A stretch of DNA of 64,000 nt. It comes from an uncultured Actinomycetes bacterium. Its GTDB lineage: Bacteria; Actinomycetota; UBA4738; HRBIN12. Shown here in pieces: positions 1 through 64,000 of the stretch (within the stretch, counting starts at the first letter, position 1; the number at the start of each line of letters is the position of its first letter). The stretch spans positions 22,148 through 86,147 of the forward strand of contig CAVPLL010000002.1 in NCBI GenBank assembly GCA_963706005.1. The letters run 5' to 3'. Under the pieces are notes generated by a model. It worked only from the letters and a program-made list of their open reading frames with translations, had not been told where the DNA came from and searched no databases. The translations under genes were made by a program, and so were the position numbers.

Positions 1-11
1 AAGTCGGCCAC

Positions 12-1453
12 GTGAACCCGGAGTTCCTGTCCCGGCTCCAGTTCGCCCTGACCGCGAGCTTCCACTTCATCTTCCCCCCGATCTCGATGGGTCTCGGCCT
101 GCTCATGGTCTGGATGGCGTGGAAGCACGTCCGGACCGGCGACCCCGTCTGGCGCCAGGCCTCCTTCTTCTGGACCAAGGTCTACGGGCTCGTGTTCGCG
201 CTCGGGATCGCGACGGGGGTCGTGCAGGAGTTCGCCTTCGGGATGAACTGGTCGCAGTACTCGCGGTTCGTCGGCAACGTCTTCGGGAGCCTGCTGGCGG
301 CCGAGGGGGTGTTCGCGTTCTTCCTCGAGGGCGGCTTCCTCGGGCTGATGCTGTTCGGCGGCGAGCGGCTCGGGCCGCGGATGTGGCTGCTCGCGACCTC
401 CCTCGTGGTGTTCGGCGCGCACTTCAGCGCGCTCTGGATCCTGATGGCGAACTCGTGGATGCAGACCCCGCAGGGGTTCACGACGCACATGACGCAGTGG
501 GGCAGCCAGGCCTTCATGAGCGACTTCGGATCCGTCGTCTTCACGCCGTCGTTCCTCCCGCGATTGCTGCATACGTGGGTGGCGTCGTGGATGATCGGCG
601 CTGCGTTGATCCTGTCCGTGAGCGCCTGGTACCAACTGAAGAACCGACATCAGGAGTTCGCGAGGAAGAACTTCTCGATGGCCGTGAGGTTCTTCACGGT
701 CCTGGCGGTGCTCCAGGTCTTCATCTTCGGGGCGCAGATGGCGATCGCGGTCACGAAGAACCAGCCGGAGAAGTTGGCTTCGATCGAGGGGAACTGGACG
801 TCGGAGTCCTGCGCGCCCCTGTACCTGATCGGTTGGGTCGACGAGGGCTCGGAGAAGACGTACGCCATCGGCGTCCCGTGCTTGCTGAGCTTCCTGTCGT
901 ACGGGAGTTTCGACGCCACCGTCCCCGGCATCGACACGTTCCCGACGAAAGACTGGGCGCCGGTGAACGTCGCCTTCCAGGCGTACCACCTGATGATCGA
1001 CCTCGGGTTCCTGTTCCCCCTGATCGGTGTGGTGGGCTGGTTCGTCTGGCATCGGCGCAGGGGTGAGCGCATGCCCCGCTGGCTCTTGTGGGTCTTCGTG
1101 TCGACGGTGTTCCTCACGGAGGTCGCGACGATCGCCGGATGGTGGACGGCCGAGGTCGGGCGACAACCGTGGATCGTGTGGAACGTCCTCCGCACCGACG
1201 AGGCCGTCTCGCCGACCCTCAGCACGCCGCAGGTCTTCCTGTCGTTGGTGACGTTCGCTCTCCTGTACGCGTTGCTGCTCGCGCTGTTCCTGTTCCTGCT
1301 CGACCGGAAGATCAAGCACGGGCCCGAAGAGCCCGAGCCCGAGGGGACCAGGAGACGGGTCTGCCGGACACCTTCCGCGAGCTGTTCGGCCGCAAGGCCC
1401 AGGCTCGCACGGCCGTCGACCCCGCGGCGCTGGAGGATCATGTCGCTCGCTGA
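12..1453 (+). CDS. cydA: cytochrome bd ubiquinol oxidase subunit I; C-terminal tail frameshifted at a G-run near 1343-1346
   Basis: N-terminus MNPEFLSRLQFALTASFHFIFPPISMGLGL and the rest of the ORF read as CydA. After ...KIKHGPEEPEPEG the 0-frame becomes Arg/Pro/Ser junk with no stop until 2108. The -1 frame gives DQETGLPDTFRELFGRK...EDHVAR with a stop at 1453 that overlaps the cydB ATG at 1440. Confidence 0.9.
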
Positions 1454-2464
1454 CCTGTGGTACGTGCTGTTCGTGGCGATCATCGCCGGCTACCTGATCC
1501 TGGACGGGTTCGACCTGGGGGTCGGGATGCTCCATCCCGTTCGTGGCCAAGGACGACCGGGACCGGCGCATCGTCCTGAACAGCATCGGTCCCGTCTGGG
1601 ACGGGAACGAGGTGTGGCTGGTGGTCGGCGGGGGCGTGCTGTTCGCCGCGTTCCCGGTCGTCTACGCCGCGCTGTTCTCCGGGTTCTACTGGGCGTTGAT
1701 GCTGGTGCTGCTCACGATGATCCTGCGCACCGTCGCGATCGAGTTCCGGAGCAAGCGGGAGGGTTCGAGCTGGCGGATCCTGTGGGACGTCGTGTTCTCG
1801 GCCTCCTCCTACGGGCTGGCGCTGCTGCTCGGCGTCGCGTTCGGCAACGTGATCAGCGGTGTGCCCCTGAACGAGAACGGCGATGTCGAGATCGGGAGCA
1901 TCCTGGATCTCCTGCATCCCTTCGCCTTGTGGCTGGGGTTGACGACGATCGCGATGCTGTTGCTGCACGGGGCGCTGTACCTGAGCGTGAAGACCGAGGA
2001 CGACCTGCAGGCTCGCCTCCACCGGTGGATCCCGCGCCTCCTCGGGCTGTTCGCCGTCGCGGGCGCCGTCGGCGGCCGTCTGGATCGCCGTATCCGAGTA
2101 CGGGGTGACCGACACCTACGTCGACGACGTCTGGCCGATCGTGTTCCCGATCGGCGCGCTCGTCGCGTTCGTGACCATGGTGGTGATGTGGCGTCGTGGC
2201 CGGGAGGCCGCCGCGTTCTTCGCGAGCTCGGCGATGCTGGCGCTGTTGCTCGCGACGGTCTCCGCCGGCCTGTACCCGAACATGCTCAAGTCCTCGACCG
2301 ACCCCTCCTTCAGCATGACCGTGACGAACGCGTCGGCGGCCTCGAACACGCTGACCGTGATGCTCGTCGTGGCGATCATCGGGATCCCGTTCGTCCTGCT
2401 GTACACGGCAGGGGTGCAGTACCTGTTCCGCGGCAAGGTGAAGCTGACCGAGAGCAGCTACTGA
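1440..2464 (+). pseudogene. cydB: cytochrome bd ubiquinol oxidase subunit II, split over three frames (breaks near 1536-1538 and 2068-2075)
   Basis: MSLADLWYVLFVAIIAGYLILDGFDLGVGMLHP (frame of 1440), then VAKDDRDRRIVLNSIGPVWDGNEVWLVVGGG... (frame of 1543), then AAVWIAVSEYGVTDTYVDDVWPIV...LFRGKVKLTESSY (frame of 2105). The first break fits an extra C in catCCCgttc. Confidence 0.85.
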
Positions 2465-2465
2465 C

Positions 2466-3401
2466 ATGGAGCCGTCGCCCACGGCTCACCCACCCTCGGG
2501 GGAGCAGCACCTGATCCGGCACGCCGATCAGGCGGCTGTCGTCACCGAGGTCGGGGCGACCTTGCGCTCCTACTCGGCGGGAGGTGTTGACGTCGTCGAC
2601 GGCTTCGGCCTTGCCGAGCCGTCATCCGCTGGCCGCGGACAGGTGCTGGCACCCTGGCCGAACCGTCTCGATGGCGGTCGATACGGGTTCGACGGCCGCT
2701 CCGGGGCGGCCGCGATCGACGAGCCCGAGCGCGGAAACGCGATCCACGGGTTGGTGCGTTGGCTTCCCTGGCTGCTCGCTTCAAAGACCGACGAGGCGGT
2801 CGCGCTGGAATGCGTCCTGCACCCACAGCCCGCGTATCCCTGGCGGCTCGAGCTGGGCCTCGAGTATCGGCTCGGGACGGACGGGCTCCTCGCGGTCGCG
2901 CGTGCGACGAATGCCTCTGCCGAGGCGGCCCCGTTCGGGATCGGGTTCCACCCCTACCTGACGATCGGGATCCCGGTCGACGACGTACGACTGACGATCC
3001 CGGCCGCGCGCCGGCTGATCACGGACAACCGGGCCCTTCCGGTCAGGGAGGAGGACGTCGCCGAGACGGAGTTCGACTTCACCGGCGGTCGTCCGGTGGA
3101 CGCGACTCGGCTGGACACCTGTTTCACGGGTCTCGCTCGCGGGTCTGACGGCCGGTCCCGCGCTCGGCTCGAGTCGGCCGACGGCGAACGCGGCGTCGAG
3201 GTCTGGGTGGACGAGGCGTTCGGCTACCTCCAGGCTTACACGGGGGACACGCTTGAGCCGGCGTCCAGGCGCCGGCAGGCCGTCGCGATCGAACCGATGA
3301 CCTGCCCGCCGAACGCGTTCGCCTCCGGCGTGGACGTGATCCGGCTCGAGCCTGGTGCTTCGTGGTCGGGGGTGTGGGGGATCGCGCTCCGTCAGGGGTA
3401 G
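2466..3401 (+). CDS. aldose 1-epimerase (galactose mutarotase-like) family protein
   Basis: 311-aa ORF with GRGQVLAPWPNRLDGGRY, GNAIHGLVRW and GFHPYL motifs. The ATG lies 2 nt after the cydB stop. Confidence 0.85.
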   Translation: MEPSPTAHPPSGEQHLIRHADQAAVVTEVGATLRSYSAGGVDVVDGFGLAEPSSAGRGQVLAPWPNRLDGGRYGFDGRSGAAAIDEPERGNAIHGLVRWLPWLLASKTDEAVALECVLHPQPAYPWRLELGLEYRLGTDGLLAVARATNASAEAAPFGIGFHPYLTIGIPVDDVRLTIPAARRLITDNRALPVREEDVAETEFDFTGGRPVDATRLDTCFTGLARGSDGRSRARLESADGERGVEVWVDEAFGYLQAYTGDTLEPASRRRQAVAIEPMTCPPNAFASGVDVIRLEPGASWSGVWGIALRQG

Positions 3402-3477
3402 GAGTGCGCAGACGAGCGTGACCGGGCACCGAACGATGGCTCGCGCCATTCTCCCTCCATCGTGACGGACGGCCTCC

Positions 3478-5026
3478 CTAGAGTCGCTCGAGCAGGTGGT
3501 CTCCGACGCGCAACGCGTTCGCCATCGCCGTGAGGGCGGGATTCACCGCACCGATGCTCGGGAAGCAGCTCGTGTCCACCACGTACAGGTTGTCGAGCTC
3601 GTGCGCCTTGCAGTTCGGGTCCACGACGGAGGTGGCGGGGTCCGAACCCATCCTGCAGGTGCCGGCCTGATGCGCGACCCCGGCGACCGGGATGGTCGTC
3701 TTCAGGTAGGCGTTGCGGGGGATCAGGTGATCAGGGTGCAGTCCCAGATGCCCCAGCATCGACTTCAGCTTGTGGTACAGCCGCTTGCCGGACTCCTCGT
3801 TGCTGGGCTCGTACGCGAGCTTGACGTTGCCGTCCTTCTCCAACGTCACGCGATTCTCCGGGAGCGGCAGGTCTTCGGTCGAGAGCCAGAAGTCGATGGC
3901 GTGTGTGGCGATGTCCTTGAGCGCGAACGTTGGCGCGAGCTTGGTCTCGATCGGCTTCTCGCCCTTGTACATCTCGGCCTGGGACTTGCCGACCATCTGG
4001 ATGTTGCCCATCGGGTACTCGTACCCGTCGTCCCCGAAGTAGAAGTCGTTCACGCCGAGGGTCTTCTGGAAGACCGTGGGGTTCGGCTCCTTCGACAGGG
4101 CCAGCACCGCCTGGCTGTAGTGGAACATGTAGTTGCGCCCGACCTGATCCGACGCGTTGGCCAGGCCGTTCGGATGCTTGTCGTTCGCCGACGCCAGCAG
4201 CAGCTTGGCCGAGTTGGCCGCGCCGCAGGACACCACCACGACGTCGCCGGTCACGGTCTCGGTCGACCCGTCGAGTCCGATCACGACCTCGGTCACCGAC
4301 CGTGCCCTCGGGGTCGGTGTCCAGCCGGATCGCGGGCGCGTCGGTGAGCAGCGTGACGTTCGGCGATCCGAGCGCGGGGCGAACGCCCATCACCTCGGCG
4401 TCGGCCTTCGCGTGCAGCGGGCACGGGAAGCCGTCGCAGTTGCCGCAGCGGACGCAGATGCTCGTCTGTGGGGTGTCCTCGTCCCGGAGCACGCCGCACG
4501 GCGCATGGAACGGGTGGAGGCCGGCGGCGGCGAGATCGTCGGACAGTTGCTGGATCCGGGGCTCGTGCGGGAGCGCCGGGAAGGGATAGGGGGCGCTCGA
4601 GGGCGGCTCCGTTGGGTCCTCGCCTCGGGCGCCGCGAACCTGATAGAGCTCCTCGGCCATCGTGTAGTAGGGCTCCATGTCGCCGTACTCGATCGGCCAC
4701 GCCGGGGAGATCCCGTCGGGGTACTTGAGCTCCCCGAAATCCTTCTCCCGCAAGCGATACAGGGCGGCACCGTAGAGCTTGGTGGCACCCCCCACGTAGT
4801 AATGGACCTGCGGCTGGAAGGGCCTGCCCTTGGCGTCGTACCACGTGTCGGGTGAGATGTACCGGCCGTCGATGAAGACGTCCGCCGTGCTCCAGTTCTG
4901 CGGTTCTCGGGGCAGCCAGTCTCCGCGCTCGAGCAGGAGGATGCGCTTGCCGGACGGGGCCAGGTGCCGCGCGAGCGTCCCCCCGCCCGCGCCCGTGCCG
5001 ATGATGATCACGTCGTAGTCGGTCAT
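3478..5026 (-). pseudogene. GMC family FAD oxidoreductase, one frameshift near 4296-4310
   Basis: N-terminus MTDYDVIIIGTGAGGGTLARHLA (GxGxxG) behind a GGAGGAG RBS. The C-terminal half (ORF 3478..4296, ...VVVVSCGAANSAKLLL...VVDTSCFPSIGAVNPALT) is in another frame. ATGA overlap with the upstream GH15 stop. Confidence 0.85.
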
Positions 5027-6921
5027 GAGATCTCCTCCACACGCTCGGCCAGGATGATCCGGCCTGCGGCCTCGATCAGGGCCAGGTGCGAGAACGCCTG
5101 CGGGAAGTTGCCCAGATGCCGTCCGGTGTCGACGTCGTACTCCTCGGCGAACAGGCCCAGGGGAGAGGCGATGCGAAGCAGGCGCTCCATCAGGTCCCGG
5201 GCGCGCTGCCACTCGTGGATGATCGCCAGGGAGGAGACGAGCCAGAACGAGCAGATCAGGAAGGTCCCCTCCTTCCCCGACAGGCCGTCGTCGGTCTCGT
5301 CCGTCTTGTACCGGAGGACGTAGCCGTTCTCGGTGAGCTCGTCGGCGATCGCCAGCACCGTCGCTCGCAGGCGCTCGTCCTCGGGCGGGAGGAAGCCGAA
5401 CAGGGCCGCGAGGAGGACCGACGCGTCGAGCGCGTCGGTGTCGTAGTGCTGGCGCAGGACCCCGCGATCGTCGACGCCGCGATCGAGGATGTCGGCCTTG
5501 ATCTCGTCGGCCGTGCCCTGCCAGGTCTCTCGAAGCGCTTCATCTCCCCCGATCGCGGCGAGCTTGGCCGCGCGATCCATCGCCACCCAGCACATCAGCT
5601 TGGACGAGACGTAGTGCTGCGGCTTCCCGCGCGCCTCCCAGATCCCCTGATCGGGTTCCCGCCAGACCGACGTGGCGCCCGCGGCCTGGGTCTGTACGAT
5701 CGGCCACAGACGCCGCGGCAACCGCTGGCTCCGGCGCGTGTGCAGGAGGATGGAGTCCAGCGCGGCACCGAAGACGTCGTTCTGCCGCTGATCGAACGCC
5801 CCGTTCCCGATCCTGACGGGGTGGGCGCCCGCGTACCCGGAGAGCTCGTCCCGGGTCGATTCGGTCAGGTCGCGGCGGCCGTCGATCCCGTACATGATCT
5901 GCAACGCCCCGTCCGTGTTCGGCTCCAGATCGGCCACGAACTGCATGAACTCCTCGGCCTCCCAGTCGAGGTTGAGGAAATGCAGCGCTTGAAGGGTGAA
6001 CGTCGAATCCCGGATCCAGGTGAACCGATAGTCCCAATTGCGTTCCCCGCCGGGCGTTTCCGGCAGCGAAGTCGTCAGGGCTGCCACGGTCGCCCCCGTC
6101 GGCATGTACGTGAGGCCCTTGATCGCCAACGCGGAGCGCTGGATCGGTTCCCGCCATCGATGGTCCGGGACCCGCGCCCGGGCGAGCCAGGCGCGCCAGA
6201 ACCGAACGGTCGCCGCTATCCGGGCCTCGGCGTCGTCGACGTCGCTCGGGGTCTCCAGTTCGTGGGCCCACGACAGGGCGCAGAACGCGCGGTCGCCGGC
6301 GCTCAGGACGTGACGGGCTCGCACGCGCTCGCCCTCGATGCCCAGCGACAGGTCCGTCCGCAACCGGAACTTCTGGTCGGCGCCGGTCGCGTCGGCGATG
6401 CCATCGTCTCCGTCGCCGAGGCTCCACGTCGCCGGGATCTCCCCGTAGTCGAAGATGGGTTCGCACACGAGTTCGATCTCGACCTGCCCATCCAGGCACA
6501 CGGCCGTCCGAACGAGCATGTGATCGGCGTCGTCATCGGCGGGTGGTCGGGTATGCGGAGTGACCAGATCGTCCCCTTGCCGCGTCCCGAGCGTCAACGC
6601 ATCGCGCACCATCACCCAGCCGCCCGTGGTCTTCCAGGTCGTCACGAGCACGTTGGTGCCGGGCTCGTATGCGATCTGCGACGGCACGTTGATGCCGAAC
6701 GGCCCGAACCTGAACGACCCCGCCTGCCGGTCGAGCAGGCTCCCGAAGACGCTCGGCGAGTCGAACTTCGGCAGGCAGAGCCAGTCCACCGCGCCGTCGG
6801 GCGCGATCAAGGCCCCCGTGTGACAGTCCGACAGGAACGCGTAGTCGGCGATCGGCGGGAACGGCGACGGCATCGCCGCGCTCTGTGCGCCACTGGTGGT
6901 GGCCTTGGCACGTTCGTTCAT
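5023..6921 (-). CDS. glycoside hydrolase family 15 protein (glucoamylase/trehalase-like)
   Basis: MNERAK...IADYAFLSDCHTGALIAPDGAVDWLCLPKFDSPSVFGSLLD... is a typical GH15 N-terminus, followed by the catalytic (alpha/alpha)6 region. The start at 6921 forms an ATGA overlap with the zwf stop. Confidence 0.85.
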   Translation of the reverse strand: MNERAKATTSGAQSAAMPSPFPPIADYAFLSDCHTGALIAPDGAVDWLCLPKFDSPSVFGSLLDRQAGSFRFGPFGINVPSQIAYEPGTNVLVTTWKTTGGWVMVRDALTLGTRQGDDLVTPHTRPPADDDADHMLVRTAVCLDGQVEIELVCEPIFDYGEIPATWSLGDGDDGIADATGADQKFRLRTDLSLGIEGERVRARHVLSAGDRAFCALSWAHELETPSDVDDAEARIAATVRFWRAWLARARVPDHRWREPIQRSALAIKGLTYMPTGATVAALTTSLPETPGGERNWDYRFTWIRDSTFTLQALHFLNLDWEAEEFMQFVADLEPNTDGALQIMYGIDGRRDLTESTRDELSGYAGAHPVRIGNGAFDQRQNDVFGAALDSILLHTRRSQRLPRRLWPIVQTQAAGATSVWREPDQGIWEARGKPQHYVSSKLMCWVAMDRAAKLAAIGGDEALRETWQGTADEIKADILDRGVDDRGVLRQHYDTDALDASVLLAALFGFLPPEDERLRATVLAIADELTENGYVLRYKTDETDDGLSGKEGTFLICSFWLVSSLAIIHEWQRARDLMERLLRIASPLGLFAEEYDVDTGRHLGNFPQAFSHLALIEAAGRIILAERVEEIS

Positions 6922-8330
6922 CGGGACATCCATGGGTCGTGCCATGTGCCGGATCCCTCGACGAGCGCGTTCGCCGCGTCGGGTCCCCACGTTCCCTGGC
7001 CGTACGGGTTGACGGTCGGCGGTGCGTCCAGTAGTGGCTGGAACACGCGCCACGTCTCCTCGACGCCGTCTTGCCGTGTGAACCGCGTGCTATCACCCGT
7101 CATCGCGGCGTGGAGGAGTACTTCGTAGGGTGTCGGTCCCTCCCCACCTTCCTGTGCGAACTCCATGTCCAGATGGATGGGTGCGGTCCCCGCTCGGTCT
7201 GCTCGGTGCGCCTCCACCATGAGTCTGATCCCGGTCGTCGGATCCAGCCGGACGACGAGCTGATTCGGTTCGGGCCGGCGGTCGATCGCCGCGAAGCCGA
7301 GCTTGGGCGGATGCTTGAACACCAGCCGGAGTTCGGTCTGGGTGGTCGGCAGGCGCTTGCCCGTCCGGATGAAGAACGGAACGCCCGACCAGCGCCAGTT
7401 CTCGACCTCGAGTCGAAGCGCCACGAAGGTCTCGGTCGTTGAGTCTGGCGCGACGCCCTCGATCGAGCGATAGCCCTCGTACTGGCCCCGCACGTAGTGG
7501 GCGGGGTCGGCCTCCTGGATGGCACGGAACAGGTTGACCTGCGCGTCCTTGATGGTCGTCGGGTCTCCTCTGGACGGTGCTTCCATCGCGCATGCGGCGA
7601 CCATCTGCATGAGGTGGTTGACGACGACGTCGCGGAGCGCGCCGACCGGGTCGTAGAAGTGACCCCGGTCCTCGACCCCGAACGACTCCGCCATCGTGAT
7701 CTGCACGCTGGAGAGGAAGTTGCGGCTCCACACGGGTTCGAGGATCGCGTTCGCGAACCGCAGGTGAAGGATCTCGATCAGGCCCATCTTCCCCAGGTAG
7801 TGGTCGATCCGGTACAGCTGCGACTCGTCGATGTACTGGTGAATCTCCTCGGCGAGCGCGATCGCGGACTCGCGGTCGTGGCCGAACGGCTTCTCGACGA
7901 CGACGCGGGCCGAGTCGGTCAGGCCCGCCTCGTGGAGCCCCTTGATGACCGTGCCGAAGAGGAACGGCGGGATCTCCAGGTAGAAGACCGGCGTCTGCGC
8001 CTCGGAGATCGCGTCGGCGACGTGCTTGTACGTCTCGGCGTCGGAGAAGTCGCCGGCGACGTAGGAGAACCGGGCGGCGAGGCGGTCGAAGATCGCCTGG
8101 TCCAGAGGCTCGCCCGTGCCCGTGATCGACGTCCTGGCACGCTCCTTCAGATCGTCGACAGACCAGTCGTCCACCGCCACGCCCACGATCGGGCAGTCGA
8201 GCAGACCGCGACGCTCCAACCGGTACAGCGAGCGGAACGTCATCACCTTGGCCAGGTCGCCGGTGATGCCGAACACGACGAGCACGTCCGCGGGTCTTGC
8301 CGCATCCTTCGCTCGGGCGCTTCCTGCCAT
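6918..8330 (-). CDS. zwf: glucose-6-phosphate dehydrogenase
   Basis: MAGSARAKD...VVFGITGDLAKVMTFRSLY...RIDHYLGK...EKPFGHD signatures. GAGGAGGAA RBS upstream of the ATG at 8330. The 1133-aa ORF on the track is an artefactual 5' extension. Confidence 0.95.
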   Translation of the reverse strand: MAGSARAKDAARPADVLVVFGITGDLAKVMTFRSLYRLERRGLLDCPIVGVAVDDWSVDDLKERARTSITGTGEPLDQAIFDRLAARFSYVAGDFSDAETYKHVADAISEAQTPVFYLEIPPFLFGTVIKGLHEAGLTDSARVVVEKPFGHDRESAIALAEEIHQYIDESQLYRIDHYLGKMGLIEILHLRFANAILEPVWSRNFLSSVQITMAESFGVEDRGHFYDPVGALRDVVVNHLMQMVAACAMEAPSRGDPTTIKDAQVNLFRAIQEADPAHYVRGQYEGYRSIEGVAPDSTTETFVALRLEVENWRWSGVPFFIRTGKRLPTTQTELRLVFKHPPKLGFAAIDRRPEPNQLVVRLDPTTGIRLMVEAHRADRAGTAPIHLDMEFAQEGGEGPTPYEVLLHAAMTGDSTRFTRQDGVEETWRVFQPLLDAPPTVNPYGQGTWGPDAANALVEGSGTWHDPWMSR

Positions 8331-8350
8331 GTCGTTCCTCCTCGGCTCGG

Positions 8351-10447
8351 TCAGCTGCTGCGCGTTCGTCCCCGCGGCGATCGTCCGCGACCGTGCGATC
8401 CGCGGCCGGCGACGTCGACCCGTCCCCGGCCGAACGCGTCGATCCGGCCCCATCGTCCCGGGATGTCCAGCAGTTCGAGGCGTCCGATGCTCTGGGGCAG
8501 CGCCGGATCGACGATCAGGTGCTCGCCGAAAGGTTCGAGCCCGAGCATCGTCCGCAGGAACAGCAGGGGCGCCCCCGTCGACCACGCCTGCGGGCTGCAC
8601 GCGGTCGGGTACTGGACGGGGTACTTCGTGAGCGAGCGCTCGTACCCGCCGAACGCCTCGGGCAGCCGTCCGTCGAAGTACCCGGCCGCATCCAGGATGC
8701 CCTCGGCGATCGTCGCCGCCTCGGCCTTGAACCCGTATCGGCGGAGTCCCCAGGAGATGAACGAGTTGTCGAAGGGCCACACGGTGCCGACGTGGTAGCC
8801 GATCGGGTTGTAACGGCCCTCGCCCTCGGCGAGCGTTCGCACGCCCCAGCCCGAGAACAGCCTCGGGCCGAGGAGGTTGCCGACGACCGCCTTGGCCTTG
8901 GACTTGTCCACGATGCCGCTCCAGAGCAGGTGACCGTTGTTCGAGGCGAGCGAGTCGACCTGGTTGCCCTCGGTGTCGAGCGCCAGCGCGAAGTACCCTT
9001 CGTCCGCGACCCAGAAGTCGCGGTTGAAGCGACGCTTGAGGTCGCCCGCCTCCTTCTCGAGGCGATCGGCGAACGCCGGGTCGTTCCAGACCAGCCGCGC
9101 GAGGCGCGCGCCGCGGACCTTCGCGTCGTACGCGTAGCCCTGCAGCTCGCACGTGGCCCGCGGGAACTCGGGCAGGCGGCCGTCCCGGTAGGAGATCGAG
9201 TCCCAGGAGTCCTTCCAGCACTGGTTCTCGAGCCCGGTCTCCTCGTTGCGGCGCCGGTACCAGACGTAGCCGTTGCCCTGGAGGTCGGCGAACGCGTGGA
9301 TCCAGTCGAGCGCCGCCCGCGCCTCGTGTTCGAGGCGGCGCACCAGCCCGCGGTCGCCGGTCCAGCGCTCGTACTCGTCCAGCAACACCACGAACAGCGG
9401 CGTCGCGTCCGCGCACCCGTAGTACGGGGAGTGGGGGCGCTCCTCGAACGCCGTCATCTCGCCGTAGCGCATCTCGTGCAGGATCCGGCCGGGGTCCTCG
9501 TCCCGGAAGTCGTCGACCCGGGTGCCCTGCCAGTCCGCGAGCACCTGCAGGGTCGTCGCGGCCAGCTCCGGGGCGAAGGGCAACGCCTGGAGGCTGGTGA
9601 AGATGCTGTCGCGCCCGAACATCGTCATGAACCACGGCAGGCCCGCGGCGGGCAGGCTCCGCCCGCCGGCGATCGGCGGTGAGAATCGGAGCGCGGCGAG
9701 GTCGACCAGGCTCCGGCGGTAGGTGGCCCGCAGTCCATCGTCGTCGCATTCCAGGCGCGGGGCGTCCTCCAGCCAGCTCTCGAGGCTGCGGCCCATGTTC
9801 GGCTGGGCGCGGCGCTCGCCGCGCTGATACTTCGGTCGGTTGAACCGCCCACCCGCACCTGCCGCGGTCACGACGTCCAGGTCGGTCGTCCACGATCCGT
9901 GGGGATCGATCCGAACGGTGAACGTCAGACCCTGGTCGTCGACGGCCGCGGGCGCCGACGCCGAGATCATCGTCATCCGCGTGAAGGTCGCCCGTTCGTA
10001 GCCGAGCAGCAGTCGCCCCTTCTCGACCTTGGCGGAGTACGTTCCCTTCTTCTCGAGCGCGTCCTTGACCTCGAACAGGTCCGCGAAGTCCGAGGCGGCG
10101 TCGACGCGTACCTTCAGATCCACCGGGGCGTCGTCGTGGTTCAAGATCGTGAGCTCTTCGTGGAAGCCGTCGCCGACCGCGCGCCGGCGGATCACGGACA
10201 GCTTGGCGTCGATGTAGACGGTGCCGGTGCCCGGCACGAGGAAGAACCGTGCCTCGAAGTACTGGAGGTCGTCGACCGACAGCGGGTTGAGCCGTTGGCC
10301 GTCGACGGTCAGCACCCACCTCGACAGGAAGCGCGTGTCGAACGAGAACAGGCCGGTCGGATCGGTGAGCGAGGCCTCGATGTCACCGCGTTCGTCGCTG
10401 ACCACGAACGTGTTGCCGTCGAGGATCTTGACGATGCCGTCGCTCAC
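8351..10447 (-). CDS. amylo-alpha-1,6-glucosidase / glycogen debranching enzyme family protein
   Basis: 698-aa ORF with N-terminal GDE-N domain and LPWFMTMFGRDSIFTS, GRILHEMRYGE, CWKDSWDS and GYHVGTVWPFDNS motifs. The GTG start overlaps the SCP2 stop (GTGA). Confidence 0.85.
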   Translation of the reverse strand: MSDGIVKILDGNTFVVSDERGDIEASLTDPTGLFSFDTRFLSRWVLTVDGQRLNPLSVDDLQYFEARFFLVPGTGTVYIDAKLSVIRRRAVGDGFHEELTILNHDDAPVDLKVRVDAASDFADLFEVKDALEKKGTYSAKVEKGRLLLGYERATFTRMTMISASAPAAVDDQGLTFTVRIDPHGSWTTDLDVVTAAGAGGRFNRPKYQRGERRAQPNMGRSLESWLEDAPRLECDDDGLRATYRRSLVDLAALRFSPPIAGGRSLPAAGLPWFMTMFGRDSIFTSLQALPFAPELAATTLQVLADWQGTRVDDFRDEDPGRILHEMRYGEMTAFEERPHSPYYGCADATPLFVVLLDEYERWTGDRGLVRRLEHEARAALDWIHAFADLQGNGYVWYRRRNEETGLENQCWKDSWDSISYRDGRLPEFPRATCELQGYAYDAKVRGARLARLVWNDPAFADRLEKEAGDLKRRFNRDFWVADEGYFALALDTEGNQVDSLASNNGHLLWSGIVDKSKAKAVVGNLLGPRLFSGWGVRTLAEGEGRYNPIGYHVGTVWPFDNSFISWGLRRYGFKAEAATIAEGILDAAGYFDGRLPEAFGGYERSLTKYPVQYPTACSPQAWSTGAPLLFLRTMLGLEPFGEHLIVDPALPQSIGRLELLDIPGRWGRIDAFGRGRVDVAGRGSHGRGRSPRGRTRSS

Positions 10448-10824
10448 GAGCGCCGGCTCCGTGCGGCCGTGGTGCGCCTGCCTTTCGGCTTCGCCGGCGG
10501 CGGTCCGGGGAAGACCCGTTGGAACAGCACCAGGAGGGTGGGGTCGCCCTCGATGGACAGCACGCCCCGGAGCGTGGCGGCCATGGCGTTCACGCGGCCG
10601 GCGACCATGCCCGCGAACACCTCCTCGGAGGTGCGGACGACGCAGTCGGCCTTCGCGTTGCGATGCGAGACGCCGACGTCCCCCTCCTCGATCGTGACGA
10701 ACCAGCGTTGGGTGCCCGTGCCGTCCTCGAGATCGATCCGGAGCGAGCCTTTCGCCCTGCGCAGGAGCGGTTCGTGACCCCGGTGCGCGAGATCATCGAA
10801 GAACCCCTCGATCGGCTCGTTCAC
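10444..10824 (-). CDS. SCP2 sterol-binding domain protein
   Basis: VNEPIEGFFDDLAHRGHEPLLRRAKGSLRIDLEDGTGTQRWFVTIEEGDVGV...AMAATLRGVLSIEGDPTLLVLFQRVF fits the SCP2 fold pattern. GTG start with a GAAGGGAAG RBS. Only the last 126 codons of the 738-aa track ORF are credible. Confidence 0.7.
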   Translation of the reverse strand: MNEPIEGFFDDLAHRGHEPLLRRAKGSLRIDLEDGTGTQRWFVTIEEGDVGVSHRNAKADCVVRTSEEVFAGMVAGRVNAMAATLRGVLSIEGDPTLLVLFQRVFPGPPPAKPKGRRTTAARSRRS

Positions 10825-10956
10825 GCGTCTTCCCTTCGCCCGGTTGCGAGGCCGTGGCTGGTATCGAACGCCCTCGGCGGGGGACCGTCCATCCCCCCGA
10901 CCGGATGAAATGATCCTCGAGAACGAACCACCCGCGTGGAGACCCATATCCTCCAA

Positions 10957-10987
10957 GTTCATCGCCTGTTCATCTTGCCCGTTCATC
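10957..10987. promoter_or_regulatory. three direct GTTCATC heptamers (starts 10957, 10968, 10981) in the divergent SCP2-operon / ndh intergenic region
   Basis: Read directly: ctccaaGTTCATCgcctGTTCATCttgcccGTTCATCcgg, in a locally AT-richer patch of the 276-bp divergent promoter region. The protein that would bind it is unknown. Confidence 0.3.
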
Positions 10988-11100
10988 CGGTTCGGGGGAT
11001 GCGGGGGCGGGCCTCCCCGCGTCCGATGAGGAGTCATTACCCTGGTGTCCCGATCCCTGCGAGCGGGATGGGGCCACGAGCGACGCGGAAGGGGTGAGCC

Positions 11101-12360
11101 ATGCCGGATCGGCCTCGGGTGGTGGTGCTGGGCGGCGGGTTCGGTGGGGTCGGTGCCGTCAAGAAGCTGGAGGACGCCCACGCCGACGTCCTCCTGGTCG
11201 ACAAGCACGACTACCACACGTTCCAGCCGCTCCTGTACCAGGTCGCGACGGACCTCCTCGAAACGCCGACGGTGGGACACCCGCTGCGTGACCTGTTCCA
11301 CGGTCACGACCACGTCTCGGTCAAGCAGGCCACGGTGACCGGCGTCGACCTCGAGAAGCGACGCGTGTCGTTCGCCGAGATGAAGCCGCGTCGGTACGAC
11401 TACCTGGTGCTCGGGCTGGGAGCGACGGTCAACTTCTTCGGGGTCCCCGGCGCCGACCAGCACGCGTTCCCGATGTACACGCTGCCCGACGCCGTGCGGC
11501 TGAGGCAGCACGTGCTGAAACGCTGGGAGGAGGCGGACCGCGACCCGGCCCTGATCGACGACGGCGCCTTGAACGTCGTGATCGTCGGCGCGGGCCCGAC
11601 GGGCGTGGAGACCGCCGGCGCGCTCTCCGAGCTGTACCGCGCGAACCTCGCGAAGGACTACCCCGGTATCCCGCAGGACAAGGCCCGGATCGTCGTGGTC
11701 GAGGCGGGCGACGCCGTGCTCGGGATGTTCAAGAAGGGGCTGCAGACCTACGCGAAGAAGGCGCTCGAGAAACGCACGGTCGAGATCATGCTCGGCCAGG
11801 TGGTCTCGAGCATCGAGCCCACGCGCGTCCGGCTGAAGTCCGGCAAGGTGCTGAAGGCGCACACGCTCATCTGGGGCGCGGGGCTCCAGGCGAACCCGGT
11901 CGTGTCGGGCCTCGGCGTCGAGCTCCAGCGCGGCAACCGCCTGCCCGTCGGTCCGGACCTGAGCGTGCCGGGGCACCCGGAGGTGTTCGCCGTGGGCGAC
12001 ATCGCGTGGATCACTGATACCAAGTCCGAGACCGTCCTGCCGCAGCTCGGCTCGGTCGCGCTCCAAGCCGGCGAGCACGCCGGCACGACGATCTCGCGCG
12101 TCCTTCGCAAGAAGAAGGTGAAGCCCTTCGAGTACGAGGACAAGGGGACGATGGCCACGATCGGTCGCAAGGCCGCGGTGGTGCAGTTCCGTGGGGGCAG
12201 GTCGCTCACGGGCACGACCGCGTGGCTCGCCTGGGGCGCGGTCCACCTGGCGCTCCTGTCGACCGGGGAGGACCGAGCTCGCGCCGTCGTGGACTGGACC
12301 TGGGCGGGGTTCACGCACGAACGCGCCGGCCGGATCCTGGTGGATGAGACGGAGCACTGA
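11101..12360 (+). CDS. ndh: type II NADH:quinone oxidoreductase (NDH-2)
   Basis: MPDRPRVVVLGGGFGGVGAVKKL...HDYHTFQPLLYQVAT...VVIVGAGPTGVE...FAVGDIA. Two Rossmann motifs typical of NDH-2. Confidence 0.9.
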   Translation: MPDRPRVVVLGGGFGGVGAVKKLEDAHADVLLVDKHDYHTFQPLLYQVATDLLETPTVGHPLRDLFHGHDHVSVKQATVTGVDLEKRRVSFAEMKPRRYDYLVLGLGATVNFFGVPGADQHAFPMYTLPDAVRLRQHVLKRWEEADRDPALIDDGALNVVIVGAGPTGVETAGALSELYRANLAKDYPGIPQDKARIVVVEAGDAVLGMFKKGLQTYAKKALEKRTVEIMLGQVVSSIEPTRVRLKSGKVLKAHTLIWGAGLQANPVVSGLGVELQRGNRLPVGPDLSVPGHPEVFAVGDIAWITDTKSETVLPQLGSVALQAGEHAGTTISRVLRKKKVKPFEYEDKGTMATIGRKAAVVQFRGGRSLTGTTAWLAWGAVHLALLSTGEDRARAVVDWTWAGFTHERAGRILVDETEH

Positions 12361-14087
12361 CGCGGTCGAGCGCCGCCTGTGGGACGAACGACCGCGGGCG
12401 CGTTCGGCCATGGACGCGGCGACGGGTCTCGGCCTCGGGGCGGTCTGCTGTTGGATCGCGTTCGCCCTGCTCTTGGCCGCCGTCATCGCGCGGGTCTTCG
12501 TGGACGGGGCGACCCGGGACTCGGTCGGCGGGGTGCTGGTCGCGATGCTCGGGCTCGTGCTCCTGCGTGGCGCGTTCGTGTGGTGCGCCGAGGTCGTGGG
12601 GCAGCGGGCCGCGCGGGGACTGAAGACCGACCTGCGCGAACGCCTGGCCGCCAAGCTCATCGCGCTCGGCCCGACCTACACCCAGGGCGAGCGGATCGGC
12701 GAGCTCGTGTACGCGGCGGGGGAGGGCGTCGAGGCCCTCGATCCGTTCGTCACCCGATACGCGCCGACGCGACGGCTCGCCGTCATCGCCCCGATCCTGG
12801 TGGCGGCCGTGGTGTTCGTGCTGGACCCGTGGACCGTGCCGATCCTGTTGATCACCGGACCCGTGCTGGTCTTGTTCCTCGCCCTGATCGGGCGGCGCGT
12901 CCGCGACCTGACGGAGCGCCGCGAACGCGAGCTTGCATGGATGAACGCGCACTTCCTCGACGTCCTTCGGGGCCTCCCGACCCTGAAGATGTTCGGTCGC
13001 AGCGCCGAGCAGGCGGAGACGATCCGGGCCGTCAGCCGTCGACAGGGCTCATCGACGATGGACGTGCTGCGGACGGCGTTCCAAACGACCCTGGTCCTCG
13101 AGTGGGGCGCGACCGCCGCGACCGCGCTCGTGGCCATCGAGACCAGCGTCCGGCTGATGGCCGGCGGGATCGCGTTCGAGCGGGCGCTGGCGGTCCTGCT
13201 GCTCGCGCCCGAGTTCTTCCTCCCGCTCCGCCGCCTCTCGGCCGAGTACCACGTGGGGCGCTCGGCGCTCGCCGCCGCCGAGCGGGTCCACGCCATCCTC
13301 GACGAGCCCGTCCGGACCCCGACGACCGGTCCCCAGCTCGTCGCGCCCGCTGCCGGTGCGCCTCGATGTCCGGTTCGAGGACGTCGTCGTCGCCTACGAC
13401 CAGGGATCGCGAGCGGCGCTCGCCGGGTGCTCGCTCGAGATCCCGCACGGCGCGACGGTCGCGCTCGTCGGGCCGACCGGTGCCGGGAAGACGACCGTGG
13501 CCAACGTCCTGCTCCGGTTCGTCGAGCCCGAACGGGGGCGTGTGACCGTGGGCGGCGAGCCCCTGGCCGGGATCGATCCGGCGCGGTGGCGCACCCGGGT
13601 CGCGTGGGTCCCGCAACATCCGGCGTTGTTCCACGGCACCGTCGCGGACAACCTGCGTCTCGCCCGGCCCGCCGCGCGCGATGACGAGCTCGTGGCGGCG
13701 GCGACCGCCGCCAACGCGCACGGGTTCGTGAGCGACCTCCCCGACGGATACGAGACGCGCATCGGAGAGGGTGGCGCCGGGCTGAGCGGCGGCGAGCGTC
13801 AGCGGATCGCGCTCGCCCGCGCGTTCCTGAAGGACGCGCCGCTCCTGATCCTCGACGAACCCACCTCGCACCTGGACCGGGCGAGCGAGTCGACGGTGCT
13901 CGACGCGCTGTCCCGGCTCGTCGAGGGGCGTACCGTGCTCGTCATCGCCCACCGGCCCGAGCCCGTTGCCGACGCCGATCTCGTCGTGTCGCTGCGCGCG
14001 GGACGCGTCGAGCACGTTGGCCCGGCGGACCACCCGACCGAGGGACGCCACCGGAACGCCCCGATCGCGCTCGGCGGGCAGCCGTGA
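12344..14087 (+). pseudogene. cydD: thiol reductant ABC exporter subunit CydD, one frameshift near 13343-13348
   Basis: The transmembrane domain (ORF 12191..13684 frame) ends ...ILDEPVRTPTTGPQLVA. The NBD (LPVRLDVRFEDVVVAY...GPTGAGKTT...LSGGERQRIALARAF...ILDEPTSHLD) continues in the frame of 13356..14087. The start codon is uncertain (ATG 12344 or 12410). Confidence 0.85.
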
Positions 14088-15773
14088 GCCCGCCGGCGCC
14101 GCTCCGTCGCCTGCTGATGCTCGCCGCCCCGGTCAGGGGCTGGGTGCTCCTCGCCGTCCTGACCAGCTTCGGCGCGCTCGCCGCGAACGTCGCGCTGATG
14201 ACGGCCGCTCCGTACCTGATCTCGAAGGCCACGCTGGTGACCGGCTTCGCGGCGCTCGCGATCGCCGTCACGGCGGTCCGGGCGTTCGCGATCGCCCGGG
14301 CCGCGCTCCGCTACTCGGAGCGGTACGTCGTCCATCTCGCGGCGCTCCGGGTCCTCACGCAGATCCGCGTCTGGCTGTTCGACGCGATCGAGCCGCTCGC
14401 ACCGGGGGGCCTGCGGGCGTTCCGCGGCGGCGACCTGCTCGCGCGAACGGTCGCCGACGTCGACACCCTCGACGCGTTCTTCGTCCGGGGGATCGTGCCC
14501 CCCGCCGCCGCGATCCTCACGACGGCGTTCGCGTGCGCGATCCTCGGGGTGGTCGAACCCCTCCTCGTCGCTCGTCCTGCTCGCGTTCCTCGCGCTCGGG
14601 GGCATCGGGCTCCCGCTCGCGGCCCGCCGCCGCGCCCGCCGGCCGTCCGAACGGCTGATCGCGGCCCGGGCGGATCTGCACGCGGGGTTCGCGAGCGACC
14701 TCGCCGGTCTCGCCGACCTGACGGCCTTCGGCCGCGAGGGACAGCTGGTCGACGACCTGGGGGCGCGATCCACGGCGATGGCCGGGGAACAGCGAAGGCT
14801 CGCGTCGATCCGGGGCGCGAGCGGCGGGGCGGGGGCCGTCCTCGCGGGGCTCGCGGGCCTGGCCGTGCTCGCGCTCGCGATCCCGTCGGTTCGCGGCGAT
14901 GCGATCGACGGCGTGGTCCTCGCCTCGCTGCCGCTCGTGGCGTTCGCCGCGTTCGAGGCGGTCCTGCCGCTCGGGGATGCCTTCCGCGAGGTCGAGCTCA
15001 GCCGCGCCGCCGCCGTCCGGACCTTCGAGATCACCGACGCCCCGCCGCCGGTGATCGAACCCGCGCACGCGGTCGCGCCGCCCACCCACCCGACCGTCGA
15101 GCTCCGCCACGTCGGGTTCCGGTACGACGAACGGTCGCCGCTGGTCCTGGACGACCTGAGCCTCTCGATCCGACCGGGCGATCGACTCGGCATCACCGGC
15201 CCGAGCGGTGCGGGGAAGACGACGATCGTCGGCCTGCTGCTGCGGTTCTTCGACCCCGACTCGGGGAGCGTCCTGCTGGACGGCGCGGACGCCCGAGGGT
15301 TCCGCGCGGACGACGTTCGCGCGCTGATCGGGGTCGTGCCGCAGCAGATCTACCTGTTCAACGGGACGCTCCGCGACAACCTGCTGCTCGCCGACGGCGA
15401 GGCGGACGACATACGCATCGGGCGGGCGTGCGAACGGGCGGGGCTGAGGTCGCTCCTGCGCTCCCTGCCGTCGGGGCTCGACACGCTGGTGGGGGACGAC
15501 GGCCTGAAGCTGAGCGGCGGCGAGCGCCAGCGGGTCGCGATCGCCCGTGCGTTCCTGAAGGACGCGCCGATCCTGATCCTGGACGAGGCGACGGCCAACC
15601 TCGATGCGGCCACGGAGGCCGAGGTCCTGGGCAACGTCTCGGCCTTCGCGCAGGGCCGGACCGTGCTCGTGATCTCGCATCGTCCCGCGGCGCTCGACCT
15701 CGCCGACCGCGTGATCACGTTGCCTACGCCGGCCGGCCGGCCCGGCGAGGTGGACGCGCTCCCCAGGCTCTAG
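14084..15773 (+). pseudogene. cydC: thiol reductant ABC exporter subunit CydC, one frameshift near 14555-14562
   Basis: GTGA overlap with the cydD stop. The TMD MSPPAPLRRLLMLAAPVRGWVLLAVL... breaks at gaaCCCCtcc and resumes as LVLLAFLALGGIGLPLAARRR... in the frame of 14778..15773, which carries GPSGAGKTT, LSGGERQRVAIARAF and ILDEATANLD. Confidence 0.85.
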
Positions 15774-15809
15774 GGTTACGGTCCTCAGCGGACGAAGGAG
15801 GCTCCACCC

Positions 15810-16805
15810 ATGGCACGAGGCATCCTCGAACGGCTCGCGGATGGTCCGGTCCTCGGCGACGGCGGCTACCTGCTCGAGCTCGAGAAGCGCGGCTACGTCC
15901 AGGCCGGCCCATTCACGCCCGAGGTGGTGATCGAGCACCCCGACGCCCTCGCGCAGCTGCACCGGGAGTTCCTGCGCGCGGGTGCCGAGGTGCTGCAGAC
16001 CATGACCTTCTACGCGAGCGACGACAAGCTCGCCACGGTGGGTCTGGCCGGCAAGGTCGACGAGATCAACCGAACGGCGGTCCGGGTCGCCCGGGAGGTG
16101 GCGTCCGAAGGAGACGCGCTCGTGGCCGGCAACCTGTCGCTCACGTGGGCGTACCTGCCCGAGGATCCCTCGAGCCCAGGGCACGTCCGCGAGCTCTTCG
16201 ACCGCCAGCTCCAGGACCAGCTCGACGCCGGTCCGCCCGACTTCTGGATCGGGGAGACGTTCTCGTACCTCGGCGAGGCGCTCCTGTTCGTCGAGCGCGC
16301 GAGGGCGACCGGCCTGCCCGTCATGGTGACGATGTCGTACGAGCAGCCGGTGCCGCGTTCGTACGAGGGCGACACGCCGGCCGAGTGCGCCCGCAGGCTC
16401 CGCGACGCCGGGGCGGACATCGTCGGCGTGAACTGCCTGAACGGGCCCGACGAGCAGCTGCCGATCGCGCTCGAGATGCGTTCGGCGGTCGACGGGTTCG
16501 TCGCCACCCAGCCGGTCGCCTACCGCACGAGCACGGAGCAGCCCGACTTCACCTCGACGCCGAGCTTCCCCTACGCGCTCGACCCGCTGCAGCTCTCGCG
16601 GCAGGAGATGGCGACCTTCGCGCGGAAGGCGCAGGAGGGAGGCATCGACTACATCGGCTCGTGCTGCGGCAGCATCCAGGCCCACGTCCGGGCGATGGGC
16701 AAGGCGATCGGGAAGACCCCGGATGCCGAGCGCGAGTGGCGGAGCACGGCCGGTCGAGCGATGAGCGCCTACGAGTACCACGAGCACAGCGAGACCGAGG
16801 TCTGA
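15810..16805 (+). CDS. homocysteine S-methyltransferase family protein (BHMT-like)
   Basis: 331 aa: ...GDGGYLLELEKRGY...LHREFLRAGAEVLQTMTFYAS...GVNCLNGP...GSCCGS. Zn-binding Cys pattern of the Hcy-binding domain. GAAGGAGG RBS. Confidence 0.8.
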   Translation: MARGILERLADGPVLGDGGYLLELEKRGYVQAGPFTPEVVIEHPDALAQLHREFLRAGAEVLQTMTFYASDDKLATVGLAGKVDEINRTAVRVAREVASEGDALVAGNLSLTWAYLPEDPSSPGHVRELFDRQLQDQLDAGPPDFWIGETFSYLGEALLFVERARATGLPVMVTMSYEQPVPRSYEGDTPAECARRLRDAGADIVGVNCLNGPDEQLPIALEMRSAVDGFVATQPVAYRTSTEQPDFTSTPSFPYALDPLQLSRQEMATFARKAQEGGIDYIGSCCGSIQAHVRAMGKAIGKTPDAEREWRSTAGRAMSAYEYHEHSETEV

Positions 16806-16897
16806 TCGTTCCGGGCGCGTCCCCGGGATGGCGGATGCGGGCTGGTTAGGTCCTGCGGCCGTTGACCCGGTGGGCTCGCGGGCCTAGCGTCGAGAAG

Positions 16898-17761
16898 GTG
16901 CGACGGGTGTTCGTCCTCGTGTCGGTGGTGGTCGTCTCATTCGTCACGATCCCGGCGTCGTGGGCCGGCGTGATCGTGTCGAACGTGGCCGACGGCATCC
17001 TCACGGTGACCGGGACCGCCGGGGGCGACGACGTGACCGTGCGGTGCGAGGGCGGTGAGGTGACCGTGAACCAGACCCAGCCGTCGGGCGGGCCGATCAG
17101 CTGCGGCGACCTGCGGCGCATCCTCGTGTTCGCCGGCGGGGGATCCGATCGCGTGAGCCTCGGCGAGCTCACGCGATCGGTCTTCGACGGCCTGGAGGCG
17201 ACGTCCGTGTCCGGGCAGGACGGCGACGACACGCTCATCGGGTCGGACCTCGGCGACGAACTGATCGGCGGGAACGGCGTCGATTCGCTCCGGGGCGGGA
17301 CCGGGCGCGATCGGCTCCTCCCCGGCTCGGGTGGTGGCGAGGCGCTCGGGGGCAAGGGCCGCGACGTCGTGTCGGTGACCGGCGACGAGAACTGGACGGT
17401 GAACGACTCGCTCTTGCGCTCCACGACCGCGGATGAGGACACGACGCTCAGCTCGATCGAGACGGCCGTGATCACGGGCGGCGGCGGCACGAACCTGATC
17501 TCCGCCGGCACGTTCTCGGGGAACCTGCGACTGGACGGCGGCGGCGGCGGCGATCTCCTGCAGTCGGGCAGCGGCAACGACACGATCGACGGCGGCGGGG
17601 GGAACGACTTCATCCAGTCCGGCGACGGCAACGACGTGCTCGGAGGCGGATCGGGAGACGACGTGCTGCGCGGTGACTCCGGCAACGACGAGCTCGACGG
17701 CGGGCCGGGCGACGATACGTGCACCGGTGGCCCCGGGGCGGACTCCGTCGTCTCCTGTTAG
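16898..17761 (+). CDS. secreted protein with hemolysin-type (RTX) calcium-binding repeats
   Basis: Signal-like VRRVFVLVSVVVVSFVTIPASWAG, followed by many GGxGxD nonapeptides (GGSGDDVLRGDSGNDELDGGPGDD). The GTG at 16898 is preferred over the TTG at 16862. Confidence 0.7.
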   Translation: MRRVFVLVSVVVVSFVTIPASWAGVIVSNVADGILTVTGTAGGDDVTVRCEGGEVTVNQTQPSGGPISCGDLRRILVFAGGGSDRVSLGELTRSVFDGLEATSVSGQDGDDTLIGSDLGDELIGGNGVDSLRGGTGRDRLLPGSGGGEALGGKGRDVVSVTGDENWTVNDSLLRSTTADEDTTLSSIETAVITGGGGTNLISAGTFSGNLRLDGGGGGDLLQSGSGNDTIDGGGGNDFIQSGDGNDVLGGGSGDDVLRGDSGNDELDGGPGDDTCTGGPGADSVVSC

Positions 17762-17789
17762 GGACGGGGCCGGAGGCTACGATTCGCCG

Positions 17790-18290
17790 ATGGACGGCGC
17801 CGACGATCTCCTCCCCGCCGAACGCAAGGTCGTCGAGGAGCTCGGCCACCTGCCGCTCGATTTCCGAGCGATGGCCGCGGTGTCGAACCTGTTCCGCGCG
17901 TCGGCCGCGATCCGCCGGCACATGGAGGCGAAGGTCCTCGCGGACGACCGCCTGTCGTGGACCTCGTTCGTGGCGCTGTGGGTGCTCTGGGTCTGGGGCG
18001 AGATGGAGTCGCGTGACCTCGCCTCGGCGGTCGGCATCAGCCGGCCGACGTCCACGGGGATCGTGACGACGCTCGAGGGCCGCGGCTACGTCCGGCGTTC
18101 GAAGACCGCGAAGGACGGCCGGCTCGTGCGCGTCTCGCTCACCCCGGCCGGAAGGCGGAAGATCGAACGGCTGTTCCCGAGGTTCAACGCGGAGGAGATC
18201 GCGCTCACCACCCACCTGGATCCCGAACAGCAGGAGCAGCTCGCGACGCTCCTGCGCTCGATGCTCCGAAGGGTCGGCGACGGGAGCTAG
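17790..18290 (+). CDS. MarR family transcriptional regulator
   Basis: MDGADDLLPAE...SWTSFVALWVLWVWGEMESRDLASAVGISRPTSTGIVTTLEGRGYVRRSKTAKDGRLVRVSLTPAGR, a wHTH of MarR type. GGAGG sits 13 nt upstream. Confidence 0.85.
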   Translation: MDGADDLLPAERKVVEELGHLPLDFRAMAAVSNLFRASAAIRRHMEAKVLADDRLSWTSFVALWVLWVWGEMESRDLASAVGISRPTSTGIVTTLEGRGYVRRSKTAKDGRLVRVSLTPAGRRKIERLFPRFNAEEIALTTHLDPEQQEQLATLLRSMLRRVGDGS

Positions 18291-18386
18291 GGACGCGGCG
18301 GCACGCGGTCGCGGGCCGTGCTCACACCAGGGATCGGGCGGGGAACCCCGTGAGCCCCACGCCGCTCAGACACCAGGTCGAGAGAT

Positions 18387-18418
18387 GAACGAGGGCCGGC
18401 TCGCGCCGGCCCTCGTTC
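18387..18418. terminator. GC-rich perfect hairpin between convergent genes (candidate bidirectional terminator)
   Basis: gaacgagggccgg-ctcgcg-ccggccctcgttc: 13-bp perfect stem, located between the marR stop (18290) and the minus-strand gene stop (18431). Confidence 0.5.
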
Positions 18419-18430
18419 GACCCACGTGGT

Positions 18431-20393
18431 TCAGGGGGTCAGCTTGCTGATGCGCGTGTACCAGTTGGCGAGCGACGTCCGGGTACCGCCGCAGCTCCCG
18501 AAGCCGGCGAGGCTCGGGGGAGCGGGATAGTACTGGGCATAGGTGCACGTCTGGCCGATGTACTCGGATGCCATCCAGAGGTCGTTGCCGTCCGTGACCG
18601 CTGCCCCGTAGTCACCCCATCGTGGCCGGAAGTACTGGAACGCGTTGTAGCCGGTGAACCCGTCATCGGGCCCCAGACCCGCCGATGCGATGTGGATCGG
18701 TCCGACCGAGCCGTCGCTGTTGATGAGCGCATAGCCGGCGCTCGGGTAGTAGTCCTCCCCCAGCACCGTGAAGGCCATCGCGCCCTTCCCGTTCGTCCCC
18801 ATCGCGATCGCGGGATAGGTGAGGTTGTTGTTGGCGAGGGCGAGGTAGCCCTGCTTCTTCACCTGGCCCTCCACCTTCCCGGCGCCGTTGATCTTGGGCT
18901 GGACGGCGAACCAGGCGACGCCGGCCCGCAGCTCGCCCCCGACCCACACGGCCGTGTCCGTGGAGCCCCAGAGCATGCCGTTCGACGTACCAGGTCTGCT
19001 GCATGCGGGTGTCGTTCGAGTCGATGTGCACCTCGACCTCGTTGTGGGCCGGCTCGGGGGGGAAGAACAGGATCTGCCAGCACCCCGGGCCGAAGGGCGT
19101 CGGCGTCGTCGTGTCGTTGATGCAGTCGGCGAGCGGGACGTCGCCCGGCTTCTGATCCGACTTCGGCGGATACACGTACGTCTCGCTGTTGATCAGCCGG
19201 CTCGTCCAAGCGAGAGCCGGTGTGGCCGAGTCGAGCGACGCGGTGTTCGTCACGGCCCACAGGCCGATGCGCCGCGCGGTGCCCGTCGGGTTGCCCGGTC
19301 TCGGAGCCGTCGCCGGCGATCGTGCTCAGGAAGTACTCGGTGCCGTTCTTCTCGCTCGAGTACTGGCCGGCGGCGAGGTCGCGGGCCAGACCGTGAAGCC
19401 CGGCGAGCCGTCGACGCTGAGGTTCTCGACCAGCGTCATGGTGATCGACGCCGGGTGCGCGGCGAGTTGCGCCTTCGAGAAGGCGAAGATCTGCGCCGCG
19501 TTGAAGTTCGGTCCGAACAGGTCGTACTCGTTCGTCGAGATGTAGACGCCGTACCTGTCGGCGCCGATGTGCGGGTAGTCCTGGAAGCACGGGCCCGGGC
19601 GTCGTGCCGTCGAGCGTGCAACCGTGGTTCGGCGTGCCATCGGTCCCGTCGTTCTGGGCCGGGACGTGGTAGATCGTCCAGGCGCCGGTCGGGTCGCCCG
19701 TGTTGCTGACGGCGACGTCGATCGTGTTCTTGCCGTTGTAGTTGCCGTTGGAGTCGACGAACAGCGTCGTGATGTCGACGATGAACCGGTTGTTGTCCGG
19801 GTCGTAGTAGCACTGCGGGTCGATCACGTCGGGGCCGATCGCGCCCGTCGTGCGGTTGATCGCGGCGGGGTAGCCGAAGAACGTGTTCAGGTCCTGCACG
19901 CCGGTCAGCGGAGCTGCCGCTCGTGTTCCAGACCCTGATCACGCTGTTGATGGTCTCGACCACGTAGCCGTTGCCGACGCAGAGGCCCTGGTCCGGCGGC
20001 TCGAGCGAGAACTGGTTGCCGCCGTTCGCGAGCCGCTGATCGCGGTGGTTCAGACCGTTGAAGCTGAGGGCGAGTTCGGGGTTCGAGCCCGCGACCGCGC
20101 TCGAGGGCACGACCGGGGCGTCGCAGCGGGTTCTTCGGGAACTTGCCGTTCTTGAAGCCCGGTCGTGGGCGGTTGAAGCTCCCCGCGCCCTCGTCTTCCG
20201 TGGAGCCGGGCCTGACCTCCGGCTGCTGCAGCCCGTCCTCGCCCGAGGGGCCCGCGTGGATGCTCGTCGTCCCACCCGCCGGGATCTGGCGGCTCCCTCC
20301 CAGGGCGTTGGCCGGCCCGGGGATGACGGCGAGCACCGTCCCGACCAATGCGACCATCATGACGAGGCCAACCTTCCGAGTCCGAGACCTCAT
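18431..20393 (-). pseudogene. secreted hypothetical protein (about 650 aa if repaired) broken by about six frameshifts
   Basis: The signal peptide MRSRTRKVGLVMMVALVGTVLAVIPGPANA and protein-like text can be followed through six frame switches. The segments are ...FKNGKFPKNPL / CDAPVVPSS...VIRVWNTSG / AAAPLTGVQDLNTFFGYP...GCTLDGTTPGP / CFQDYPHIGADRYGVYISTNEY... / QYSSEKNGTEYFLSTIAGDGSETG / NTASLDSATPALAWTS...RMQQTWYV / MLWGSTDTAVWVGG...NWYTRISKLTP. Confidence 0.7.
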
Positions 20394-20640
20394 GCGGGCC
20401 TCCCTCCGTCTTCCTGCGTCAGGACCCAGGTCCTGAGCGGGCGCAGGTGCCGCTCATTCACTCCTAGATCCGGCAGAACCGCAAATCGCCCGCCGCCGGC
20501 CGCCCCGGGGACGTGAGGGTTCAGGACACGACGATCTCCGAGCTCCCGATCCGGGCGTCGAGCAGCGTGAGCAACCGTGCCCCGCTTGTCGAACGACTCG
20601 TCTCGATGGCCGATGAGGTGGGCGCCGACCCTGGCGCCGC

Positions 20641-21888
20641 TCAGGTGAGCTCGACCCGCACCGGCATGTGCTTGATGCCGTTGATGAAGTTCGAGCGGAG
20701 GCGCTCGATCGGGCCGGTGATCTCGAGGCTCGAAAGGCGCGGTATCAGCTCCTCGAACATCACCCGGACCTCCAGGCGCGCGAGGTGCGCGCCCAGGCAG
20801 ACGTGGGGCCCTCCGCTTCCGAACGCCATGTGCGGGTTCGGGTCACGGCCGACGTCGAACCGTTCGGCGTCGGGGAAGACCTCCTCGTCGTAGTTGCCCG
20901 ACACGAACCAGACGACGACCTTGTCGCCCTCGCGGATCGACGTGCCTCGCAACTCGAGGTCGCGCGCCGCGGTCCGACGGAAATGCATCGTCGGCGAGCC
21001 GTACCGGAGGATCTCCTCGGTGGCCAGCGGCAAGAGCGCGGGGTCCTCGCGGAGCCGCCGCCACTGATCCGGATGATCCACCAGGGCCCGCACGCCGTGG
21101 GTGATCGCGTGCCGCGTCGTCTCGTTCCCGGCCACGATCAGCAGGCAGAAGAAGTTGTCGAAGTCACGCTCGGACAGGCGCTCGCCGTCGAGCTCGGCCT
21201 GGACGAGCTTGCTGACCAGGTCGTCCTTCGGTTCCGCCCGTCGCTCGTCGGCGAGGCCGTGGCCGTAGGCCATGAGTTCGACCGCCGCCGGGCTCCGGAA
21301 GGGGAGGAGGCGAAACTCGCTCGTGTCCTCCTTGTCGATCACTGCCCGCGAGTACTCGGGATCGGCCTGGGCGATCATGGCGTCGCCGAGCTCGACGCAC
21401 ATCGGCAGATCCTCGTTCGGGACGCCCATGATCCGAGCGAGGACGCGGATCGGGAGCTCCCGCGAGATCTCCTCGACGAAGTCGAACTCCTCCTTGGGCA
21501 GACCCCGGTCGAGCACGAGCCGAGCCTGCTCACGCACGAACCCTTCGTACTGGGCGACCGCGCTCCTCGTGAAGAGCTTGGTGACCAGGCGCCGGAGCCG
21601 CGAATGGCCCGGCGGATCCATGTCGATCATCGACCGCCGGGCCTGGACCTCTTCCTCGGTCTGCTCCTCGAGCGTCACCCCATGGGCCGACGAGAACGTC
21701 TTCGTGTCGCGGAGGATGTCCTCGATGTCGTGGAACCGGGTGACCGCCCAGAAGCCGCGGTTCGGCGTGGGCTCGGGCTGCCAGTGGACGGGATCGCGCT
21801 CGCGGAGCTCCCGGAAGGCCCAGAGCGGGACTTCGTCCACGAAGGCGTCGTGGCTCGACAGATCGATCTCGTCCAGTCGAACGCTCAC
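20641..21888 (-). CDS. cytochrome P450
   Basis: 415 aa with the heme-thiolate loop FGSGGPHVCLGAHLARLE, I-helix LLIVAGNETT and an EILRY (ExxR) motif. Intact. Confidence 0.95.
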   Translation of the reverse strand: MSVRLDEIDLSSHDAFVDEVPLWAFRELRERDPVHWQPEPTPNRGFWAVTRFHDIEDILRDTKTFSSAHGVTLEEQTEEEVQARRSMIDMDPPGHSRLRRLVTKLFTRSAVAQYEGFVREQARLVLDRGLPKEEFDFVEEISRELPIRVLARIMGVPNEDLPMCVELGDAMIAQADPEYSRAVIDKEDTSEFRLLPFRSPAAVELMAYGHGLADERRAEPKDDLVSKLVQAELDGERLSERDFDNFFCLLIVAGNETTRHAITHGVRALVDHPDQWRRLREDPALLPLATEEILRYGSPTMHFRRTAARDLELRGTSIREGDKVVVWFVSGNYDEEVFPDAERFDVGRDPNPHMAFGSGGPHVCLGAHLARLEVRVMFEELIPRLSSLEITGPIERLRSNFINGIKHMPVRVELT

Positions 21889-21996
21889 CCGTGGCTCCTC
21901 TCGATGGCGATGCCCGGGTAGTTTGCGACCGAACGAACGCGACCGGCAAGCCGCGGGGGGCCGCGACCCATCGGTCGCGGCCCCCGACGGTTCGGT

Positions 21997-23205
21997 TCAG
22001 GCCGACTCGCGGACGTGCCAGGGCGCCCCGTACGCCGGGAGCCGCTCCAGGAACGGATCGGGGTCGAACGCCTCGGGGCCGAGGACCCCTGCGTCCTTCC
22101 AGATCCCCTCGGACAGCAGCTCCATCGCGATGACCGGGTTCACGGCCGTCTGCCAGACGACGGCCTGGACGCCGAGCTCACGCATCGTGACCTCGTTGTC
22201 GGCCACCTGGTACAGGTACACCTGCCGCGGTGCGCCGTCCTTGATCCCAGTGACGAGCGTCCCTGCGCAGGTCTTGCCGACCATCCGGTCGCCCAGGTGC
22301 GCCGGATCGGGCAGCAGCGCCGCGACGACGTCGCGGGGCGCGACCTTGACGCCCCTCACGTCCACCATCTCCGTCGAGTCCAACCCGAGGAGCTCGATCG
22401 TCTTCAAGATGTCGATGAACTCGCGACCGAGCCCGTACTTGAAGGTGACCCGCCCGACGTCGATCCACCGGGGCACGAGCAGCACCTCTTCGTGCTCGAC
22501 GTTCACGCACTCGACCGGGCCGATGCCCTCGGGGAAGTCGAAGACCTCGGGCTCGCTGAACGTCTCGGTCGTGTACCAGCCGCGGTCGCGCTCCCACACG
22601 ACCGGCGGGTTCAGGCACTCCTCGATCGTGGTCCAGATCGAGAAGTTCGGGGCGAACCGGTAGCCCTTGACCTCGAGGTTGGCGCCGTCGCGCACGCCGA
22701 TCTCGTCGATGCGGTCGAACAGGTGCTTGGCGGCGTACGCCGCGAACACGTCCGCCAGCCCCGGCTCGACGCCCATCCCCACGAGAGCGAGCAGGCCCTT
22801 CTCCCGCCAATCGTGGGACCGGGCGAACTGGTAGTCGCCCAGCTTGATCCCGGGATGGCGATAGGGCTCCTCGGGGTTCCGATGCGACAGCGACATCGCC
22901 ATGTCGACGTACGTCACCCCCGCTTCGAACGCCGCGTCGAAGATCGGCTCGACGAACTGCGGCTCGACCGCGTTCATCACGAGGTCGACCTCGTGACGCC
23001 GGATCAGCTCCACCAGCCCGCCGACGTCGCCCGCATCCACGGGTTCGACCGGGAAGACGGTCGGATCATCCAGGCGTCCGGCCACCTCGTGCGCACGCTC
23101 CGGGTTCACGTCGGCCAGGACCATGCGCTCGAGCCACGGTCGACCCCTGGCGACGGCGGCGATCGCCTCGCCGACACCGCCCACACCCACCAACAGGACC
23201 CTCAT
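21997..23205 (-). CDS. saccharopine dehydrogenase family protein
   Basis: MRVLLVGVGGVGEAIAA (Rossmann) and the C-terminal Sacchrp_dh region. AAAGGAG RBS. The ATG at 23205 lies 5 nt after the permease stop. Confidence 0.85.
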   Translation of the reverse strand: MRVLLVGVGGVGEAIAAVARGRPWLERMVLADVNPERAHEVAGRLDDPTVFPVEPVDAGDVGGLVELIRRHEVDLVMNAVEPQFVEPIFDAAFEAGVTYVDMAMSLSHRNPEEPYRHPGIKLGDYQFARSHDWREKGLLALVGMGVEPGLADVFAAYAAKHLFDRIDEIGVRDGANLEVKGYRFAPNFSIWTTIEECLNPPVVWERDRGWYTTETFSEPEVFDFPEGIGPVECVNVEHEEVLLVPRWIDVGRVTFKYGLGREFIDILKTIELLGLDSTEMVDVRGVKVAPRDVVAALLPDPAHLGDRMVGKTCAGTLVTGIKDGAPRQVYLYQVADNEVTMRELGVQAVVWQTAVNPVIAMELLSEGIWKDAGVLGPEAFDPDPFLERLPAYGAPWHVRESA

Positions 23206-23209
23206 GTCA

Positions 23210-24849
23210 TCACTCCTTTCCGTGCGGAACCGTCGGCCGAGTCGGGGTCGTGGACCCCGGGACGGCCGGCGTCGGGAACGGCTTGAGCCCGCCGGCGTCC
23301 GCCTCACCCGCGACCCGGACCTCGGCGGTCTCCTCGGTCACGCGGAACTCGTCGGGCAGCAGATCGGTGAGCGACTCGGCCACCTGGGCCTTGCGCGAGA
23401 AGAACGGCTTGTAGGCGACGCGAGCCCAGATCCACAGCGGGATGCCGATCAGGAGCATCCCGAGCCCGATCACCAGCGCCGGTCCCACGCCTTCGAAACC
23501 TCCGATCGCGAACCAGGCCGTCGTGTACGAGTTCGCGGGGTTCCAGTAGTCGATCGCCGACCGGACGAAGACCCAGGCCAGCGCCGCGAACCCGAGCACC
23601 GGGACCAGGCCGACCAGCAGGAAGTTCTTGACGCTCGTGAACACGTGCTTGCGGAACAGGATCGGCGCGGCGATCGCCGTGATGCCGTAGTAGAAGGCGA
23701 TCGCGAACCCGAGGCCGCTGATCGAGTCCCACAGGATGTTCTCGCTGCTGTCGATCAGCACCAGGACGATCCACCACAGCACGGATGCGATCCCGAACCA
23801 CCAGGTCGACCAGGTCGGCGTGAGGTACTTGGGGTGCATCTTCGCGAGGGGGCGTGGCAGGGCGCCGTGCGCCGCCATCGACAGCACGGTGCGTGCCGTC
23901 GGCAGGATCGTCGTCTGCGTCGAGGCCATCGCCGAGGTCAAGATCGCGAGCATCAGGAGCTTGTCCCAGGGGCTTCCGACCATCGTCGTCAGCGCGTCAT
24001 CCGGGTTGTTGCCCAGGAAGCCGGGGCCCCGGTACGCCGTCGTCGCGAAGGCCACGATCAGGTAGGTCCCGAGCAGCACGAGCGTCGACATCACTCGTCG
24101 CGACACCCGCGGACGTCCGACCGCGCGTCTCCTCGTTCACGTTCGCCGCGGTGTCCCAACCCCAGTAGATGAACAGCGCGAGCAGGATGCCTGCGACAGC
24201 TCGGTGAGGCTCAGGTTGAATGGGTTCATCCACTGCCACGAGAGCGGCGTCGAACCGGCCGGGTGACTCGCAGGTAGACCTTGGCGATCGCCGAGGTGGA
24301 GAACCCGACCAGGATGACGATCTCGATCCCGAGCAGGGCGAACTGGGTCCGGGCGGACAGCTCGATCCCGATCCACGTGATCAGCGTCATCCCGAGGATG
24401 AACACCGTGCCGAGGATCAGCAGCGCCCAGGTGTTCGATGCGAGGTCGTCGAGCCCGAACAGCGAGTACGTGTAGTACGCCGCGATCCAGGCGAGGCTCG
24501 GCATCACCACGAGGTCGGCGGCGATGACGCCCCAGCCCCCGAGCCATCCCGCGTTCGGCCCCATCGCGCCGGTCACCCAGGGGAAGGTCGCGCCGCAGTC
24601 CGGGTCGACCCGGTTCAGGTAGTAGTACGCGGCCGCCGTGAACAGCATCGGGATGAACGCGACCAGCATGATCGCCGGCGAGTACATCCCGACGACCACC
24701 GCCAGGAGCCGAGCGTGGCGGCCATGCTGTAGGCGGGCGCGGTCGATGCCACCCCGATCACGGTCGCCGAGACGACCCCGATCGCCCCATCGCTTCAGGC
24801 CCTTGTCGTCGCGCACGGCAGCAGCCGGTGACTGCAGCTCCAGGGTCAT
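23210..24849 (-). pseudogene. APC-family amino acid/polyamine permease, about five frameshifts
   Basis: MTLELQSPAAAVRDDKGLKR / GAIGVVSATVIGVASTAPAYSMAATLG / LLAVVVGMYSPAIMLVAFIPMLFTAAAYYYLNR...AKVYLRVTRP / ...LSWQWMNPFNLSLTELS / VAGILLALFIYWGWDTAANVNEET / RRVMSTLVLLGTYLIV...(298-aa C-terminal ORF). The frame switches lie near 24785, 24715, 24255, 24195 and 24120. Confidence 0.8.
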
Positions 24850-24976
24850 CTGGGCACCCCCTCAGATCGGGAATTCCACCCCGATGCTCCGGCCGGTCAC
24901 GTGCGCCTGACAGGGCTGGAGGGTCCGTGCTCGATGGGGCCATCGGGGTCCCGCCCGAGCGTGGTGCCTGGTCCTG

Positions 24977-26284
24977 CTAGAAGAAGGGCAGGTAGTACTC
25001 GATCTCCCAGGGGGTGACCTCGGTCGTGGTGGGGTCGCCGACGGTCTTGGCGTAGCGCTCCCACTCGGCGCGCTTCAGCTTGGTGAAGGTCTCGACCAGC
25101 CATGGCCCGAGGGCCGAGCAGAGCTCCTCGTCGGTCCCGAGCGCCGCGAGGGCGGCCTCGAGGGTGGGTGGCACGCGCCGTTCGGTGTTCGGAGGCTCGC
25201 CCGCCCGCTGCGGCTCCAGAGGGGACATCTGGTGCTCGACCCCGAACCGCGCAGCATGCAGCACCGCGGCGGCCACCAGGTACGGGTTCGCGGCGCCGTC
25301 GGCCATCCGGTGTTCGATCCGAGTGCCTTCGCCGCGCGCGGGCGGGATCCGGACGCAGACCGTGCGGTCGTCGAAGCCCCAGTTGGCCCAGTACCCGTTC
25401 AGCATGTCGGGCTGCAGGCGCTTGTACGCGTTCGCGTGGGGCGCGGCGATGGCCGAGATGCCCTCGTGGTGCGCGAGCAGACCGGCGACGCACTCCTTGG
25501 CCATCGGCGCGAGGCCGTCGGGTGCGTTCGGGTCGTGGAAGGCGTTCGAGCCGTCCTCCCGTCGGAACGAGATGTTGAGATGCAGCCCGCTGCCGCCGCG
25601 ATCGTTGAACGGGCGGCCGAGGAAGGTCGCGAGCTTGCCGTGCTGCATCGCGATCTCCTTGACGAGGAGGCGGAACAGGAAGCATTCGTCGGCGGCGGGT
25701 ATGACCTCCTTGTACCGGATGTTGACCTCGTACGCGGCGGTGTCGAACTCGCTGGCCCAGCCCTCGATCGGGAACCCGCACTGCTGCGCCGCTCGGACCA
25801 TCGCGTCGATCGTGCCGCTCGGATCGACGGTCGCGCCCGTGCCGTAGACGCGGTGCGACGGCAGGTCGACGGGCTGCCACCCGCCCTCCGAGCCGGGCTC
25901 GAGCAGGTAGAACTCGGACTCGAAGGCGAACATCGGCTCCAGGCCCATCGCGCGCCACGGCTCGACGGCCGACCGCAGGACCTGGCGGGGATCGACCTCG
26001 AGCGGCGTCCCGTGCTGCTGGACGTCGGCGATGCCGACGATCGTGTCCTCCTCCCAGCCGGGGCGGAGCGTGTCGCGGTCGATGAACGCCTCGACGTCGG
26101 GCAGGCCGACGTCGAACTGCTGCCGGGAGATGTCGAGGATCTCCTTGTCGGTCGTCAGCGGATACACCCCGATGCAGAACGCGGCGTGCCCCGCATCCGC
26201 GACATCGCCGAACAGGTACTTCCCGCGTTCGACACCGAGCACGTCGGAGAACAGGAGTCGGAGCCGCTTGCCCTTGATGTCCAT
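24977..26284 (-). CDS. glutamine synthetase family protein (GlnA-like, possibly gamma-glutamyl-amine ligase)
   Basis: MDIKGKRLRLLFSDVLGVERGKY...SEFYLL...GSGLHLNIS...RIEHRMADGAANPYL are GS catalytic-domain motifs. GAGGAG RBS before the ATG at 26284. Confidence 0.85.
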   Translation of the reverse strand: MDIKGKRLRLLFSDVLGVERGKYLFGDVADAGHAAFCIGVYPLTTDKEILDISRQQFDVGLPDVEAFIDRDTLRPGWEEDTIVGIADVQQHGTPLEVDPRQVLRSAVEPWRAMGLEPMFAFESEFYLLEPGSEGGWQPVDLPSHRVYGTGATVDPSGTIDAMVRAAQQCGFPIEGWASEFDTAAYEVNIRYKEVIPAADECFLFRLLVKEIAMQHGKLATFLGRPFNDRGGSGLHLNISFRREDGSNAFHDPNAPDGLAPMAKECVAGLLAHHEGISAIAAPHANAYKRLQPDMLNGYWANWGFDDRTVCVRIPPARGEGTRIEHRMADGAANPYLVAAAVLHAARFGVEHQMSPLEPQRAGEPPNTERRVPPTLEAALAALGTDEELCSALGPWLVETFTKLKRAEWERYAKTVGDPTTTEVTPWEIEYYLPFF

Positions 26285-26358
26285 CGAAGCTCCTCGATCG
26301 GGGTCCAGCCGAGGATAGTCGAGGGGCCCGCGACGCCGCTCCGCTAGGGTCACCCGGG

Positions 26359-26904
26359 GTGGACGAGGACTTCCGGCTCGAGACCGAGCGGCTGCGTCTG
26401 CGGCCCTACCGGCCGGACGATCTCGACGACCTGCACGCGATGCTCTCCGACGCTGAGCACATGCGCTGGTACCCCGAGCCGTTCCCCCGCGAAGGATCGC
26501 TCGAGTGGCTCGAGCAACAGATCGCGGGATACGAGGACCCGGGCTACGCCCTTTGGATCGTCGAGGACAAGGAGACCGGGATGTTCCTCGGGACCGCGGG
26601 GCCGGCCCTGCGTCTCGTGGATGGCGTCGAGGAGGTCGAGATCGGCTGGCACACGCGCCCGGGTCGCAAAGGGGAGGGCATCGCGCCCGAGGCCGGCGCG
26701 GCCGCGCGGGACTGGGTGTCCGCGAACCTCGACGTGGATCACGTCATCTCGCTCGTCCGGCCCGAGAACCGAGCCTCCTGCCGCGTGGCGGAGAAGATCG
26801 GCATGCACGTCGACCGAGAGGTCGACTACAAGGGGATCCATCACCGGGTCTACCGGGTCGACCGCGTCACGCCGGATCCGGCAGGCGGGGGAGGAGCGCC
26901 GTGA
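26359..26904 (+). CDS. GNAT family N-acetyltransferase (RimJ/RimL-like)
   Basis: LETERLRLRPYRPDDLDDLHAML...IGWHTRPGRKGEGIAPEAGAAARDW...NRASCRVAEKIGM. Confidence 0.85.
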   Translation: MDEDFRLETERLRLRPYRPDDLDDLHAMLSDAEHMRWYPEPFPREGSLEWLEQQIAGYEDPGYALWIVEDKETGMFLGTAGPALRLVDGVEEVEIGWHTRPGRKGEGIAPEAGAAARDWVSANLDVDHVISLVRPENRASCRVAEKIGMHVDREVDYKGIHHRVYRVDRVTPDPAGGGGAP

Positions 26905-27282
26905 CCGAACCCTCGGATCCGAGATCCCGCGCGTACGCGTAGACGGCGCCAGCCGCATCGGCGGCGGGCCCGACGGTGCACAGCAGGCCCGTGGTCGGCC
27001 CCTGACCGGCGCGCCACGAGTCGTCTTCCCACGTGCCGGCCCGCGAACGGTGATGGCCACGTAGTCGCCTTCGGGGATCGAGCCCTCCTCGTCGTGCTCG
27101 ACCGTGACGTTCGAGACGTTCAGCGTGAGGTCTTCGAGCTCGATGCCGCGGCCGAGCCCGAGGGCGATCATCTCGCCGAGCATCCGGAGGAACGGCTCCT
27201 CGTCCGTGCGCGGGCTCCACATCTGCGGAGGGCGCTCGACCTTCGTGAACCCCTGGGCGCGCAGCAGCGCCTCGAGATCCAT
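26867..27282 (-). CDS. hypothetical protein (about 138 aa if one frame break near 27030 is bridged)
   Basis: MDLEALLRAQGFTKVERPPQMWSPRTDEEPFLRMLGEMIALGLGRGIELEDLTLNVSNVTVEHDEEGSIPEGDYVAITVRGPA, then (other frame) GTWEDDSWRAGQGPTTGLLCTVGPAADAAGAVYAYARDLGSEG.... The start overlaps the FAH stop (TGATG). Confidence 0.4.
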
Positions 27283-28127
27283 CAGCCCTTGCCCGGCGGC
27301 CGGATCCCGCGGAACTCCCAGTCACCGCCGAACGCGGTCGAGACGACCTCCTCCGACGCGCTCGGCTGGGCGCCGACGTCCTCGCGGACCGGGACCGAGC
27401 CCTCGACGATCGTGTTGCGCAGGGTGCCGAGACCCTCGACCTCCACCTCGACCACGTCGCCCGGCTCGACCGGGCGCGAGTTCGCGGGCGTCCCCGACAG
27501 GATGACGTCGCCGGGCACGAGCGTGATCGTCCGGGCGATGTCGGCGACGAGGTAGTGCATGTCCCAGGTCATCTCGTCGGTTGAACCGTCCTGCTTCACC
27601 TCGCCGTTCACGAGGGTTCGGATCCGCTTGCCGCGGAAGTCCCAGTCGTCGACGAGACCCGGGCCGAGCGGGCACAGCGTGTCCGAGCCCTTCACGCGCA
27701 GCATCGAGCCCGCGTCGGTGTCGCGGAAGTCGTGCAGGCCGTAGTCGTTGGCGATCGTGTAGCCGGCGACGTACGCGGGAGCTTCGTCCGGCCCGATATG
27801 CGAGCAGGTGCGCCCGATCACGATCGCGATCTCGCCCTCGTAGTTCAGGTACCGGCAACGGGGCGGTCGCACGACCTCGCCGCCGTGCGCGTTCAGCGCG
27901 CTGACCGGTTTGTGGAAGTACGTGGGGGCGGGCGGCATCCGTGCGAGGAACTCCTTGACCCGGCTCTCGTAGTTCAGGTGCACGCAGACGATCTTGGTGG
28001 GCTGGGTGGGCGGGAGATGCTCCGCGCTCCGCAGCGGGACCCGTACGCCGTTCGGTGCGACGAGCTCGTCGCCCTCGCGCACGACGGTCGTCGGGACGCC
28101 GTCGAACAGGATCCGCCGGGTCTCCAT
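27282..28127 (-). CDS. fumarylacetoacetate hydrolase (FAH) family protein
   Basis: METRRILFDG...KIVCVHLNYESR...LNYEGEIAIVIGR...GYTIANDYGLHDFR...VKGSDTLCPLGP...PGDVILSGTPA. GGAGGTG RBS. Confidence 0.85.
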   Translation of the reverse strand: METRRILFDGVPTTVVREGDELVAPNGVRVPLRSAEHLPPTQPTKIVCVHLNYESRVKEFLARMPPAPTYFHKPVSALNAHGGEVVRPPRCRYLNYEGEIAIVIGRTCSHIGPDEAPAYVAGYTIANDYGLHDFRDTDAGSMLRVKGSDTLCPLGPGLVDDWDFRGKRIRTLVNGEVKQDGSTDEMTWDMHYLVADIARTITLVPGDVILSGTPANSRPVEPGDVVEVEVEGLGTLRNTIVEGSVPVREDVGAQPSASEEVVSTAFGGDWEFRGIRPPGKG

Positions 28128-28170
28128 GAGCACCTCCGGGTCGTTCGGGACCGACCGGTAGTATCTCGCC

Positions 28171-28959
28171 GTGGCCGAGCTGAAGGGGTTCGTTCCGCCG
28201 CTCACGCCCGAAGGGCGGTCGTCGGTGGTCGCCGGTCCGCCGTGGCACTACTCGGGCGACCTGCTGACGATCGAGTACCGAGCGGCCCCAGGCTCGGTCG
28301 CGCGCTGGCTGCCGGACCCGATCGAGCCGGCCGAGGAGGACCCCGACGCCGTCGCCGTGATCTTCGCCGACTGGCAATCGTGCTCGGCCACCCTCGAGGA
28401 GCCGCTCGACCCGGTCCGCTCGCAGTACAAGGAGGCGTTCGTCGTCGTCCGGTGCCGGTACCGCGGCGAGACCTACTCGCGGTGCATCCTGATCTGGGTC
28501 GATAAGGACTTCGCGATGGTCCGGGGCTGGCACCAGGGCTACCCGAAGAAGCTCGGCTCGATCTGGATCACGCGGCCCGTCCGCTTCGGCAAGGCCGGGC
28601 CCCGACTGGAGCCGGGCGGGGCGTTCGGGGCGAGCGTGAGCGTCCACGACCGCCGTATCGTCGACGCGTCCTTCACGATCACCGGCCCGGGCGAGACCAA
28701 CGGGTTCGTGAACGCGCTGCCGATGCTCCACTCGCGCTACTTCCCGAGCATCGAGGAGGGCACGCCCGCCTCGATGGACGAGCTCGTGACGATGAAGAGC
28801 TACGACTGGGAGGGCTCGGACGTGTGGACCGGCGACGCCCGGCTCTCGTTCGGCGCGTCGCCCGTCGAGGAGCTCGAGAGCCTCGCGCCGGTGGAGATGA
28901 TCGCCGGCTACTGGCGGAGCGTGGGCGTGACCTGGGGCATCGGCACGAGGCTCGCCTGA
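28171..28959 (+). CDS. acetoacetate decarboxylase (ADC) family protein
   Basis: 262 aa: PPLTPEGRSSVVAGPPWHYSGDLLTIEY...YKEAFVVVRCRY...GYPKKLG. Pattern of the ADC/MppR-like fold. Confidence 0.7.
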   Translation: MAELKGFVPPLTPEGRSSVVAGPPWHYSGDLLTIEYRAAPGSVARWLPDPIEPAEEDPDAVAVIFADWQSCSATLEEPLDPVRSQYKEAFVVVRCRYRGETYSRCILIWVDKDFAMVRGWHQGYPKKLGSIWITRPVRFGKAGPRLEPGGAFGASVSVHDRRIVDASFTITGPGETNGFVNALPMLHSRYFPSIEEGTPASMDELVTMKSYDWEGSDVWTGDARLSFGASPVEELESLAPVEMIAGYWRSVGVTWGIGTRLA

Positions 28960-28963
28960 CCGG

Positions 28964-30214
28964 GTGGCTCGCGCCCTCCGCACGATCGACGGTTCGACCG
29001 CGCGCCGGCTCGCGATCGCCGTCCAGCGGCTGTCCGGTACGCCACCGCGCTCGAGCCCGAGGGCCGTGCTCGGCGTCCTCCGCTCGATCCGCTGCGTGCA
29101 GCTCGATCCGATCTCGGTCGTCGCCCGGAGCCCGCACCTGGTGCTCGGGAGCCGCGTAGCCGGGTTCGACCCGAACCACCTGGACCGGCTGCTCTGGCGC
29201 GACCGTGCGGCCTACGAGTACTGGGCGCACGCGGCGTCGATCGTCCTCACCGAGGATCACCCGATCCACGCCTGGTACATGCGGCGGTACCTCCGCGACG
29301 ACGGGTCGGCGTGGAACCGCCGCCGCCTCGACTGGATGGCCGCGAACGCGAAGCTCAAGCGCTCGGTGCTCGCGCGGATCCGTCGAGAGGGTCCGGTGCT
29401 CGCTCGCCGGCTCACGGGAGAGCTCACCAGCGAGCCGTGGCGCTCGAGCGGCTGGACGAACGAACGCAACGTCGACCGGATGCTGGGGTTCCTGTGGGCA
29501 TCGGGCTCGATCATGGTGGCGGGCCGCGAGGGGATCCAGAAGCTCTGGGACCTGACCGAACGCGTGCTCCCGCCGGACACGCCTCGAGAGCGGCTGTCCG
29601 ACCTCGAGGTCACGCGTCGAGCGGTCGACCCTTCGCTCCGCGGGCTCGGGGTCGGGACGCCGCAGCAGATCAAGACGCACTTCACGAGAGGCCGCTACCC
29701 CGAGCTGAAGCGCGTGCTCGGCGAGTTCGAGCGAACCGGGCGGATCGAACGCGTGAGGGTCCGCCACGACGGAGCGTCGTTGCCGGGGACGTGGTTCGTG
29801 CACGCGGGCGACCTCCCGCTGCTCGAGCGGATCGAGCGGGGGCGGTGGGAGCCGCGCGCCACGATGCTGTCGCCCTTCGACAACCTGATCGCCGACCGCG
29901 CCCGGGCGAAGCTGCTGTTCGGCCTGGACTACCGGATGGAGATCTACGTGCCCAAGGCGAAGCGTCGGTACGGCTACTACGCGATGCCGGTGCTCGACGG
30001 CGATCGATTCGTCGCACGGGTCGACCCCGCTATGGATCGCCCGAACGGGCGGCTGTTCGTCCGAGCTGTCCATGCCGAGCCCGGAGTGCGGCCCACGCGC
30101 GGGTCAGGACGCGCGGTGGGAGCGGCGGTGCGCGACCTCGCGACGCAACTGGGCGCGACCGAGATCGAACTCGACGGCCCTGCGCCGGCGCCGTGGCGCG
30201 CCGGGCTGGGCTGA
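28964..30214 (+). CDS. winged-helix DNA glycosylase YcaQ/AlkZ-like family protein (DUF1006)
   Basis: ...RLAIAVQRLSG...VLRSIRCVQLDPISVVARSPHLVLGSRV...YEYWAHAASIV...MPVLDGDRFVARVDP. Confidence 0.75.
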   Translation: MARALRTIDGSTARRLAIAVQRLSGTPPRSSPRAVLGVLRSIRCVQLDPISVVARSPHLVLGSRVAGFDPNHLDRLLWRDRAAYEYWAHAASIVLTEDHPIHAWYMRRYLRDDGSAWNRRRLDWMAANAKLKRSVLARIRREGPVLARRLTGELTSEPWRSSGWTNERNVDRMLGFLWASGSIMVAGREGIQKLWDLTERVLPPDTPRERLSDLEVTRRAVDPSLRGLGVGTPQQIKTHFTRGRYPELKRVLGEFERTGRIERVRVRHDGASLPGTWFVHAGDLPLLERIERGRWEPRATMLSPFDNLIADRARAKLLFGLDYRMEIYVPKAKRRYGYYAMPVLDGDRFVARVDPAMDRPNGRLFVRAVHAEPGVRPTRGSGRAVGAAVRDLATQLGATEIELDGPAPAPWRAGLG

Positions 30215-30240
30215 GTTCCCCGTGCGGTAGCCTGCGGCCC

Positions 30241-31008
30241 ATGCGGCTGGTGCGGTTCCGGTTCGGCGATCGCATCGCCACCGGCGCGTCCGAGTTCGAG
30301 TCGGACACGATCCGGGTCCTCAAAGGCACGTTCTTCGAGGATCCGATCCCGACGGGGGAGGAGGTGCCGTTCGACGACGTCCGGCTGCTCGCCCCGGTGC
30401 TGCCCTCCAAGGTCGTCTGCGTCGGCAAGAACTACGCGGCGCACGCGGCCGAGTTCGGGATGGACGTGCCCGAGGAGCCGTTGGTGTTCCTCAAGCCCTC
30501 GACCGCCGTGATCGGGCCGCGCGACCCGATCCGCCTGCTTCCGGTCAGCCGGCGGGTGGACTACGAGGGGGAGATGGCGGTCGTGATCGGCCGGATCGCC
30601 AAGGACGTACGGACCGAGGAGGCCTTCAAGCACATCCTCGGCTACACGTGCGCGAACGACGTCACGCTCCGAGACCTCCAGAAGACCGACGACCAGTGGG
30701 CGCGCGCCAAGGGGTTCGACGGGTCGTGTCCGCTCGGCCCCTGGATCGAGACCGACCTGGATCCCAACGACGTCCGCGTCGAGACCCGGCTGAACGGCGA
30801 CGTCCGGCAGGCCGGGCAGACGAGCGACATGGTCTTCGGCGTCGCGACGCTGATCGAGTACATCACCGCGTTCATGACGCTGCTCCCGGGGGACGTGATC
30901 CTGACGGGCACGCCGGAAGGGGTCGGCACGCTCTCGCCGGGCGACCTGGTCGAGGTCGAGGTCGACGGGGTCGGGACCCTCGCCAACCCGGTCGAGGGGA
31001 CCGCGTGA
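30241..31008 (+). CDS. FAH family protein (2-keto-4-pentenoate hydratase/isomerase-like)
   Basis: MRLVRFRFGDRIATG...KVVCVGKNYAAHAAE...VDYEGEMAVVIGR...GYTCANDVTLRDLQ...KGFDGSCPLGPW...PGDVILTGTPEG. The upstream part of the 565-aa track ORF is junk. Confidence 0.9.
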   Translation: MRLVRFRFGDRIATGASEFESDTIRVLKGTFFEDPIPTGEEVPFDDVRLLAPVLPSKVVCVGKNYAAHAAEFGMDVPEEPLVFLKPSTAVIGPRDPIRLLPVSRRVDYEGEMAVVIGRIAKDVRTEEAFKHILGYTCANDVTLRDLQKTDDQWARAKGFDGSCPLGPWIETDLDPNDVRVETRLNGDVRQAGQTSDMVFGVATLIEYITAFMTLLPGDVILTGTPEGVGTLSPGDLVEVEVDGVGTLANPVEGTA

Positions 31009-32423
31009 CGTCCGGCGTCCGCACCCGGTTCGCGCCCGCGCCCTCGGGCTCCATCCACGTCGGCAACGTCCGGACCGGCCTGTTCTCGTGGGCGTTCGCC
31101 CGTCACCATCGCGGAGCGTTCGTGCTTCGGATCGAGGACACGGACGCGTCGCGCGTCACCGAGGAGGCGTTCCAGGGCGTGATGGACTCGCTCCGGTGGC
31201 TGGGGATCGACTGGGACGAGGGCCCCGACGTGGGGGGGCCGCATGCGCCCTACCGCCAGTCGCAGCGGCTGGACATCTACCGGGAGACGACGGACAAGCT
31301 CCTCGCCCAGGGGGACGCCTACCGCTGTTACTGCACGGAGGAGGAGCTCGAGGAGCGGCGCAGGGCCGCACTCGCGCGCGGCGACGCCCCGGGCTACGAC
31401 GGCATGTGCCGAGACCCGGGCGTCCGCGAGGCGTTCGAGGCGGAGGGCCGGTCCGCGGCGATCCGGTTCGCGATGCCCGAGCGCGAGCACGTGGTGCACG
31501 ACCTGGTGAAGGGCGAGGTCCGGTGGGCGCCGGGGCACCTGCGCGACTTCGTGCTGGTCCGCTCGGACGGCTCGCCCGTGTTCCTGCTCGCCGTGGCCGT
31601 CGACGACATGCTGATGCAGATCACGCACGTGATCCGCGGCGACGACCTGCTCGCGAGCGCCCCCCGCAACGCCGCGGTGATCGAGGCGCTCGGCGGCACG
31701 CCGCCAGCGTACGCCCACGTCCCGCAGGTGAACGGCTCGGACGGCAAGCCCCTGTCCAAGCGCCATGGCTCGACCAGCGTCGAGGCGTTCCGCGAGCACG
31801 GCATCCTGCCCGAGGCGCTCATGAACTACCTCGCGCTGCTCGGCTGGTCGAAGGACGCGGAGACGACGTTCCTGTCTAAGCAGGAGCTCATCGACGCGTT
31901 CGACCTCGAGCGCGTGTCGAGGAACCCCGCGCGGTTCGACACCGAGAAGCTCGAGTGGATGAACAACCATTACGTCCAGTCGCTCGAGGACGACGACCTC
32001 GCTTCGCGGTGCCTGCACTTCCTCTCGGTCGCCGGGCTGTCGCCCGACCTCGAGCTCCTGCGACGCGCGATGCCGCTCGTGAAGGAGCGGATGAGGACGC
32101 TCTCGGACTCGGTGACGCTGCTGCGGTTCCTGTTCACGGACGACATCGCGCTCGACGAGAAGGCGGCCGGCGTGATCTCGAAGGCGCCCGAGGGCTACCT
32201 GAGGAGCGTGGCCGACGGGCTGGCCGAGCTTCGGCCCTGGGAGGCGGAGGAGATCAAGGCCAGGCTCGACGAGCTCGCCACTGCCGGCGGCCTCAACCGC
32301 ACGAAGGGCTTCCAGCCCGTCCGCGCCGCGGTGACCGGATCCACGGTCTCGCCGCCGCTGCCCGAGTCGCTCGAGCTGCTGGGGCGCGAACGCACGATCG
32401 AACGCCTGAGGGCGGTCACGTGA
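31005..32423 (+). CDS. gltX: glutamate--tRNA ligase
   Basis: [33 protein letters not shown] (HIGH-type motif) and KLSKRHG-type [8 protein letters not shown]. GTGA overlap with the FAH stop. Confidence 0.95.
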   Translation: [472 protein letters not shown]

Positions 32424-33130
32424 GGCGGGCCCTCGTCCTGCTCGTCGCGGCGCTGGTGCTCGTCGCGCCCGAGGCGGTCTCCGTCGCCGGGACGCCCCCC
32501 GACCCGGGCGACGTGAAGCCGCAGATCGTCTGGAAGAAGATCCCCTTCGGCGCGCGCCGCAAGCGGCAGATGGCTGCGTACTCGAGACGCCACTACGGCG
32601 AGCGCACGTACGAGCTCTCGGACCCGCAGGTCGTCGTGGAGCACTACACGGACGGGACCTCGTTCGACTCGGCGTGGAACCACTTCGCCGCCAACGGCAC
32701 GCACCTCGGCGAGAAGCCCGGCGTCTGCGCCCACTTCATCATCGACACGGACGGGACGATCTACCAGCTGGTGAACCTCCGGGTCCGGTGCCGGCACGCG
32801 ATCGGGATGAACTGGACCGCGATCGGGATCGAGCACGTCGGCACGAGCGCCCACGCGATCCTGGACGACCACGACATGATGCGTGCATCGCTGCGACTGA
32901 CGGTCTGGCTCATGTCCCGATACGGGATCTCGTGGGGCAACGTGATCGGCCACGCGGAGACGCTCCAGAGCCCGTACCACCAGGAGCTCTACGACGACTG
33001 GCGATGCATGACGCACGCCGACTTCAACCGCTCGGAGATGCGGATCTACCGGCGGCGGCTCAAGCGGGTCGCCGATCGGCTGGATGTACCGATCGGCGCG
33101 GGTCCGAACTGGGTCGACTCGGGCTGCTAG
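32420..33130 (+). CDS. N-acetylmuramoyl-L-alanine amidase (amidase_2/PGRP-type), secreted
   Basis: Signal VRRALVLLVAALVLVAPEAVSVAG, then HYTDGTSF...CAHFIIDTDGTIYQLV...IGIEHVG...VIGHAE. GTGA overlap with the gltX stop. Confidence 0.8.
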   Translation: MRRALVLLVAALVLVAPEAVSVAGTPPDPGDVKPQIVWKKIPFGARRKRQMAAYSRRHYGERTYELSDPQVVVEHYTDGTSFDSAWNHFAANGTHLGEKPGVCAHFIIDTDGTIYQLVNLRVRCRHAIGMNWTAIGIEHVGTSAHAILDDHDMMRASLRLTVWLMSRYGISWGNVIGHAETLQSPYHQELYDDWRCMTHADFNRSEMRIYRRRLKRVADRLDVPIGAGPNWVDSGC

Positions 33131-34125
33131 GTCGTCGCGAGCGCCCGTCGGAGCACGTCGGCGGCGTCCTCGGGGGCGACGGTGTTGATCGCCATCGCGG
33201 AGCCGATCTCGAACCCCGCCACCGTCGAGATGCGAGGGATGAGCTTGAGGTGCCAGTGGAAGACCTGCTCGGCGTGCCCGCCGTTCGTGGGCGCCGAGTA
33301 CATCACGAGGTTGAAGTCGGGATCGCCGCATGCCCGGCGCACCGCGGTCAGCGTTCGGATCAGGATGCCGGCGAGGTCGTCGACCTCCTCGTCGGCGAGG
33401 TCCCCGAACGAGCCCTGGTGGAAGGTCGGCGCGATCCACGTCTCGAACGGCGTCTGCGCGGCCCAGGGCTCGAACGCCACGAACCCCCCGTACTCCTCGA
33501 CCATGCGCACGCGCGCCCGGCGCTCGGCCTCGAGCAGCTCGTCGTAGACGCAGGCCCCGTTCTCGTCGAAGTACCGGGTCGCCACGTCGAGCCGGCGGAG
33601 CAGTCGCGGCAGGAACACGGGCGTCGCGACGATCTGCGAGTGCGGGTGCGTGAGCGAGGTCCCGGCCAGGGTCCCGAAGTTCTTGAACACGACCACGGCC
33701 CGCACGTCGGGCTGCCCGATCAGCGCGCGGTACCGCTCCCGCCACACCCAGACGACCCTGGCGACCTGCTCCTGAGTCATCTCGTCCATGCGCCCGTCGT
33801 GGCGGGGCGTCTCGATCACGACCTCGTGGCTCCCGATCCCGGGCATCTCGCGGAACATCGGTTCGCCCGAGCGGCCCGCCGAGCCGTCGCCCGAGAGCGC
33901 CGCGTACATGTTCGGGACGACCCGGACCTGCCAGTCCGGGCCCGGCGGTTGCCGCAGGATCTCGGGGGGCGTCTGGTCCTCGTTGCCCGGGCAGAACGGG
34001 CAGGAGGGGTCGCGTTCGGGTAGCTCGGGCCGCGGCATCACGACGGGCACGTGCGGACGCTCCTCGCGGCGGGTGGCGAGGATCGCCCACTGGCGGGTGG
34101 TCGGGTCCTGTCGGAGCGTGGACAT
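33127..34125 (-). CDS. galT: galactose-1-phosphate uridylyltransferase family (GalT / nucleotidyl-hexose phosphorylase)
   Basis: CPFCPGNE zinc motif and the active-site HPHSQIV (HxHxQ). Confidence 0.8.
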   Translation of the reverse strand: MSTLRQDPTTRQWAILATRREERPHVPVVMPRPELPERDPSCPFCPGNEDQTPPEILRQPPGPDWQVRVVPNMYAALSGDGSAGRSGEPMFREMPGIGSHEVVIETPRHDGRMDEMTQEQVARVVWVWRERYRALIGQPDVRAVVVFKNFGTLAGTSLTHPHSQIVATPVFLPRLLRRLDVATRYFDENGACVYDELLEAERRARVRMVEEYGGFVAFEPWAAQTPFETWIAPTFHQGSFGDLADEEVDDLAGILIRTLTAVRRACGDPDFNLVMYSAPTNGGHAEQVFHWHLKLIPRISTVAGFEIGSAMAINTVAPEDAADVLRRALATT

Positions 34126-34154
34126 GAAGGTTCGGAGGGTAACGAAACGGTGGA

Positions 34155-34466
34155 TCAGGCGCGACGGCGCTTCGGTGAGAGCGCCCGGCCGAGGAAGGCG
34201 AGCAGCCCGGCGAGGAGCACCGGGAAGACCGCCACCGAGAAGACCAACAGCGTCAACACGACCCCGACGTTGGCGGTCTCCGAGGAGAAGGTCGTCCCCT
34301 TGATGATGGCGTACACGTTCACGACCACGTAGAAGGTGACCGGGACCATGAAGGGGAGCATCACGAAGACCCCGAGCGTGATGGACCCGATCCCGAGCGC
34401 CAGGAACCTGGATCCGAACGGTCCCATCTCCGCGCCGGCGTCGTCCTGCGGTTCCACGCCGGGCAT
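34155..34466 (-). CDS. small integral membrane protein (three predicted TM helices), hypothetical
   Basis: MPGVEPQDDAGAEMGPFGSRFLALGIGSITLGVFVMLPFMVPVTFYVVVNVYAII...VVLTLLVFSVAVFPVLLAGLLAFL. GGAGGTAGG RBS directly upstream of the ATG at 34466. Confidence 0.5.
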   Translation of the reverse strand: MPGVEPQDDAGAEMGPFGSRFLALGIGSITLGVFVMLPFMVPVTFYVVVNVYAIIKGTTFSSETANVGVVLTLLVFSVAVFPVLLAGLLAFLGRALSPKRRRA

Positions 34467-34576
34467 CCTACCTCCGGGGTCGCCGGCGGATCCGCGCTCC
34501 CACCAGGGTCGCGAGCGGTCCGGATCGCTCGCGCGACACATGGGACGGGAACGGGACGGTGGAACGGAACCCGAGG

Positions 34577-35989
34577 TCAGAAGTTCAGGAGCCGGCTCCG
34601 CTGGAGCGACTGGACCGCGATCCGCTTGAAGACGTCCTGGAGGTCCTCGCCCCGAGACTCGCAGAAGTAGAAGTCGCCGTCCGCGTTCTCGCTCGTGGCG
34701 CAGCCGCCCGGCTGGTTGTCGTTCGAGGGGAGCCCGGTCGCGGTGAACGGGCTCGCCGCCGTGGAGAGGAACCTGGTCGCCCACGCGTTGGCCCACGATC
34801 CCGTGTCGTACTGGCAACGAGCGCCCACGGCCCCGTACGCGAGCGAGAAGAACGTCGTCCCGGCCGCCTTGGCGTTCGTCGCCGACGTCACGGCGTAGGA
34901 GCAGGGGGAGAAGCCGTACGGCTCGTTCGATTCACCGTCGGCGAAGAAGACGATGACGTTGGGGGCATCCGGCCGCCCCTGGTTCAGGAGCGCCTGCGCC
35001 TGGCGCAACGGTTCGCCGTGGTTGGTTTGACCGTGGCTGTCGCTGCGCCCGTTGACCGTGACGTTCGTGGAGCCCGCGCGCTGGAGGCATTGGATATCCT
35101 GCACGAGCGTGCTTCCCGGGTTGAGGGCCCCGCCGGGCAGGCGGTAGTCGTTCGACAGGCCCACGACCTGCCAGCGAGGCAGGTCCGACGTCGGCGCGGG
35201 GTACCGATACGTCTGGGTCGTACTGATGGCGCACGGGTTGCTCGAGCTCTTGTACGGGAGCGCCACGAGCCCGATGGACACGTCGCTCGGGTCGTAGTAC
35301 TCGAGCATGGAGTCCTCAGCTGTACTCGTGTCGAGGATCGCGTCCTTGAGGTTGGCGATGTCGCTGACGGACATGCTCGACGTGCGGTCGATGACGAGCA
35401 CCACGTCGAGCGGCGACTCGCTCTGGCCGCAGTAGCCCTGGCATGCCGCCGCGCGAACGGCCCCGGTGTTCCCCTGGTCGAAGCCCAGGACCGGCGCGAA
35501 GAAGTACGGGACGACGCTCGACGCGGACATCCGGATCGTGTTGCAGACGATGCCGGTGTACGGGTCGCAGGCGTGGATCGCCTTGCCGCCCCGCGACGTC
35601 CACCCACCCGTCCACGAGTGGCTCCCGCAGGCGAAGCCCAGGTCGAAGGCGTCCCCGCCACCGTTGCCCTCGGGGTCGGATACCACACAGGCGAAGTTGA
35701 TCGACAGGCCCGCCGACGCGAGCTTCGGGGCGTTCTGCACGGCGATCTGCCGCGCGGTCGCCTCGGCGGCCGCGGCGGTCGCTGGGGTGGAGACCGGCAG
35801 GAGCGTGGCGCCGGCGAGCGAGCCGAGGTCGACCGCGGCCTGGATCAGGTGCCGCTCGTGCCGGAGCCGGGCAAGGTCGAACGTCAGGGCGGCCGAGCCG
35901 GCCAGCACGACCATGAGGATCGCGACGGTGAGGGCCACCATGCCCTGCTCTTCCTCTTTGAGGCGAGCGCGGAGACGCTTGATGCTCAC
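34577..35989 (-). CDS. TadG-like pilus-assembly-related protein with von Willebrand factor A domain
   Basis: N-terminal TM/Tad motif GMVALTVAILMVVLAGSAALTFDLARL...AVDLGSLAGA and a vWA MIDAS-like VVLVIDRTSSMS. The GTG start overlaps the tadE-like stop (GTGA). Confidence 0.7.
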   Translation of the reverse strand: MSIKRLRARLKEEEQGMVALTVAILMVVLAGSAALTFDLARLRHERHLIQAAVDLGSLAGATLLPVSTPATAAAAEATARQIAVQNAPKLASAGLSINFACVVSDPEGNGGGDAFDLGFACGSHSWTGGWTSRGGKAIHACDPYTGIVCNTIRMSASSVVPYFFAPVLGFDQGNTGAVRAAACQGYCGQSESPLDVVLVIDRTSSMSVSDIANLKDAILDTSTAEDSMLEYYDPSDVSIGLVALPYKSSSNPCAISTTQTYRYPAPTSDLPRWQVVGLSNDYRLPGGALNPGSTLVQDIQCLQRAGSTNVTVNGRSDSHGQTNHGEPLRQAQALLNQGRPDAPNVIVFFADGESNEPYGFSPCSYAVTSATNAKAAGTTFFSLAYGAVGARCQYDTGSWANAWATRFLSTAASPFTATGLPSNDNQPGGCATSENADGDFYFCESRGEDLQDVFKRIAVQSLQRSRLLNF

Positions 35990-36471
35990 TGGCCCTCGAA
36001 CCTGGCCTCGGACACCGACTTCATGTCCACATGGGAGCCGAGCCCGACGAAGTTCGGCAGCGGGGTGAGGAACGGGTAGGTGTACTCGACCGTCACGCGA
36101 ACGATGTCGCCCTCGTCCCAGGCGCTCGGCGCCGGGCACGGGCCGAAGGAGCCGCCGGTGATCCCGCAATCGACCTGGACGGTCAGGTTCGTCTGGTCGA
36201 GGAAGCTCGTGGTCCCGCGGACGCGCGCCTCGATCTCGCCCACGTTCGGGCTCACGGCGCCGACCCGCGCGCCCTCACGGGCGGCGTTCTGCGTCGCGTC
36301 CCACGAGTGGTAGGCGTATCCGAACTCGAGGATCCCGAGGACGAGCAGCAGGAGGACCGGCATGATCAGCGCGAACTCGACGGCGATGGCGCCGCGCTCA
36401 TCGCGGGCGCGCAGCAAGGAGCCCCTCTTGCTGGGTGCGCGATCCTCGGGCGGGGGTCGGTAGTTGTCCAC
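35986..36471 (-). CDS. TadE/TadF-like family protein
   Basis: ERGAIAVEFALIMPVLLLLVLGILEFGYAY is the canonical TadE N-terminal motif. Confidence 0.8.
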   Translation of the reverse strand: MDNYRPPPEDRAPSKRGSLLRARDERGAIAVEFALIMPVLLLLVLGILEFGYAYHSWDATQNAAREGARVGAVSPNVGEIEARVRGTTSFLDQTNLTVQVDCGITGGSFGPCPAPSAWDEGDIVRVTVEYTYPFLTPLPNFVGLGSHVDMKSVSEARFEGQ

Positions 36472-36712
36472 GAGTGCGTTTCCCTCTGCGTTGCAGACTA
36501 GGGAGCCGTGCCTCGCGAGGCCATAGCCCGTCCGGCGAATTCAGCAGGGAGACGGGGCTAGACCGAAGGACGTAGAACGCTCGTGCGATCGGCTCGACGC
36601 GCTGGCGTTGGTCCCGATCGCCATCAGGGTCCGGGGCCCTCGAAGGCCGTGACCTGTGGGAGGGTCGCGGCCGGGAAGCTCGACCCCGACACGGCGAGTT
36701 GCGTCCACGATC

Positions 36713-37042
36713 CTACCTGGGCCGGATCTCGACCACGCCGTCGACGACCCGAGTCTCGTAGGCGGGGACGGGTTCGGTCGCGGGCCCGCGGAGGACCCTC
36801 CCGTCGGCGAGATCGTAGGTGCTGCCGTGCAAGGGGCACTGCACCGTTCGGAGCGAACCCCCGAACCTAACCGGCCCCTTGTGGAGCGGGGCGCCCTGGT
36901 GCGAACAGCGGTTCCCGATCGCGAACAGCTCGTCGCCGCTTCGGACGAGGAGCACGGCCGAACCGTCCAGGTCGACCCGAACGGGCTTCCGATCAACGAG
37001 ATCGGTCAGGGCCAGCGCGGGGAACCAGCCGTCATCCGCCAC
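36713..37042 (-). CDS. Rieske (2Fe-2S) ferredoxin-type protein
   Basis: 109 aa with CSHQGAPL...CPLHGSTY (CxH...CxxH). Divergent from the dsrE-like gene. Confidence 0.85.
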   Translation of the reverse strand: MADDGWFPALALTDLVDRKPVRVDLDGSAVLLVRSGDELFAIGNRCSHQGAPLHKGPVRFGGSLRTVQCPLHGSTYDLADGRVLRGPATEPVPAYETRVVDGVVEIRPR

Positions 37043-37175
37043 GATCGGCGCATCATCGCATCCGCGCCCCCACGGCGCCCGAGCTGGTACCCCGCTGGGA
37101 CCGGGGCGGAGGGACCCTCACTTCCCGGGTCGTCCGGTCCGGCACCGGTTGCGGGCGGACTCCTACCGTGGTCTC

Positions 37176-37192
37176 GGGCACATAAGTGTCCC
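37176..37192. promoter_or_regulatory. imperfect inverted repeat GGGCAC-ATAA-GTG(T)CCC immediately upstream of the dsrE-like RBS
   Basis: Read directly. It is the only AT-rich patch in the 170-bp divergent region 37043-37211 and ends 6 nt before AGGAGGTG. Function is untested. Confidence 0.2.
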
Positions 37193-37211
37193 AACCATAG
37201 GAGGTGTGGAG

Positions 37212-37580
37212 ATGGCCGACCAGGAGAAGCTCGTGTTCATGGTCACGCACGGGCCGGACGAGGCGGAGCTCGCCACGATCCCGTTCGTGATGGCTGCGGC
37301 GGCGGTCGCCTCGGACGTGGATGTCGTGATGGGCTTCCAGGCCGAAGGCGTCCGTCTCGTCCAGGAGGGCATCGCGGAGAAGGTCGAGGCACCGGAATTC
37401 GCCCCGCTGCGTGAGCTCCTTCCCAGCATCCTGGAGTTCGGGGGGAAGCTGCTCGTCTGCAACCCCTGCCTCAAGAGCCGGCAGATCCCCGAGGAGGCCC
37501 TCGTGCAGGGGGCGGAGATCGTTGCCGCCGGACGCTTCATCGCGGAGATCACGTCGGCGACGAACTGCCTCGTCTACTAG
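37212..37580 (+). CDS. DsrE/DsrF-like sulfur relay family protein
   Basis: MADQEKLVFMVTHGPDEAELATIPFVMAAAAVASDVDVVMGFQAEGVRLV...GGKLLVCNPCLKSR fits the DsrE fold pattern. AGGAGGTG RBS. Confidence 0.75.
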   Translation: MADQEKLVFMVTHGPDEAELATIPFVMAAAAVASDVDVVMGFQAEGVRLVQEGIAEKVEAPEFAPLRELLPSILEFGGKLLVCNPCLKSRQIPEEALVQGAEIVAAGRFIAEITSATNCLVY

Positions 37581-37622
37581 GTCGCAGGGACCGAGCGGTC
37601 CCGCTGGATGGAGGGACATGAG

Positions 37623-37889
37623 ATGACAACCGCACTCGACGACGCTCAGGTCGCGTCGCTCGTTCCCGAGAAGGTCGTGGATGCTCGCGGGTCCGCGTGT
37701 CCCGGTCCGCTCCTGGAAGCCAAGAAGGGCATCGGAGCGGTCGGGATCGGAGCCGTCCTCGAGATCTGGTCGAGCGATCCGAAGACGAAGTCCGATGTCG
37801 AGGCGTGGGCTGGCAAGGTCGGCCACGGGTTCCTCGGGGTCCTGCCAGCCGACGGCTACGAGCGAGTGTTCGTTCGTCGGCAGAAGTGA
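37623..37889 (+). CDS. TusA-like sulfurtransferase
   Basis: DARGSACPGPLLEAKKG carries the TusA CPxP active-site motif. About 88 aa. GGAGGG lies 6 nt upstream of the ATG at 37623. Confidence 0.8.
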   Translation: MTTALDDAQVASLVPEKVVDARGSACPGPLLEAKKGIGAVGIGAVLEIWSSDPKTKSDVEAWAGKVGHGFLGVLPADGYERVFVRRQK

Positions 37890-37948
37890 TCGGCGGCGCC
37901 GGGGGCGGATCGCTGTCCCGCCCCGGGCCCTGAGGAGTTGAGGTCGGA

Positions 37949-38395
37949 ATGGACTCGGCGACGGTCGGGGATGCACGACCGACGAGGGTGCTTGTGCTCG
38001 CATCGTTGCTCTGCGCCTATCCGGGGATCGACTCGACCGGGCAGGCGCACCTCGAATACCCTGCGAACACCTACGTCCTTGCGACGCCCGACCCCGTCAT
38101 CTTCCCCGAGCACTTCTACCTGTACTGCTTCGATCACGGCATCGACGCCATCCTCATCGCGTCCTGCGGCACCGACAGCCCGTACGAGGGGACGTACGAG
38201 CAGCTCGCGGCTCGCGTCGGCCGGGTCTACACGGCGATGAAGACGCGAGGGCTCGACATCCGGCGGCTCAGGCTCACCGCGATCTGCAGCGTCTGCACGA
38301 AGGCGTTCGTGAAGGAGGTCTCGGACCTCGCGGAGCTCGTCGCGGAGCTCGGGCCCGCGGGTTCGGAAGTGACGTCGGGAGGTGTGGCCGCGTGA
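37949..38395 (+). CDS. MvhD/FlpD-like (methyl-viologen-reducing hydrogenase delta subunit family) protein, divergent
   Basis: RVLVLASLLCAYPGIDSTG...YPANTYVLATPDPVIF...GIDAILIASCGTDSPYEG...RLRLTAICSVC follows the MvhD layout. Several canonical Cys positions appear substituted (judged from memory of the family). The stop overlaps the next gene's GTG. Confidence 0.55.
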   Translation: MDSATVGDARPTRVLVLASLLCAYPGIDSTGQAHLEYPANTYVLATPDPVIFPEHFYLYCFDHGIDAILIASCGTDSPYEGTYEQLAARVGRVYTAMKTRGLDIRRLRLTAICSVCTKAFVKEVSDLAELVAELGPAGSEVTSGGVAA

Positions 38396-39753
38396 ACGCC
38401 CTCCCCGATGACCTGATGGGTCCCAAGCCGGCAGCGCGGACGGTCTGGACGGACGTGCTCGTCGTCGGCGCCGGGATCGCGGGTCTCCAGGCCTCCCTCG
38501 ACCTCGGCGACCAGGGGTACCACGTCCTGCTCGTCGAGCGGGATGCGAGCATCGGCGGCCACATGATCGGGCTCTCCAAGGTGTTCCCGACCATGGACTG
38601 TGCGAGCTGCATCACGACGCCGAAGATGTCCTCGGCGGCGCATCACGAGCTCGTCTCAACGCTCACGTACAGCGACGTCCGGTCGATCGAAGCGGTCGGA
38701 GACACCTTCGAGGCGACGATCGTCCGGCGACCTCGCTACGTCGACGAGGACGCGTGCATCGGCTGTCGGCTCTGTGAGTACGCGTGCCCCGTCGACGTGC
38801 CGCACGAGTTCGACGGCGCGCTCGGTGCCCGGCGCGCGGTCTACGTGCCGTTCGGGACGGCGATCCCCCAGAAGGCCGTGCTCGACCTCCCGAACTGCAT
38901 CCTGTGCGGGAAGTGCGTGAAGGCCTGTCCGACCGACGCGATCGATCTGCAGCAGGAGCCGGAGACGATCGAGGTCCGCGCCAAGGCCGTCGTCCTCGCG
39001 ACCGGCTTCCGGCCGACCCGGACCGACGCCAAGCGCGAGTACGCGGCCGCGGGAGCGTCGAACGTGATCAGCGGGCTCGACATGGAACGCCTGCTCGCGC
39101 CGAACGGCCCGTACGGGCGGGTGCTGCGCCCCTCGGACGGGAAGATCCCCGAGAGCGTCGCGTACGTGCAGTGCGCCGGTTCGCGCGACGAGACGCTCGG
39201 CGTGCCGTACTGCTCGCGCGTCTGCTGCATGTACGCGATCAAGCAGGCGATGCTGCTGTCGGGCGCGTTGCCGCTCGCGGACATCACCATCTACTACATG
39301 GACATCCGAACGTTCGGCAAGGGGTACGAGCAGTTCTACCAGACGGCTCGGTCGATGGGGATCGGATTCGTGAAGGGCAAGGTGGCGCGCGTCTCCGAGC
39401 GCCCCGATGGCGATCTCACGCTGCGTGTCGAGCTCCAGGAAGAGGGGGGTCGCGTCGCCGACGTCCAGCACGACCTGGTCGTGCTCTCCGTCGGTCTTCA
39501 GCCCGGAGACGACGTTCGTCGGTTCGCTCCCGTCGCAACGGACGCCTACGGGTTCGTCCGTTCGATGGACGCGGCGCTCGACGTCACGCGGACCGACGTG
39601 CCCGGTGTGTTCGCGGCCGGCACGGCGCTCGCACCGAAGGACATCGTCGACACGATCGCCGAGGCGAGCGCGGTCGCCGTACGGGTGTCGGCATACCTGG
39701 GTCGTGCCGCGGACGTGACAAGGGACCTGGTGGGGGTGGCCGCTCATGGGTGA
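38392..39753 (+). CDS. HdrA-like FAD/Fe-S oxidoreductase (QmoA-like)
   Basis: VLVVGAGIAGLQASLDLGDQGYHVLLVERDASIGGHM; CIGCRLCEYACP and CILCGKCVKACP ferredoxin motifs; HdrA signature CAGSRDETLGVPYCSRVCCMYA. Confidence 0.8.
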   Translation: MNALPDDLMGPKPAARTVWTDVLVVGAGIAGLQASLDLGDQGYHVLLVERDASIGGHMIGLSKVFPTMDCASCITTPKMSSAAHHELVSTLTYSDVRSIEAVGDTFEATIVRRPRYVDEDACIGCRLCEYACPVDVPHEFDGALGARRAVYVPFGTAIPQKAVLDLPNCILCGKCVKACPTDAIDLQQEPETIEVRAKAVVLATGFRPTRTDAKREYAAAGASNVISGLDMERLLAPNGPYGRVLRPSDGKIPESVAYVQCAGSRDETLGVPYCSRVCCMYAIKQAMLLSGALPLADITIYYMDIRTFGKGYEQFYQTARSMGIGFVKGKVARVSERPDGDLTLRVELQEEGGRVADVQHDLVVLSVGLQPGDDVRRFAPVATDAYGFVRSMDAALDVTRTDVPGVFAAGTALAPKDIVDTIAEASAVAVRVSAYLGRAADVTRDLVGVAAHG

Positions 39754-41599
39754 GGACGTCGCCGGGCGCAGGATCGGCGTCTACGTCTGTCACTGTGGCG
39801 GCAACATCAGCGACGTCGTCGACGTCGAGGCGGTGACCGACGACGTCGGCGCGGAAGCAGACGTCGTCGTGGCGCGCCACCTGCAGTTCATGTGTTCCGA
39901 CGAGGGCCAGGCGACGATCGAGCGGGACATCGCGGAGCAGGGCCTCGATCGGGTCGTCGTGGCGGCGTGTACGCCGAGCCTTCACGAGACGACGTTCCGG
40001 CGTGTCGTGGCTCGCGCAGGCCTGAACCCCTACCTCTACCAGCACGCGAACATCCGGGAGCAGGTGAGTTGGGCGCATGTCCACGACCACGCCCTAGCGA
40101 CCGACAAGGCGCGTCGGATCGTTCGAGCGGCGGTCGCGAAGGCGACGCGGCTTCACCCCCTCGAGCAGGTGCGCGTCGACGCCGTCCATCGGACGCTCGT
40201 TGTGGGCGGCGGCGTTGCGGGTCTCCGCGCCGCCCTGGACCTCGCCCACTCGGAGATGAACGTGATCCTCCTCGAGCGGACCTCTCAGCTCGGGGGGCAC
40301 GCGTCGAGGCTCGGCGTTACCTATCCGACCGGCGCTCCGGGCTCGGCGCTGGTCGAGCGGCTCGCATCAGCGGTCAAGGGGGAGCCACGGATCGAGGTCC
40401 GGCTGTCGACCGAGGTATCGGACGTGGCGGGCTTCGTCGGAGACTTCCGTATCTCGCTCCGATCGCTCGACGCTTCTGGGGACGACGGGCCGCCCCCCGA
40501 GGTCGTGGAGGTCGGCGCCGTCGTCGTGGCGACGGGGTTCCGCGACTACGAGCCAACGCTCGGCGAGTACGGCTTCGGCTCACCTCGCGTGGTCACCCTC
40601 CCTGTGTATCAGGCGCGACTGTTCGGCGCGCGGGAAGGAGCCGAACTGCCGACGGCCCTCGGCATCGACGGGCCGTTGCGCTCGGTCGCGTTCCTGCATT
40701 GCGTGGGGAGCCGACAGGTCGAGGGAGTCGACCAAGCGACAGGGGAGCCGAACACCTATTGCTCCCGGGTCTGCTGTACGGCCTCGCTCCTCGCCGCAGC
40801 GGAGACGCGCCGTCGCTTCCCCGATGTCCGCGTCGTGGACGTCTACCGGGACATCCGAACCTACGCCCGGGATCAAGAGGACACGTACCGCGCGGCGGGC
40901 GAGGCCGGCGTCGTGTTCGTCCGCGTCCCGGCCGACGAGCGGGCGCGGGTAGAGGCCGCTCCCGCCGAGGATCCGTATCCGCTCCTGGTCCGAACACGCG
41001 ACGCGCTGACGTTCGGCGCCGAGCTCGAGCTGCCCGTCGACCTGGTCGTGCTCGCGACCGGCATGGAGCCGGGTGGGGCCGAGGCGATCGTTGCCGCGAC
41101 GAAGGCGCCGACGGGCGCCGACGGCTTCCTCCTGGAGGTCCATCCAAAGTTGCGGCCGGTCGAGAGCGCGATCCCCGGGATCTTGCTCGCGGGCACCGCA
41201 CGCGGCCCGATGGACATCAGCGAGAGCACGACCTCGGCGTCCGCCGCCGCGGCCAAGGTCGCCACGCTCCTCGGGGGCGACCACGTGGAGATGGAACCGT
41301 TCGTCGCGCGCGTCGACCCATCCCGGTGCTTGGGCGCGGGCGTGTGCCTCCAGGCATGCGCCTACGCGGGGGCGATCGGGCTCCACGACGTCGAGATCGA
41401 GGACGGCGTGGTCGAGCGCCGAGCGTACGTGAACCCGGTCGCCTGCAAGGGCTGTGGCGCCTGCGTTGCGGCCTGCCCGAATGGAGCGATCGACGTGATG
41501 GGTTGGGAGATCGACCAGTACCTCGCGATGGTGGACGCGATCGCGCGTGACCCCGCGACGGGCGGCGGGACCGAGCCCGAAGGGGTGGCCACGAGATGA
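39746..41599 (+). CDS. HdrA-like FAD/Fe-S oxidoreductase with N-terminal HdrA domain and C-terminal 2x[4Fe-4S] (QmoB-like, lacking a fused MvhD domain)
   Basis: IGVYVCHCGGNISDVVD; VVGGGVAGLRAALDL...LLERTSQLGGH; CVGSRQVEGVDQATGEPNTYCSRVCCTAS; C-terminal CLGAGVCLQACAYAG...CKGCGACVAACPNGAI. 8-nt overlap with the previous gene. Confidence 0.8.
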   Translation: MGEDVAGRRIGVYVCHCGGNISDVVDVEAVTDDVGAEADVVVARHLQFMCSDEGQATIERDIAEQGLDRVVVAACTPSLHETTFRRVVARAGLNPYLYQHANIREQVSWAHVHDHALATDKARRIVRAAVAKATRLHPLEQVRVDAVHRTLVVGGGVAGLRAALDLAHSEMNVILLERTSQLGGHASRLGVTYPTGAPGSALVERLASAVKGEPRIEVRLSTEVSDVAGFVGDFRISLRSLDASGDDGPPPEVVEVGAVVVATGFRDYEPTLGEYGFGSPRVVTLPVYQARLFGAREGAELPTALGIDGPLRSVAFLHCVGSRQVEGVDQATGEPNTYCSRVCCTASLLAAAETRRRFPDVRVVDVYRDIRTYARDQEDTYRAAGEAGVVFVRVPADERARVEAAPAEDPYPLLVRTRDALTFGAELELPVDLVVLATGMEPGGAEAIVAATKAPTGADGFLLEVHPKLRPVESAIPGILLAGTARGPMDISESTTSASAAAAKVATLLGGDHVEMEPFVARVDPSRCLGAGVCLQACAYAGAIGLHDVEIEDGVVERRAYVNPVACKGCGACVAACPNGAIDVMGWEIDQYLAMVDAIARDPATGGGTEPEGVATR

Positions 41600-41928
41600 G
41601 CGACGCGACCACCTCCAGGGAGAATGAACCCGGGCTCGTCCAGCTCAAGCACGCGGGCACGATCGCTCTGTACAAGGAGGGCCACGGGCCGGCATCCGCG
41701 GAACTGCTCGAACGCGTTCGGGCGCAGAACCACGTGAAGGCCGCCGTCCGCAGGGCGCTCGCCGCCGGATCCCTGACGCCTCCCCAGGTCGCCGAGGCGG
41801 CCGGGATCACGCCGCGCGAGGCGCTCTGGACGCTCACCGCGCTCCGCAAGTACGGCCTCGTCGCGGAGGACGGCGAGGACGGCGCCTACGTCCGCTACGC
41901 GCTCACCCGGGAGGACCCACGAGCATGA
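41596..41928 (+). CDS. small winged-helix-like protein of unknown function, wedged between the QmoB-like and QmoC-like genes
   Basis: 110 aa. LTPPQVAEAAGITPREALWTLTALRKYGLVAEDGEDGAYVRYALT reads as HTH plus wing. ATGA overlaps at both ends (41596-41599 and 41925-41928). Confidence 0.5.
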   Translation: MSDATTSRENEPGLVQLKHAGTIALYKEGHGPASAELLERVRAQNHVKAAVRRALAAGSLTPPQVAEAAGITPREALWTLTALRKYGLVAEDGEDGAYVRYALTREDPRA

Positions 41929-43115
41929 GCACCCAGGTCGTCGAACGCGCGAAGGTCCGGGTCGAGCCGAGCCTGATCCCCGAGCTCGAACGGTTCGGCG
42001 CGATCGACGTCGCGGCCTGCTTCAACTGCGGTAATTGCTCGGCGGTGTGTCCGCTCTCGACGCCAGACGGTGCGTTCCCTCGCAGGCTCATCCGGTACGC
42101 GCAGCTCGGCATGCGGGACGACCTGCTCGCCAGTCCGGAGGTCTGGTCGTGCTACGCGTGCGGCGAGTGCACGCTCACCTGTCCTCGCGACGCCGATCCG
42201 GCCGGGTTCATGGCAGCCGCCCGCCGGTACACGACCGCCGGCTACGACCGGACCGGCCTCGCCCGCCGCCTCGCGACCTCTCGAGGCTTCGCGATCGTCT
42301 TCATCGGCGCCGTGGTGACGGTGCTCGCGGCCTTCATGTACCGAGCGCATCAGCCGGTCGACGGGTCCACCTTCGCACCGTTCGAGTTCCTCCCGGCGCG
42401 GTTCGTGCACGATCTCGGCGTCGTGGTGCTCGCGGTCTTCGGCGTCGCTGCGGTCGCCGGTCTCATCGAGATGCATCGCCGGATCACTCGCCACGGACCG
42501 GACGGGCGGGACGGGCTCGCGCTGGCCGAGCTCGGCGGCGCCGTCTGGTACGCGGCGGCCCGAGAGTCCTTCGGCCACGAGCGTATGCGGCGGGAGTGCG
42601 CCGACGACCAGGACGCGATGCCTCGTCCGTGGTTCCTGCAGCGGTGGTTCGTCCACGCCTCGACGATGTGGGGGTTCATCGGGCTGCTCGCGGCGACGAT
42701 CCTCGATTGGGTGCTCGACATGACCGGGGTCAAGCCGACGGGCCGGGCCGTGCCCCTCTGGTATCCGGTCCGCCTGCTCGGGACCCTCGCGGGCATGCTC
42801 CTCGTCTACGGGACCTCGGTCTCGATCGTCCGGCGGATCCGCAAGCGCGAACGGTCGACTGCGAGATCCACGCTCGCGGACTGGTGGTTCCTATGGCTCT
42901 TGTGGCTGGCCGGCGTCACCGGCTTCGGCCTGGAGCTGACGCTCTACCTGCCGGATGATCCCGGATGGGGATACCCGATCTTCCTGTTCCACGTCGCGGT
43001 CTCGATGACGCTCGTCGTGCTGGCGCCGTTCGGCAAGTTCGCGCACGCGATCTACCGCCCGGTGGCGCTCGGTGTCATCCGGTCCCGCCGCCGCGCGGGA
43101 GGTGGAACACCATGA
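41925..43115 (+). CDS. HdrC-like 2x[4Fe-4S] domain fused to HdrE/NarI-like six-TM heme-b membrane domain (QmoC-like)
   Basis: CFNCGNCSAVCP and CYACGECTLTCP, then hydrophobic helices with conserved His (FVHDLGVVVLAVFG..., FVHASTMWGFIGLL..., FLFHVAVSMTLVVLAPFGKFAH). Confidence 0.8.
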   Translation: MSTQVVERAKVRVEPSLIPELERFGAIDVAACFNCGNCSAVCPLSTPDGAFPRRLIRYAQLGMRDDLLASPEVWSCYACGECTLTCPRDADPAGFMAAARRYTTAGYDRTGLARRLATSRGFAIVFIGAVVTVLAAFMYRAHQPVDGSTFAPFEFLPARFVHDLGVVVLAVFGVAAVAGLIEMHRRITRHGPDGRDGLALAELGGAVWYAAARESFGHERMRRECADDQDAMPRPWFLQRWFVHASTMWGFIGLLAATILDWVLDMTGVKPTGRAVPLWYPVRLLGTLAGMLLVYGTSVSIVRRIRKRERSTARSTLADWWFLWLLWLAGVTGFGLELTLYLPDDPGWGYPIFLFHVAVSMTLVVLAPFGKFAHAIYRPVALGVIRSRRRAGGGTP

Positions 43116-43555
43116 CGAAGGACGTGGGGGTCGCGGACCGCGTCGTCGAGCCCATCGCTTCCGGCCGCGACGAACTCGGCAGACCCGAGCATCGCGGCTG
43201 GCTGACCTGCGGCGGCCGGCGTCGGTGGATGGCCCCCTTCATCCTCGTCCTGCTGGCCGAGGAGCCGTCGCACGGGTACGGGTTGATCGGTCGCCTGCGC
43301 GAGATGGGGGTCGCCGGGGACACGATGGACGTCGGCCAGGTGTACCGCACGCTCCGGTGCCTGGAGCGGCTCGGCCACGTCCGATCTTGGTGGTCGGCCG
43401 ATCCCACCGGGCCGCGGCGCCGCGAGTACGAGCTCACCGACGACGGCCGAGCCGCCCTCGACGAGTGGGCCGTCGTGATGGCCGAACGTCAGCGGTTGAT
43501 CGACGAGTTCGAGGTCCGATACGGGGTGGCAGGGAGGATGGGAGGTGCGAGGTGA
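43112..43555 (+). CDS. PadR family transcriptional regulator
   Basis: FILVLLAEEPSHGYGLIGRLREMG...DVGQVYRTLRCLERLGHVRSWW...RREYELTDDGR. ATGA overlap with the QmoC-like stop. GGGAGGTGG RBS. Confidence 0.85.
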   Translation: MTKDVGVADRVVEPIASGRDELGRPEHRGWLTCGGRRRWMAPFILVLLAEEPSHGYGLIGRLREMGVAGDTMDVGQVYRTLRCLERLGHVRSWWSADPTGPRRREYELTDDGRAALDEWAVVMAERQRLIDEFEVRYGVAGRMGGAR

Positions 43556-44061
43556 CAGCGATGAGAGCGGGAGCGCGGACGATCGCCGAGGAGCATGAGG
43601 TGATCCGCGCGCGCCTGGAGGAGGTTCAGCGGCTCGCCGACTCGATCGGCGAGATCGGCATCGAGGATCTGGAGGGGCGCGCCGACGAGATCCACGGGTT
43701 CCTGGCCCACACCGTGATGCCGCACGCCGTGGCTGAGGGTCGGGTGCTGATCCCCGTCGTCCGCGAACGGACCCATGAGCCGACGATCGGCATCCGGATG
43801 ACGCAGTGCCACGTGCAGGTCGGCAGGCTCGTTGACGAGCTGCAACAGATCCTTTCCAAGGGCGGCGTGTCCTCGGGAGATGGTCAGCGTGACCTCAGGC
43901 GCGTGCTCTACAGCATCCACGCCCTCTTGACCGCCCACCTCGACGAGACCGAAGAGCAGGTCGAGCCTCTGCTGGAAGCGGAGCTGCCGGAGGAGGATCG
44001 GATGGCCCTTTTCGAGGCCGTTGAGCGGTGTGCTCGAGAGGTAGCCAGCCTCTACGAATAG
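43552..44061 (+). CDS. hemerythrin HHE cation-binding domain protein
   Basis: EEHEVIRARLEE, HGFLAHTVMPHAVAEG and HLDETEEQVEPLL. GTG at 43552 (GTGA overlap with the padR stop), or ATG at 43561. Confidence 0.7.
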   Translation: MTAMRAGARTIAEEHEVIRARLEEVQRLADSIGEIGIEDLEGRADEIHGFLAHTVMPHAVAEGRVLIPVVRERTHEPTIGIRMTQCHVQVGRLVDELQQILSKGGVSSGDGQRDLRRVLYSIHALLTAHLDETEEQVEPLLEAELPEEDRMALFEAVERCAREVASLYE

Positions 44062-44268
44062 CCAATGCAGGGGATCGCCGGGCCAACGGGCCCCGCGACC
44101 CTGGATGCCGATCGAACGAGGCCGAGCGCGCCCGACTCACGATCGCTCAGGCCCGCGGCGGAGAGTTTCCCGGGTCAGCGCGATGACCGAACGTCCCGTC
44201 CGGACCAGGGCTTCAGACCTGTCGCGAGGGACCGGGCGCCGTCACGCTTGCCCGAACGGAGGTGCGTG

Positions 44269-44541
44269 ATGGGTCGGTGGGAAGGCTTCCGGCAGTGCCC
44301 CGGCTGCGGCTTCGACATCGCGACCGGAGAAGGTGAGCGATCGTGCTCCTGGGGGGACTGCCCCTACCTGCCGGAGGATCTGGACGTCTTCTGCCCGAAC
44401 TGCCGCTTCAACTTCTTCACCTGGCAGGGCAACTCCGGGTGCGGTCACCCCGGGACGTGCGAAGACGGACTCGAGCCGCGCTCCCACGTCGCGAACGTCC
44501 AGGGCTGGCTCCTCTCGAAGCAGGCCCGACCTCGGATCTGA
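44269..44541 (+). CDS. small cysteine-rich zinc-ribbon protein, hypothetical
   Basis: MGRWEGFRQCPGCGFDIATGEGERSCSWGDCPYLPEDLDVFCPNCRFNFF...CGHPGTCEDG. CPxC...CPxC pairs. GGAGGTG RBS 5 nt upstream. Confidence 0.5.
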   Translation: MGRWEGFRQCPGCGFDIATGEGERSCSWGDCPYLPEDLDVFCPNCRFNFFTWQGNSGCGHPGTCEDGLEPRSHVANVQGWLLSKQARPRI

Positions 44542-44580
44542 TGGGCGTCGCGACGGTAGCGCGGCTGGCGGGCTCGTGAC

Positions 44581-44892
44581 ATGATTTCCGGCATCCTAGG
44601 CGGCCGCCAACCCGACCGCCGCGGTCCGGTTCGTTCGAGCGATACCAGCTCGAGCTCGCTTCGAGGCGATGGGGGGTTGGAGACGTCCTGGCTCCGAGCG
44701 ACGGGTCTGGCCGCCGTGATGCTGGTGGCGAGCTACCTCCTCTACGTGCTGATCCCGAACAACCTGCTCGCGTACCTCTCGCTCCACACGTCGCCTCGCA
44801 ACCGTGACCTCCTCGTGACCCTCTGGTGGCTCGTTGCGCTCGGGTTCGGATGCTGGCTCTTCGTCCGGCTGCAGCGGACGAGGGCGGGGTAG
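44581..44892 (+). CDS. hypothetical membrane protein (two TM helices)
   Basis: ...WLRATGLAAVMLVASYLLYVLIPNNLL...LLVTLWWLVALGFGCWLFVRL. The stop lies 3 nt before the next gene's start. Coding status is supported only by hydrophobic periodicity. Confidence 0.4.
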   Translation: MISGILGGRQPDRRGPVRSSDTSSSSLRGDGGLETSWLRATGLAAVMLVASYLLYVLIPNNLLAYLSLHTSPRNRDLLVTLWWLVALGFGCWLFVRLQRTRAG

Positions 44893-44894
44893 CC

Positions 44895-46742
44895 GTGCCG
44901 TTCGAAGCGAGTCCGATCGGAGCCGACTGGTTCGACGACAACGTGCCCTGCACCCGGGCGTGCCCCGTGCTCACGAACGCCGGTCGGTACGTGGCCGCGA
45001 TCGCCGCCGGCGACGATGAGCTCGCCTACCGGATCGCCCGCCTGCCGAACCCGTTCCCATCGATCTGCGGTCGGGTGTGCGCCGCGCCGTGCGAGATCGC
45101 CTGCCGCCGTGGGTCGATCGATCAGCCGATCGCGATCCGCGCGCTGAAGCGGTACGTCTGCGAGCGGTTCGGGGTGGAGAGCGGGCACGGTCCACACGCG
45201 TACGCGGACGCGATCTCGAAGGCGCCTCCGCGCGGCGAGCGCGTCGCGATCGTCGGATCGGGCCCGGCCGGCATGGCGTGCGCCCACGATCTGGCGACGT
45301 ACGGGTACCGCCCGGTGGTGTTCGAGGCCCAGGACCGTCCCGGCGGGATGATGGTGCTCGGCATCCCCCCCTACCGCCTGCGTCGCGATGTCCTCCAAGA
45401 CGAGATCCGGGCGATCTTGGACATGGGGGTCGAGCTGCGGACCGGTCAGGCCCTCGGACGGGACTTCTCGCTCGGCACGCTCCGCGACGAGGGCTTCGCA
45501 TCGGTGTTCCTGGGCGTCGGCTGCATGCGCGGCCGAGACCTGAGCATCCCGGGCGTCGAGCTCGACGGCGTCCTGCGCGCCGTGGACTTCCTGTTGAACG
45601 CGAACCTCGGGTACCGGGTGGAGCTCGGGGACGACGTGCTCGTGATCGGGGGCGGGAACGTCGCCCTCGACGCGGCCCGGACCGCCCTGCGAGAGATCGC
45701 GGCCGGTGGCTCGACCTCAGATGTGCTCGCGCCTGATGCCGACCAGGAGCTCGAGGGCGCGGTCACCCAGACCCTCGACGTCGCCCGCGTCGCGAAACGG
45801 CTCGGCGCGCGCCGCGTGCGGGTCGTGGCGCTCGAGAGCCGCGAGGAGATGCCGGCCCACGAGTTCGAGATCGAGGAGGCCGAGCTCGAAGGCATCGAGG
45901 TGCTCACCCGTCTGGGGCCGAAGGCGATCCTGGGCGAGGAGCGGGTGGGCGGGCTCGAGACGCTCCGGGTGGCTTCCGTGTTCGACCCCGACGGTCGCTT
46001 CAACCCGCGGTTGATCGACGGGACCGAATCGATCCTCGAGTGCGACTCGGTCATCCTGGCGATCGGCCAGGCGCCGGACTTGTCGTGGCTCTCGGACGAC
46101 GACGGCGTGGAGCTCAGCCCGCGCGGCACGGTGGCGGTCGATCGCGAGTCGCTCGCGACGAGCGCCGACTGGATCTTCGCGGGCGGCGACGTCGCGTTCG
46201 GCCCGCGAAACCTGATCGACGCGATCGGGGACGGCCGGCGCGCGGCGGCCTCGATCCACCGGCGGATCGCGGGCGAGGATGCACCCCTTCCCTCCGGCTC
46301 CGGGCGGAAGCTGCTCCCGATCCTGGAGGTGCGTGGACGGACGCCGGACTACACCGAATACCCGCGCATCCCGATCCCGGCCGAGCTCTCGGAACGCCGG
46401 ATCGGCTCCCCCGAGGTCGAGCTCGGGTACACGCCCGAGCAGGCACGCGAGGAGGCATCGCGTTGCCTGCAGTGCTTCCTCAACATCATGCTCGAGCCGT
46501 CGATCTGCATCCTGTGCGGGGGATGCGTCGACATCTGTCCCGAGAAGTGCATCCGCATCGTCCCCACGGAGGAGATCGCGGGGATCGAAGCCACGGGTCC
46601 GTCGAGCGCCCTGATCATCCAGGAGGAGCTGTGCATCCGGTGCGGGCTCTGCGTCGACCGGTGCCCCACGCACGCGCTGTCCCTGAAGGGCTGGTCGGAA
46701 TCGTCGACGGCTCCGATCGCGCTCGAGCCGGTCGGGATCTGA
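44895..46742 (+). CDS. GltD-like NAD(P)H-dependent FAD/Fe-S oxidoreductase fused to a C-terminal 2x[4Fe-4S] ferredoxin domain
   Basis: CTRACPVLTNAGRY...PNPFPSICGRVCAAPCEIACRR (GltD N-terminal clusters); VAIVGSGPAGMACAHDL; VLVIGGGNVALDAAR; C-terminal CLQCF...CILCGGCVDICPEKC...CIRCGLCVDRCPTHA. Ends 11 nt before cytochrome b6. Confidence 0.85.
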   Translation: MPFEASPIGADWFDDNVPCTRACPVLTNAGRYVAAIAAGDDELAYRIARLPNPFPSICGRVCAAPCEIACRRGSIDQPIAIRALKRYVCERFGVESGHGPHAYADAISKAPPRGERVAIVGSGPAGMACAHDLATYGYRPVVFEAQDRPGGMMVLGIPPYRLRRDVLQDEIRAILDMGVELRTGQALGRDFSLGTLRDEGFASVFLGVGCMRGRDLSIPGVELDGVLRAVDFLLNANLGYRVELGDDVLVIGGGNVALDAARTALREIAAGGSTSDVLAPDADQELEGAVTQTLDVARVAKRLGARRVRVVALESREEMPAHEFEIEEAELEGIEVLTRLGPKAILGEERVGGLETLRVASVFDPDGRFNPRLIDGTESILECDSVILAIGQAPDLSWLSDDDGVELSPRGTVAVDRESLATSADWIFAGGDVAFGPRNLIDAIGDGRRAAASIHRRIAGEDAPLPSGSGRKLLPILEVRGRTPDYTEYPRIPIPAELSERRIGSPEVELGYTPEQAREEASRCLQCFLNIMLEPSICILCGGCVDICPEKCIRIVPTEEIAGIEATGPSSALIIQEELCIRCGLCVDRCPTHALSLKGWSESSTAPIALEPVGI

Positions 46743-46752
46743 ACGGAGAGCG

Positions 46753-47589
46753 ATGGCCTCGAACGGACGGAGGGTGCGGGACCGGGTGTGGTACCGGTCG
46801 ATCTTCCACCCGGGCGAGGCCATCAAGGAGAGCGAGGTCTATCGATCCGCCATCCGGCACCCGTCACCGTCGACGCCCCGCGGCCGAGCGCTGACCTCGT
46901 TCCAGAACTTCTTCCTCCACCTGTACCCGGTGAAGGTGCCGCGCGAGGTGCTGTCGTTCCGATCGACACTGCGGCTCGGGTTCATCTCGACGGTGCTCTT
47001 CGGGGTGCTCACGATCTCGGGCATGTACCTGATGTTCTTCTATCACCCGACCCCTCCGGACGCGTACTTCGACATGCACTCGCTCGCGACGACCGTCGCG
47101 TTCGGGCAGTTCGTCCGCAACATCCATCGCTGGTCGGCCCACCTCATGGTGCTCACGGTGTTCGCGCACCTGCTGCGGGTCTTCTACGCCGGGGCGTATA
47201 AGCGACCTCGACAGTTCAACTGGGTGATCGGTGTCTTCCTGCTGCTGGGCACCCTCTTCCTGTCCTTCACCGGCTACCTGCTCCCGTGGGACCAGCTCTC
47301 GTACTGGGCGATCACCGTCGGGACGAACATCGCCGGCTACGTCCCGGTCATGGGCGACGGCGTGCGCAAGATGCTCCTCGGTGGCGCCGATGTCGGCAGC
47401 GCCACCCTGCTCCGCTTCTACGTCCTCCACGTCTTCTTCGTGCCGGCGCTGACGGTGATCGGGCTCTGCATCCACATCTGGCGCGTCCGCAAGGACGGCT
47501 TCGCGATCGCCGATCGGAAGCGGGAGCCGGCGCCCGCGCCCGAGGCCGAGGTCGCCCCGGCCCCCGAGGAGGTGAGCGCCGATGTCTGA
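46753..47589 (+). CDS. cytochrome b6-type (split cytochrome b, N-terminal four-helix part)
   Basis: FVRNIHRWSAHLMVLTVFAHLLRVF (His-13-His) and LRFYVLHVFFVPALTVIGLCIHIWR (His-14-His, the b6-type spacing), plus FTGYLLPWDQLSYWA. Confidence 0.9.
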   Translation: MASNGRRVRDRVWYRSIFHPGEAIKESEVYRSAIRHPSPSTPRGRALTSFQNFFLHLYPVKVPREVLSFRSTLRLGFISTVLFGVLTISGMYLMFFYHPTPPDAYFDMHSLATTVAFGQFVRNIHRWSAHLMVLTVFAHLLRVFYAGAYKRPRQFNWVIGVFLLLGTLFLSFTGYLLPWDQLSYWAITVGTNIAGYVPVMGDGVRKMLLGGADVGSATLLRFYVLHVFFVPALTVIGLCIHIWRVRKDGFAIADRKREPAPAPEAEVAPAPEEVSADV

Positions 47590-48094
47590 TGAGGCCGAGC
47601 CGCGGGAGCGCTACCGGCTCCTCGGCGTCGTCCCTCGCGAGATCGAGCAACGCGAGGAGCAGGAGCCCGACGACACCGTCTTCACCTGGCCCCACTTCCT
47701 GATCCGGCACCTTGTGGTCGCGGCCGTCACCATCGCGATCGTGTTCGCGATCGCGATCGCGTTCGACGCGCCGCTGAAAGACATCGCCAACCCCAGCCTC
47801 ACGCCGCAGGAGGCCAAGGCCCCCTGGTACTTCGCCGGTCTGCAGGAGCTGCTCGCGCACCTGCAGCCGATGGTCGCGGGGATCCTCATCCCGGGCGCCG
47901 CCCTCGTGTTCCTGTTCGCCCTCCCATACCTCGATCGCGGCGAAGGGTGGCGGATCAGGGACCGGAAGATGGTCGTGATCGTCCTCACCGTGCTCGCCGT
48001 GGCCGCGTTGGTGCTCACGGTCGTCGGTGCGTTCTTCCGGGGTCCCGGCTGGTCGTGGGCGTGGCCCTGGGATCACCTCTATCTGGAGCTGTAG
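47582..48094 (+). CDS. cytochrome b C-terminal part / subunit IV (PetD-like)
   Basis: TWPHFLIRHLVV...TPQEAKAPWYFAGLQELL (PEWY-box equivalent). 8-nt overlap with the b6 gene. Confidence 0.85.
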   Translation: MSDEAEPRERYRLLGVVPREIEQREEQEPDDTVFTWPHFLIRHLVVAAVTIAIVFAIAIAFDAPLKDIANPSLTPQEAKAPWYFAGLQELLAHLQPMVAGILIPGAALVFLFALPYLDRGEGWRIRDRKMVVIVLTVLAVAALVLTVVGAFFRGPGWSWAWPWDHLYLEL

Positions 48095-48142
48095 CGATGG
48101 ACGGCGAACGAGACACCTGCGGAGGCGCCCGGGTCCGAGCCC

Positions 48143-48637
48143 ATGGCTCGACGGGACTTCCTGAACACGACGTGGAAGGTCCTGGGCGTGGCGCTCATCG
48201 TCGAGGCCGGGTGGACGAGCTACGACATCTTGAACCCGAAGCCGGCCGCCGGGTTCGGTGGGATCGTCGACGCGGGTCCGGTCGAGGACTACCTCACCGA
48301 AGGCACGGTGCAGTACTTCCTCGACGGGCGCTTCTACGTGACCCAGTTCCAGGGTGGCCTGCGAGCGCTGTATCAGAAATGCCCGCACCTGGGCTGCAAG
48401 GTCGGCGATTGCACGACCGCGGGCGCCTCGTCGGGCTTCCGATGCCCCTGTCACGGGAGCATGTACAACGTGATCGGCGAGTACCTGGACGGGCCCGCGC
48501 CGCGCGGCATGGACCGCTTCCCGATCTCGATCGAGAACGGCCACGTCATGGTCGACACGTCATCGGTCGTCGAGGGCCCGGCGCGAGGGGTCCTGACGGG
48601 CCCGACGGAGCCTCCGACCGCCTGCGGGGGCGAGTGA
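48143..48637 (+). CDS. Rieske [2Fe-2S] subunit of the cytochrome b6/bc-type complex
   Basis: Tat-like MARRDFLNTTWKVLGVALIV, then CPHLGC...(16 aa)...CPCHGSMY. Confidence 0.9.
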   Translation: MARRDFLNTTWKVLGVALIVEAGWTSYDILNPKPAAGFGGIVDAGPVEDYLTEGTVQYFLDGRFYVTQFQGGLRALYQKCPHLGCKVGDCTTAGASSGFRCPCHGSMYNVIGEYLDGPAPRGMDRFPISIENGHVMVDTSSVVEGPARGVLTGPTEPPTACGGE

Positions 48638-49106
48638 TGACGGAGACGCTGCGCGAGGATCCGACCCTCGTCCGGAGCTCGATGCGGTGGAGGTGGGTCG
48701 GCACCTTCATGCTCGTGCTGCTGGTGGTCGCCTTCCCCCTGTACAAGGCCGTCGAGTCCTCCCGTCGAGCGGACGCGGTGCGCTCGCAGGACGTCGCCCT
48801 GATCTCGTCCGGTCAGCAACTGTGGGCGCTCAACTGCGCGGCGTGCCACGGCGAGAACGGCCAGGGCGTGAGCGCGCCCGCGCTGAACTCCCAGGAGTTC
48901 TTCGAGGGGACCTCCGACGAGCAGATCGCGGGCATCGTGCGGGGCGGCGTTCCGGGACCGCGATGCCGGCCTGGTGGAACGAGTACGGGGGGCCGCTCAC
49001 CGACCAGCAGGTCGCCGAGGTGGTCGCGTACGTCCGCTCCTGGGAGCAGACGGCGCCGAGCTGCCCGGATTGGCGCACGCCCTCGTGCCCGGGGACGGGG
49101 GCCTGA
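48637..49106 (+). pseudogene. membrane-anchored monoheme cytochrome c, frameshift at a G-run near 48954-48956
   Basis: TM anchor WVGTFMLVLLVVAFPLY and heme site CAACHGENG. After ...IVRGGVPG the frame changes. The distal-ligand segment TAMPAWWNEYGGPLTDQQVAEVVAYVRSW is in the frame of ORF 48687..49106. Confidence 0.8.
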
Positions 49107-49111
49107 GGGCG

Positions 49112-51181
49112 ATGCGCCGGGTCCCTGCCCTCGCCGCGCTCGCGGGCCTGCTCCTCGCGGCCTGCTCGAGCGCTGGCCCCGAGGGCGCGAGCGGCACCGT
49201 GGTGTTCATCCCCGGATACCAGGCGGGCGGGGGGACCGCCGCGGTCGTCCCCCAGGGATACACGGCGGCCGACCAGCCGATCACGGTGGGTCTCGGCGAG
49301 ACCGACCCCACCCACATGTTCATCGACCTGTCCCAGGCCTACACCTCCGAGGGCACGGTCACGTTCGTCGTGACGAACGAGGGGGCCGAGACGCACGAGT
49401 TCGTCGTGCTGCGCACGGACTCCGCCGCGGGCTCGTTCCCGATCGTGTCGTTCGAGGGCGAGCCCAACCGGATCGACGAGGACGCGCCGGGCGTCACGAA
49501 CGTCGGGGAAACCGGCGACATGGAGCCAGGGACGACGATGGCCCTCTCGCTCGACCTCGCTCCGGGCCACTACGCCGTGGTCTGCAACCTGGCCGGGCAC
49601 TACGCCTTCGGGATGCACCAGGACTTCAACGTGGTGCCTGCCGGCTCGACCCCGATCGAGGTCGGCCTCGGCGAGACCGACCCCACCCACATGTTCATCG
49701 ACCTGTCCCAGGCCTACGCGCCGCAGGGGCAGGTCACGTTCATCATCACCAACCAGGGGGCCGAGGATCACGAGTTCGTCGTCCTTGCCACCGACACCCC
49801 CGCCGCGGACTTCCCGATCACCGGGTTCGAGGGCGAGCCCAACCGCTTCGACGAGGACGCCGAGGGCCTGACCAACGTGGGGGAGACGGGCGACCCGGCG
49901 ATGGCACCCGGCACCTCGCTGATGCTCACGATCGACATGTCGGCCGGCCACTACGCCGTGGTCTGCAACCTGGCCGGGCACTACGCCTTCGGGATGCACC
50001 AGGACTTCAACGTGGTGCCTGCCGGCTCGACCCCGATCGAGGTCGGCCTCGGCGAGACCGACCCCACCCACATGTTCATCGACCTGTCCCAGGCCTACGC
50101 GCCGCAGGGGCAGGTCACGTTCATCATCACCAACCAGGGGGCCGAGGATCACGAGTTCGTCGTCCTTGCCACCGACACCCCCGCCGCGGACTTCCCGATC
50201 ACCGGGTTCGAGGGCGAGCCCAACCGCTTCGACGAGGACGCCGAGGGCCTGACCAACGTGGGGGAGACGGGCGACCCGGCGATGGCACCCGGCACCTCGC
50301 TGATGCTCACGATCGACATGTCGGCCGGCCACTACGCCGTGGTCTGCAACCTGGCCGGGCACTACGCCTTCGGGATGCACCAGGACTTCAACGTGGTGCC
50401 TGCCGGCTCGACCCCGATCGAGGTCGGCCTCGGCGAGACCGACCCCACCCACATGTTCATCGACCTGTCCCAGGCCTACGCGCCGCAGGGGCAGGTCACG
50501 TTCATCATCACCAACCAGGGGGCCGAGGATCACGAGTTCGTCGTCCTTGCCACCGACACCCCCGCCGCGGACTTCCCGATCACCGGGTTCGAGGGCGAGC
50601 CCAACCGCTTCGACGAGGACGCCGAGGGCCTGACCAACGTGGGGGAGACGGGCGACCCGGCGATGGCACCCGGCACCTCGCTGATGCTCACGATCGACAT
50701 GTCGGCCGGCCACTACGCCGTGGTCTGCAACCTGGCCGGGCACTACGCCTTCGGGATGCACCAGGACTTCAACGTGGTGCCTGCCGGCTCGACCCCGATC
50801 GAGGTCGGCCTCGGCGAGACCGACCCCACCCACATGTTCATCGACCTGTCCCAGGCCTACGCGCCGCAGGGGCAGGTCACGTTCATCATCACCAACCAGG
50901 GGGCCGAGGATCACGAGTTCGTCGTCCTTGCCACCGACACCCCCGCCGCGGACTTCCCGATCACCGGGTTCGAGGGCGAGCCCAACCGCTTCGACGAGGA
51001 CGCCGAGGGCCTGACCAACGTGGGGGAGACGGGCGACCCGGCGATGGCACCCGGCACCTCGCTGATGCTCACGATCGACATGTCGGCCGGCCACTACGCC
51101 GTGGTCTGCAACCTGGCCGGGCACTACGCCTTCGGGATGCACCAGGACGTCTGGATCACCCCGAGCGTCTCTCCCGCCTGA
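49112..51181 (+). CDS. lipoprotein with five tandem type-1 copper (cupredoxin/plastocyanin-like) domains
   Basis: Signal plus lipobox MRRVPALAALAGLLLAAC. Each of five ~127-aa units carries H (THEF/DHEF) and C-NLAG-H-YAFG-M (Cys-x4-His-x4-Met). Intact 689-aa frame. Confidence 0.85.
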   Translation: MRRVPALAALAGLLLAACSSAGPEGASGTVVFIPGYQAGGGTAAVVPQGYTAADQPITVGLGETDPTHMFIDLSQAYTSEGTVTFVVTNEGAETHEFVVLRTDSAAGSFPIVSFEGEPNRIDEDAPGVTNVGETGDMEPGTTMALSLDLAPGHYAVVCNLAGHYAFGMHQDFNVVPAGSTPIEVGLGETDPTHMFIDLSQAYAPQGQVTFIITNQGAEDHEFVVLATDTPAADFPITGFEGEPNRFDEDAEGLTNVGETGDPAMAPGTSLMLTIDMSAGHYAVVCNLAGHYAFGMHQDFNVVPAGSTPIEVGLGETDPTHMFIDLSQAYAPQGQVTFIITNQGAEDHEFVVLATDTPAADFPITGFEGEPNRFDEDAEGLTNVGETGDPAMAPGTSLMLTIDMSAGHYAVVCNLAGHYAFGMHQDFNVVPAGSTPIEVGLGETDPTHMFIDLSQAYAPQGQVTFIITNQGAEDHEFVVLATDTPAADFPITGFEGEPNRFDEDAEGLTNVGETGDPAMAPGTSLMLTIDMSAGHYAVVCNLAGHYAFGMHQDFNVVPAGSTPIEVGLGETDPTHMFIDLSQAYAPQGQVTFIITNQGAEDHEFVVLATDTPAADFPITGFEGEPNRFDEDAEGLTNVGETGDPAMAPGTSLMLTIDMSAGHYAVVCNLAGHYAFGMHQDVWITPSVSPA
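49565..51148 (+). repeat. perfect in-frame tandem repeat, period 381 bp, about 4.16 copies
   Basis: The landmark string cactacgccgtggtctgcaacc recurs at 49568, 49949, 50330, 50711 and 51092 (spacing exactly 381). Every line I compared between copies is nucleotide-identical, and the translated units are identical. Confidence 0.95.
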
Positions 51182-51315
51182 TCGAGCGACGGGGCACGGA
51201 GACGACCACCGATCAGGGTCCGAACCGGTCGATCAGCACCCCGTGACCGACACCTCGGTCACTCGCCGTCAACCTCTGTTGGCTCGACTCCTCTCGTGCC
51301 CATGTCCCGCCCCGT

Positions 51316-52281
51316 CTACAGCCAGTCGATGCGCCGGAACAGCCAGTAGAGGCCGGCACAGGCGCCGACGATCAAGGCGGCGGAGGCGACGGCCCCCCAG
51401 TGACGGAGGTAGCCGGGGAAGGGGACGTTCATGCCGTAGAAGCCGGTGATGAGCGCGGGGACCGCGATGATGGCCGCCCAGCTGCTGACCTTCTTGACGA
51501 TCTGGTTCTGGTGGTAGTCGCGCAGGCTGAGGTTGGTCTCCACGATGGTGCTCACGAGATCGCGGAGCGAATCGGAGGACTCGCTGACACGCAGGATGTG
51601 GTCGTACACGTCCTGGAAGTACGGGTAGAGCTCCTCGGCGACGGCGGAGTGCTCGCGCCGCATGAGGCTGCTGATCGCCTCGCGCATCGGAACCACGAGG
51701 CGGTGGAACCGAACCATCGCGCGGCGCATCTGGAACCAGCGGCGCTGCTGTGCCGGGTCGAGCGGACGGTCCGAGAAGATCCCGTCACTGACCTCCTCGT
51801 AGTACTCGTCGAAGGCTTGGACGGCGTCGAAGTACCGGTCGACGATGACGTCGAGCAATCCGTAGAGGAAGAAGCTGACCCCCAGGGCCGCGAGGTCGGG
51901 CGAGCGATCCCAACGCTCCAGCACCGGATCGATCGGGAAGCGATCGTTCTTGCGAACGGTGATGAGCCAGCGCTGATTGATGAAGGCATCGATCTCGGTC
52001 TCGTCGAGCCTGCCACGCTCGGTGTCGACGCTCACGGCGTGGCAGGACAGGAACAGGTGCGTGGCGTACCGGTCGAGCTTCGGGCGTTGGTGGGGGCCGA
52101 GGGCGTCCTCGACGGCGAGCTCGTGCAGGCCGAGCTCGACGGCGAGCTCGTCCAGCTGCTCTTTCGAAGGACCGCAGAGATCAACCCAGACCACCGTGTC
52201 GGGGCCCTCGAGGTACTTGGACACCTCGGCGATCGCGAAGCCCTCGGCCTCGAGGGCACCCTCGCGGTAGACCCTGGTCAT
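51316..52281 (-). CDS. corA: magnesium/cobalt transporter CorA
   Basis: MTRVYREG... and a C-terminal YGMNV (GMN) motif between two TM helices. Confidence 0.95.
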   Translation of the reverse strand: MTRVYREGALEAEGFAIAEVSKYLEGPDTVVWVDLCGPSKEQLDELAVELGLHELAVEDALGPHQRPKLDRYATHLFLSCHAVSVDTERGRLDETEIDAFINQRWLITVRKNDRFPIDPVLERWDRSPDLAALGVSFFLYGLLDVIVDRYFDAVQAFDEYYEEVSDGIFSDRPLDPAQQRRWFQMRRAMVRFHRLVVPMREAISSLMRREHSAVAEELYPYFQDVYDHILRVSESSDSLRDLVSTIVETNLSLRDYHQNQIVKKVSSWAAIIAVPALITGFYGMNVPFPGYLRHWGAVASAALIVGACAGLYWLFRRIDWL

Positions 52282-52500
52282 GGCATTCGCCAAAGAGGAC
52301 CCTCCATGCCCGACACCGTGTGTCGGTCCGAGCGATCCCCCGGCCCGGCACGCACGGCTGGGAGTATGAGCGTTACCACCCCCGGGCACCAACGTGCAGC
52401 TCCGTTCGGACCATGCGTTCGACCGGTGGTCCCAACGGTCCGAGCCGGTGTCTCCACTCCTGTTCCGTCCTCGACGTGCCGCTGGTCCGTTGTCGAAGCC

Positions 52501-52791
52501 CTAGGCGAAGTGCTCGGGGCCCGAGTACGCGGAGGCGCCTCGTCCCCCGGCAGCCACCGCCCTGTCGCGGTCCTGGTCGGTCACGGTCGGTCGGACGATC
52601 ACGTAGATCAGGATGCCGAAGAGCGGAAGGATGAAGATCAACAGGATCCATCCGGCCTTCGCGCCTCCGGAAAGATCCCGGCGCCGGAAGACGTCCGCGA
52701 ACACCGCGATGAACATCCAGATCAACATGACCCAGAAGAAGAACACGAGCATCGACCACATGAGATCGCCCAATCCGAACTCAGCCAGCAT
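52501..52791 (-). CDS. PLD nuclease N-terminal domain (PLDc_N) small membrane protein
   Basis: LMWSMLVFFFWVMLIWMFIAVFADVFRRRDLSGGAKAGWILLIFILPLFGILIYVIVRP. Confidence 0.7.
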   Translation of the reverse strand: MLAEFGLGDLMWSMLVFFFWVMLIWMFIAVFADVFRRRDLSGGAKAGWILLIFILPLFGILIYVIVRPTVTDQDRDRAVAAGGRGASAYSGPEHFA

Positions 52792-53057
52792 CTCCTACCC
52801 TCCCCTTGACCCGGCTTCTCACACGCCGGATTCGTGGTTCGCATCGCCACAGCTCCGCGTGTGTGCTCACATCGAACACCCGTGACCGGCGCGTCACACC
52901 ATCCGGATGGCATGAAGTCGGGATCTCCCCGTCTCGGCGTCACGATCAGCGTCGGACCAAGGTGGACACCGCCAGAGGGCGTACGACCTTCGGCGCGGCA
53001 GTGACGGCCGATCAGCCGATGTGTCTCCCCCCGCATCCTCCCTACGGTGAGTGTCCC

Positions 53058-53231
53058 ATGCAGATGACCGGCGACACGCTCCAGGAGAAGCTCAACGCCC
53101 TCTGCTCGTGGTGTCGGCACACGGAGTTCATCCACAGCGATCAAGACGCGGGGCCATGTCTGTTCTCCGAGTGCAAGTGCCCGCGATTCTTCCCCCTGCC
53201 CGAAAGGACGGAGCACCAGACCGAACGCTGA
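53058..53231 (+). CDS. possible 57-aa cysteine-rich protein
   Basis: MQMTGDTLQEKLNALCSWCRHTEFIHSDQDAGPCLFSECKCPRFF (CxxC...C...CxC). Non-junk composition, but the RBS is weak. Confidence 0.3.
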   Translation: MQMTGDTLQEKLNALCSWCRHTEFIHSDQDAGPCLFSECKCPRFFPLPERTEHQTER

Positions 53232-53239
53232 CGGAGCGT

Positions 53240-53377
53240 GCCGGTAGGAAACGCGGACCTCTCGAGACAGACACGCCGAGTCCCGGGCTCCCCCGGCCGG
53301 GGCCGACACGTTGGGACTCATCCCTCGAGGCGGGTGTCGCTCGGAGAGGCAAGAAACGGGACGCGTTTCCTACCGGC
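53240..53377. other. 138-nt rod-like imperfect hairpin between convergent genes (terminator, sRNA or MITE-like)
   Basis: The outer 16-bp perfect stem is gccggtaggaaacgcg / cgcgtttcctaccggc. Nested pairings are cctctcgag/ctcGgagagg, gacacgcc/ggcgGGtgtc, gagtccc/gggactc, and an apical ccccggccgggg. Confidence 0.5.
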
Positions 53378-53416
53378 CGACCCTCCGGGCCTCGCTCGCG
53401 ACGATCGCGAGCGACG

Positions 53417-53914
53417 TCAGCTGACGGGGACCTCTCGGATCCGCCCCGTCTTCACGTCGTAGACCCAGCCCGAAACCTCAACGTCCTTCGGGAGGAACGG
53501 GTTCTCACGGATCGTCTTCACATCCTCCTTGAGGCTGTCCTCGACATCGGAGAACGGCATGAAGTCGATCGCTGCGGCGCTGACACCGGTCTCTGCCTGC
53601 AGCTTGCCCCAGATGTCCTCATTCGTGAATGTGAGCATCCCGCAGTCCGTGTGGTGGATGACCATGAACGCGCGGGTGCCAAGCAGCTGCGACGACACGA
53701 TCAGCGAGCGAAGCGCGTCATCGGAGGCGCGCCCTCCGGCGTTACGGATGACGTGGGCGTCCCCGATCTCCAGCCCCAGGAACCGCTCGGGGTGGAGTCG
53801 CGCGTCGATGCAGGTCAGTACGGCGAGAGGCTTGTTCGGGGGCAACTGGGCCCCTCCCTCGTCGAAGCTCTCGGCGAATCTGCGGTTGGACTCCAGCAAT
53901 CCGTGAACGTCCAT
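53417..53914 (-). CDS. beta-class carbonic anhydrase
   Basis: LAVLTCIDARL...HVIRNAGG...VIHHTDCG (Cys-Asp-Arg / His-x-x-Cys zinc ligands). AAGGAGG RBS. Confidence 0.9.
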   Translation of the reverse strand: MDVHGLLESNRRFAESFDEGGAQLPPNKPLAVLTCIDARLHPERFLGLEIGDAHVIRNAGGRASDDALRSLIVSSQLLGTRAFMVIHHTDCGMLTFTNEDIWGKLQAETGVSAAAIDFMPFSDVEDSLKEDVKTIRENPFLPKDVEVSGWVYDVKTGRIREVPVS

Positions 53915-54066
53915 CGTCCGTGCCTCCTTACTCAAGGGATGACCCGAGGATAGCGGCGCAACCGGGCCGGTCGCACCGTGTCCGCCAGTCCTGGCTGGAC
54001 GAACGCCAGCAAACATGACCTGAGGTCATCGTCCGGGTGGCGAAGGCGTTTCCCCAGGTCGTCGCG

Positions 54067-54139
54067 TAGTCCCAACGGGGTTCGAACCCGTGTCTCCACC
54101 TTGAGAGGGTGGTGTCCTAGGCCACTAGACGATGGGACC
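54067..54139 (-). tRNA. tRNA-Glu (anticodon CUC)
   Basis: Minus strand: GGTCCCATCGTCTAGTGGCCTAGGACACCACCCTCTCAAGGTGGAGACACGGGTTCGAACCCCGTTGGGACTA. Folded by eye: anticodon stem CCACC/GGTGG with loop CTCTCAA, and T-arm ACGGG-TTCGAAC-CCCGT. CCA is not encoded. Confidence 0.85.
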
Positions 54140-54198
54140 GAGGGAAACTGGTCGGCAAGTGTAGCAATCGGCCATCCGCGGTCCGTTAGGCTCTCCGG

Positions 54199-55608
54199 GT
54201 GCGCCCGCATCTCGTTCCGATCCGCCTGGCGTCGATCATCGCCCTGGCCGTCCTGGCGACCCTCGCGGCCGCGGCTCCATCCTCCCGGGCGGTCCCGACG
54301 CTCCCTCCTTCTCCTGCCCAAGCGGCGCCGGGCATCGAGACGATCGAGCACATCATCATCGTCGTCCAGGAGAACCGCTCGTTCGACCACTACTTCGGCA
54401 CGTATCCGGGCGCCGACGGGATCCCCCGCCGCCCGGATGGTTCCTTCGCGGTCTGCAACCCCGACCCTTCTCGCGGACGGTGCGTCCGCCCCTACCACTC
54501 GACCACCATGTACGACGCGGGCGGTGCGCACAACCAGCACGCGTCGGAGATGGATGTGGACGGCGGGCTGATGGACGGGTTCGTCAGGACCGTTCGAAGG
54601 AGCGGCAACACGTGCGTGCAACATCCGGATAACCGGCGATGCAGGGAGACGCAGACCGGACCCGTTGGCCAGCCCGACGTGATGGGGTACCACACCCGCT
54701 CGGAGATCCCGAACTACTGGGCCTACGCGGACCATTTCGCCCTGCAGGACCGGATGTTCGCACCGAGCGACTCGTGGACGCTGCCCTCGCACCTGTTCCT
54801 CACCTCAGCGTGGTCGGCCACCTGCTCGGATCTCTCGGATCCGATGAGCTGCCGATCGGACCTCGTCACGCCAGGGAACCGGTGGCGGCCGGACAGTGGC
54901 GATCCCGCTCCCTACGCCTGGACCGACATCACGTACCTGCTCCACGAGCAGAACGTTTCGTGGGGGTACTACGTCGGGGAGGGGACCTGTATCCGTCTGC
55001 CGTGCCCCACCGGCGACGCACCTCACACCACCTCCACGCAGCTCCCGATCGCGGGCTTCCGAACCGTGGAGGAGGACGACCAGCTCGACCACATCCGTCC
55101 GCACCCGGACTTCTTCCAGGCCGCGCACATCGGGGGGCTGCCGTCCGTGTCGTGGGTGATGCCCTTCATCGGGGCCAGCGAGCATCCTCCGGGCAACATC
55201 CGCGATGGGCAGGCGTGGGTCACGAAGGTCGTCAATGCCGTGATGAGCGGGCCCGACTGGGATTCCAGCGTCATCTACCTCACCTGGGACGACTGGGGTG
55301 GCTTCTACGACCACGTCGTACCGAAGATGATCGACAGGAACGGCTACGGGATCCGGGTCCCCGCGCTCGCGATCAGCCCGTGGGTGAAGCCAGGACTCAT
55401 CGACCATCAGCTCCTGTCGTTCGATGCCTACCTGCGGTTCATCGAGGATCGCTTCCTCGGCGGCGAGCGTCTGGACCCCGCGACGCTCAGCCGGCCCGAC
55501 TCGCGACCCACGGTTCGCGAGGCGGTGCCTATCCTCGGGGATCTGGCGAACGAGTTCGACTTCACCCAGACGCCGATCCCGCCGTTGATCCTCGACCCGC
55601 GGCCCTGA
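54199..55608 (+). CDS. phosphoesterase family protein (phospholipase C / acid phosphatase AcpA-like), secreted
   Basis: [27 protein letters not shown]...[11 protein letters not shown]...[12 protein letters not shown]. Confidence 0.85.
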
Positions 55609-55620
55609 CCGCTCGAGGCG

Positions 55621-57081
55621 CTAGTCCTCGCCCTGGTCGCGAGTGAACCCGGGCTCGCCGTCGAACTCCTGGAGCTTCTCGATGTGCATCCAGGAGTGCG
55701 CGCTCGAGATCCGGACCAGGAGCGCGTGGACGTCCTCGTCGGACAGGGCGCCCGGCTCCTCCTCGAGGATGAACCGGCAACGGAAGTGGTCGCCGGTCTC
55801 GGTCATCGCGCCCATCGAGGGGAAGACCTTGGTCCCGCGGCTCGAGATCAGCTTGAGCGAGAGCTTCGTGTCGTGCGTGAGCTCCGTCAGGGAGGCCCCG
55901 AGCTCGCTCGCCGAGAGCGGCGACTCGACGAACACGTCCAGGCCGACCACCGAACGGGTCGTCGGCCGCACGTAGTCGGGCGCCGGGTCGATCTTCGGGA
56001 GCTGCAGCGGCAGCACCTCGCGGATCGTCCAGGTCTCGGTGCGCTTGCCGAGGTTGCCGATGATCGCGTCCGCGTAGTCTGTCGTGGGCGTGCCGCGGTC
56101 GTAGCCGAGCACGTCGCCCGTCAGCACGCCGGACTCGAGCGTCACGAACACCGCGTGCTCGATCGCGGCCGCCTGCTCGAAGAACCCGAGGTAGCGGAGC
56201 ATCAGCACGGCCGACAGGATGACCGCGGTCGGGTTGATCACGTTCTTGCCGGCGTACTTGGGCGCCGAGCCGTGGACGGCCTCGAAGATCGCGACCTCGT
56301 TGCCCACGTTCGCCGACGGCGCGAACCCGAGCCCGCCGATCAGCGCCGAGGACAGGTCGGACAGGATGTCGCCGTTCATGTTGGTCGTGACGATGACGTC
56401 GAACTGCTCCGGTCGCTTGACGAGCTGGTGCGCGCAGTTGTCGACGATCACGTGCCATGACTCGATCTCCGGGTAGTCGGGGGCGACCCGCTCGAAGACG
56501 CGTTTCAGCGTCCCCTCCGAGAGCTTCATGATGTTGGCCTTCGTGGCGCAGGCGACCTTCGTGCGTCCCTCGCTCCTCGCGTACTCGAACCCGAACCGCG
56601 CGATCTTCTCGCAGCCCTTCTCGCTGATCAGCTTGAGGGCCTGGGCGACGCCGGGCGTCTGCAGGTACTCGATGCCCGCGTACAGGTCCTCGACGTTCTC
56701 GCGGACCATGACGAGGTCGATCCCGCGGCCGCTGTACGGGGTCTTCACGCCCGGCATCTCGCGTACCGGGCGGACGTTCGCGTAGGTCTCGAACAGCTTG
56801 CGGAGCGTGACGTTCGCCGACTTCTCGCCGAAGCCCACCGGCGTCTCGAGCGGGCCCTTCAGGGCCACGCGCGTGCGTGAGATCGACTCGATCGTCTCCG
56901 GGGGGACGCCCGAGGGGAGCCCCTTGCGGAACACCTCGGCGCCGGCCTCGCACTCCTCCCACTGGATCGGGACGCCGGCTGCCTCGATGATCCGCCTGGC
57001 CGCGTCGACGCACTCGGGACCGATCCCGTCGCCGGGGATCAGGGTCACGACGGTGGGAGGATCGGATGGGTTCACGGTCAC
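55621..57081 (-). CDS. icd: isocitrate dehydrogenase (isocitrate/isopropylmalate dehydrogenase family) with ~140-aa C-terminal extension
   Basis: [10 protein letters not shown]...[11 protein letters not shown]...[19 protein letters not shown]...[11 protein letters not shown] start with a GAAGGAG RBS. Confidence 0.85.
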
Positions 57082-57180
57082 GAGGTCTCCTTCGTCGGGT
57101 GGGCGGCCATCCTAGCCGCCGGCAACCGGACGCGATGGTCCGGTGCAGAACGGTGGCGATTGGTACCCTCGGGCGGTCCC

Positions 57181-58641
57181 ATGGCCACGAACCCCCCTCG
57201 CCCGCGCCGGACCATCGTCGCGCTGACCCTGTTCGCGATGCTCGCCGCCGCCTGCACGGCGGCGTCGGGCGAGACCGGACCGACCACGACGGGGGCGGCA
57301 GGTCCCTCCACGTCGCCGTCACCCTCTCCCGGCCCGGGGCTCACCAAGCTCGAGCAGGCCAAGCTGCACCTCAAGCACCTGGTGTTCATCGTCCAGGAGA
57401 ACCGCTCGTTCGATCACTACTTCGGAACCTTCCCGGGCGCGGACGGCATCCCGATGCGCAACGGGAAGCCGACCGTGTGCGTGCCGGACCCCATCGCAGG
57501 CAGATGCGTGCGTCCGTACCACTCGACCTCGCAGCTCCAGCAGGGGGGTCCGCACGGTCAGCGCCAGTCGGTCATCGACGTCGACAGCGGGAAGATGGAC
57601 GGGTTCGTGAGGACGGTCATCGACAGCCCGCTGTACTGCGCGGACCACCGGGACGATCCCAAGTGCGACAGCTACCTCGGACCTGCGGGGCAGCCCGACG
57701 TCATGAGCTATCACACGGCAAAGGAGATCCCGAACTACTGGCGCTACGCGCGGGAGTTCGTGCTCCAGGACCACATGTTCGCCCCCGCGGATTCGTGGAC
57801 CCTGCCGGCGCACCTGTTCCTGGTGTCCGCCTGGGCCGCGCGATGCTCGGACCCCCGCGATCCGATGTCGTGCGTCTCGAACCTCGACCTGAACGAGGAG
57901 TTCCAGACGATGCACTCTGGCCGGGACGTCCCGATCTGGGCATGGACCGACATCACCTACCTGCTGCACGAGAACGGGGTCAGCTGGTCGTACTACGTGG
58001 GCGACGACACCTGCTTCTTCGACCCCTGCCCGTCGGCCCACGGCCGCCACAACACGGTCTCGCAGCAGAACCCGCTGCCGTGGTTCACGACGATCCGCGA
58101 GACCGGCCAGATGGATCGGATCCAGAACCACGACCAGTTCTTCAGGGCGGCCGCGAACGGGACCCTGCCCTCGGTCTCGTGGGTGATGCCCTACAACGGC
58201 GTCGGCGAGCATCCGGCGTCGGGCGCCCCGATCTGGCGGGGGCAACGCCACGTCACCCAGGTCGTGAACGCGCTGATGGAGGGGCCCGACTGGAACGACA
58301 CGGCGATCTTCCTCACGTGGGACGACTGGGGGGGCTTCTACGATCACGTGGAGCCACCGCACGTGGACCTGAACGGGTACGGGATCCGCGTCCCGGGACT
58401 GCTCATCAGTCCGTGGGCGCGAGCCGGACTGATCGACTCCCAGACCCTGTCGTTCGACGCGTACCTGAAGCTGATCGAGGACCTGTTCCTCGACAAGGAG
58501 CGGCTCAACCCCGCGACCCTCAGCCGCCCCGACTCACGTCCGACCGTTCGCGAGAAGGCGTCGATCCTCGGGAACCTGCTGAAGGATTTCGACTTCAGCC
58601 AAGAGCCGCTCCCCCCGGTGATCCTAGATCCGACGCCGTAA
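57181..58641 (+). CDS. phosphoesterase family protein, paralog of 54199..55608 (signal/lipoprotein-like N-terminus)
   Basis: [25 protein letters not shown]...[25 protein letters not shown]...[12 protein letters not shown]. By eye it aligns with the first copy along its whole length (roughly 55-60% identity). Confidence 0.85.
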
Positions 58642-58707
58642 GCAGCATCGCAGCCAGCGCTCGACCTCCGTAGCGTTCCGCCGACCTGCAGCGTAGCCTT
58701 CCGGTCC

Positions 58708-60336
58708 ATGGCCCGCACGCTCGAACCCGGCGACACCATCGCGGGTTACCGGATCAAGGCGAAGCTCGGCCGTGGTGGGATGGCGACCGTGTACCTCGCC
58801 GAGGACGAACACTTGAAGCGTCAGGTCGCCCTGAAGGTGCTGTCGCCGGAGCTCGCGGCCGACGAGAGCTTCCGGCGACGCTTCGAGGCGGAGTCCGAAC
58901 GCCTCGCGTCCGTCGACCACCCGAACATCATCCCCGTGTACGAAGCCGGCGAGGAGGACTCGCTCCTGTTCATCGCGATGCGGTACGTCGAGACGACGGA
59001 CCTGAAGGACCTGATCCAGCAGGTTGGCAGCCTCGAGGCGGGACGGGCCCTCACGATCGTCGCGCAGGTGGCGAGCGCGCTGGATGCCGCGCACGCCAAG
59101 GGCCTGGTTCATCGCGACGTGAAGCCCGCGAACATCCTGATCGCGATCGGCGCCGGACCCGAGGCGACGGATCACGCGTACCTGTCGGACTTCGGTCTCA
59201 CGAAGCGGACCGTGGAGACGAGCGGCCTCACGCGTACCGGCTATTTCATGGGCACGATCGACTACGTCGCTCCCGAACAGATCTCGGGCAAGGGGGTCGA
59301 TGGCAGGACCGATCAGTACGCCCTCGGCTGTGTCCTGTTCGAGAGCCTCGCGGGCCAGCCGCCGTTCCCTCGGGACGACGACGGCGCCGTGGTGTTCGCG
59401 CACCTGTCGATGCCGCCGCCGTCATTGACCGCGATCCGCCCCGACCTCCCGCCCGAGATCGACGCGGTGATCGCGACCGCGATGGCGAAGGAGAAGGAGG
59501 ACCGGTATCCATACTGCGTGGCGTTCGCCCGCTCGGCGCGGGCGGCGATCCTGGGGGCGCGGGAGGTGACGCCGCCGGCGGGGATCACGTCGGGGGAGAA
59601 CCGGATGGCCGCCGCGATCGGCGCTTCGCTCGCGACACCGGTCGACGCCCCGACGGTCGAGGCCTCGCCTCCCGACGCGGGGGTCGAGATCCCGGCGCCG
59701 CCGCCACCCTCTCCGGTCCCGACACCGCCACCCCCAGGGTCCGGACCGGTCACCGAGCCTGGACCGTCGGGGTCCGAGCCCCGCAGGCGGTCGAAGCTCC
59801 TCGTCCCGCTCCTGGTCGCAGGTGCGCTCGGGCTCGCGGCCATCGGAGCGTTCGTGGTGCGTTCGGGCGGTGACGGGGACGCAGCCAAGGGGGGTCCGAC
59901 GCCAGGACCGACCGGCGCGTCGGCCGTCACCGGTTCCAGCGGGTCGGCCGGCGGTCCGCAGCTCTCCGAGGCGCAGACCTTCGGGACGTGGAACCTCACC
60001 TTCTCGCCCGCCGGGGACGCGTCGACGGGCTCCGCCACGGAGACCTCTTGGGAGCTCGCCGCGAACTGCGAGAACCGGTCGGGCCCTCATCCGTGCGACG
60101 TCGACGCCGTGAGCCCGGTCACCGGGTTCATCCAGCGTGTCGGGAAGACCTACGAGGGCACGGTTACCGGCGAGCTCCCCTGCGGTCCATCGGACACGAT
60201 GCACGTGGCGTTCGACGTCACCGATGCCGAGGAGATCGACGGCATCCTGCGTGCAACCGCCATCCGAGGACACGGCAGGATGATGAACGGCGCATGCGAG
60301 AGCGCCATGTTCACGTTGGTGGGCAGTCTCGGGTAG
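58708..60336 (+). CDS. serine/threonine protein kinase with TM helix and extracellular C-terminal domain
   Basis: LGRGGMATVYLA...VALKVL...HRDVKPANILI...DFGLTK...GTIDYVAPE. Pro-rich linker, TM LLVPLLVAGALGLAAIGAFVV. Confidence 0.95.
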   Translation: MARTLEPGDTIAGYRIKAKLGRGGMATVYLAEDEHLKRQVALKVLSPELAADESFRRRFEAESERLASVDHPNIIPVYEAGEEDSLLFIAMRYVETTDLKDLIQQVGSLEAGRALTIVAQVASALDAAHAKGLVHRDVKPANILIAIGAGPEATDHAYLSDFGLTKRTVETSGLTRTGYFMGTIDYVAPEQISGKGVDGRTDQYALGCVLFESLAGQPPFPRDDDGAVVFAHLSMPPPSLTAIRPDLPPEIDAVIATAMAKEKEDRYPYCVAFARSARAAILGAREVTPPAGITSGENRMAAAIGASLATPVDAPTVEASPPDAGVEIPAPPPPSPVPTPPPPGSGPVTEPGPSGSEPRRRSKLLVPLLVAGALGLAAIGAFVVRSGGDGDAAKGGPTPGPTGASAVTGSSGSAGGPQLSEAQTFGTWNLTFSPAGDASTGSATETSWELAANCENRSGPHPCDVDAVSPVTGFIQRVGKTYEGTVTGELPCGPSDTMHVAFDVTDAEEIDGILRATAIRGHGRMMNGACESAMFTLVGSLG

Positions 60337-60363
60337 CCACCCAAGGAAACCGGTTGGCGATCG

Positions 60364-60434
60364 CTGGCCCGCCTGGATTCGAACCAGGACTAACTGATCC
60401 AGAGTCAGCCGGGCTACCGTTACCCCACGGGCCA
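60364..60434 (-). tRNA. tRNA-Gln (anticodon CUG)
   Basis: Minus strand: TGGCCCGTGGGGTAACGGTAGCCCGGCTGACTCTGGATCAGTTAGTCCTGGTTCGAATCCAGGCGGGCCAG. It has U1-A72 with G73, a perfect 7-bp acceptor stem, anticodon loop CTCTGGA, and T-arm CCTGG-TTCGAAT-CCAGG. Confidence 0.9.
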
Positions 60435-60437
60435 GTG
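60404..60437. repeat. direct repeat copy A (34 bp; tRNA-Gln positions -3 to 31), candidate att site
   Basis: gtcagccgggctaccgttaccccacgggccagtg is identical to 63399..63432. Similarity extends imperfectly over the anticodon loop (60398-60403 versus 63393-63398, 2 mismatches). Confidence 0.9.
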
Positions 60438-60561
60438 TGTGACCTGCGGAAATGCTGCACTCCGGCCGAGCACACCGCCTGTAGCCCAGATAGCTCGGGA
60501 GGCCGGATTGACCGCAGACACGGCTCGAACGCTACCACGCGAAGGTACGGCCACCGGCCCG

Positions 60562-60755
60562 ACCATCCTCGAGCTGCTCGGCTCGTTCCGTCTCCACCTC
60601 CAGGCCGAGAACAAGGCGCCCGCGCACGATCGAGGCCTACACGTCGGCCGTGCGGCTGCTCTCCGCGTTCCTGGGCGAACGGGGGATGCCCACTGCGATC
60701 ACGGCACTCACACGCGAGTTCGTCGAGACATTCCTGGCCGACCAGATCTCATCCT
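60562..60755 (+). pseudogene. tyrosine recombinase (phage-integrase family), N-terminal SAM-like domain fragment only, frameshifted
   Basis: TILELLGSFRLHLQAENKAP / (frame +1) RTIEAYTSAVRLLSAFLGERGMPTAITALTREFVETFLADQI. No catalytic domain (R..HxxR..Y) follows in any frame. Confidence 0.65.
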
Positions 60756-61173
60756 CCCTCGCCTCAGCGGAGGCGGGAAGGTTTCGGCCCGCGCCAGCTG
60801 CCTCGATATGCCCAAGAAGCCTGGCGATGTCGACCTGGCGCAGGAGCTCAGCCATGGTGGGGGATCCTCGCCTATGGCGAAGCGAGCCGTTTCCACGAGA
60901 GAGGGGGCGCATCCCACCATGGCCGAGAGTCGTTGTCGTCCTCGAAGAACTCGGCAAAGCACACACCGCACGTCCCAAGGATCACCGTGCTGACGCCCCC
61001 GCACTCCGGGCAATCGGCAACGGTCAGGGACGGGCTCACGAGGGAGACGCTACGCGACACGGATGACACCCTTCTGACCGCCGGATGACGGCGTGGTGAA
61101 CAGCGGCGCACCCTGCAGGCCGGTTGGGCGTGCGGCGCCGGCTCGCGCGGTGAATCCAACGACCCACTCGACG

Positions 61174-61761
61174 CTACGAACGGTCGATCCCGGGAAGCTC
61201 GATGCGCTCGACTTGATCTTGTGCGATCGTGGCTCCGGTTGACAGCTCGAACCTCTCTCGAACCTTGGCCCATTCTCGCTCGCCGATCGCGGGTGACTCC
61301 TTGCCGTAGGTCTTCATCTGTAGCTTGATCTGCTCGAAGTAAGGCTCCGCGTCGGGGCGTTCCTTCCGAGGGGTTGCAAGAATAGACTCGATGTCGCGGC
61401 GGAGCGCCGAGTAGAGTGCGGCGGCGACCCGATGCTTCTCACTGCGTTCGCCGAGCCGCAGGAACGTCTGCAAGCTTGCTAGCACTGCTGCGCCAACGCT
61501 GAGGAGTCCAACCACGACCCGCAGAGGGAGGCTGACCGACTCCCCAAGGGTGGCGAACACGCTGGTTCCGATAACCGTCGACAAGATCACCACCGGGATA
61601 CCAAGTCGAAGATTGCTACGAGTCAGATGGTCGGCCATCGCGAAGTGGCCGGCTTCGACCGCCGAAACGCGACTGGCCCAAGCCTCAAGCAGTTCCTCGC
61701 GTGCCGCGTGCCACCCTCTTCCGCTGTGCGAATCGACAGGCACCGACGCCTGCTTGGACAA
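61174..61761 (-). CDS. SLATT-like two-transmembrane effector domain protein
   Basis: ...EELLEAWASRVSAVEAGHFAMADHLTRSNLRLGIPVVILSTVIGTSVFATL...LRVVVGLLSVGAAVLASLQTFLRLGERSEKHRVAAALYSALRRDIE matches the SLATT layout as I remember it: helix, 2 TM, then the LQTFL..E.A.KH..AA..Y..L motif. The track start is a TTG. A strong-RBS ATG at 61835 lies one G/C-run indel (61793-61798) out of frame. Confidence 0.6.
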   Translation of the reverse strand: MSKQASVPVDSHSGRGWHAAREELLEAWASRVSAVEAGHFAMADHLTRSNLRLGIPVVILSTVIGTSVFATLGESVSLPLRVVVGLLSVGAAVLASLQTFLRLGERSEKHRVAAALYSALRRDIESILATPRKERPDAEPYFEQIKLQMKTYGKESPAIGEREWAKVRERFELSTGATIAQDQVERIELPGIDRS

Positions 61762-61958
61762 CTCGATCTCTTGCTCAGCGTCCGTTGTTCGGCCCCCCGG
61801 CCGCTCGTGTCGATAGGCTGGCAGAACGGGCGCATGGAGGCCTGTCCTCCTTCCGGCCTACAGCTCACTCCGCTCTCGGCAACTCAGACGATCGGCTCGC
61901 TGTGCGGCGCGAACCCCCGGTGCGCCCCAGGAGAAGGCAGAGCTCGGCGATCGAGGGA

Positions 61959-62780
61959 CTACTGGAGGGTGATGGTGACGTCAGGCACGTCATAACGAGA
62001 AACGTAGCGCCACCCGTCGTAGCCGTCCTCCTCGTACGTACTCAGCGTTGCTGGCCCGGTTCCGAAAGCGATACCCGTTTCGGTATCCACTTCGGCCGAC
62101 CACTCGGCCGGGGAATCCGGTGTGCATGCGACAACGAGGTAGACCCCACCCCGAGCGACGAAGAACCCTTGGCGCAGCTGACGAAGCGCGAACTCGCGGT
62201 CAACGACGGAACGCGCATTGCACGTGGCCGTGCCAGTTATCGTGGCGATACCTGTGTTGGGATCGACCGTTCCCCCCGTAACTTGAAACGCGAATTCGAG
62301 ATCGACGTTCGTGACCTTCGTGGCCGTCAGAACGAGGGGTCCTCCACCGCTGCCCCGGTATCCGCAGCATTGGCTCACCATGACGAAGTACGTCACGCCC
62401 GCCTGAGCACGGAAGCGGACGCCCGACGCGTAGCCGAAGCGATCGTCGTTGCACTTGACGCGCTTGACCTCCCCGCCGTCGCTGCGGGTATAGACGCCGA
62501 GCGTCGTGTCGTACTCGGAGCCGATCAGGTCGATCTGCACGTGGGTCGTGGCGGCAGGCGTGAACGAGTAGAACACCGATGCGACAGTGGAGCAGATCCG
62601 TGGACCGTCGGTTGTCGCATCCGATGTATCCATCGAGTGGGTGAACGGCAGGGAACCGATCCTGATGGCTCCCGCCTCCGTATCGTTCGAGGGCGGGGCT
62701 GCGACGGCAACGCCAGCGCCCAGCCCAGCCACCAGCAACACCCCGGTCAAGACGGCGAAGCATCTGCCAAGACGCGACAT
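61959..62780 (-). CDS. secreted hypothetical protein with N-terminal PPC-like beta-sandwich signature
   Basis: Signal MSRLGRCFAVLTGVLLVAGLGAGVAVAAPP, then SNDTEAGAIRIGSLPF...DTSDATTD...SVFYSFTP...GSEYDTTLGVY...VKCNDD. GGAGG RBS. Confidence 0.55.
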   Translation of the reverse strand: MSRLGRCFAVLTGVLLVAGLGAGVAVAAPPSNDTEAGAIRIGSLPFTHSMDTSDATTDGPRICSTVASVFYSFTPAATTHVQIDLIGSEYDTTLGVYTRSDGGEVKRVKCNDDRFGYASGVRFRAQAGVTYFVMVSQCCGYRGSGGGPLVLTATKVTNVDLEFAFQVTGGTVDPNTGIATITGTATCNARSVVDREFALRQLRQGFFVARGGVYLVVACTPDSPAEWSAEVDTETGIAFGTGPATLSTYEEDGYDGWRYVSRYDVPDVTITLQ

Positions 62781-62946
62781 GTCCGCCTCCGTAGCCCGCC
62801 CTTCATGCGTAAGCCTGTGCTTCGGCTGACGGCGAGTCAAATGGCAGAGCAGTGGAACCCACCGATCACCCTGGCCGAACCCCGACAACGTCGCGGACCG
62901 CATCGACGCCGCGGGGCTGCCCTCCTCGTCCACCGAGTCGCTGACC

Positions 62947-63381
62947 GTGCACTACCACTCGCACGTCGACATCTTCGTGAACGGCAGGTCCGAGCCCGTC
63001 GCCTCGAGCATCGGGCGGGAGGACCAGAGCCTGTTCTCGCCGCTCCACACGCATGCCACCAGCGGGCTGATCCACATCGAGGCGCCGGAGGACCAGCACT
63101 TCACCGTCGAGATGCTGTTCACGGAGTGGGGCGTGCGGCTGACGAACGACTGTATCGGCGGTTACTGCACCCCGGACACGGAGCTCAAGGCCTACGTGGA
63201 CGGCACGAGGTACACCCAACCGATCTCGACCATCGTCCTTAGGAAAGGCGAGGAGATTGCGATCGTGATCGGCTCCCCGCCCGCGACCATCCCCTCGAGC
63301 TGGGACTGTCTGGCCAACATCGACCCTACGATCGAGAACCCGGCGCAGTGCGCAGACTTCGGCCAGCAGGTCCCTGGCTGA
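62947..63381 (+). pseudogene. 5'-truncated conserved hypothetical (HYHxHxDIFVNG...LHTH...GGYC family)
   Basis: The open frame runs from a stop at about 62826 (...WPNPDNVADRIDAAGLPSSSTESLTVHYHSHVDIFVNG...) with no start codon before the GTG at 62947. Relatives I recall carry an N-terminal signal/TM segment, which is missing here. Confidence 0.5.
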
Positions 63382-63398
63382 ACCGGAGATACTTCAGG

Positions 63399-63432
63399 GT
63401 CAGCCGGGCTACCGTTACCCCACGGGCCAGTG
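63399..63432. repeat. direct repeat copy B (orphan 5' half of tRNA-Gln)
   Basis: Identical 34-mer to 60404..60437. The downstream sequence (on the minus strand) does not continue as a tRNA. Confidence 0.9.
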
Positions 63433-63446
63433 GGGCTTCGATGCTT

Positions 63447-64000
63447 TCAAGAGGCCTGACCGTCCACGGGGAACGTCTCGAGCCCCGGCGGCACGTCTGA
63501 TCGGAACGACCCGACGATCTGCTCGAAGTCGGCGCGCTCCGCGTCCCAACCGTCCGGCGGGAAGATCGCCGCGATCAGGTACCCGGTCTGGCCGTCACCG
63601 AGCGTCATCGCCGCCGCGACGCTCGAGGTCACCTGGTCGCCTTGGTGCACGTCCGCGACGACCAGCCTCGCCGGCGAACCGTCGAGCCTGGTCGGGTCGT
63701 CGATCAGGACATCGACGATCGGGTCCCCGGTCAGGAAGTACAGCGCCATCTGGTCCAGGTCGTCGAACCCGTCGGTCGAGACCGCGAACGCCTGGTAGGT
63801 CGTCTGATCGGGCTGCCCGCTCGCGGCCGCGTCGAGGCCCCCGATCGCCGAGGCGGGGGAGGGGCTCGGCGCCGGAGGGCTTGAGATCACGCCCGTGAGC
63901 AGGCCGGGCCCGGTCTGGGCTGGTTGGGGCGGCGTCACCGTGATCTGGTTGGCGGCCGGGAGGTTCAGCGCGAACAGCCCCTGCTCGTCGTAGTAGCGGG
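63447..64000 (-). CDS. hypothetical protein, 5' end beyond the window
   Basis: The frame is open to the window edge (...PRYYDEQGLFALNLPAANQITVTPPQPAQTGPGLLTG...DGWDAERADFEQIVGSFRSDVPPGLETFPVDGQAS). No family recognised. Confidence 0.4.
   Translation of the reverse strand, partial: RYYDEQGLFALNLPAANQITVTPPQPAQTGPGLLTGVISSPPAPSPSPASAIGGLDAAASGQPDQTTYQAFAVSTDGFDDLDQMALYFLTGDPIVDVLIDDPTRLDGSPARLVVADVHQGDQVTSSVAAAMTLGDGQTGYLIAAIFPPDGWDAERADFEQIVGSFRSDVPPGLETFPVDGQAS

Follow-up and report, generated by a model that had tools for sequence, protein, structure and literature searches.

A seven-gene operon joining a TusA-family sulfur carrier to a QmoABC-like quinone-linked complex is conserved in at least nine bacterial phyla

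Introduction

A seven-gene operon which joins a TusA-family sulfur carrier to a QmoABC-like, quinone-linked complex is encoded in the genome of an uncultured Actinomycetes bacterium and is conserved in at least nine bacterial phyla. It probably represents a previously undescribed route by which electrons pass from protein-bound sulfur or thiols to the respiratory chain or back, and its best explanation, to which we attach moderate confidence, is an autonomous TusA-dependent membrane complex of Hdr/Qmo type that would connect a thiol or persulfide reaction with quinone and would not be an accessory of AprAB. Modules of Qmo and Hdr type are central in anaerobic energy conservation. The “type I” complex QmoABC is the quinone-interacting membrane-bound oxidoreductase of sulfate reducers and some sulfur oxidisers; canonically, a C-terminal MvhD-like domain is fused to QmoB, and both the role of this QmoB/MvhD domain and the identity of the “third partner” of Qmo are open questions (Ramos et al., 2012). 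A “type II” Qmo, nearer to typical HdrA than bacterial QmoAB are, has been distinguished (Neukirchen et al., 2023, PMC10504309; after Chernyh et al., 2020), and the 2023 account places it in the sulfate reducers V. moutnovskia and A. degensii as well as in organisms lacking Dsr and Apr. The same text and supplements, as far as accessible, tie neither TusA nor an MvhD variant to Qmo and mention no winged-helix gene, and the searchable literature holds no description of the present operon beyond the unexplained “type II Qmo”.

Results

Organization of the Locus

The window, that is the whole 64-kb stretch of DNA analysed, had been read in the first-pass annotation as carrying six genes of a sulfur-carrier and Qmo-like module at 37212–43115 of the forward strand, and gene calls together with Pfam and NCBIfam matches confirmed all six in place. 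All features described here lie on this (+) strand. The module is led by an accessory DsrE-family sulfur-transfer protein of 122 aa (37212..37580; Pfam DsrE, E = 3e-15) and continues with its core component TusA, a sulfur carrier of 93 aa with the CPGP motif (37608..37889; Pfam TusA, E = 9e-17), a stand-alone MvhD-like subunit (37949..38395; Pfam FlpD, E = 3e-14), for which the public gene call sets the start about 15 codons later giving 133 aa, HdrA-type flavoprotein 1 or “QmoA-like” of 453 aa (38392..39753; NCBIfam HdrA2, 459 bits, model positions 137–561), HdrA-type flavoprotein 2 or “QmoB-like” of 617 aa (39746..41599; NCBIfam HdrA2, 496 bits), and a QmoC-like subunit of 396 aa (41925..43115; Fer4 and Nitrate_red_gam; NCBIfam qmoC NF038018, 182 bits). 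The adjacency of dsrE and tusA at the head of an Hdr-related operon, likened at first reading to sHdr loci, was found. Upstream of dsrE, at 37165..37190, a degenerate copy of the motif CCTATGTTGGCCnnAGGCATAC, which is conserved among related Actinomycetota loci in an alignment of six upstream regions, weakly suggests a candidate operator.

Three genes were overlooked at first pass. Between the second flavoprotein and QmoC, a gene call at 41596..41928 specifies a small winged-helix (wHTH) protein of 110 aa devoid of Cys. The gene overlaps one neighbour at its start and the other at its stop, and it is present in 75 of 80 loci. The AF2 model of this protein (pLDDT 84) gave as best Foldseek matches wHTH proteins of ArsR/SmtB/MarR type (TM about 0.45–0.5, E about 1e-3), and its 31 close homologs are unnamed or “hypothetical”, bar two evidently mis-assigned JGI names; a subunit of the complex and an operon-internal regulator are both candidate roles. 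The operon is extended beyond QmoC by called genes for a PadR-family regulator, the start of which overlaps the QmoC stop (43112..43555; Pfam PadR, E = 3e-16), and for a hemerythrin-domain protein, the last operon gene in Actinomycetota (43561..44061; Pfam Hemerythrin, E = 5e-13). Also beyond the first reading are the invariant CxxC of the MvhD-like protein and the complementary split of HdrA domains across both flavoproteins, described below.

Conservation of Gene Order and Genomic Neighbourhood

Scanning of one genome per GTDB species (185,579 species genomes) returned 378 relatives of the QmoC-like protein. Co-occurrence of the gene order, suggested earlier as a check, was borne out: the succession TusA–MvhD–HdrA′–HdrA″–(wHTH)–QmoC is kept in 70 of the 71 fetched loci with enough upstream DNA, and since many phyla contribute to these 70 independent loci of identical order, the arrangement is not due to chance. 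Conserved loci belong to at least nine bacterial phyla, with carriers among Actinomycetota, Chloroflexota, Acidobacteriota, Planctomycetota, NC10, Desulfomonilaceae/Syntrophales, Bacteroidales, and others. The tusA gene adjoins the MvhD-like gene in every complete locus (70/70), its Cys31 is invariant (70/70), and median identity of the protein in the more distant loci (58%) equals that of the most conserved flavoprotein. The DsrE gene, located by tblastn, accompanies the core in 42 of 80 loci, either upstream or downstream; its Cys83 is invariant in 45/45 relatives and the nearest solved structure is the DsrE/DsrF-like 3mc3.

Flanks of 80 loci, up to ±10 kb each, were surveyed over that part of their genes which carried annotation. 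ArsR is a recurring neighbour (28 loci in whole flanks, 26 within 3.5 kb), other recurring families being sigma-54/PAS activators, LysR, PadR, and rhodanese, and PntB, OsmC, and thioredoxin are lineage-restricted; genes for thioredoxin or OsmC stand downstream at some loci, sporadically. PadR linkage is specific to Actinomycetota and Limnocylindrales: the gene is situated downstream of the core in four loci (L001, L002, L004, and L005), where the hemerythrin gene following it is conserved as well, and upstream in many loci of Limnocylindrales.

The proposed absence of aprAB, sat, and dsrAB held in the Pfam-scanned parts of the window, which lie outside such segments as 12360–14241, 17761–20641, and 60336–64000, and no Apr, Sat, or Dsr was present among the scanned gene families recurring within up to 10 kb of the 80 loci; related loci thus argue against apr or sat lying just outside the window on this contig. 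Neither an HdrB-type CCG subunit nor a lipoate-binding protein appeared in the operon genes or in recurring neighbour families. Judged on other than phylogenetic grounds, the proteins gave no sign of belonging outside Qmo, to some well-characterised family whose partner is known. Elsewhere in the window, Pfam matches include cytochrome bd oxidase, NDH-2, P450, and sulfocyanin-type cupredoxin, with which the initial impression of an aerobic actinobacterium-like genome is in agreement.

Subunits of the Complex

The resemblance to QmoABC in subunit architecture, pointed out at first reading, is sustained by domains, ligands, and helices: there are two HdrA-like FAD/FeS subunits and an HdrC-like/di-haem-b QmoC. 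The signature CxGSR(D/Q)...YCSRVCC is indeed present in both flavoproteins, as CAGSRD...YCSRVCC and CVGSRQ...YCSRVCC, and their matches to HdrA reach E = 1e-122 to 1e-148. Flavoprotein 1 combines an FAD/TrxR-like core, one 4-Cys cluster, an inserted 2x[4Fe-4S] ferredoxin domain (Fer4 matches at residues 116–190), and a DCxSC motif, its conserved Cys being C122/125/128/132, C169/172/175/179, C261/274/278/279, and C70/C73; an N-terminal domain and a C-terminal ferredoxin domain are missing. Flavoprotein 2 comprises the N-terminal cluster domain of HdrA, the FAD core, and a C-terminal ferredoxin domain, after which it ends, with neither inserted ferredoxin domain nor DCxxC motif nor fused MvhD domain. 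Its conserved Cys are C15/17/50/75, C319/339/343/344, C528/534/538, and C567/570/573/577, and its alignment with HdrA from PDB (8rvu_a, E = 1.6e-122) covers HdrA residues 12–242 and 319–658. All parts of bifurcating HdrA—FAD site, N-terminal and TrxR-domain clusters, inserted and C-terminal ferredoxin domains—are therefore distributed over two paralogs as complementary subsets, so that a heterodimer would rebuild one complete HdrA-like module. In Mvh-Hdr, electrons from MvhD enter by way of the N-terminal cluster and C-terminal ferredoxin domains, and those that leave for ferredoxin at low potential do so through the inserted ferredoxin domain. As the split retains all three branches of bifurcating HdrA, a third redox partner is implied, which would be ferredoxin or NAD(P)H. 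In Bacteroidales loci and in L038, a GltD/NfnB-like insertion follows the inserted ferredoxin domain.

The QmoC-like protein consists of an HdrC-like 2x[4Fe-4S] domain (PDB HdrC match, E = 6e-12) and a membrane domain with six transmembrane helices according to hydropathy. Eight Cys ligands, H244, H356, and H374 are each conserved in 81/81 sequences and H162 in 77/81; C225 is invariant too (81/81). The four conserved His suffice for two haems b spanning the membrane, and the eight Cys for two [4Fe-4S] clusters. The qmoC equivalog NF038018 is not reached, the window protein scoring 182 bits and nine relatives 185–231 bits vs a cut-off of 300, and the alignments are full-length in all ten loci from several phyla.

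That the MvhD-like domain is a separate gene upstream of the QmoA-like gene and has lost several canonical Cys proved correct. The canonical set CxWC...PCSG...GCHxGDC retains two of its five positions in the window, the other three being gone, and none in six relatives, vs all five in canonical representatives. A new pair, C113-x-x-C116, is invariant in 71/71 loci and provides the sole Cys in six of them. The AF2 model (pLDDT 79) matches the MvhD chains 5odc_D, 8rvu_F, and 7bkb_F with Foldseek TM 0.72–0.82, a prediction which confirms that the subunit retains the MvhD fold. In this model the CxxC is placed between strand 107–110 and helix 117–134, which by fold topology is the edge of the sheet bearing the cluster-ligand loops in genuine MvhD. 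Among 150 MvhD family representatives, proteins of the CxxC type are stand-alone in every case, and CxxC is missing from those with the canonical Cys set, among them all MvhD domains that form part of a long HdrA/QmoB-type protein.

Discussion

Relation to Known Systems

The system shares with QmoABC two HdrA-like proteins, the QmoC fusion, an MvhD-type module, and the lack of HdrB. Unlike QmoABC, it has MvhD as a separate subunit, encoded two genes upstream of the 617-aa protein and bearing CxxC in place of cluster ligands; its flavoproteins are very close to methanogen HdrA, the domains of which are divided between both; an extra winged-helix gene is present and TusA is always linked, whereas linkage with apr or sat was not found in scanned parts of the window or among recurring scanned families of the 80 loci within up to 10 kb. 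Very strong HdrA matches are consistent with type II Qmo, and the locus fits the published description of that type, of which it may be a member. With MvhAGD-HdrABC of methanogens it has in common the HdrA fold, FAD, cluster ligands, MvhD fold, and HdrC-like domain, and all three HdrA branches (entry, high-potential exit, and low-potential exit) are kept. Differing from that enzyme, it includes no hydrogenase and no HdrB, its HdrA is split into two paralogs, its MvhD-like protein lacks the complete Cys set for a [2Fe-2S] cluster, and a membrane cytochrome b is joined to its HdrC, quinone thereby replacing heterodisulfide.

In sHdr loci, dsrE3-tusA stands beside shdrC1B1AHC2B2 and lbpA, and ArsR-type regulators are frequent neighbours as they are here; unlike there, the core genes and recurring neighbours include no HdrB-like CCG subunits or lipoate-binding protein, the HdrA type has a full cluster complement, and a membrane anchor is present. 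DsrMK(JOP)-DsrC is a functional analogy only: a NarI/HdrE-type di-haem-b subunit and a cytoplasmic FeS protein act on a small protein-bound sulfur carrier, but DsrK belongs to the HdrD-type CCG proteins, the place of TusA is taken by DsrC, which has two Cys, and flavoproteins are missing.

Proposed Mechanism

That the complex exchanges electrons of the quinone pool with a carrier of protein-bound persulfide or thiol, as first proposed, appears to be the best-supported reading. TusA, loaded by DsrE or rhodanese where present, would dock onto the MvhD-like subunit, and the reaction of TusA-Cys31 with the CxxC, by thiol/disulfide or persulfide exchange, would be the substrate-side half-reaction, standing in for the input from hydrogenase as well as for the catalytic HdrB site of the methanogen enzymes. 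We know of no direct precedent for such chemistry within the MvhD family, and the CxxC could alternatively serve as a metal site, or hold a cluster in common with a different subunit or a further MvhD-like copy. It also counts against this reading that TusA proteins have roles in many pathways, that the complex contains no HdrB/HdrD-type CCG subunit or other established disulfide- or persulfide-reducing site, and that the winged-helix protein is given no part in it. Electrons would then travel along the HdrA-type FeS/FAD chain to the HdrC-like domain, the haems, and menaquinone, with the inserted ferredoxin domain as a third branch leading to ferredoxin; in the Bacteroidales variant the GltD/NfnB-like module following this domain would make NAD(P)H the third partner. 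We infer bifurcation, and the choice of the bifurcating FAD, purely from homology to HdrA. Overall, sulfide or thiol would likely be oxidised to sulfane sulfur bound to TusA, the electrons being bifurcated to quinone and ferredoxin; the opposite direction, in which quinol and ferredoxin would reduce a TusA persulfide or heterodisulfide, is equally possible. Potentials are about −75 mV for menaquinone, about −450 mV for ferredoxin, and about −270 mV for sulfane/sulfide, and the midpoint of the menaquinone/ferredoxin pair lies near the sulfane/sulfide couple. Rather unlikely is the bolder proposal of a first membrane-bound flavin-based bifurcating enzyme working on a protein-bound sulfur carrier, which would form a TusA persulfide from sulfide or thiol, or reduce it, sharing out the electrons between menaquinone and ferredoxin or NAD(P)H, and in which an MvhD scaffold would have been remade from an FeS electron carrier into a CxxC thiol-disulfide catalyst.

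Alternative Interpretations

The operon might instead encode a “type II” QmoABC in its canonical function, linking the quinone pool with an APS reductase or some other soluble sulfur oxidoreductase whose genes lie elsewhere in the genome, with TusA and DsrE only feeding or removing sulfur intermediates. The logic of the subunits is that of QmoABC, homology of the QmoC-like protein to qmoC extends along the entire length, some carriers are Desulfomonilaceae or Syntrophales, and type II Qmo has been recorded in true sulfate reducers and also in organisms without Dsr or Apr (Neukirchen et al., 2023). Yet canonical qmo is typically linked to aprBA, and neither the recurring scanned families of the 80 loci nor the scanned parts of the 64-kb window offer an Apr, Sat, or Dsr gene; moreover, TusA is invariably paired with a CxxC-type MvhD, which speaks for a partner that is built in, and we consider this interpretation quite improbable. 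Most carriers (Actinomycetota, Limnocylindrales, NC10, and Bacteroidales) come from lineages not known for dissimilatory sulfate metabolism, which counts against it as well.

Two other possibilities are both unlikely. A simple ferredoxin- or NAD(P)H:quinone oxidoreductase made of Hdr/Qmo parts, or one running in reverse, would have TusA, DsrE, and the MvhD-like protein as assembly, regulatory, or protective factors delivering, for instance, sulfur for cluster repair, rather than as the site of the substrate; it would account for the retained inserted ferredoxin domain, for the GltD/NfnB-like NAD(P)H module within the Bacteroidales flavoprotein, and for the want of a recognised thiol-active catalytic subunit. 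An assembly factor, however, is not expected to match the catalytic subunits in conservation, nor to be invariably adjacent in at least nine phyla; thiol and sulfur proteins recur among the neighbours, and the invariant CxxC, carried by a scaffold normally docking at the HdrA electron-entry domain, is left unexplained. The substrate might otherwise be a protein or low-molecular-weight disulfide, reduced at the expense of quinol or ferredoxin for redox homeostasis: a mixed disulfide of TusA and the MvhD-like protein could be a “bacterial heterodisulfide” comparable to DsrC and CoM-S-S-CoB, or the link could be to thioredoxin or mycothiol. This agrees with the CxxC and the single invariant TusA Cys, with thioredoxin/OsmC genes downstream in some loci, and with hemerythrin and PadR in the actinobacterial operon, which suggest redox or O2 sensing; but the thioredoxin and OsmC neighbours are sporadic, and DsrE and rhodanese neighbours, like the TusA family itself, indicate transfer of sulfane sulfur.

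Implications

With no AprAB partner found nearby, MvhD detached and rebuilt around a CxxC, and a sulfur carrier invariably attached, the operon is a natural experiment on the role of QmoB with its MvhD domain and on the third partner of Qmo, and offers a tractable test of wiring HdrA-type bifurcation to membrane quinone. If TusA-bound sulfur or thiols are coupled to the quinone pool as preferred here, a new enzyme class in cytoplasmic sulfur trafficking would be at hand, a function would be given to proteins that public databases list as “F420-non-reducing hydrogenase iron-sulfur subunit”, “nitrate reductase gamma subunit/ferredoxin”, or “hypothetical”, and a hidden sulfur-redox capacity would be disclosed in widespread soil phyla including apparently aerobic Actinomycetota. 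Should the bifurcating-carrier reading also be true, the route would be an unrecognised and energetically economical way of cytoplasmic sulfur redox metabolism, spread through abundant Actinomycetota, Chloroflexota (including Limnocylindrales), Acidobacteriota, Planctomycetota, NC10, and Bacteroidales of soils and sediments.

Organization of the Qmo-Like Operon

Open reading frame (ORF) listing combined with profile searches against Pfam and NCBIfam revealed in the window a set of closely packed, codirected genes on the plus strand, several of which start in overlap with the preceding stop. The series is opened by dsrE (37212–37580, +; Pfam E = 3e-15) and continues with genes for TusA bearing a CPGP motif (37608–37889, +; Pfam E = 9e-17), an MvhD/FlpD-like protein (37949–38395, +; Pfam E = 3e-14), two HdrA-type flavoproteins of 453 aa (38392–39753, +; NCBIfam HdrA2, 459 bits) and 617 aa (39746–41599, +; NCBIfam HdrA2, 496 bits), both carrying the CxGSR(D/Q)...YCSRVCC signature, a 110-aa protein with no Pfam match above the gathering score (41596–41928, +) and a QmoC-like protein (41925–43115, +) aligned over its full length to the NCBIfam qmoC model with 182 bits. 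A PadR regulator (43112–43555, +) and a hemerythrin-domain protein (43561–44061, +), both taken from the public annotation of a short contig of identical sequence, extend the operon downstream. Thus, the run from DsrE through TusA, MvhD-like and two HdrA-type proteins to QmoC proposed in the first-pass annotation is borne out by ORF listing, Pfam and NCBIfam alike, while its interpretation as a Qmo-like complex exchanging electrons between a protein-bound persulfide or thiol carrier and the quinone pool is supported in part and open to sharpening. The first-pass annotation had overlooked the 110-aa gene. Chance arrangement or pseudogene origin is ruled out by intact ORFs throughout, strong family scores and conserved synteny. 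Public annotations of the operon proteins are generic or misleading, the proposed complex offers no established catalytic site, and Rfam, promoter and terminator scans across the operon found nothing.

Conservation and Genomic Context of Related Loci

Scanning the QmoC-like protein against one genome per GTDB species gave 378 relatives, the best 80 of which (loci L001–L080, all from metagenome-assembled genomes) were fetched with flanks of up to 10 kb. Among the fetched loci, identity to the window protein amounts to 66–72% in Actinomycetota, 43–60% in many Chloroflexota (Limnocylindrales, Anaerolineae) and 39–50% in Acidobacteriota, Planctomycetota, NC10/Methylomirabilis, Desulfomonilaceae, Syntrophales, Gemmatimonadales, Polyangiaceae, Thermoleophilia and Bacteroidales. 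Plasmids queried with the same protein gave only partial matches to the FeS domain. According to tblastn with window proteins, TusA, MvhD-like protein, short (453-aa) flavoprotein, long (617-aa) flavoprotein and QmoC-like protein keep one order and orientation in 70 of 71 loci whose upstream DNA suffices for the comparison, and the small gene between the long flavoprotein and QmoC is detected in 75/80 loci. DsrE was found in 42 of 80; its gene lies upstream of the others in Actinomycetota and Limnocylindrales, whereas in the remaining loci it follows QmoC. The operon is therefore a conserved module rather than a local curiosity. For the more distant loci (L037–L080), median identities to the window proteins are 59% for the 453-aa flavoprotein, 58% for TusA, 50% for the MvhD-like protein, 49% for the 617-aa flavoprotein, 45% for QmoC, 38% for DsrE and 37% for the 110-aa protein, implying that TusA is as constrained as the best-conserved redox subunit. 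Deviating arrangements were also encountered: in L026 (5724–7442) the MvhD-like protein and the short flavoprotein share one 619-aa ORF with no stop between them, which may be either a genuine gene fusion or an artifact of assembly, and orphan QmoC-like genes lacking flavoproteins, TusA and MvhD occur in L042 (10001–11116) and in L039 (4996–6114, minus strand), the latter adjoining an ArsR gene and scoring 193 bits on the qmoC model.

To characterize the neighborhood, all ORFs of the 80 loci were clustered, and representatives of the larger clusters were scanned with Pfam. An ArsR-family regulator is positioned directly upstream in 28 loci if whole flanks are counted and in 26 within 3.5 kb; sigma-54/PAS activators (13 loci), LysR (12 loci) and PadR recur as well, along with rhodanese in 11 loci, mainly of Chloroflexota. 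OsmC and thioredoxin are neighbors in Bacteroidales, and thioredoxin also in two Actinomycetota loci. In ten Limnocylindrales loci (L015, L017, L018, L023–L026, L028, L029 and L061), a PntB-type NAD(P) transhydrogenase (PntAB) is encoded ~1.3–3 kb downstream of QmoC, at ~12.4–14.3 kb of the locus, which probably reflects lineage synteny rather than functional link. The recurring scanned neighbors within flanks of ≤10 kb include no AprAB, Sat, DsrAB, HdrB/D-type protein, lipoate-binding protein or hydrogenase. This composition, with thiol or sulfur proteins as accessory genes, argues for the operon being an autonomous unit.

Cys pairs of SqrR/BigR-type persulfide sensors are spaced by 66 residues. 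Since only 9 of the 28 ArsR neighbors have an N-terminal partner for the single C-terminal Cys present in 22 of them, and the spacing is 71 residues, no claim of this type of sensing is made. In the Actinomycetota loci L001–L005, the motif CCTATGTTGGCCnnAGGCATAC is conserved ~25–45 nt before the dsrE ribosome-binding site, and a degenerate copy lies at 37165–37190 in the window; it may be a candidate operator of the operon-encoded PadR regulator.

Individual Subunits

The QmoC-like protein of the window (182 bits over the whole model) and nine relatives from several phyla (185–231 bits) score below the 300-bit cut-off of the NCBIfam qmoC equivalog, and such full-length but sub-threshold matching sets them apart as a family sister to canonical QmoC. 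The protein has six predicted transmembrane helices, eight invariant Cys that would ligate two [4Fe-4S] clusters, and four conserved His placed so as to fit one haem near each membrane face (H162/H356 and H244/H374); Cys225 in a cytoplasmic loop is invariant too. None of the matches of operon proteins among PDB sequences was a Qmo chain. The 617-aa flavoprotein matched methanogen HdrA structures (E = 1.6e-122) over the N-terminal cluster domain, the FAD core and the C-terminal ferredoxin domain, skipping the inserted ferredoxin domain of HdrA, and has no DCxxC motif; the 453-aa protein possesses the inserted 2x[4Fe-4S] domain and a DCxSC motif and is devoid of N- and C-terminal domains. By their predicted domain content the two are complementary and jointly rebuild one full HdrA. 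In terms of the Mvh–Hdr structure, this would cover the path by which electrons enter from MvhD as well as both exits, at high potential to HdrC and at low potential to ferredoxin. In four Bacteroidales loci (L071, L075, L076 and L077) and in L038, at ~5.1–8.0 kb, the short flavoprotein is interrupted just after the inserted ferredoxin domain by ~500 aa of a GltD/NfnB-like NAD(P)H module, with 33% identity to window 44826–46742, and this placement supports the idea that the inserted-ferredoxin branch may talk to a soluble low-potential carrier. The three-Cys motif of the C-terminal ferredoxin domain in the 617-aa protein (C528, A531, C534, C538) was considered as a possible mark of an open-site cluster adjacent to the CxxC; this was not retained as a general trait, some relatives having Cys at position 531.

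No component of the operon is as unusual as the MvhD-like subunit. Its AlphaFold2 model (pLDDT 79) resembles MvhD chains of three Hdr complexes with TM 0.72–0.82. Five conserved Cys of canonical MvhD belong to the motifs CxWC, PCSG and GCHxGDC, which follow strands 1, 2 and 3, respectively; two of the five are retained in the window protein, different subsets in other clades (PCSS plus HEC or EEC, together with CxxC, in L071, L075, L076, L077 and L038) and none in six Chloroflexota loci (L014, L034, L035, L036, L040 and L045), so that a four-Cys [2Fe-2S] site inside this subunit is impossible in part of the family. All 71 MvhD-like sequences share instead (A/T)(I/V)C(S/T)VC, the canonical counterpart being W(I/V)SASEG. 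The model places this CxxC between the strand 107–110 and the helix 117–134, on what fold topology indicates to be the sheet edge bearing the canonical ligand loops, and the predicted strand-CxxC-helix placement is the classical geometry of redox-active dithiols. In 150 MvhD-family representatives drawn from 1.84 billion exhaustively searched cluster representatives, CxxC-type proteins are always stand-alone and no longer than ~215 aa, while those with the canonical Cys set, among them all MvhD domains that form part of a long HdrA/QmoB-type protein, lack CxxC. None of the long MvhD-like representatives inspected is a fusion with TusA. The conservation of CxxC in all 71 sequences marks it as a putative functional element of the subunit.

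The 110-aa protein contains no Cys and is modeled as a winged helix (pLDDT 84) with weak likeness to ArsR/SmtB/MarR DNA-binding domains (TM 0.45–0.5); structure search yielded only generic ArsR/MarR-type matches, none informative. By tblastn it was not matched in four Bacteroidales loci (L071, L075, L076 and L077) and weakly matched in L038. Its fixed, translationally coupled gene position suggests a stoichiometric subunit, a regulatory role being possible.

Respiratory Surroundings

GC content of the window is ~69%, and its Pfam-scanned parts encode, apart from the operon, P450, glutamine synthetase, GluRS, isocitrate dehydrogenase, cytochrome bd oxidase, NDH-2 and a Rieske/cytochrome b cluster with cupredoxin. 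Cytochrome bd oxidase subunits I and II (3–2108, +) and type-2 NADH dehydrogenase (11098–12360, +) show that respiration of the host is quinone-based and uses oxygen, and the host looks like an aerobic or facultative actinobacterium. Near the operon lies a second respiratory cluster (44826–51181, +) composed of a 638-aa GltD/NfnB-like NAD(P)H FeS flavoprotein with a C-terminal 2x[4Fe-4S] domain, cytochrome b6, PetD-like subunit IV, a Rieske protein and a 764-aa protein with a terminal sulfocyanin-type cupredoxin. Such a pairing of Rieske/cytochrome b with an NAD(P)H-oxidoreductase subunit brings to mind the unusual complexes under discussion in anammox bacteria and Nitrospira; the GltD-like and cytochrome b proteins gave no tblastn match beside the operon in L001–L005. 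Likewise, no tblastn match among the related loci was obtained for a small soluble Rieske-type ferredoxin (36713–37042, −; Pfam Rieske E = 2e-19), divergent from dsrE across a common 169-bp intergenic region, or, among all 80, for a 158-aa ORF after the hemerythrin gene (44065–44541, +), which has a Cys-rich, zinc-ribbon-like C-terminal half (CPGCG...CPNC...) and no Pfam match.

Relation to Known Systems and Proposed Mechanism

All parts of the operon come from known families, and its overall logic is Qmo/Hdr-like. Canonical Qmo has its MvhD-like domain fused to QmoB and shows genomic linkage to aprBA (Ramos et al., 2012), whereas here the domain is stand-alone and no such linkage was found nearby. 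The remark on "type II" Qmo by Neukirchen et al. (2023; PMC10504309) describes it as closer to HdrA, accompanied or not by Apr and Dsr and unknown in function; the window module fits this description, and among the full texts searched for Qmo, TusA, DsrE, MvhD and HdrA this remark came nearest to the gene cluster, of which no description was found. Obligatory TusA, stand-alone CxxC-type MvhD, HdrA split, winged-helix gene and missing apr linkage were not found described in searchable literature. That the module is a type II Qmo working for an AprAB whose genes lie at another place in the genome appears quite improbable. Apr, Sat and Dsr genes are absent from the Pfam-scanned parts of the 64-kb window, and location of apr/sat just outside it, named beforehand in the first-pass annotation as speaking for a conventional Qmo-Apr system, has evidence against it in the lack of such recurring neighbors in related loci.

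The complex is also considered unlikely to be a quinone oxidoreductase of ferredoxin or NAD(P)H in which TusA is a mere accessory, given TusA retention and constraint across the loci. It is similarly doubtful that the complex is a disulfide reductase instead of a sulfane-sulfur enzyme, with a TusA–MvhD-like "heterodisulfide" as substrate.

We favor a sulfane-sulfur enzyme. Comparison of relatives revealed invariant Cys in TusA, DsrE and the MvhD-like protein. TusA, loaded by DsrE or by rhodanese where present, would dock on the MvhD-like subunit, and thiol/disulfide or persulfide exchange between TusA-Cys31 and C113/C116 would constitute the substrate-side reaction. Electrons would pass through the HdrA-type FeS/FAD chain to the HdrC-like domain, two haems and menaquinone, and the inserted ferredoxin domain would open a third path, leading to ferredoxin or NAD(P)H. 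Either direction would be possible. Ferredoxin operates at ~−450 mV and the sulfane/sulfide couple at ~−270 mV. Menaquinone is placed at ~−75 mV (Ramos et al., 2012). Since the menaquinone–ferredoxin midpoint is near the sulfane/sulfide couple, bifurcating oxidation of sulfide to TusA persulfide, or the reverse confurcating reduction of persulfide, would be thermodynamically sensible.

Follow-up and report, generated by a model that had tools for sequence, protein, structure and literature searches.

The seven genes at 44581-51181 of the window (the whole stretch of 64,000 nucleotides analysed here) may be a single operon that encodes an APWY-clade Rieske/cytochrome b complex of the b6c type, in which the oxidation of menaquinol would drive the reduction of NAD(P)+ by a dedicated flavoprotein. 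We give this joint reading of operon and mechanism an even chance. What is described here is gene content and not a statistical pattern; it is significant because the synteny is conserved in approximately 60 species.

Gene content and layout

All seven genes are on the + strand and closely packed: four neighbouring pairs are separated by 2, 10, 48 and 5 nt, and the other two pairs overlap by 8 and 1 nt. Terminator-like sites within the operon were not above chance expectation. The original prediction placed a GltD-ferredoxin fusion and genes for cytochrome b6, subunit IV, a Rieske protein and a cytochrome c within 44895-49106. Pfam matches and motifs confirm all five genes and their positions, but the boundaries of the unit did not hold: the conserved unit is longer, beginning with a small ORF for a protein with two transmembrane (TM) helices and ending with the gene for a five-domain cupredoxin lipoprotein. 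The 8 nt overlap between the b6 and subunit IV genes was called correctly, but the gap between the flavoprotein gene and b6, predicted as 11 nt, is 10 nt.

The small ORF (44581-44892) encodes two TM helices as predicted from hydropathy, and a Pfam search with this protein gave no match. An ORF of this kind precedes the flavoprotein gene in most related loci (33-89 % identity), where the protein is 77-82 aa long; the true start in the window is probably internal, near 44680. The motifs PNxLLxYL, RDL and WLFVRLQR are kept in an alignment of the relatives. The protein is a candidate for an extra small subunit of the complex.

Cytochrome b6 (46753-47589; 278 aa; PF00033, E 2.5e-43) and subunit IV (47582-48094; 170 aa with three TM helices; PF00032) are encoded by separate genes, in agreement with the prediction of a split, b6-type cytochrome b and not an unsplit QcrB in a qcrCAB cluster. 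The b6 haem ligands are H125 and H139 in helix B and H226 and H241 in helix D. There are 14 residues between the latter two, which is the b6-type spacing noted originally. A cytoplasmic N-terminal extension of approximately 70 residues contains an invariant histidine, His56. RLGF replaces the CxGG haem-ci motif, so the cysteine for haem ci is absent, as had been predicted, and an alignment shows RLGF at this position throughout the actinobacterial clade. The Qo motif of subunit IV is KAPWYF, which is of the APWY type; 68 of the 71 subunit IV sequences compared, that of the window among them, have this motif.

The Rieske [2Fe-2S] protein (48143-48637; 164 aa; PF00355) has the Tat motif RRDFL and the cluster-binding boxes CPHLGC and CPCHGSMY; there is no alternative in-frame start upstream. 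The serine and tyrosine of the second box are hydrogen-bond donors tied to a high redox potential. CPCHGS.Y is kept in most Rieske relatives, and the window cluster is predicted from these residues to be high-potential.

The gene for the membrane-anchored monohaem cytochrome c (48637-49106) starts at an ATG that overlaps the stop codon of the Rieske gene by one base (TGATG). It has the haem motif CAACH, a methionine ligand in GTAMPAW and one N-terminal TM helix, and its first frame matches Pfam Cytochrom_C / Cytochrome_CBB3. This gene had been predicted, and it is present, but its reading frame is broken: the frame shifts near 48956, where one base is missing in a DNA alignment with four close relatives (L005-L008). 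Once repaired, the protein is approximately 156 aa long, and the relatives have intact proteins of 151-153 aa. If the 1 nt deletion were real, the operon would be decaying in this genome and the complex would be non-functional. We consider this very unlikely. The deletion comes after a run of G, and there are similar breaks in otherwise conserved genes of related long-read MAG loci (L054, L057, L058, L067 and L068). Additionally, all other operon genes are intact with a high third-position GC content, and the cytochrome c of the closest relatives is intact. The deletion is probably a sequencing error. The frameshift in this sequence is nevertheless a counterpoint to the mechanism set out below.

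The last gene (49112-51181) encodes a lipoprotein with the signal LLAAC and five tandem sulfocyanin-like type-1 copper domains of the pattern His...Cys-x4-His-x4-Met, which match PF06525 (SoxE, E 1.6e-28) in five stretches. The gene consists of a 381 bp unit repeated 4.9 times, and domains 2-5 are the same in protein sequence. A cupredoxin lipoprotein with one to five domains lies downstream of cytochrome c in most main-clade relatives.

The flavoprotein and its genomic partners

The flavoprotein gene (44895-46742; 615 aa; hereafter OR) starts with GTG, 2 nt past the stop codon of the small ORF. Pfam identifies Fer4_20, Pyr_redox_2 and a C-terminal 4Fe-4S dicluster (2x[4Fe-4S]) ferredoxin domain (Fer4_7). 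OR is predicted to be cytoplasmic; neither a signal peptide nor a TM helix was detected. There are 16 invariant cysteines (19, 23, 58, 62, 66, 70, 524, 527, 538, 541, 544, 548, 580, 583, 586 and 590), and both the FAD and the NAD Rossmann motifs are retained. The NADP-type motif YRR is replaced by VALES, with a glutamate where the 2'-phosphate-binding Arg-Arg would sit; this motif suggests that the nucleotide is probably NAD+ rather than NADP+.

The PDB sequence matches of OR include NfnA of NfnABC (9n5u, 3e-90), NfnB and GltD, with FwdF matching the C-terminus. OR shares the Fer4_20 and FAD/NAD(P) Rossmann domains with this group (4ylf, 5jca, 2vdc, 9n5u and 9bp5; 3e-90 to 1e-54). Unlike these proteins, it has the extra C-terminal 2x[4Fe-4S] domain and is encoded beside a membrane cytochrome b. 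We rejected its identification as GltD or NfnB proper: there is no GltB or NfnA gene nearby, the adjoining genes are the small ORF and b6, and VALES stands in place of YRR.

Synteny of the GltD-like gene with b6 in relatives had been set beforehand as a test capable of refuting the pairing. Among 67 loci from approximately 60 species-level MAGs, it holds in essentially every relative with upstream DNA, OR being directly upstream of b6. These loci are from Actinomycetota, including Acidimicrobiia and Ilumatobacter, in which the paired OR is 52-54 % identical to that of the window. The genes flanking the operon vary between genomes, even among close relatives. More distant OR relatives, at 44-51 % identity, were found in Nitrospinota, Desulfomonilaceae and two metagenomic contigs, and all four tested adjoin Rieske/cytochrome b genes. 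The adjacency spans at least five phyla although the order changes (OR-b6, OR-Rieske-b and b-OR-subunit IV). OR homologues therefore occur beside Rieske/cytochrome b genes in several phyla, making the pairing a multi-phylum family.

OR might instead be a soluble enzyme that is co-transcribed with the b6c genes and does not dock, such as a redox balancer that is Nfn-like or linked to ferredoxin. Soluble modules of the GltD/NfnB type that carry ferredoxin domains are widespread (3794 library matches at E<=1e-30, many with other architectures), a library search found no fusion of OR with cytochrome b, and related Rieske/cytochrome b complexes without OR exist. However, the persistence of the adjacency across phyla and through changes of gene order argues against this explanation, as do the four representatives that all adjoin such genes. 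In addition, de Almeida 2016, as reported in Dibrova 2017 (PMC5600118), found Kuenenia complexes that contain cytochrome b and a large oxidoreductase subunit, and all subunits of the Kuenenia complex co-migrated (de Almeida 2016, in a citation by Hauser 2025, PMC12954380). We regard a soluble OR as improbable. That OR is attached to the b-haem chain is likely, and is a firmer part of the mechanism than the direction of flow; we infer, here as for anammox, that it is a physical subunit. His56 is just as invariant in related complexes whose genes have no OR gene near them (Latescibacterota, Desulfobacterales, Kryptonium and L059), so its presence does not specifically indicate that OR docks. The failure of the library search to find a fusion protein is also a counterpoint to the mechanism.

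Relationship to known complexes

The anammox link made in the original prediction is supported by the proteins themselves. We compared the operon with the Kuenenia stuttgartiensis complexes Kustd1480-85 and Kuste4569-74 (Kartal 2013; de Almeida 2016; Hauser 2025, PMC12954380), the anammox sequences being those of a Kustd1480-85-type locus (L072/L073). OR is 36 % identical over its full length to the Kustd1483-type protein (E 4e-125), b6 is 49 % identical to the Kustd1481-type cytochrome b, subunit IV is 32 % identical over the first three helices, and the best PDB matches of the Rieske protein are Kuenenia 9rk3 (8e-13) and 9rk4. At 48-54 % identity, b6 resembles anammox, Latescibacterota, Desulfobacterales and Kryptonium homologues, and neighbour-joining groups these together. 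The complexes have in common a split b6-type cytochrome b with subunit IV, the subtype of the Rieske protein, the APWY Qo motif (in the L072 locus) and, within the operon, a gene for a FAD/Fe-S protein of the NfnB/GltD kind that ends in a ferredoxin domain. The window OR and the L072 OR agree in their Pfam architecture. They also share the histidine proposed to hold an extra haem b: in the alignment, the counterpart of His56 in the Kustd1481 type is His62, which ligates this haem in AlphaFold3 models of the Kuenenia complex (Hauser 2025, PMC12954380).

There are also clear differences. [quoted passage not shown] The haem cN cysteine is absent (RLGF), whereas anammox proteins have WCMGG. Subunit IV has three TM helices in contrast with five, and there is a separate two-helix mini-protein, which does not resemble the additional helices of the anammox subunit. 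The monohaem cytochrome c and the cupredoxin lipoprotein contrast with hexa- and octahaem cytochromes and a HAO-like protein in anammox. The window OR differs in an insertion of 25-50 residues, a fourth cysteine (C58) and VALES in place of YRR. Finally, the host here is an aerobic soil actinobacterium, unlike the anammox bacteria.

By its Qo motif, the window complex is probably a member of the APWY clade, a group defined by Kao & Hunte 2014 (PMC4122944) by a split cytochrome b with an APWY Qo motif. This clade is probably equivalent to subfamily G of Dibrova 2013/2017 (PMC5600118). In these papers, the clade is scattered over several phyla, among them Actinobacteria that branch deeply (Rubrobacter, Patulibacter, Conexibacter and Ilumatobacter), large NAD(P)-binding Fe-S proteins co-occur with it, and it is biochemically uncharacterised; Dibrova 2017 places such oxidoreductase genes beside short cytochrome b genes 'in many other cases'. 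The outline of the family is thus already published. Kao & Hunte 2014 also list APWY-type split cytochrome b in Rubrobacteridae and Ilumatobacter, so the pairing in Actinomycetota stands but its description as an extension to a very different lineage was overstated. The passages of these papers used here describe neither cupredoxin or monohaem c partners, nor a small two-helix protein, nor a near-universal OR-b6 adjacency in soil Actinomycetota. Members of the clade there mostly have WCMGG, a haem-ci motif, in contrast with the actinobacterial group, which lacks the cysteine. The variant features here are the missing haem-ci cysteine, the three-helix subunit IV, the monohaem c with cupredoxins and the NAD-type motif.

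The complex resembles the cyanobacterial and chloroplast b6f complexes and the Firmicute b6c-type menaquinol:cytochrome c reductase in its four-helix b6 with the helix-D spacing of 14, its separate three-helix subunit IV and its b6f-type Rieske protein. Unlike them, it has no haem ci, APWY in place of PEWY/PDWY, the N-terminal extension of b6 with its conserved histidine, a dedicated flavoprotein gene and, within the operon, no cytochrome f or PetG/L/M/N. Identity with canonical actinobacterial QcrCAB (cytochrome bcc), also a menaquinol-oxidising Rieske/cytochrome b enzyme of the same phylum, was rejected. QcrCAB has an unsplit QcrB, with a PDWY Qo motif (Kao & Hunte 2014, PMC4122944), a dihaem QcrC, the qcrCAB order and no flavoprotein, in contrast with split b6 and subunit IV, a monohaem c, the order OR-b6-IV-Rieske-c and a flavoprotein.

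Direction of electron flow

In the proposed mechanism, menaquinol would be oxidised at the Qo site. The first electron would pass downhill from the predicted high-potential Rieske cluster to the membrane monohaem cytochrome c and the multi-cupredoxin lipoprotein, in the direction of a terminal oxidase. The second would be pushed through haems bL and bH, possibly by way of an additional haem that His56 would bind where the two monomers of the dimer meet, and onward through four or five OR Fe-S clusters to FAD, where NAD(P)+ would be reduced. Quinol-driven NAD(P)+ reduction is our leading hypothesis, held tentatively at slightly under even odds. In Kuenenia, potentials of +303 and +335 mV were measured for the Rieske homologues, and these were argued to make NAD(P)+ reduction by menaquinol feasible (Hauser 2025, PMC12954380). 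Such reduction is a proposal across the OR family, anammox included, where the mechanism is supported by models (Hauser 2025, PMC12954380).

The genes near homologous clusters indicate positive-side, high-potential terminal reductases as partners. Ilumatobacter has a ba3 oxidase there, Thermoanaerobaculia a cbb3 oxidase and Desulfomonilaceae a protein with a nitrous-oxide-reductase propeller domain (Pfam nos_propeller). Genes elsewhere in the window, among them those for cytochrome bd, NDH-2, glycogen enzymes and isocitrate dehydrogenase, resemble those of an ordinary aerobic heterotroph. A genome of this kind shows no obvious need for uphill NAD+ reduction.

The same complex could run in reverse, with OR oxidising NAD(P)H and feeding the Fe-S chain to haem bH and an n-side quinone site. 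It would then combine an NAD(P)H dehydrogenase with complex III and serve aerobic respiration as an NAD(P)H:cytochrome c/cupredoxin oxidoreductase. A heterotrophic host with NADH as its main electron donor, the terminal oxidases beside homologous clusters and the NAD-type motif of OR would all suit this direction; all the redox centres are in principle reversible, and short cytochrome b is seen as an ancestral membrane anchor of cytoplasmic dehydrogenases by Dibrova et al. (PMC5600118). However, the high-potential Rieske signature and menaquinone would be superfluous for simple downhill flow and are predicted by the scheme of bifurcation to NAD(P)+. Moreover, NDH-2 already provides for NADH:quinone transfer, and the APWY motif is linked with non-canonical or reverse operation by Kao & Hunte (PMC4122944). 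We consider the reversed direction unlikely, although it is a more serious rival than a soluble OR or a decaying operon.

Quinol-driven NAD(P)+ reduction remains the reading that we favour for this complex. The homology of the complex to those of anammox bacteria means that aerobic bacteria could be used to test the direct formation of NAD(P)H from quinol.

Organization of the cassette and its surroundings

Genes were called as ORFs with high third-position GC, together with Pfam scans, in a window with a G+C content of about 69 %. Seven genes on the forward strand, from 44581 to 51181, make up the cassette. The first is a small ORF (44581-44892) with two predicted transmembrane (TM) helices and no Pfam match. 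It is followed by the gene for the GltD/NfnB-like flavoprotein, OR (44895-46742; 615 aa), which contains Fer4_20 and Pyr_redox_2, with the Rossmann folds for FAD and NAD(P), and ends in a 4Fe-4S dicluster domain. The next genes encode cytochrome b6 (46753-47589; PF00033, E 2.5e-43), subunit IV (47582-48094; PF00032), a Rieske protein that carries the Tat motif RRDFL and the boxes CPHLGC and CPCHGSMY (48143-48637), a monohaem cytochrome c whose haem motif is CAACH and whose N-terminal helix serves as an anchor (48637-49106) and a lipoprotein with an LLAAC lipobox (49112-51181). In the lipoprotein, the copper site His...Cys-x4-His-x4-Met occurs in each of five sulfocyanin-like cupredoxin domains. 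The intergenic spacings are, in order, 2, 10, -8, 48, -1 and 5 nt. The original prediction, which paired a GltD-like gene with a split b6-type Rieske complex, was right about the 8-nt overlap of b6 and subunit IV; the gap between OR and b6, which it put at 11 nt, is 10 nt. As it also claimed, 14 residues lie between the helix-D haem ligands (H226 and H241), and b6 has no Cys ligand for haem ci, with RLGF standing where b6f has CLGG. Scanning for promoters and terminators gave chance-level sites only, and terminator-like sites were not above expectation. Going by sequence matches to solved structures, the folds are already defined.

The cytochrome c reading frame is broken, as one base is absent near 48956, after a G run, in comparison with the four closest relatives (loci L005-L008, from other genomes). 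With the base restored the protein reads ...GGVPGTAMPAWW..., which is the expected Met-ligand region. There are comparable frame breaks in several related long-read MAG loci (L054, L057, L058, L067 and L068), suggesting homopolymer sequencing errors. That the operon is decaying is a minor alternative; the whole cassette recurs in two megabase-scale contigs with unrelated flanks, and there cytochrome c is intact (151-153 aa) and the multi-cupredoxin protein is 683-690 aa long. The cupredoxin domains are encoded by a 381-bp tandem repeat of 4.9 copies (49277-51148), and domains 2-5 are 100 % identical at the protein level. Relatives have anything from 1 to 5 of these domains; the repeat may therefore gain and lose copies, or the assembly may be wrong here. 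The cupredoxin protein had no match among PDB sequences.

There is a Cys-rich ORF of 158 aa just 5' of the cassette (44065-44541), with several CxxC pairs and no Pfam match, and it is inside this ORF, at about 44174-44187, that L005 and L006 begin to match the window in DNA. A block of about 7.1 kb (37078-44174) is missing from L006, the closest relative, which is otherwise collinear. The block encodes a DsrE-like protein, MvhD/FlpD, two HdrA/QmoA-B-like flavoproteins, a QmoC-like protein (a 4Fe-4S domain with a NarI-type membrane domain), PadR and a hemerythrin-domain protein. In appearance it is a quinone-interacting module of Qmo/Hdr-like type that forms an indel island beside the b6c cassette. 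The Qmo/Hdr-like cluster (37.9-43.1 kb) was rejected as part of the cassette because relatives have none nearby and because it lies inside the indel of about 7 kb relative to L006. Further indels relative to L005/L006 are a CorA transporter gene (51163-52500) and a VWA/TadE gene pair (34482-36702), and the neighbourhood is rearranged even among relatives that are about 90 % identical in DNA. At the window edge, a single stop-to-stop frame (3-2108) holds a complete CydA and the first 30 or so residues of the CydB profile, which may reflect a frameshift or fusion in the cytochrome bd genes.

Distribution of the cassette and of the OR family

A b6 alignment was run against one genome per GTDB species. 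This gave 67 loci in about 60 MAGs, chiefly soil MAGs of 'Actinomycetota' or 'Actinomycetes'. Taxonomy follows the titles of related MAG records, and the window has no rRNA by which it could be refined. The other carriers are Acidimicrobiia/Acidimicrobiales (four) and one each from Solirubrobacterales, a Chthoniobacterales bin and Thermoanaerobaculia. In a quick neighbour-joining tree, built without reference sequences of the published clades, the b6 of the Chthoniobacterales bin nests inside Acidimicrobiia. Of the OR clusters formed at 90 % identity, more than 120 are at least 73 % identical to the window OR, and every one of these is of metagenome or Actinomycetota MAG origin.

By tblastn, OR lies directly 5' of b6 in essentially every locus of the survey that has upstream DNA; the exceptions are L059, where OR was not found within reach of b6, and L065, where a homologue lies about 5 kb downstream. 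The GltD-like gene is thus syntenic with b6 in relatives, and the loss of synteny that the original prediction had named as evidence against the pairing was not seen. DNA homology between the window and loci L007-L013 starts at about 44560-44710 and ends at about 51163-51190, which is at the cassette edges, so the cassette is a discrete 6.6-kb block. Several single MAGs have two or three copies. Paralogous whole-cassette copies within one MAG are L016, L018 and L019; L023 and L025; L052 and L055; and L017 and L066. L016 and L018 are on the same contig, about 14 kb apart, and one of the multi-copy cases is a tandem arrangement.

The nearest solved structures to OR by sequence are NfnA of NfnABC (9n5u, 3e-90; 9bov/9bp5), with further matches to a chain of 8oh5, NfnB (5jca, 4ylf) and GltD (6s6s, 2vdc). 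The C-terminal domain matches FwdF-type polyferredoxin. Among these structures are the homologues given for Kuste4570 (Hauser et al., 2025; PMC12954380). In 57 actinobacterial sequences 16 Cys residues never vary; the N-terminal domain holds six of them and the C-terminal domain the other ten. The NAD(P) site of the window OR is VVALESREEMPA, in contrast with the anammox OR and NfnA, which have YRR(T/S)..EMPA. By the general rules of Rossmann folds, a Glu that ends the second beta-strand, together with a lost Arg pair, normally marks binding of NAD and not of NADP, and on this motif we infer that the window OR would be NAD-type rather than NADP-type. The LES form and an insertion of 25-50 residues are common to all non-anammox ORs examined.

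Many full-length relatives of OR (about 600 aa, 40-54 % identity) were found in a search of representatives clustered at 50 % identity. All four that were checked for context (loci L078-L081, from Nitrospinota, Desulfomonilaceae and two metagenomic contigs) directly adjoin Rieske/cytochrome b genes, and these clusters are usually preceded by a histidine kinase and a sigma-54 activator. In L079-L081 the activator gene is just 5' of OR, with the kinase gene before it in L080 and L081; in L078 both are upstream and a gene for an EB_dh-domain protein separates them from OR. A gene for a nitrous-oxide-reductase propeller domain comes after the cluster in L079. The Thermoanaerobaculia homologue (41 % identity) shares its cluster with genes for a fused cytochrome b, a multihaem cytochrome c and a cbb3 oxidase. 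An Ilumatobacter MAG has genes for cytochrome c, OR, b6, subunit IV, Rieske and cytochrome c, in that order, with a divergent ba3 oxidase adjoining. Locus L077, from an Ilumatobacter sp. MAG, also encodes an unusual predicted fusion protein of 731 aa (196-2391) with Cytochrome_B, 4Fe-4S, FlpD/MvhD and cytochrome c domains, whose gene adjoins that of the ba3-type oxidase and points away from the OR-b6c cluster. The OR subfamily is therefore a dedicated Rieske/cytochrome b partner in at least five phyla.

No OR-cytochrome b (Rosetta-stone) fusions were present among the long OR homologues, whose extra domains are TPR, response regulator, flavodoxin, DUF2148, Fer4_5 and CCG. One cluster at 90 % identity, that of P0365, groups 607-aa ORs with cytochrome b6 proteins of 244-246 aa to which they have no sequence similarity; this hints at a bridging gene call, either fused or read through from OR to b6.

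The membrane core and the anammox complexes

The best solved-structure matches of the window Rieske protein are 9rk3 (E 8e-13) and 9rk4, the Kuenenia Rieske proteins Kustd1480 and Kuste4569. With a 9rk3 fragment as query we obtained an anammox-type locus (L072/L073) whose Rieske protein is 89 % identical to Kustd1480 and which adjoins an ammonium transporter gene. The genes there run Rieske, cytochrome b, OR (568 aa), subunit IV (280 aa) and multihaem cytochrome c (936 aa). The Pfam architecture of its OR equals that of the window OR, and the two are 36 % identical end to end (E 4e-125), in a match that takes in the linker and both CxxCxxCxxxCP motifs. Identity is 49 % for b6 and 32 % for subunit IV. 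The idea that the small two-TM ORF supplies the two extra helices of the five-TM anammox subunit IV was rejected, as no similarity was found. Closely related to the anammox-type Rieske/cytochrome b genes are those of the Latescibacterota, Desulfobacterales and Kryptonium loci looked at, which had no OR nearby.

In AlphaFold3 models of the Kuenenia complexes, four Fe-S clusters lie on the way from FAD to the membrane, and an extra haem b is predicted at the dimer interface, with His62 of Kustd1481 as ligand (Hauser et al., 2025; PMC12954380). Window His56 (FFLH56LYP) aligns with this His62, and R246/K247 of window b6 align with anammox R266/K267. His56 is invariant in all sequences examined and equally so in those without OR; it is thus a feature of the clade, and the idea that it specifically marks complexes with OR was rejected. 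Nearly all relatives have KAPWYF as the Qo motif, which places the complex in the APWY clade, where the split cytochromes b of Rubrobacter, Patulibacter, Conexibacter and Ilumatobacter have already been placed (Kao & Hunte, 2014; PMC4122944). The haem-ci Cys is missing throughout the actinobacterial group, whereas the published clade mostly has WCMGG.

Taken together, the adjacency kept across gene orders and phyla, the cytoplasmic and cofactor-rich nature of OR and its homology to the anammox complex, whose subunits are cited as co-migrating in Hauser et al. (2025; PMC12954380), make it likely that OR binds the b6/subunit IV dimer from the cytoplasmic side and that electrons pass between it and the b-haem chain. 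That OR is a soluble enzyme merely co-transcribed with these genes is a minor alternative.

The pairing of OR with Rieske/cytochrome b is already known as a kind, and its occurrence outside Planctomycetes has been published (Dibrova et al., 2017; PMC5600118). The cassette is unsurprising to specialists in Rieske/cytochrome b evolution. In the literature searched there was no description of this cassette in Actinomycetota, nor, for that phylum, of the cupredoxin and monohaem cytochrome c branch, the small two-TM protein, the loss of haem ci, the NAD-type OR motif or the near-universal OR-b6 linkage.

Direction of electron flow

Whether a Rieske/cytochrome b complex diverts its low-potential electron to NAD(P)+ instead of into a Q cycle has been a question since the anammox proposal, and anammox bacteria grow slowly and are difficult to handle. 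Actinomycetota use menaquinone, and most of the sequences have the Rieske box CPCHGS.Y with both potential-raising hydrogen-bond donors. Mutational data summarised in Hauser et al. (2025; PMC12954380) show that these donors raise the potential, and the Kuenenia Rieske potentials are +303 and +335 mV in the same study. A high-potential Rieske signature in a menaquinone-using phylum favours quinol-driven reduction of NAD(P)+. So does the APWY motif, which has been tied to non-canonical, possibly reversed, operation (Kao & Hunte, 2014; PMC4122944), and so do the terminal reductases for O2 and possibly N2O that are encoded beside homologous clusters. We regard this direction as the leading, if tentative, possibility. 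The opposite direction, oxidation of NAD(P)H, is favoured by the NAD-type motif of OR and by the heterotrophic genes in the window (cytochrome bd, NDH-2, glycogen enzymes, glutamine synthetase and isocitrate dehydrogenase), and we think it less likely.

In its most specific form, quinol-driven reduction would make the complex an O2-driven, quinol-bifurcating NAD+ reductase in aerobic Actinomycetota that abound in soil and sea (the main clade, Acidimicrobiia and Ilumatobacter), which is possible but doubtful. One menaquinol electron would pass through Rieske, cytochrome c and the cupredoxins to O2, and this exergonic branch would pay for the other electron, which would travel through the b haems, the third, interfacial haem and the Fe-S wire to NAD+. 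Such an enzyme would carry out reverse electron transport without complex I or proton-motive force, would yield NADH from quinone-level donors such as H2, CO, succinate or sulfide, and would offer cultivable aerobic carriers for testing the mechanism proposed for anammox. Even if its role were just to bring NADH into the chain, the complex would be an undescribed fused NADH dehydrogenase and complex III, and its carriers are soil bacteria that are very common.

In a large clade of aerobic Actinomycetota, the operon always includes a homologous flavoprotein module. Acidimicrobiia/Ilumatobacter, Thermoanaerobaculia, Nitrospinota and Desulfomonilaceae have this module too, which widens the choice of experimental systems and shifts a long-standing proposed mechanism toward aerobic bacteria, some of them perhaps cultivable. 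This suggests that the flavoprotein module is a general respiratory device and not an anammox speciality.

Follow-up and report, generated by a model that had tools for sequence, protein, structure and literature searches.

A five-domain cupredoxin lipoprotein with homogenised tandem units closes a conserved Rieske/cytochrome b operon in uncultured soil Actinomycetota

Auracyanin, known from Chloroflexus and Roseiflexus, is a blue copper protein tethered to the membrane that probably accepts electrons from a quinol-oxidising complex, and sulfocyanin (SoxE), known from the Sulfolobus SoxM supercomplex and from Ferroplasma, is a membrane-anchored cupredoxin that connects a Rieske/cytochrome b module with an oxidase. 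For one unit of the five-domain array described here, auracyanin (PDB 6kol, 1qhq, 2aan) was the structure that matched best (E 1.3e-07, TM 0.64), and the two share the Cys-x4-His-x4-Met ligand loop; auracyanin differs, however, in having one domain and Alternative Complex III as its partner, and identity is ~20%, with E 0.026 the best among the weak matches that one unit gave in a sequence-only search of the PDB. With regard to sulfocyanin (families PF06525 and TIGR03094), the Pfam SoxE model was matched five times above its gathering score in the array, but sulfocyanin is archaeal, single-domain and associated with a SoxM-type oxidase, whereas the array is bacterial (Actinomycetota MAGs), has five domains and stands in an operon with no oxidase gene. 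Rusticyanin from Acidithiobacillus ferrooxidans has the same cupredoxin fold and ligand spacing as the array unit, yet it is soluble, comprises one domain, belongs to an acidophile and has ~20% identity, and the array carries no indication of acid-stability features. Rusticyanin partners a cytochrome c and a bc1 complex able to run uphill (PMC4122944).

As for the complex itself, the NAD(P)-oxidoreductase Rieske/cytochrome b complexes of Kuenenia stuttgartiensis (Kuste4569-4574, Kustd1480-1485) follow the same subunit logic as the operon: both combine a Rieske protein and a split cytochrome b6/subunit IV with a positive-side c-type cytochrome and a negative-side FAD/FeS NAD(P) oxidoreductase. 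NfnABC and FwdF are the structural homologues reported for Kuste4570 (PMC12954380), and the likeness of our flavoprotein to Kuste4570 rests on these shared homologies. Many redox centres are placed on the positive side in both cases, but the Kuenenia complexes (Planctomycetota) carry multihaem c subunits and an HAO-like protein, whereas the Actinomycetota operon encodes one monohaem cytochrome c and five copper domains. Several cupredoxin domains per chain also occur in multicopper oxidases and other multidomain cupredoxins (laccase, CueO, ceruloplasmin, NirK, Mnx), which were the top Foldseek matches to the full-length model by E-value; the array differs from them in the complete type-1 site present in every domain. 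A multicopper oxidase was rejected as a candidate identity, given that the ligands of a trinuclear cluster are absent (no HCH, the Cys being flanked by Val and Asn in the context VVCNL, and no paired HxH in any unit) and that the packing deviates from the compact pseudo-threefold packing of such enzymes, as compared with ceruloplasmin, laccases and NirK (query-normalised TM 0.16-0.20, rmsd 19-25 Å). In-frame, DNA-identical repeats of whole folded domains, kept uniform by intra-array recombination, are familiar from streptococcal alpha C and Rib and from staphylococcal SasG/Aap, and they are prone to copy-number change and short-read collapse. These proteins are adhesins or antigens whose copy number is free between strains, in contrast to a metal redox domain whose number is near-constant (five) across species. 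Literature searches on Actinobacteria sulfocyanin, tandem or multidomain cupredoxins and cupredoxin lipoproteins did not turn up arrays of this kind; in published work, the term 'multidomain cupredoxin' denotes multicopper oxidases or NirK. This agrees with a preliminary description of the locus, which knew of no characterised homologue: none was found, while uncharacterised homologues are numerous.

The window, i.e., the whole stretch of 64,000 nucleotides that was analysed, carries the penta-cupredoxin lipoprotein gene at positions 49112-51181 (689 aa, stop codon included in the coordinates) on the forward strand, as are all features given below. Its ATG at 49112 sits inside an ORF spanning 48974-51181, and the product begins MRRVPALAALAGLLLAAC, a signal peptide (49112-49165) ending in the lipobox LLLAAC, which agrees with the bacterial lipoprotein pattern L-[AS]-[GA]-C and from which lipidation is predicted at Cys18 (codon 49163-49165). 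This cysteine was unchanged across an alignment of 15 full-length homologues, in line with the lipoprotein signal noted in the preliminary description. A tether of ~36 aa (49166-49273) leads from the lipid anchor to the first domain and has the conserved motif TVxxIPGYQxGGG..PQGY; residues 1-44 have a pLDDT <50 in the full-length model, and T29, P34, G39, P47 and G49 are conserved in the same alignment. The diverged first domain, unit A (49274-49633; ligands H95/C158/H163/M168), has ~71% protein and ~79% DNA identity to the other units, and its final 69 nt fall within the homogenised tract described further below. It is followed by unit B1 (49634-50014; H220/C285/H290/M295), by the units B2 (50015-50395; H347/C412/H417/M422) and B3 (50396-50776; H474/C539/H544/M549), both identical to B1, and by unit B4 (50777-51178; H601/C666/H671/M676), which equals B1 through 51148 and ends in the unique C-terminal tail VWITPSVSPA. 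A homologue search returned 61 proteins, many of ~690 aa, and two relatives (P0042, P0043) bear the NCBI name 'sulfocyanin-like copper-binding protein'.

The complete type-1 ligand sets reported earlier for this protein were found in all five units as His...Cys-x4-His-x4-Met, within the motifs xHEF and CNLAGHYAFGM, and the corresponding unit residues H46, C111, H116 and M121 were invariant in 35 diverse units. The AlphaFold2 model of unit B1 (pLDDT 96.4, pTM 0.89) adopts the Greek-key beta-sandwich of cupredoxins; its closest PDB folds were auracyanin (6kol and 1qhq), rusticyanin, the EfeO Cup domain and azurin, with a Foldseek probability of 1.00 and TM values of 0.52-0.64 for auracyanin, rusticyanin and azurin. 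At the family level, Pfam SoxE PF06525 covered five stretches of the whole protein (99.5 bits, E 1.6e-28), while single units passed its cut-off of 21 marginally, with 24.3 bits and, for unit A, 22.1 bits; the sulfocyanin equivalog TIGR03094 stayed below its cut-off (92.4 versus 168.4 bits). In the full-length model (pLDDT 85.9, pTM 0.79), gaps of 4 residues separate the last strand of one domain from the first strand of the next. Judging from fold and ligands, each array unit is likely a type-1 copper electron carrier, with copper predicted to be bound in every domain.

The array closes an operon that encodes a Rieske/cytochrome b complex. A small conserved membrane ORF of 103 aa (orf103, 44581-44892) precedes the operon in ~40 related loci by tblastn synteny. 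The next gene (44826-46742, start codon uncertain) encodes an FAD/NAD(P)-binding [4Fe-4S] oxidoreductase of the GltD/NfnB-like type with a polyferredoxin tail (Pfam Pyr_redox_2, Fer4_20, Fer4; NCBIfam PRK12771), whose PDB matches were NfnA (9n5u), NfnABC (9bov/9bp5) and FwdF (5t5i); this FAD/FeS NAD(P) oxidoreductase, a feature of NAD(P)-linked complexes, is adjacent in ~50 loci. Cytochrome b is split into a b6-like N-terminal half (46753-47589; Pfam Cytochrome_B 2.5e-43; NCBIfam cytochrome b6, with 266 bits to NCBIfam ExtP against a cut-off of 290) and a subunit IV-like C-terminal half (47582-48094; Pfam Cytochrom_B_C), the latter with the Qo motif APWY at 47819-47830 (KAPWYF), which places it in the APWY clade of cytochrome b defined previously (PMC4122944). 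The Rieske [2Fe-2S] subunit (48143-48637; Pfam Rieske) has a twin-arginine leader and the motifs CPHLGC...CPCHGS, and its best matches in the whole PDB were Kuenenia Kustd1480 (9rk3) and Kuste4569 (9rk4). Both this Rieske protein and the flavoprotein appear closest to their counterparts in the NAD(P)-linked Rieske/cytochrome b complexes of anammox bacteria. The last gene before the array encodes a membrane-anchored monohaem cytochrome c (48637-49106); it has a single CxxCH motif (CAACH, 48835-48849), and five copper domains stand where a multihaem c subunit would be expected. In the window this gene has lost one nucleotide from a G run near 48955-48958 and is thereby frameshifted, whereas in relatives it is intact (151-170 aa).

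The order orf103, FAD/FeS oxidoreductase, cytochrome b6, subunit IV, Rieske, cytochrome c and array was found in ~50 of the 77 related loci; the linkage persists despite gene-order changes in L048, L059 and L061, and the genes flanking the operon are not conserved. Likewise, no conserved synteny with the operon was observed for the upstream genes encoding an HdrA-like protein, an FeS membrane protein and a hemerythrin (39.7-44.1 kb). The link to a Rieske/cytochrome b complex made in the preliminary description is hence upheld, but two of its details are not: the array does not lie directly downstream of the Rieske and cytochrome b genes, as the cytochrome c gene intervenes, and it hardly replaces cytochrome c, whose gene stands immediately upstream of the array across loci. 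A fusion of this cytochrome c to a single cupredoxin unit occurs in one metagenomic protein (P0061), a single case; a cupredoxin domain, sought as Rosetta-stone evidence, was present in none of the 120 best cytochrome c homologues, and the linked cytochrome c forms 617 clusters at 90% identity. Neither a haem-copper oxidase nor another obvious terminal acceptor was found within the window, in which the only oxidase is a cytochrome bd quinol oxidase with frameshifted CydA and CydB. A scan of 43.8-52.6 kb gave no promoter-like sites, and terminator-like sites were at chance level. Rfam and tRNA scans detected only tRNA-Glu and tRNA-Gln, both unrelated to the array.

Based on these results, we propose that the product would be a lipid-anchored chain of five type-1 copper domains, with ~4-residue linkers, at the outer face of the cytoplasmic membrane, and that it would be the complex's high-potential redox module, placed at the outer (positive) side, with the NfnB-like FAD/FeS NAD(P) oxidoreductase subunit lying on the cytoplasmic side. 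Electrons would be exchanged between the array and the Rieske cluster via the cytochrome c and then passed to a terminal acceptor. Most likely, the array would serve as a tethered, multivalent acceptor pool, and it may fill the role played elsewhere by the multihaem c subunits of anammox complexes or by single tethered cupredoxins (auracyanin, sulfocyanin, halocyanin). The identity of units 2-5 would derive from continuing unequal crossing-over or gene conversion within the tandem array, and the number of domains would be fixed at five through selection. We assign this explanation as a whole a probability of roughly 55%; taken separately, we regard it as probable that the array is a partner of the operon's Rieske/cytochrome b complex. 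Should the cytochrome c frameshift be genuine and not a homopolymer error of Nanopore sequencing, the electron route proposed here would be interrupted in this organism.

In which direction electrons flow through the array is a matter that we infer. What APWY-type and NAD(P)-linked Rieske/cytochrome b complexes do has itself the status of a proposal (PMC4122944, PMC12954380), so that the array might act as a donor instead of an acceptor. In this case it would take electrons from a high-potential donor, e.g., Fe(II), reduced humics or another periplasmic-side enzyme, and feed them via cytochrome c and Rieske into a complex that runs uphill and reduces quinone or NAD(P)+, as in the rusticyanin-cytochrome c-bc1 branch of A. 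ferrooxidans. The Cys-x4-His-x4-Met spacing and the fold, which resemble those of rusticyanin, the NAD(P) oxidoreductase subunit in the operon and the proposal that sulfocyanin is the protein which first accepts electrons from Fe(II) in Ferroplasma (PMC10654088) all speak for such a reversal. However, there is no evidence of lithotrophy in these organisms, the operon has no linked protein for outer electron entry in the related loci, and the proposal made for anammox-type complexes has quinol as the donor and the positive-side module as the acceptor (PMC12954380). Although sequence cannot tell direction, we regard reverse flow as possible but distinctly less likely than an acceptor role.

Rather doubtful, in turn, is the suggestion that five closely spaced coppers conduct from domain to domain along a rigid rod extending from the membrane through the cell wall, for long-range or extracellular exchange. 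The ~4-residue linkers and the pTM of 0.79 for the five-domain chain suggest a defined rather than floppy shape, the modelled arrangement appears unlike that of compact multicopper oxidases (TM ~0.19, rmsd ~25 Å to ceruloplasmin), and the conserved number of five suggests a constraint on length. Against this, cupredoxin topology places both chain termini at the end opposite the copper site, and therefore neighbouring coppers in a head-to-tail chain are likely at least 25 Å apart, too far for fast direct tunnelling. Moreover, the multi-cupredoxin lipoproteins of other lineages (P0062, P0065, P0067, P0149) have long flexible Pro/Thr/Ala-rich linkers, which are a better fit to independent tethered carriers. 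Slightly more remote still, and offered as speculation, is a wall-spanning copper conduit, a copper analogue of the multihaem 'nanowire' cytochromes, through which monoderm soil Actinomycetota might exchange electrons with external high-potential donors or acceptors, coupled to a Rieske/cytochrome b complex whose high-potential branch drives NAD(P)+ reduction, with the conduit's length set at five and kept by concerted evolution; if true, it would constitute a previously unrecognised lithotrophic or bifurcating energy module.

We analyzed the repeat base by base, comparing each base with the one 381 nt downstream. Identity at this offset formed a single unbroken run (i = 49565-50767), which corresponds to a perfectly 381-nt-periodic tract of 1584 nt, or 4.16 units, at 49565-51148 with 0 mismatches; the nucleotide-perfect repeat of the preliminary description was recovered with these same coordinates. 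TRF called 49277-51148, with a period of 381 and 4.9 copies. A perfect repeat of 1.6 kb far exceeds chance.

Among independent Nanopore long-read MAGs, which had been assembled by Flye nano-hq with one Medaka round, five units were present in 27 of the 31 complete loci, while the exceptions (L035, L017, L020, L012) have 2, 4 or 6 units, L035 being the one with two. Complete chromosomes are included in this set, with five units in L009 and four in L020. With these arrays of 2, 4 and 6 units, the copy number is not wholly constant, but five is the prevailing state. By analogy with its relatives, five is also the probable number of units in the window itself, and selection may be what keeps the domain number there.

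Units within a homogenised array are 99.5-100% identical, synonymous sites included, whereas the same units are 64-97% identical between genomes. In seven genomes with the layout ABBBB, the four B units are identical inside each genome, and between these genomes they differ at 14-71 of 381 nt, mostly in synonymous codons in the closer pairs. In contrast, unit A behaves as an orthologue, with 73-92% identity between A units versus 70-81% for A versus B. Where the homogenised tract begins on its 5' side depends on the lineage, at 18-53 nt ahead of the point at which the first copper motif ends, and other array states include AAAAA, ABABA, ABBBA' and the fully diverged ABCDE, with five-unit arrays whose units are 72-86% identical (L010, L013). 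One MAG harbours two paralogous arrays (L014, L015), each uniform inside and 97% identical to each other. Units are thus more alike within a genome than orthologues are between genomes, and the four units very probably evolve in concert through continuing homogenisation within the array. Of the four genetic options raised beforehand, that of ongoing gene conversion is the one supported, in the broader form of homogenisation by conversion or unequal crossing-over.

An artefact of assembly or polishing, such that the true number of units differs or the units are not truly identical, appears highly improbable. The window does contain consensus errors of the Nanopore type (the G-run deletion in cytochrome c and the CydA/CydB frameshifts), an exact-sequence look-up found the 689-aa protein in no other public assembly, and short-read assemblies of relatives show two units: in Illumina/MEGAHIT MAGs of close relatives the gene was either intact with two domains, 'AB', or interrupted by gaps filled with N (L025, L027, L031, L036, L044). 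However, collapse to one B unit is what is expected of near-identical repeats in de Bruijn assemblies, whereas 27 of the 31 long-read loci agree in both unit number and period, two of the 31 lying on complete chromosomes, and the same pipeline preserves the diverged arrays of L010 and L013 as well as single mismatches between units. Furthermore, an array of 1.6 kb should be small enough for Nanopore reads to span it. The uncertainty in copy number feared in the preliminary description is therefore unlikely, and the discrepancy between two domains in short-read MAGs and five by long reads implies that domain counts of repeat proteins in short-read catalogues are systematically too low.

Even less credence is given to a recent and independent amplification, in which each genome would have expanded a two-domain AB gene to ABBBB without long-term homogenisation. 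Perfect identity is indeed the look of a very young duplication, and a long-read relative with just two units exists (L035), but this explanation would need repeated convergence on exactly four B copies in seven genomes, between which as many as 71 of the 381 nt of a B unit differ. Five units are also found in fully homogenised arrays and in those with a two-unit period, and the five-unit arrays diverged to 72-86% show that the five-domain layout is old; together with the 27 of 31 loci with five units, this makes a very recent amplification confined to the present genome, as had been considered at the outset, unlikely.

Finally, a role in copper or iron handling instead of electron transfer, with domains like those of CopI (copper resistance) or of the EfeO cupredoxin (iron uptake), is suggested by weak NCBIfam matches (EfeO 102 bits, CopI 55 and 37 bits), by the EfeO Cup domain among the top fold matches and by a conserved acidic loop, FEGExNRxDED...GETGD, that could bind cations, but it is very improbable, because these scores are far under the curated cut-offs (EfeO 270, CopI 280 and 200 bits), the protein consists only of cupredoxin domains and lacks the M75 peptidase domain of EfeO, neither EfeU/EfeB nor cop genes lie nearby, every unit retains the full His/Cys/His/Met set, and the array is linked to a respiratory operon (full order in ~50 of 77 loci).

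An array of cupredoxin domains thus forms the end of a conserved respiratory operon in uncultured soil Actinomycetota, with four domains very probably kept identical by ongoing recombination and hidden by short-read collapse. Neighbouring domains in a chain usually diverge, and the homogenised arrays run counter to this. The natural series of fully homogenised, partly homogenised, two-unit-period homogenised and fully diverged arrays, almost all with five units, allows selection acting on the number of domains to be told apart from selection acting on their sequence. NAD(P)-linked APWY-type Rieske/cytochrome b complexes, none of them characterised, have so far been discussed mainly for anammox bacteria and are now seen in widespread soil Actinomycetota, where copper domains in the place in which anammox complexes hold many haems provide a second, independent system for the question of why the outer side needs many high-potential centres.

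The open plus-strand frame at 48974-51181 contains the array gene, whose 689-aa product starts from the ATG at 49112 (N-terminus MRRVPALAALAGLLLAAC) and carries a lipobox of the standard type, with the Cys18 codon at 49163-49165. Translation of 49112-51181 bore out the layout read in the preliminary description, namely a lipobox followed by one diverged unit (unit A) and four identical 127-aa units (B1-B4), the pairwise protein identity being lowest between A and B (0.71) and complete among the B units (1.00). The 381-bp repeat, which had been called nucleotide-perfect, proved exact: the identity of every base with the base 381 nt downstream was unbroken at 49565-50767, and the tract at 49565-51148 (1584 nt, 4.16 units) showed perfect 381-nt periodicity with zero mismatches. 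TRF delimited a wider array at 49277-51148 (period 381, 4.9 copies). The complete type-1 ligand set claimed for each unit was likewise found in five out of five, the His within xHEF and the Cys-x4-His-x4-Met motif (CNLAGHYAFGM) corresponding to H95/C158/H163/M168 in unit A, H220/C285/H290/M295 in B1, H347/C412/H417/M422 in B2, H474/C539/H544/M549 in B3 and H601/C666/H671/M676 in B4. The tether that links the lipid anchor to the first domain (encoded at 49166-49273) holds the motif TVxxIPGYQxGGG...PQGY, which is kept across homologues and could be a docking peptide. Two other long ORFs cross the repeat, one in an alternative frame (47947-51246, plus strand, 1099 aa) and one antisense (48830-51142, minus strand, 770 aa); these are by-products of high G+C content and periodicity, not genes.

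Pfam assigned the five units to the sulfocyanin family (SoxE, PF06525; 99.5 bits, E 1.6e-28, in five stretches), with single units scoring 24.3 and 22.1 bits, marginally above the cut-off of 21. The NCBIfam sulfocyanin equivalog gave 92 bits, below its cut-off of 168 bits, and the NCBIfam cut-offs for EfeO and CopI were not reached. Sequence searches of the PDB returned weak matches only, to the auracyanin-type 6kol (E 0.026), then to auracyanin A and rusticyanin. Given an alignment of 35 diverse units, AlphaFold2 modelled one B unit with very high confidence (pLDDT 96.4, pTM 0.89), and the closest PDB folds were the auracyanins 6kol and 1qhq, followed by rusticyanin, the EfeO Cup domain and azurin. 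The four copper-ligand residues were invariant throughout the alignment, as were N40, E47, E74, T85 and G86, which form part of an acidic loop that is itself conserved (FEGExNRxDED...GETGD). A model of the whole chain (pLDDT 85.9, pTM 0.79) placed four residues between the last strand of one domain and the first strand of the next, with the signal peptide and tether (residues 1-44) disordered. Sequence, alignment and models together show five cupredoxin domains, all folded with confidence, on one anchored chain, each with a full type-1 ligand set that does not vary. A multicopper oxidase was ruled out by the missing cluster ligands, with neither HCH nor HxH present in the chain, and by the poor superposition of the full-length model on ceruloplasmin, laccases and NirK (TM about 0.19, rmsd 19-25 Å).

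Sixty-one relatives came out of a search of 5.8 billion proteins, many of them about 690 aa long and 52-90% identical. A separate look-up of the exact array protein in public assemblies gave no match. Scanning one genome per species yielded 77 related loci, nearly all of the multi-unit ones lying in Microflora Danica Nanopore long-read MAGs of uncultured Actinomycetes/Actinomycetota, which were assembled with Flye (nano-hq) and polished by one round of Medaka (PMC12313526). The comparison of domain number among related MAGs that had been proposed, made here by counting copper motifs in all frames together with TRF, gave five units in 27 of the 31 complete long-read loci, six in L012, four in L017 and L020, and two in L035. 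Complete chromosomes carry the five-unit locus L009 and the four-unit L020. OY969099.1 and OY969934.1 are examples of complete long-read genomes with the operon.

Successive units within an array were 99.5-100% identical in DNA in most long-read loci, where mismatches occupied 0-3 positions in an array of about 1.5-1.9 kb (seven in about 2.1 kb in the six-unit L012), whereas the same units were only 64-97% identical between genomes. Seven genomes have the array state ABBBB, that is, unit A followed by four B units (the window's own locus, L001, L019, L002, L003, L005 and L023). Their B units differed at 14-71 of 381 nt, mostly in synonymous codons among the closer pairs, and each difference between genomes was shared by the four B copies of the genome concerned. 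Since synonymous positions also match within each genome, unit identity cannot stem from purifying selection at the protein level; it requires recombinational homogenisation. In the seven genomes, the homogenised tract began at its 5' edge 51, 53, 51, 48, 21, 18 and 21 nt ahead of the point where the first copper motif ends, and such lineage-specific edges are the pattern expected from independent exchange events. In other loci, all five units were homogenised (L006-L009, L011, L012, L014, L015, L028), the period comprised two units (ABABA; locus L016 and protein P0010) or the state was ABBBA' (L018, L021). One MAG, MFD10007.bin.1.78, holds three copies of the whole operon (L014, L032 and L015), the first two about 14 kb apart on the same contig, CAVQUN010000007.1. 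Its paralogous arrays L014 and L015 were each internally uniform and 97% identical to each other, which indicates that homogenisation acts within an array.

The very recent amplification considered in the preliminary description did not agree with these data. Unit A is orthologous across the seven ABBBB genomes (A-A identity 73-92% versus 70-81% for A-B), so that the split between A and B is older than these species, although the four B copies are identical in each. Moreover, arrays in which divergence is complete (L010 and L013, units 72-86% identical) also have five units, and the five-domain architecture is thus old.

The other concern raised there, an uncertain copy number owing to assembly, lost weight in view of the five units prevailing among long-read loci and of the way in which short reads fail. 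The short-read MAGs L025 (a Microflora Danica sample assembled from Illumina reads), L027 and L031 show an intact two-domain AB gene, though they are as close to the window as five-unit long-read genomes, and the short-read loci L036 and L044 contain runs of N inside the array. Both outcomes are what a de Bruijn assembler makes of near-identical tandem units, and this collapse is independent support for unit identity. It follows, too, that short-read catalogues give domain counts that are too low. Frameshifts of Nanopore type suggest long reads as the source of the window's contig, and this speaks for a correct copy number. At 48940-48965, the cytochrome c gene shows a 1-nt deletion in the G run at 48955-48958 (CCGGGACC versus CCGGGGAC in four relatives, including an Illumina assembly), and the resulting two frames divide between the CAACH haem motif and the half bearing the Met ligand. 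The deletion is probably a Nanopore homopolymer error; a real pseudogene is possible. Relatives carry an intact cytochrome c of 151-170 aa (617 clusters). Elsewhere, the ORF of CydA (cytochrome bd subunit I; 3-2108) continues into the first residues of CydB (subunit II), the rest of which lies in other frames (1991-2464 and 2448-3401), again as apparent frameshifts of Nanopore type. We infer the copy number of the window's own array from its relatives. Ongoing homogenisation by gene conversion or unequal crossing-over, the former also among the options first listed, is upheld by the within- and between-genome identities, synonymous sites included: judged from sequence comparison, the units owe their identity to concerted evolution rather than to recent origin or artefact.

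The array gene closes a conserved operon that encodes a FAD/NAD(P)-binding [4Fe-4S] oxidoreductase (44826-46742), a cytochrome b6-like protein (46753-47589), a subunit IV-like protein (47582-48094), a Rieske protein with a twin-arginine leader (48143-48637), a membrane-anchored monohaem cytochrome c (48637-49106) and the array itself (49112-51181). At its head stands a small membrane ORF (44581-44892; 103 aa, predicted membrane helices), which begins just upstream of the flavoprotein gene and runs past the annotated start of the latter. About 40 related loci keep this ORF, and its product may be a further small subunit of the complex. This order was kept in about 50 of the 77 loci, with flanking genes not conserved (tblastn), and in the distant genomes L048, L059 and L061 the cupredoxin gene still adjoins the operon despite rearrangement, which shows that the array is genetically locked to the Rieske/cytochrome b complex. 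A single fusion was seen, the 383-aa metagenome protein P0061, in which a membrane-anchored cytochrome c is joined to one cupredoxin unit; it hints at a direct interaction of the two proteins.

Upstream of the operon, 39719-41599 encodes an HdrA-like FAD/FeS protein, 41628-43115 a membrane FeS protein that has a NarI-like part, and 43072-44061 a protein with a hemerythrin domain; in none of the related loci are these genes syntenic with the operon. The next gene downstream, on the other strand, is that of a CorA magnesium transporter (51316-52392, minus strand), for which none of the related loci gave a match. In L019 and L025, which are close relatives, a PLDc_N-domain gene follows the array gene at about 300 nt, and in the window it lies beyond CorA (52501-52791), an arrangement that suggests a local insertion or deletion. 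Further on, 54199-55608, which matches Pfam Phosphoesterase (phospholipase C-like), and 56881-58641 are candidate paralogues, a putative relationship drawn from a similar C-terminal tail alone; an isocitrate-dehydrogenase-like gene lies between them, and tRNA-Glu (54066-54139) and tRNA-Gln (60363-60434) are nearby.

The Qo motif of subunit IV is APWY (47819-47830), not PEWY/PDWY, which places the complex in the APWY clade. This clade comprises delta-Proteobacteria, Chloroflexi, Nitrospirales, Planctomycetes and deep-branching Actinobacteria, with anammox Planctomycetes and Geobacter among its examples; none of its members has been characterised, and it has been associated with complexes that take in electrons from a high-potential chain (Kao and Hunte 2014, PMC4122944). 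The best PDB matches of the Rieske protein were Kustd1480 (9rk3) and Kuste4569 (9rk4), from NAD(P)-linked complexes of Kuenenia stuttgartiensis, and the flavoprotein matched NfnA of NfnABC (9n5u, 9bov/9bp5) and the polyferredoxin FwdF (5t5i), both likewise reported as homologues of the anammox subunit Kuste4570 (PMC12954380). The complex thus resembles the anammox NAD(P)-linked complexes in three features: the APWY motif, the Rieske matches and the flavoprotein homologies. For the latter complexes, a bifurcated quinol oxidation has been proposed, in which NAD(P)+ receives one electron by an uphill transfer and the many c-type haems of the positive side receive the second; on that side, the window's complex has, in contrast, a single haem c and five copper centres.

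The array would be a high-potential redox module on the complex's positive side; it would exchange electrons with the Rieske cluster via cytochrome c and, being tethered and multivalent, would act as a pool for a terminal partner. The window encodes no such partner; the sole oxidase in it is cytochrome bd. Reverse electron flow through array and complex is a serious rival. Less likely is the domain-to-domain electron wire, with which the short linkers and the high pTM of the full-length model would agree. Both chain ends of a cupredoxin lie opposite the copper site, and neighbouring coppers are therefore probably too far apart for fast tunnelling; furthermore, flexible-linker arrays of other lineages favour independent carriers. 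The preliminary description, which had offered both a wire and an acceptor pool, held in its observations and in part only in its interpretation.

Cupredoxin carriers tethered beside quinol-oxidising complexes are already known (auracyanin, sulfocyanin, halocyanin), and relatives of the array bear the NCBI name 'sulfocyanin-like copper-binding protein'. Literature searches brought up no account of an array in which five domains, every type-1 site intact, form the positive-side module of an NAD(P)-linked APWY-type complex in Actinomycetota, nor of homogenisation of such an array species by species at conserved copy number, nor of its being missed by short reads. In a profile search over 1.84 billion representatives, 7505 proteins had the array's domain, most with one or two units; a few lineages (proteins P0062, P0065, P0067, P0149) have 4-6 diverged units separated by long Pro/Thr/Ala-rich linkers. 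These four and P0194, from the representative library, are lipoproteins of unrelated lineages whose 4-6 type-1 copper units, diverged and spaced by such linkers, arrive at a multi-copper architecture in another way. Multi-cupredoxin lipoproteins are therefore a recurring, uncharacterised architecture. Among soil Actinomycetota, Rieske/cytochrome b complexes of the anammox type seem to be widespread.
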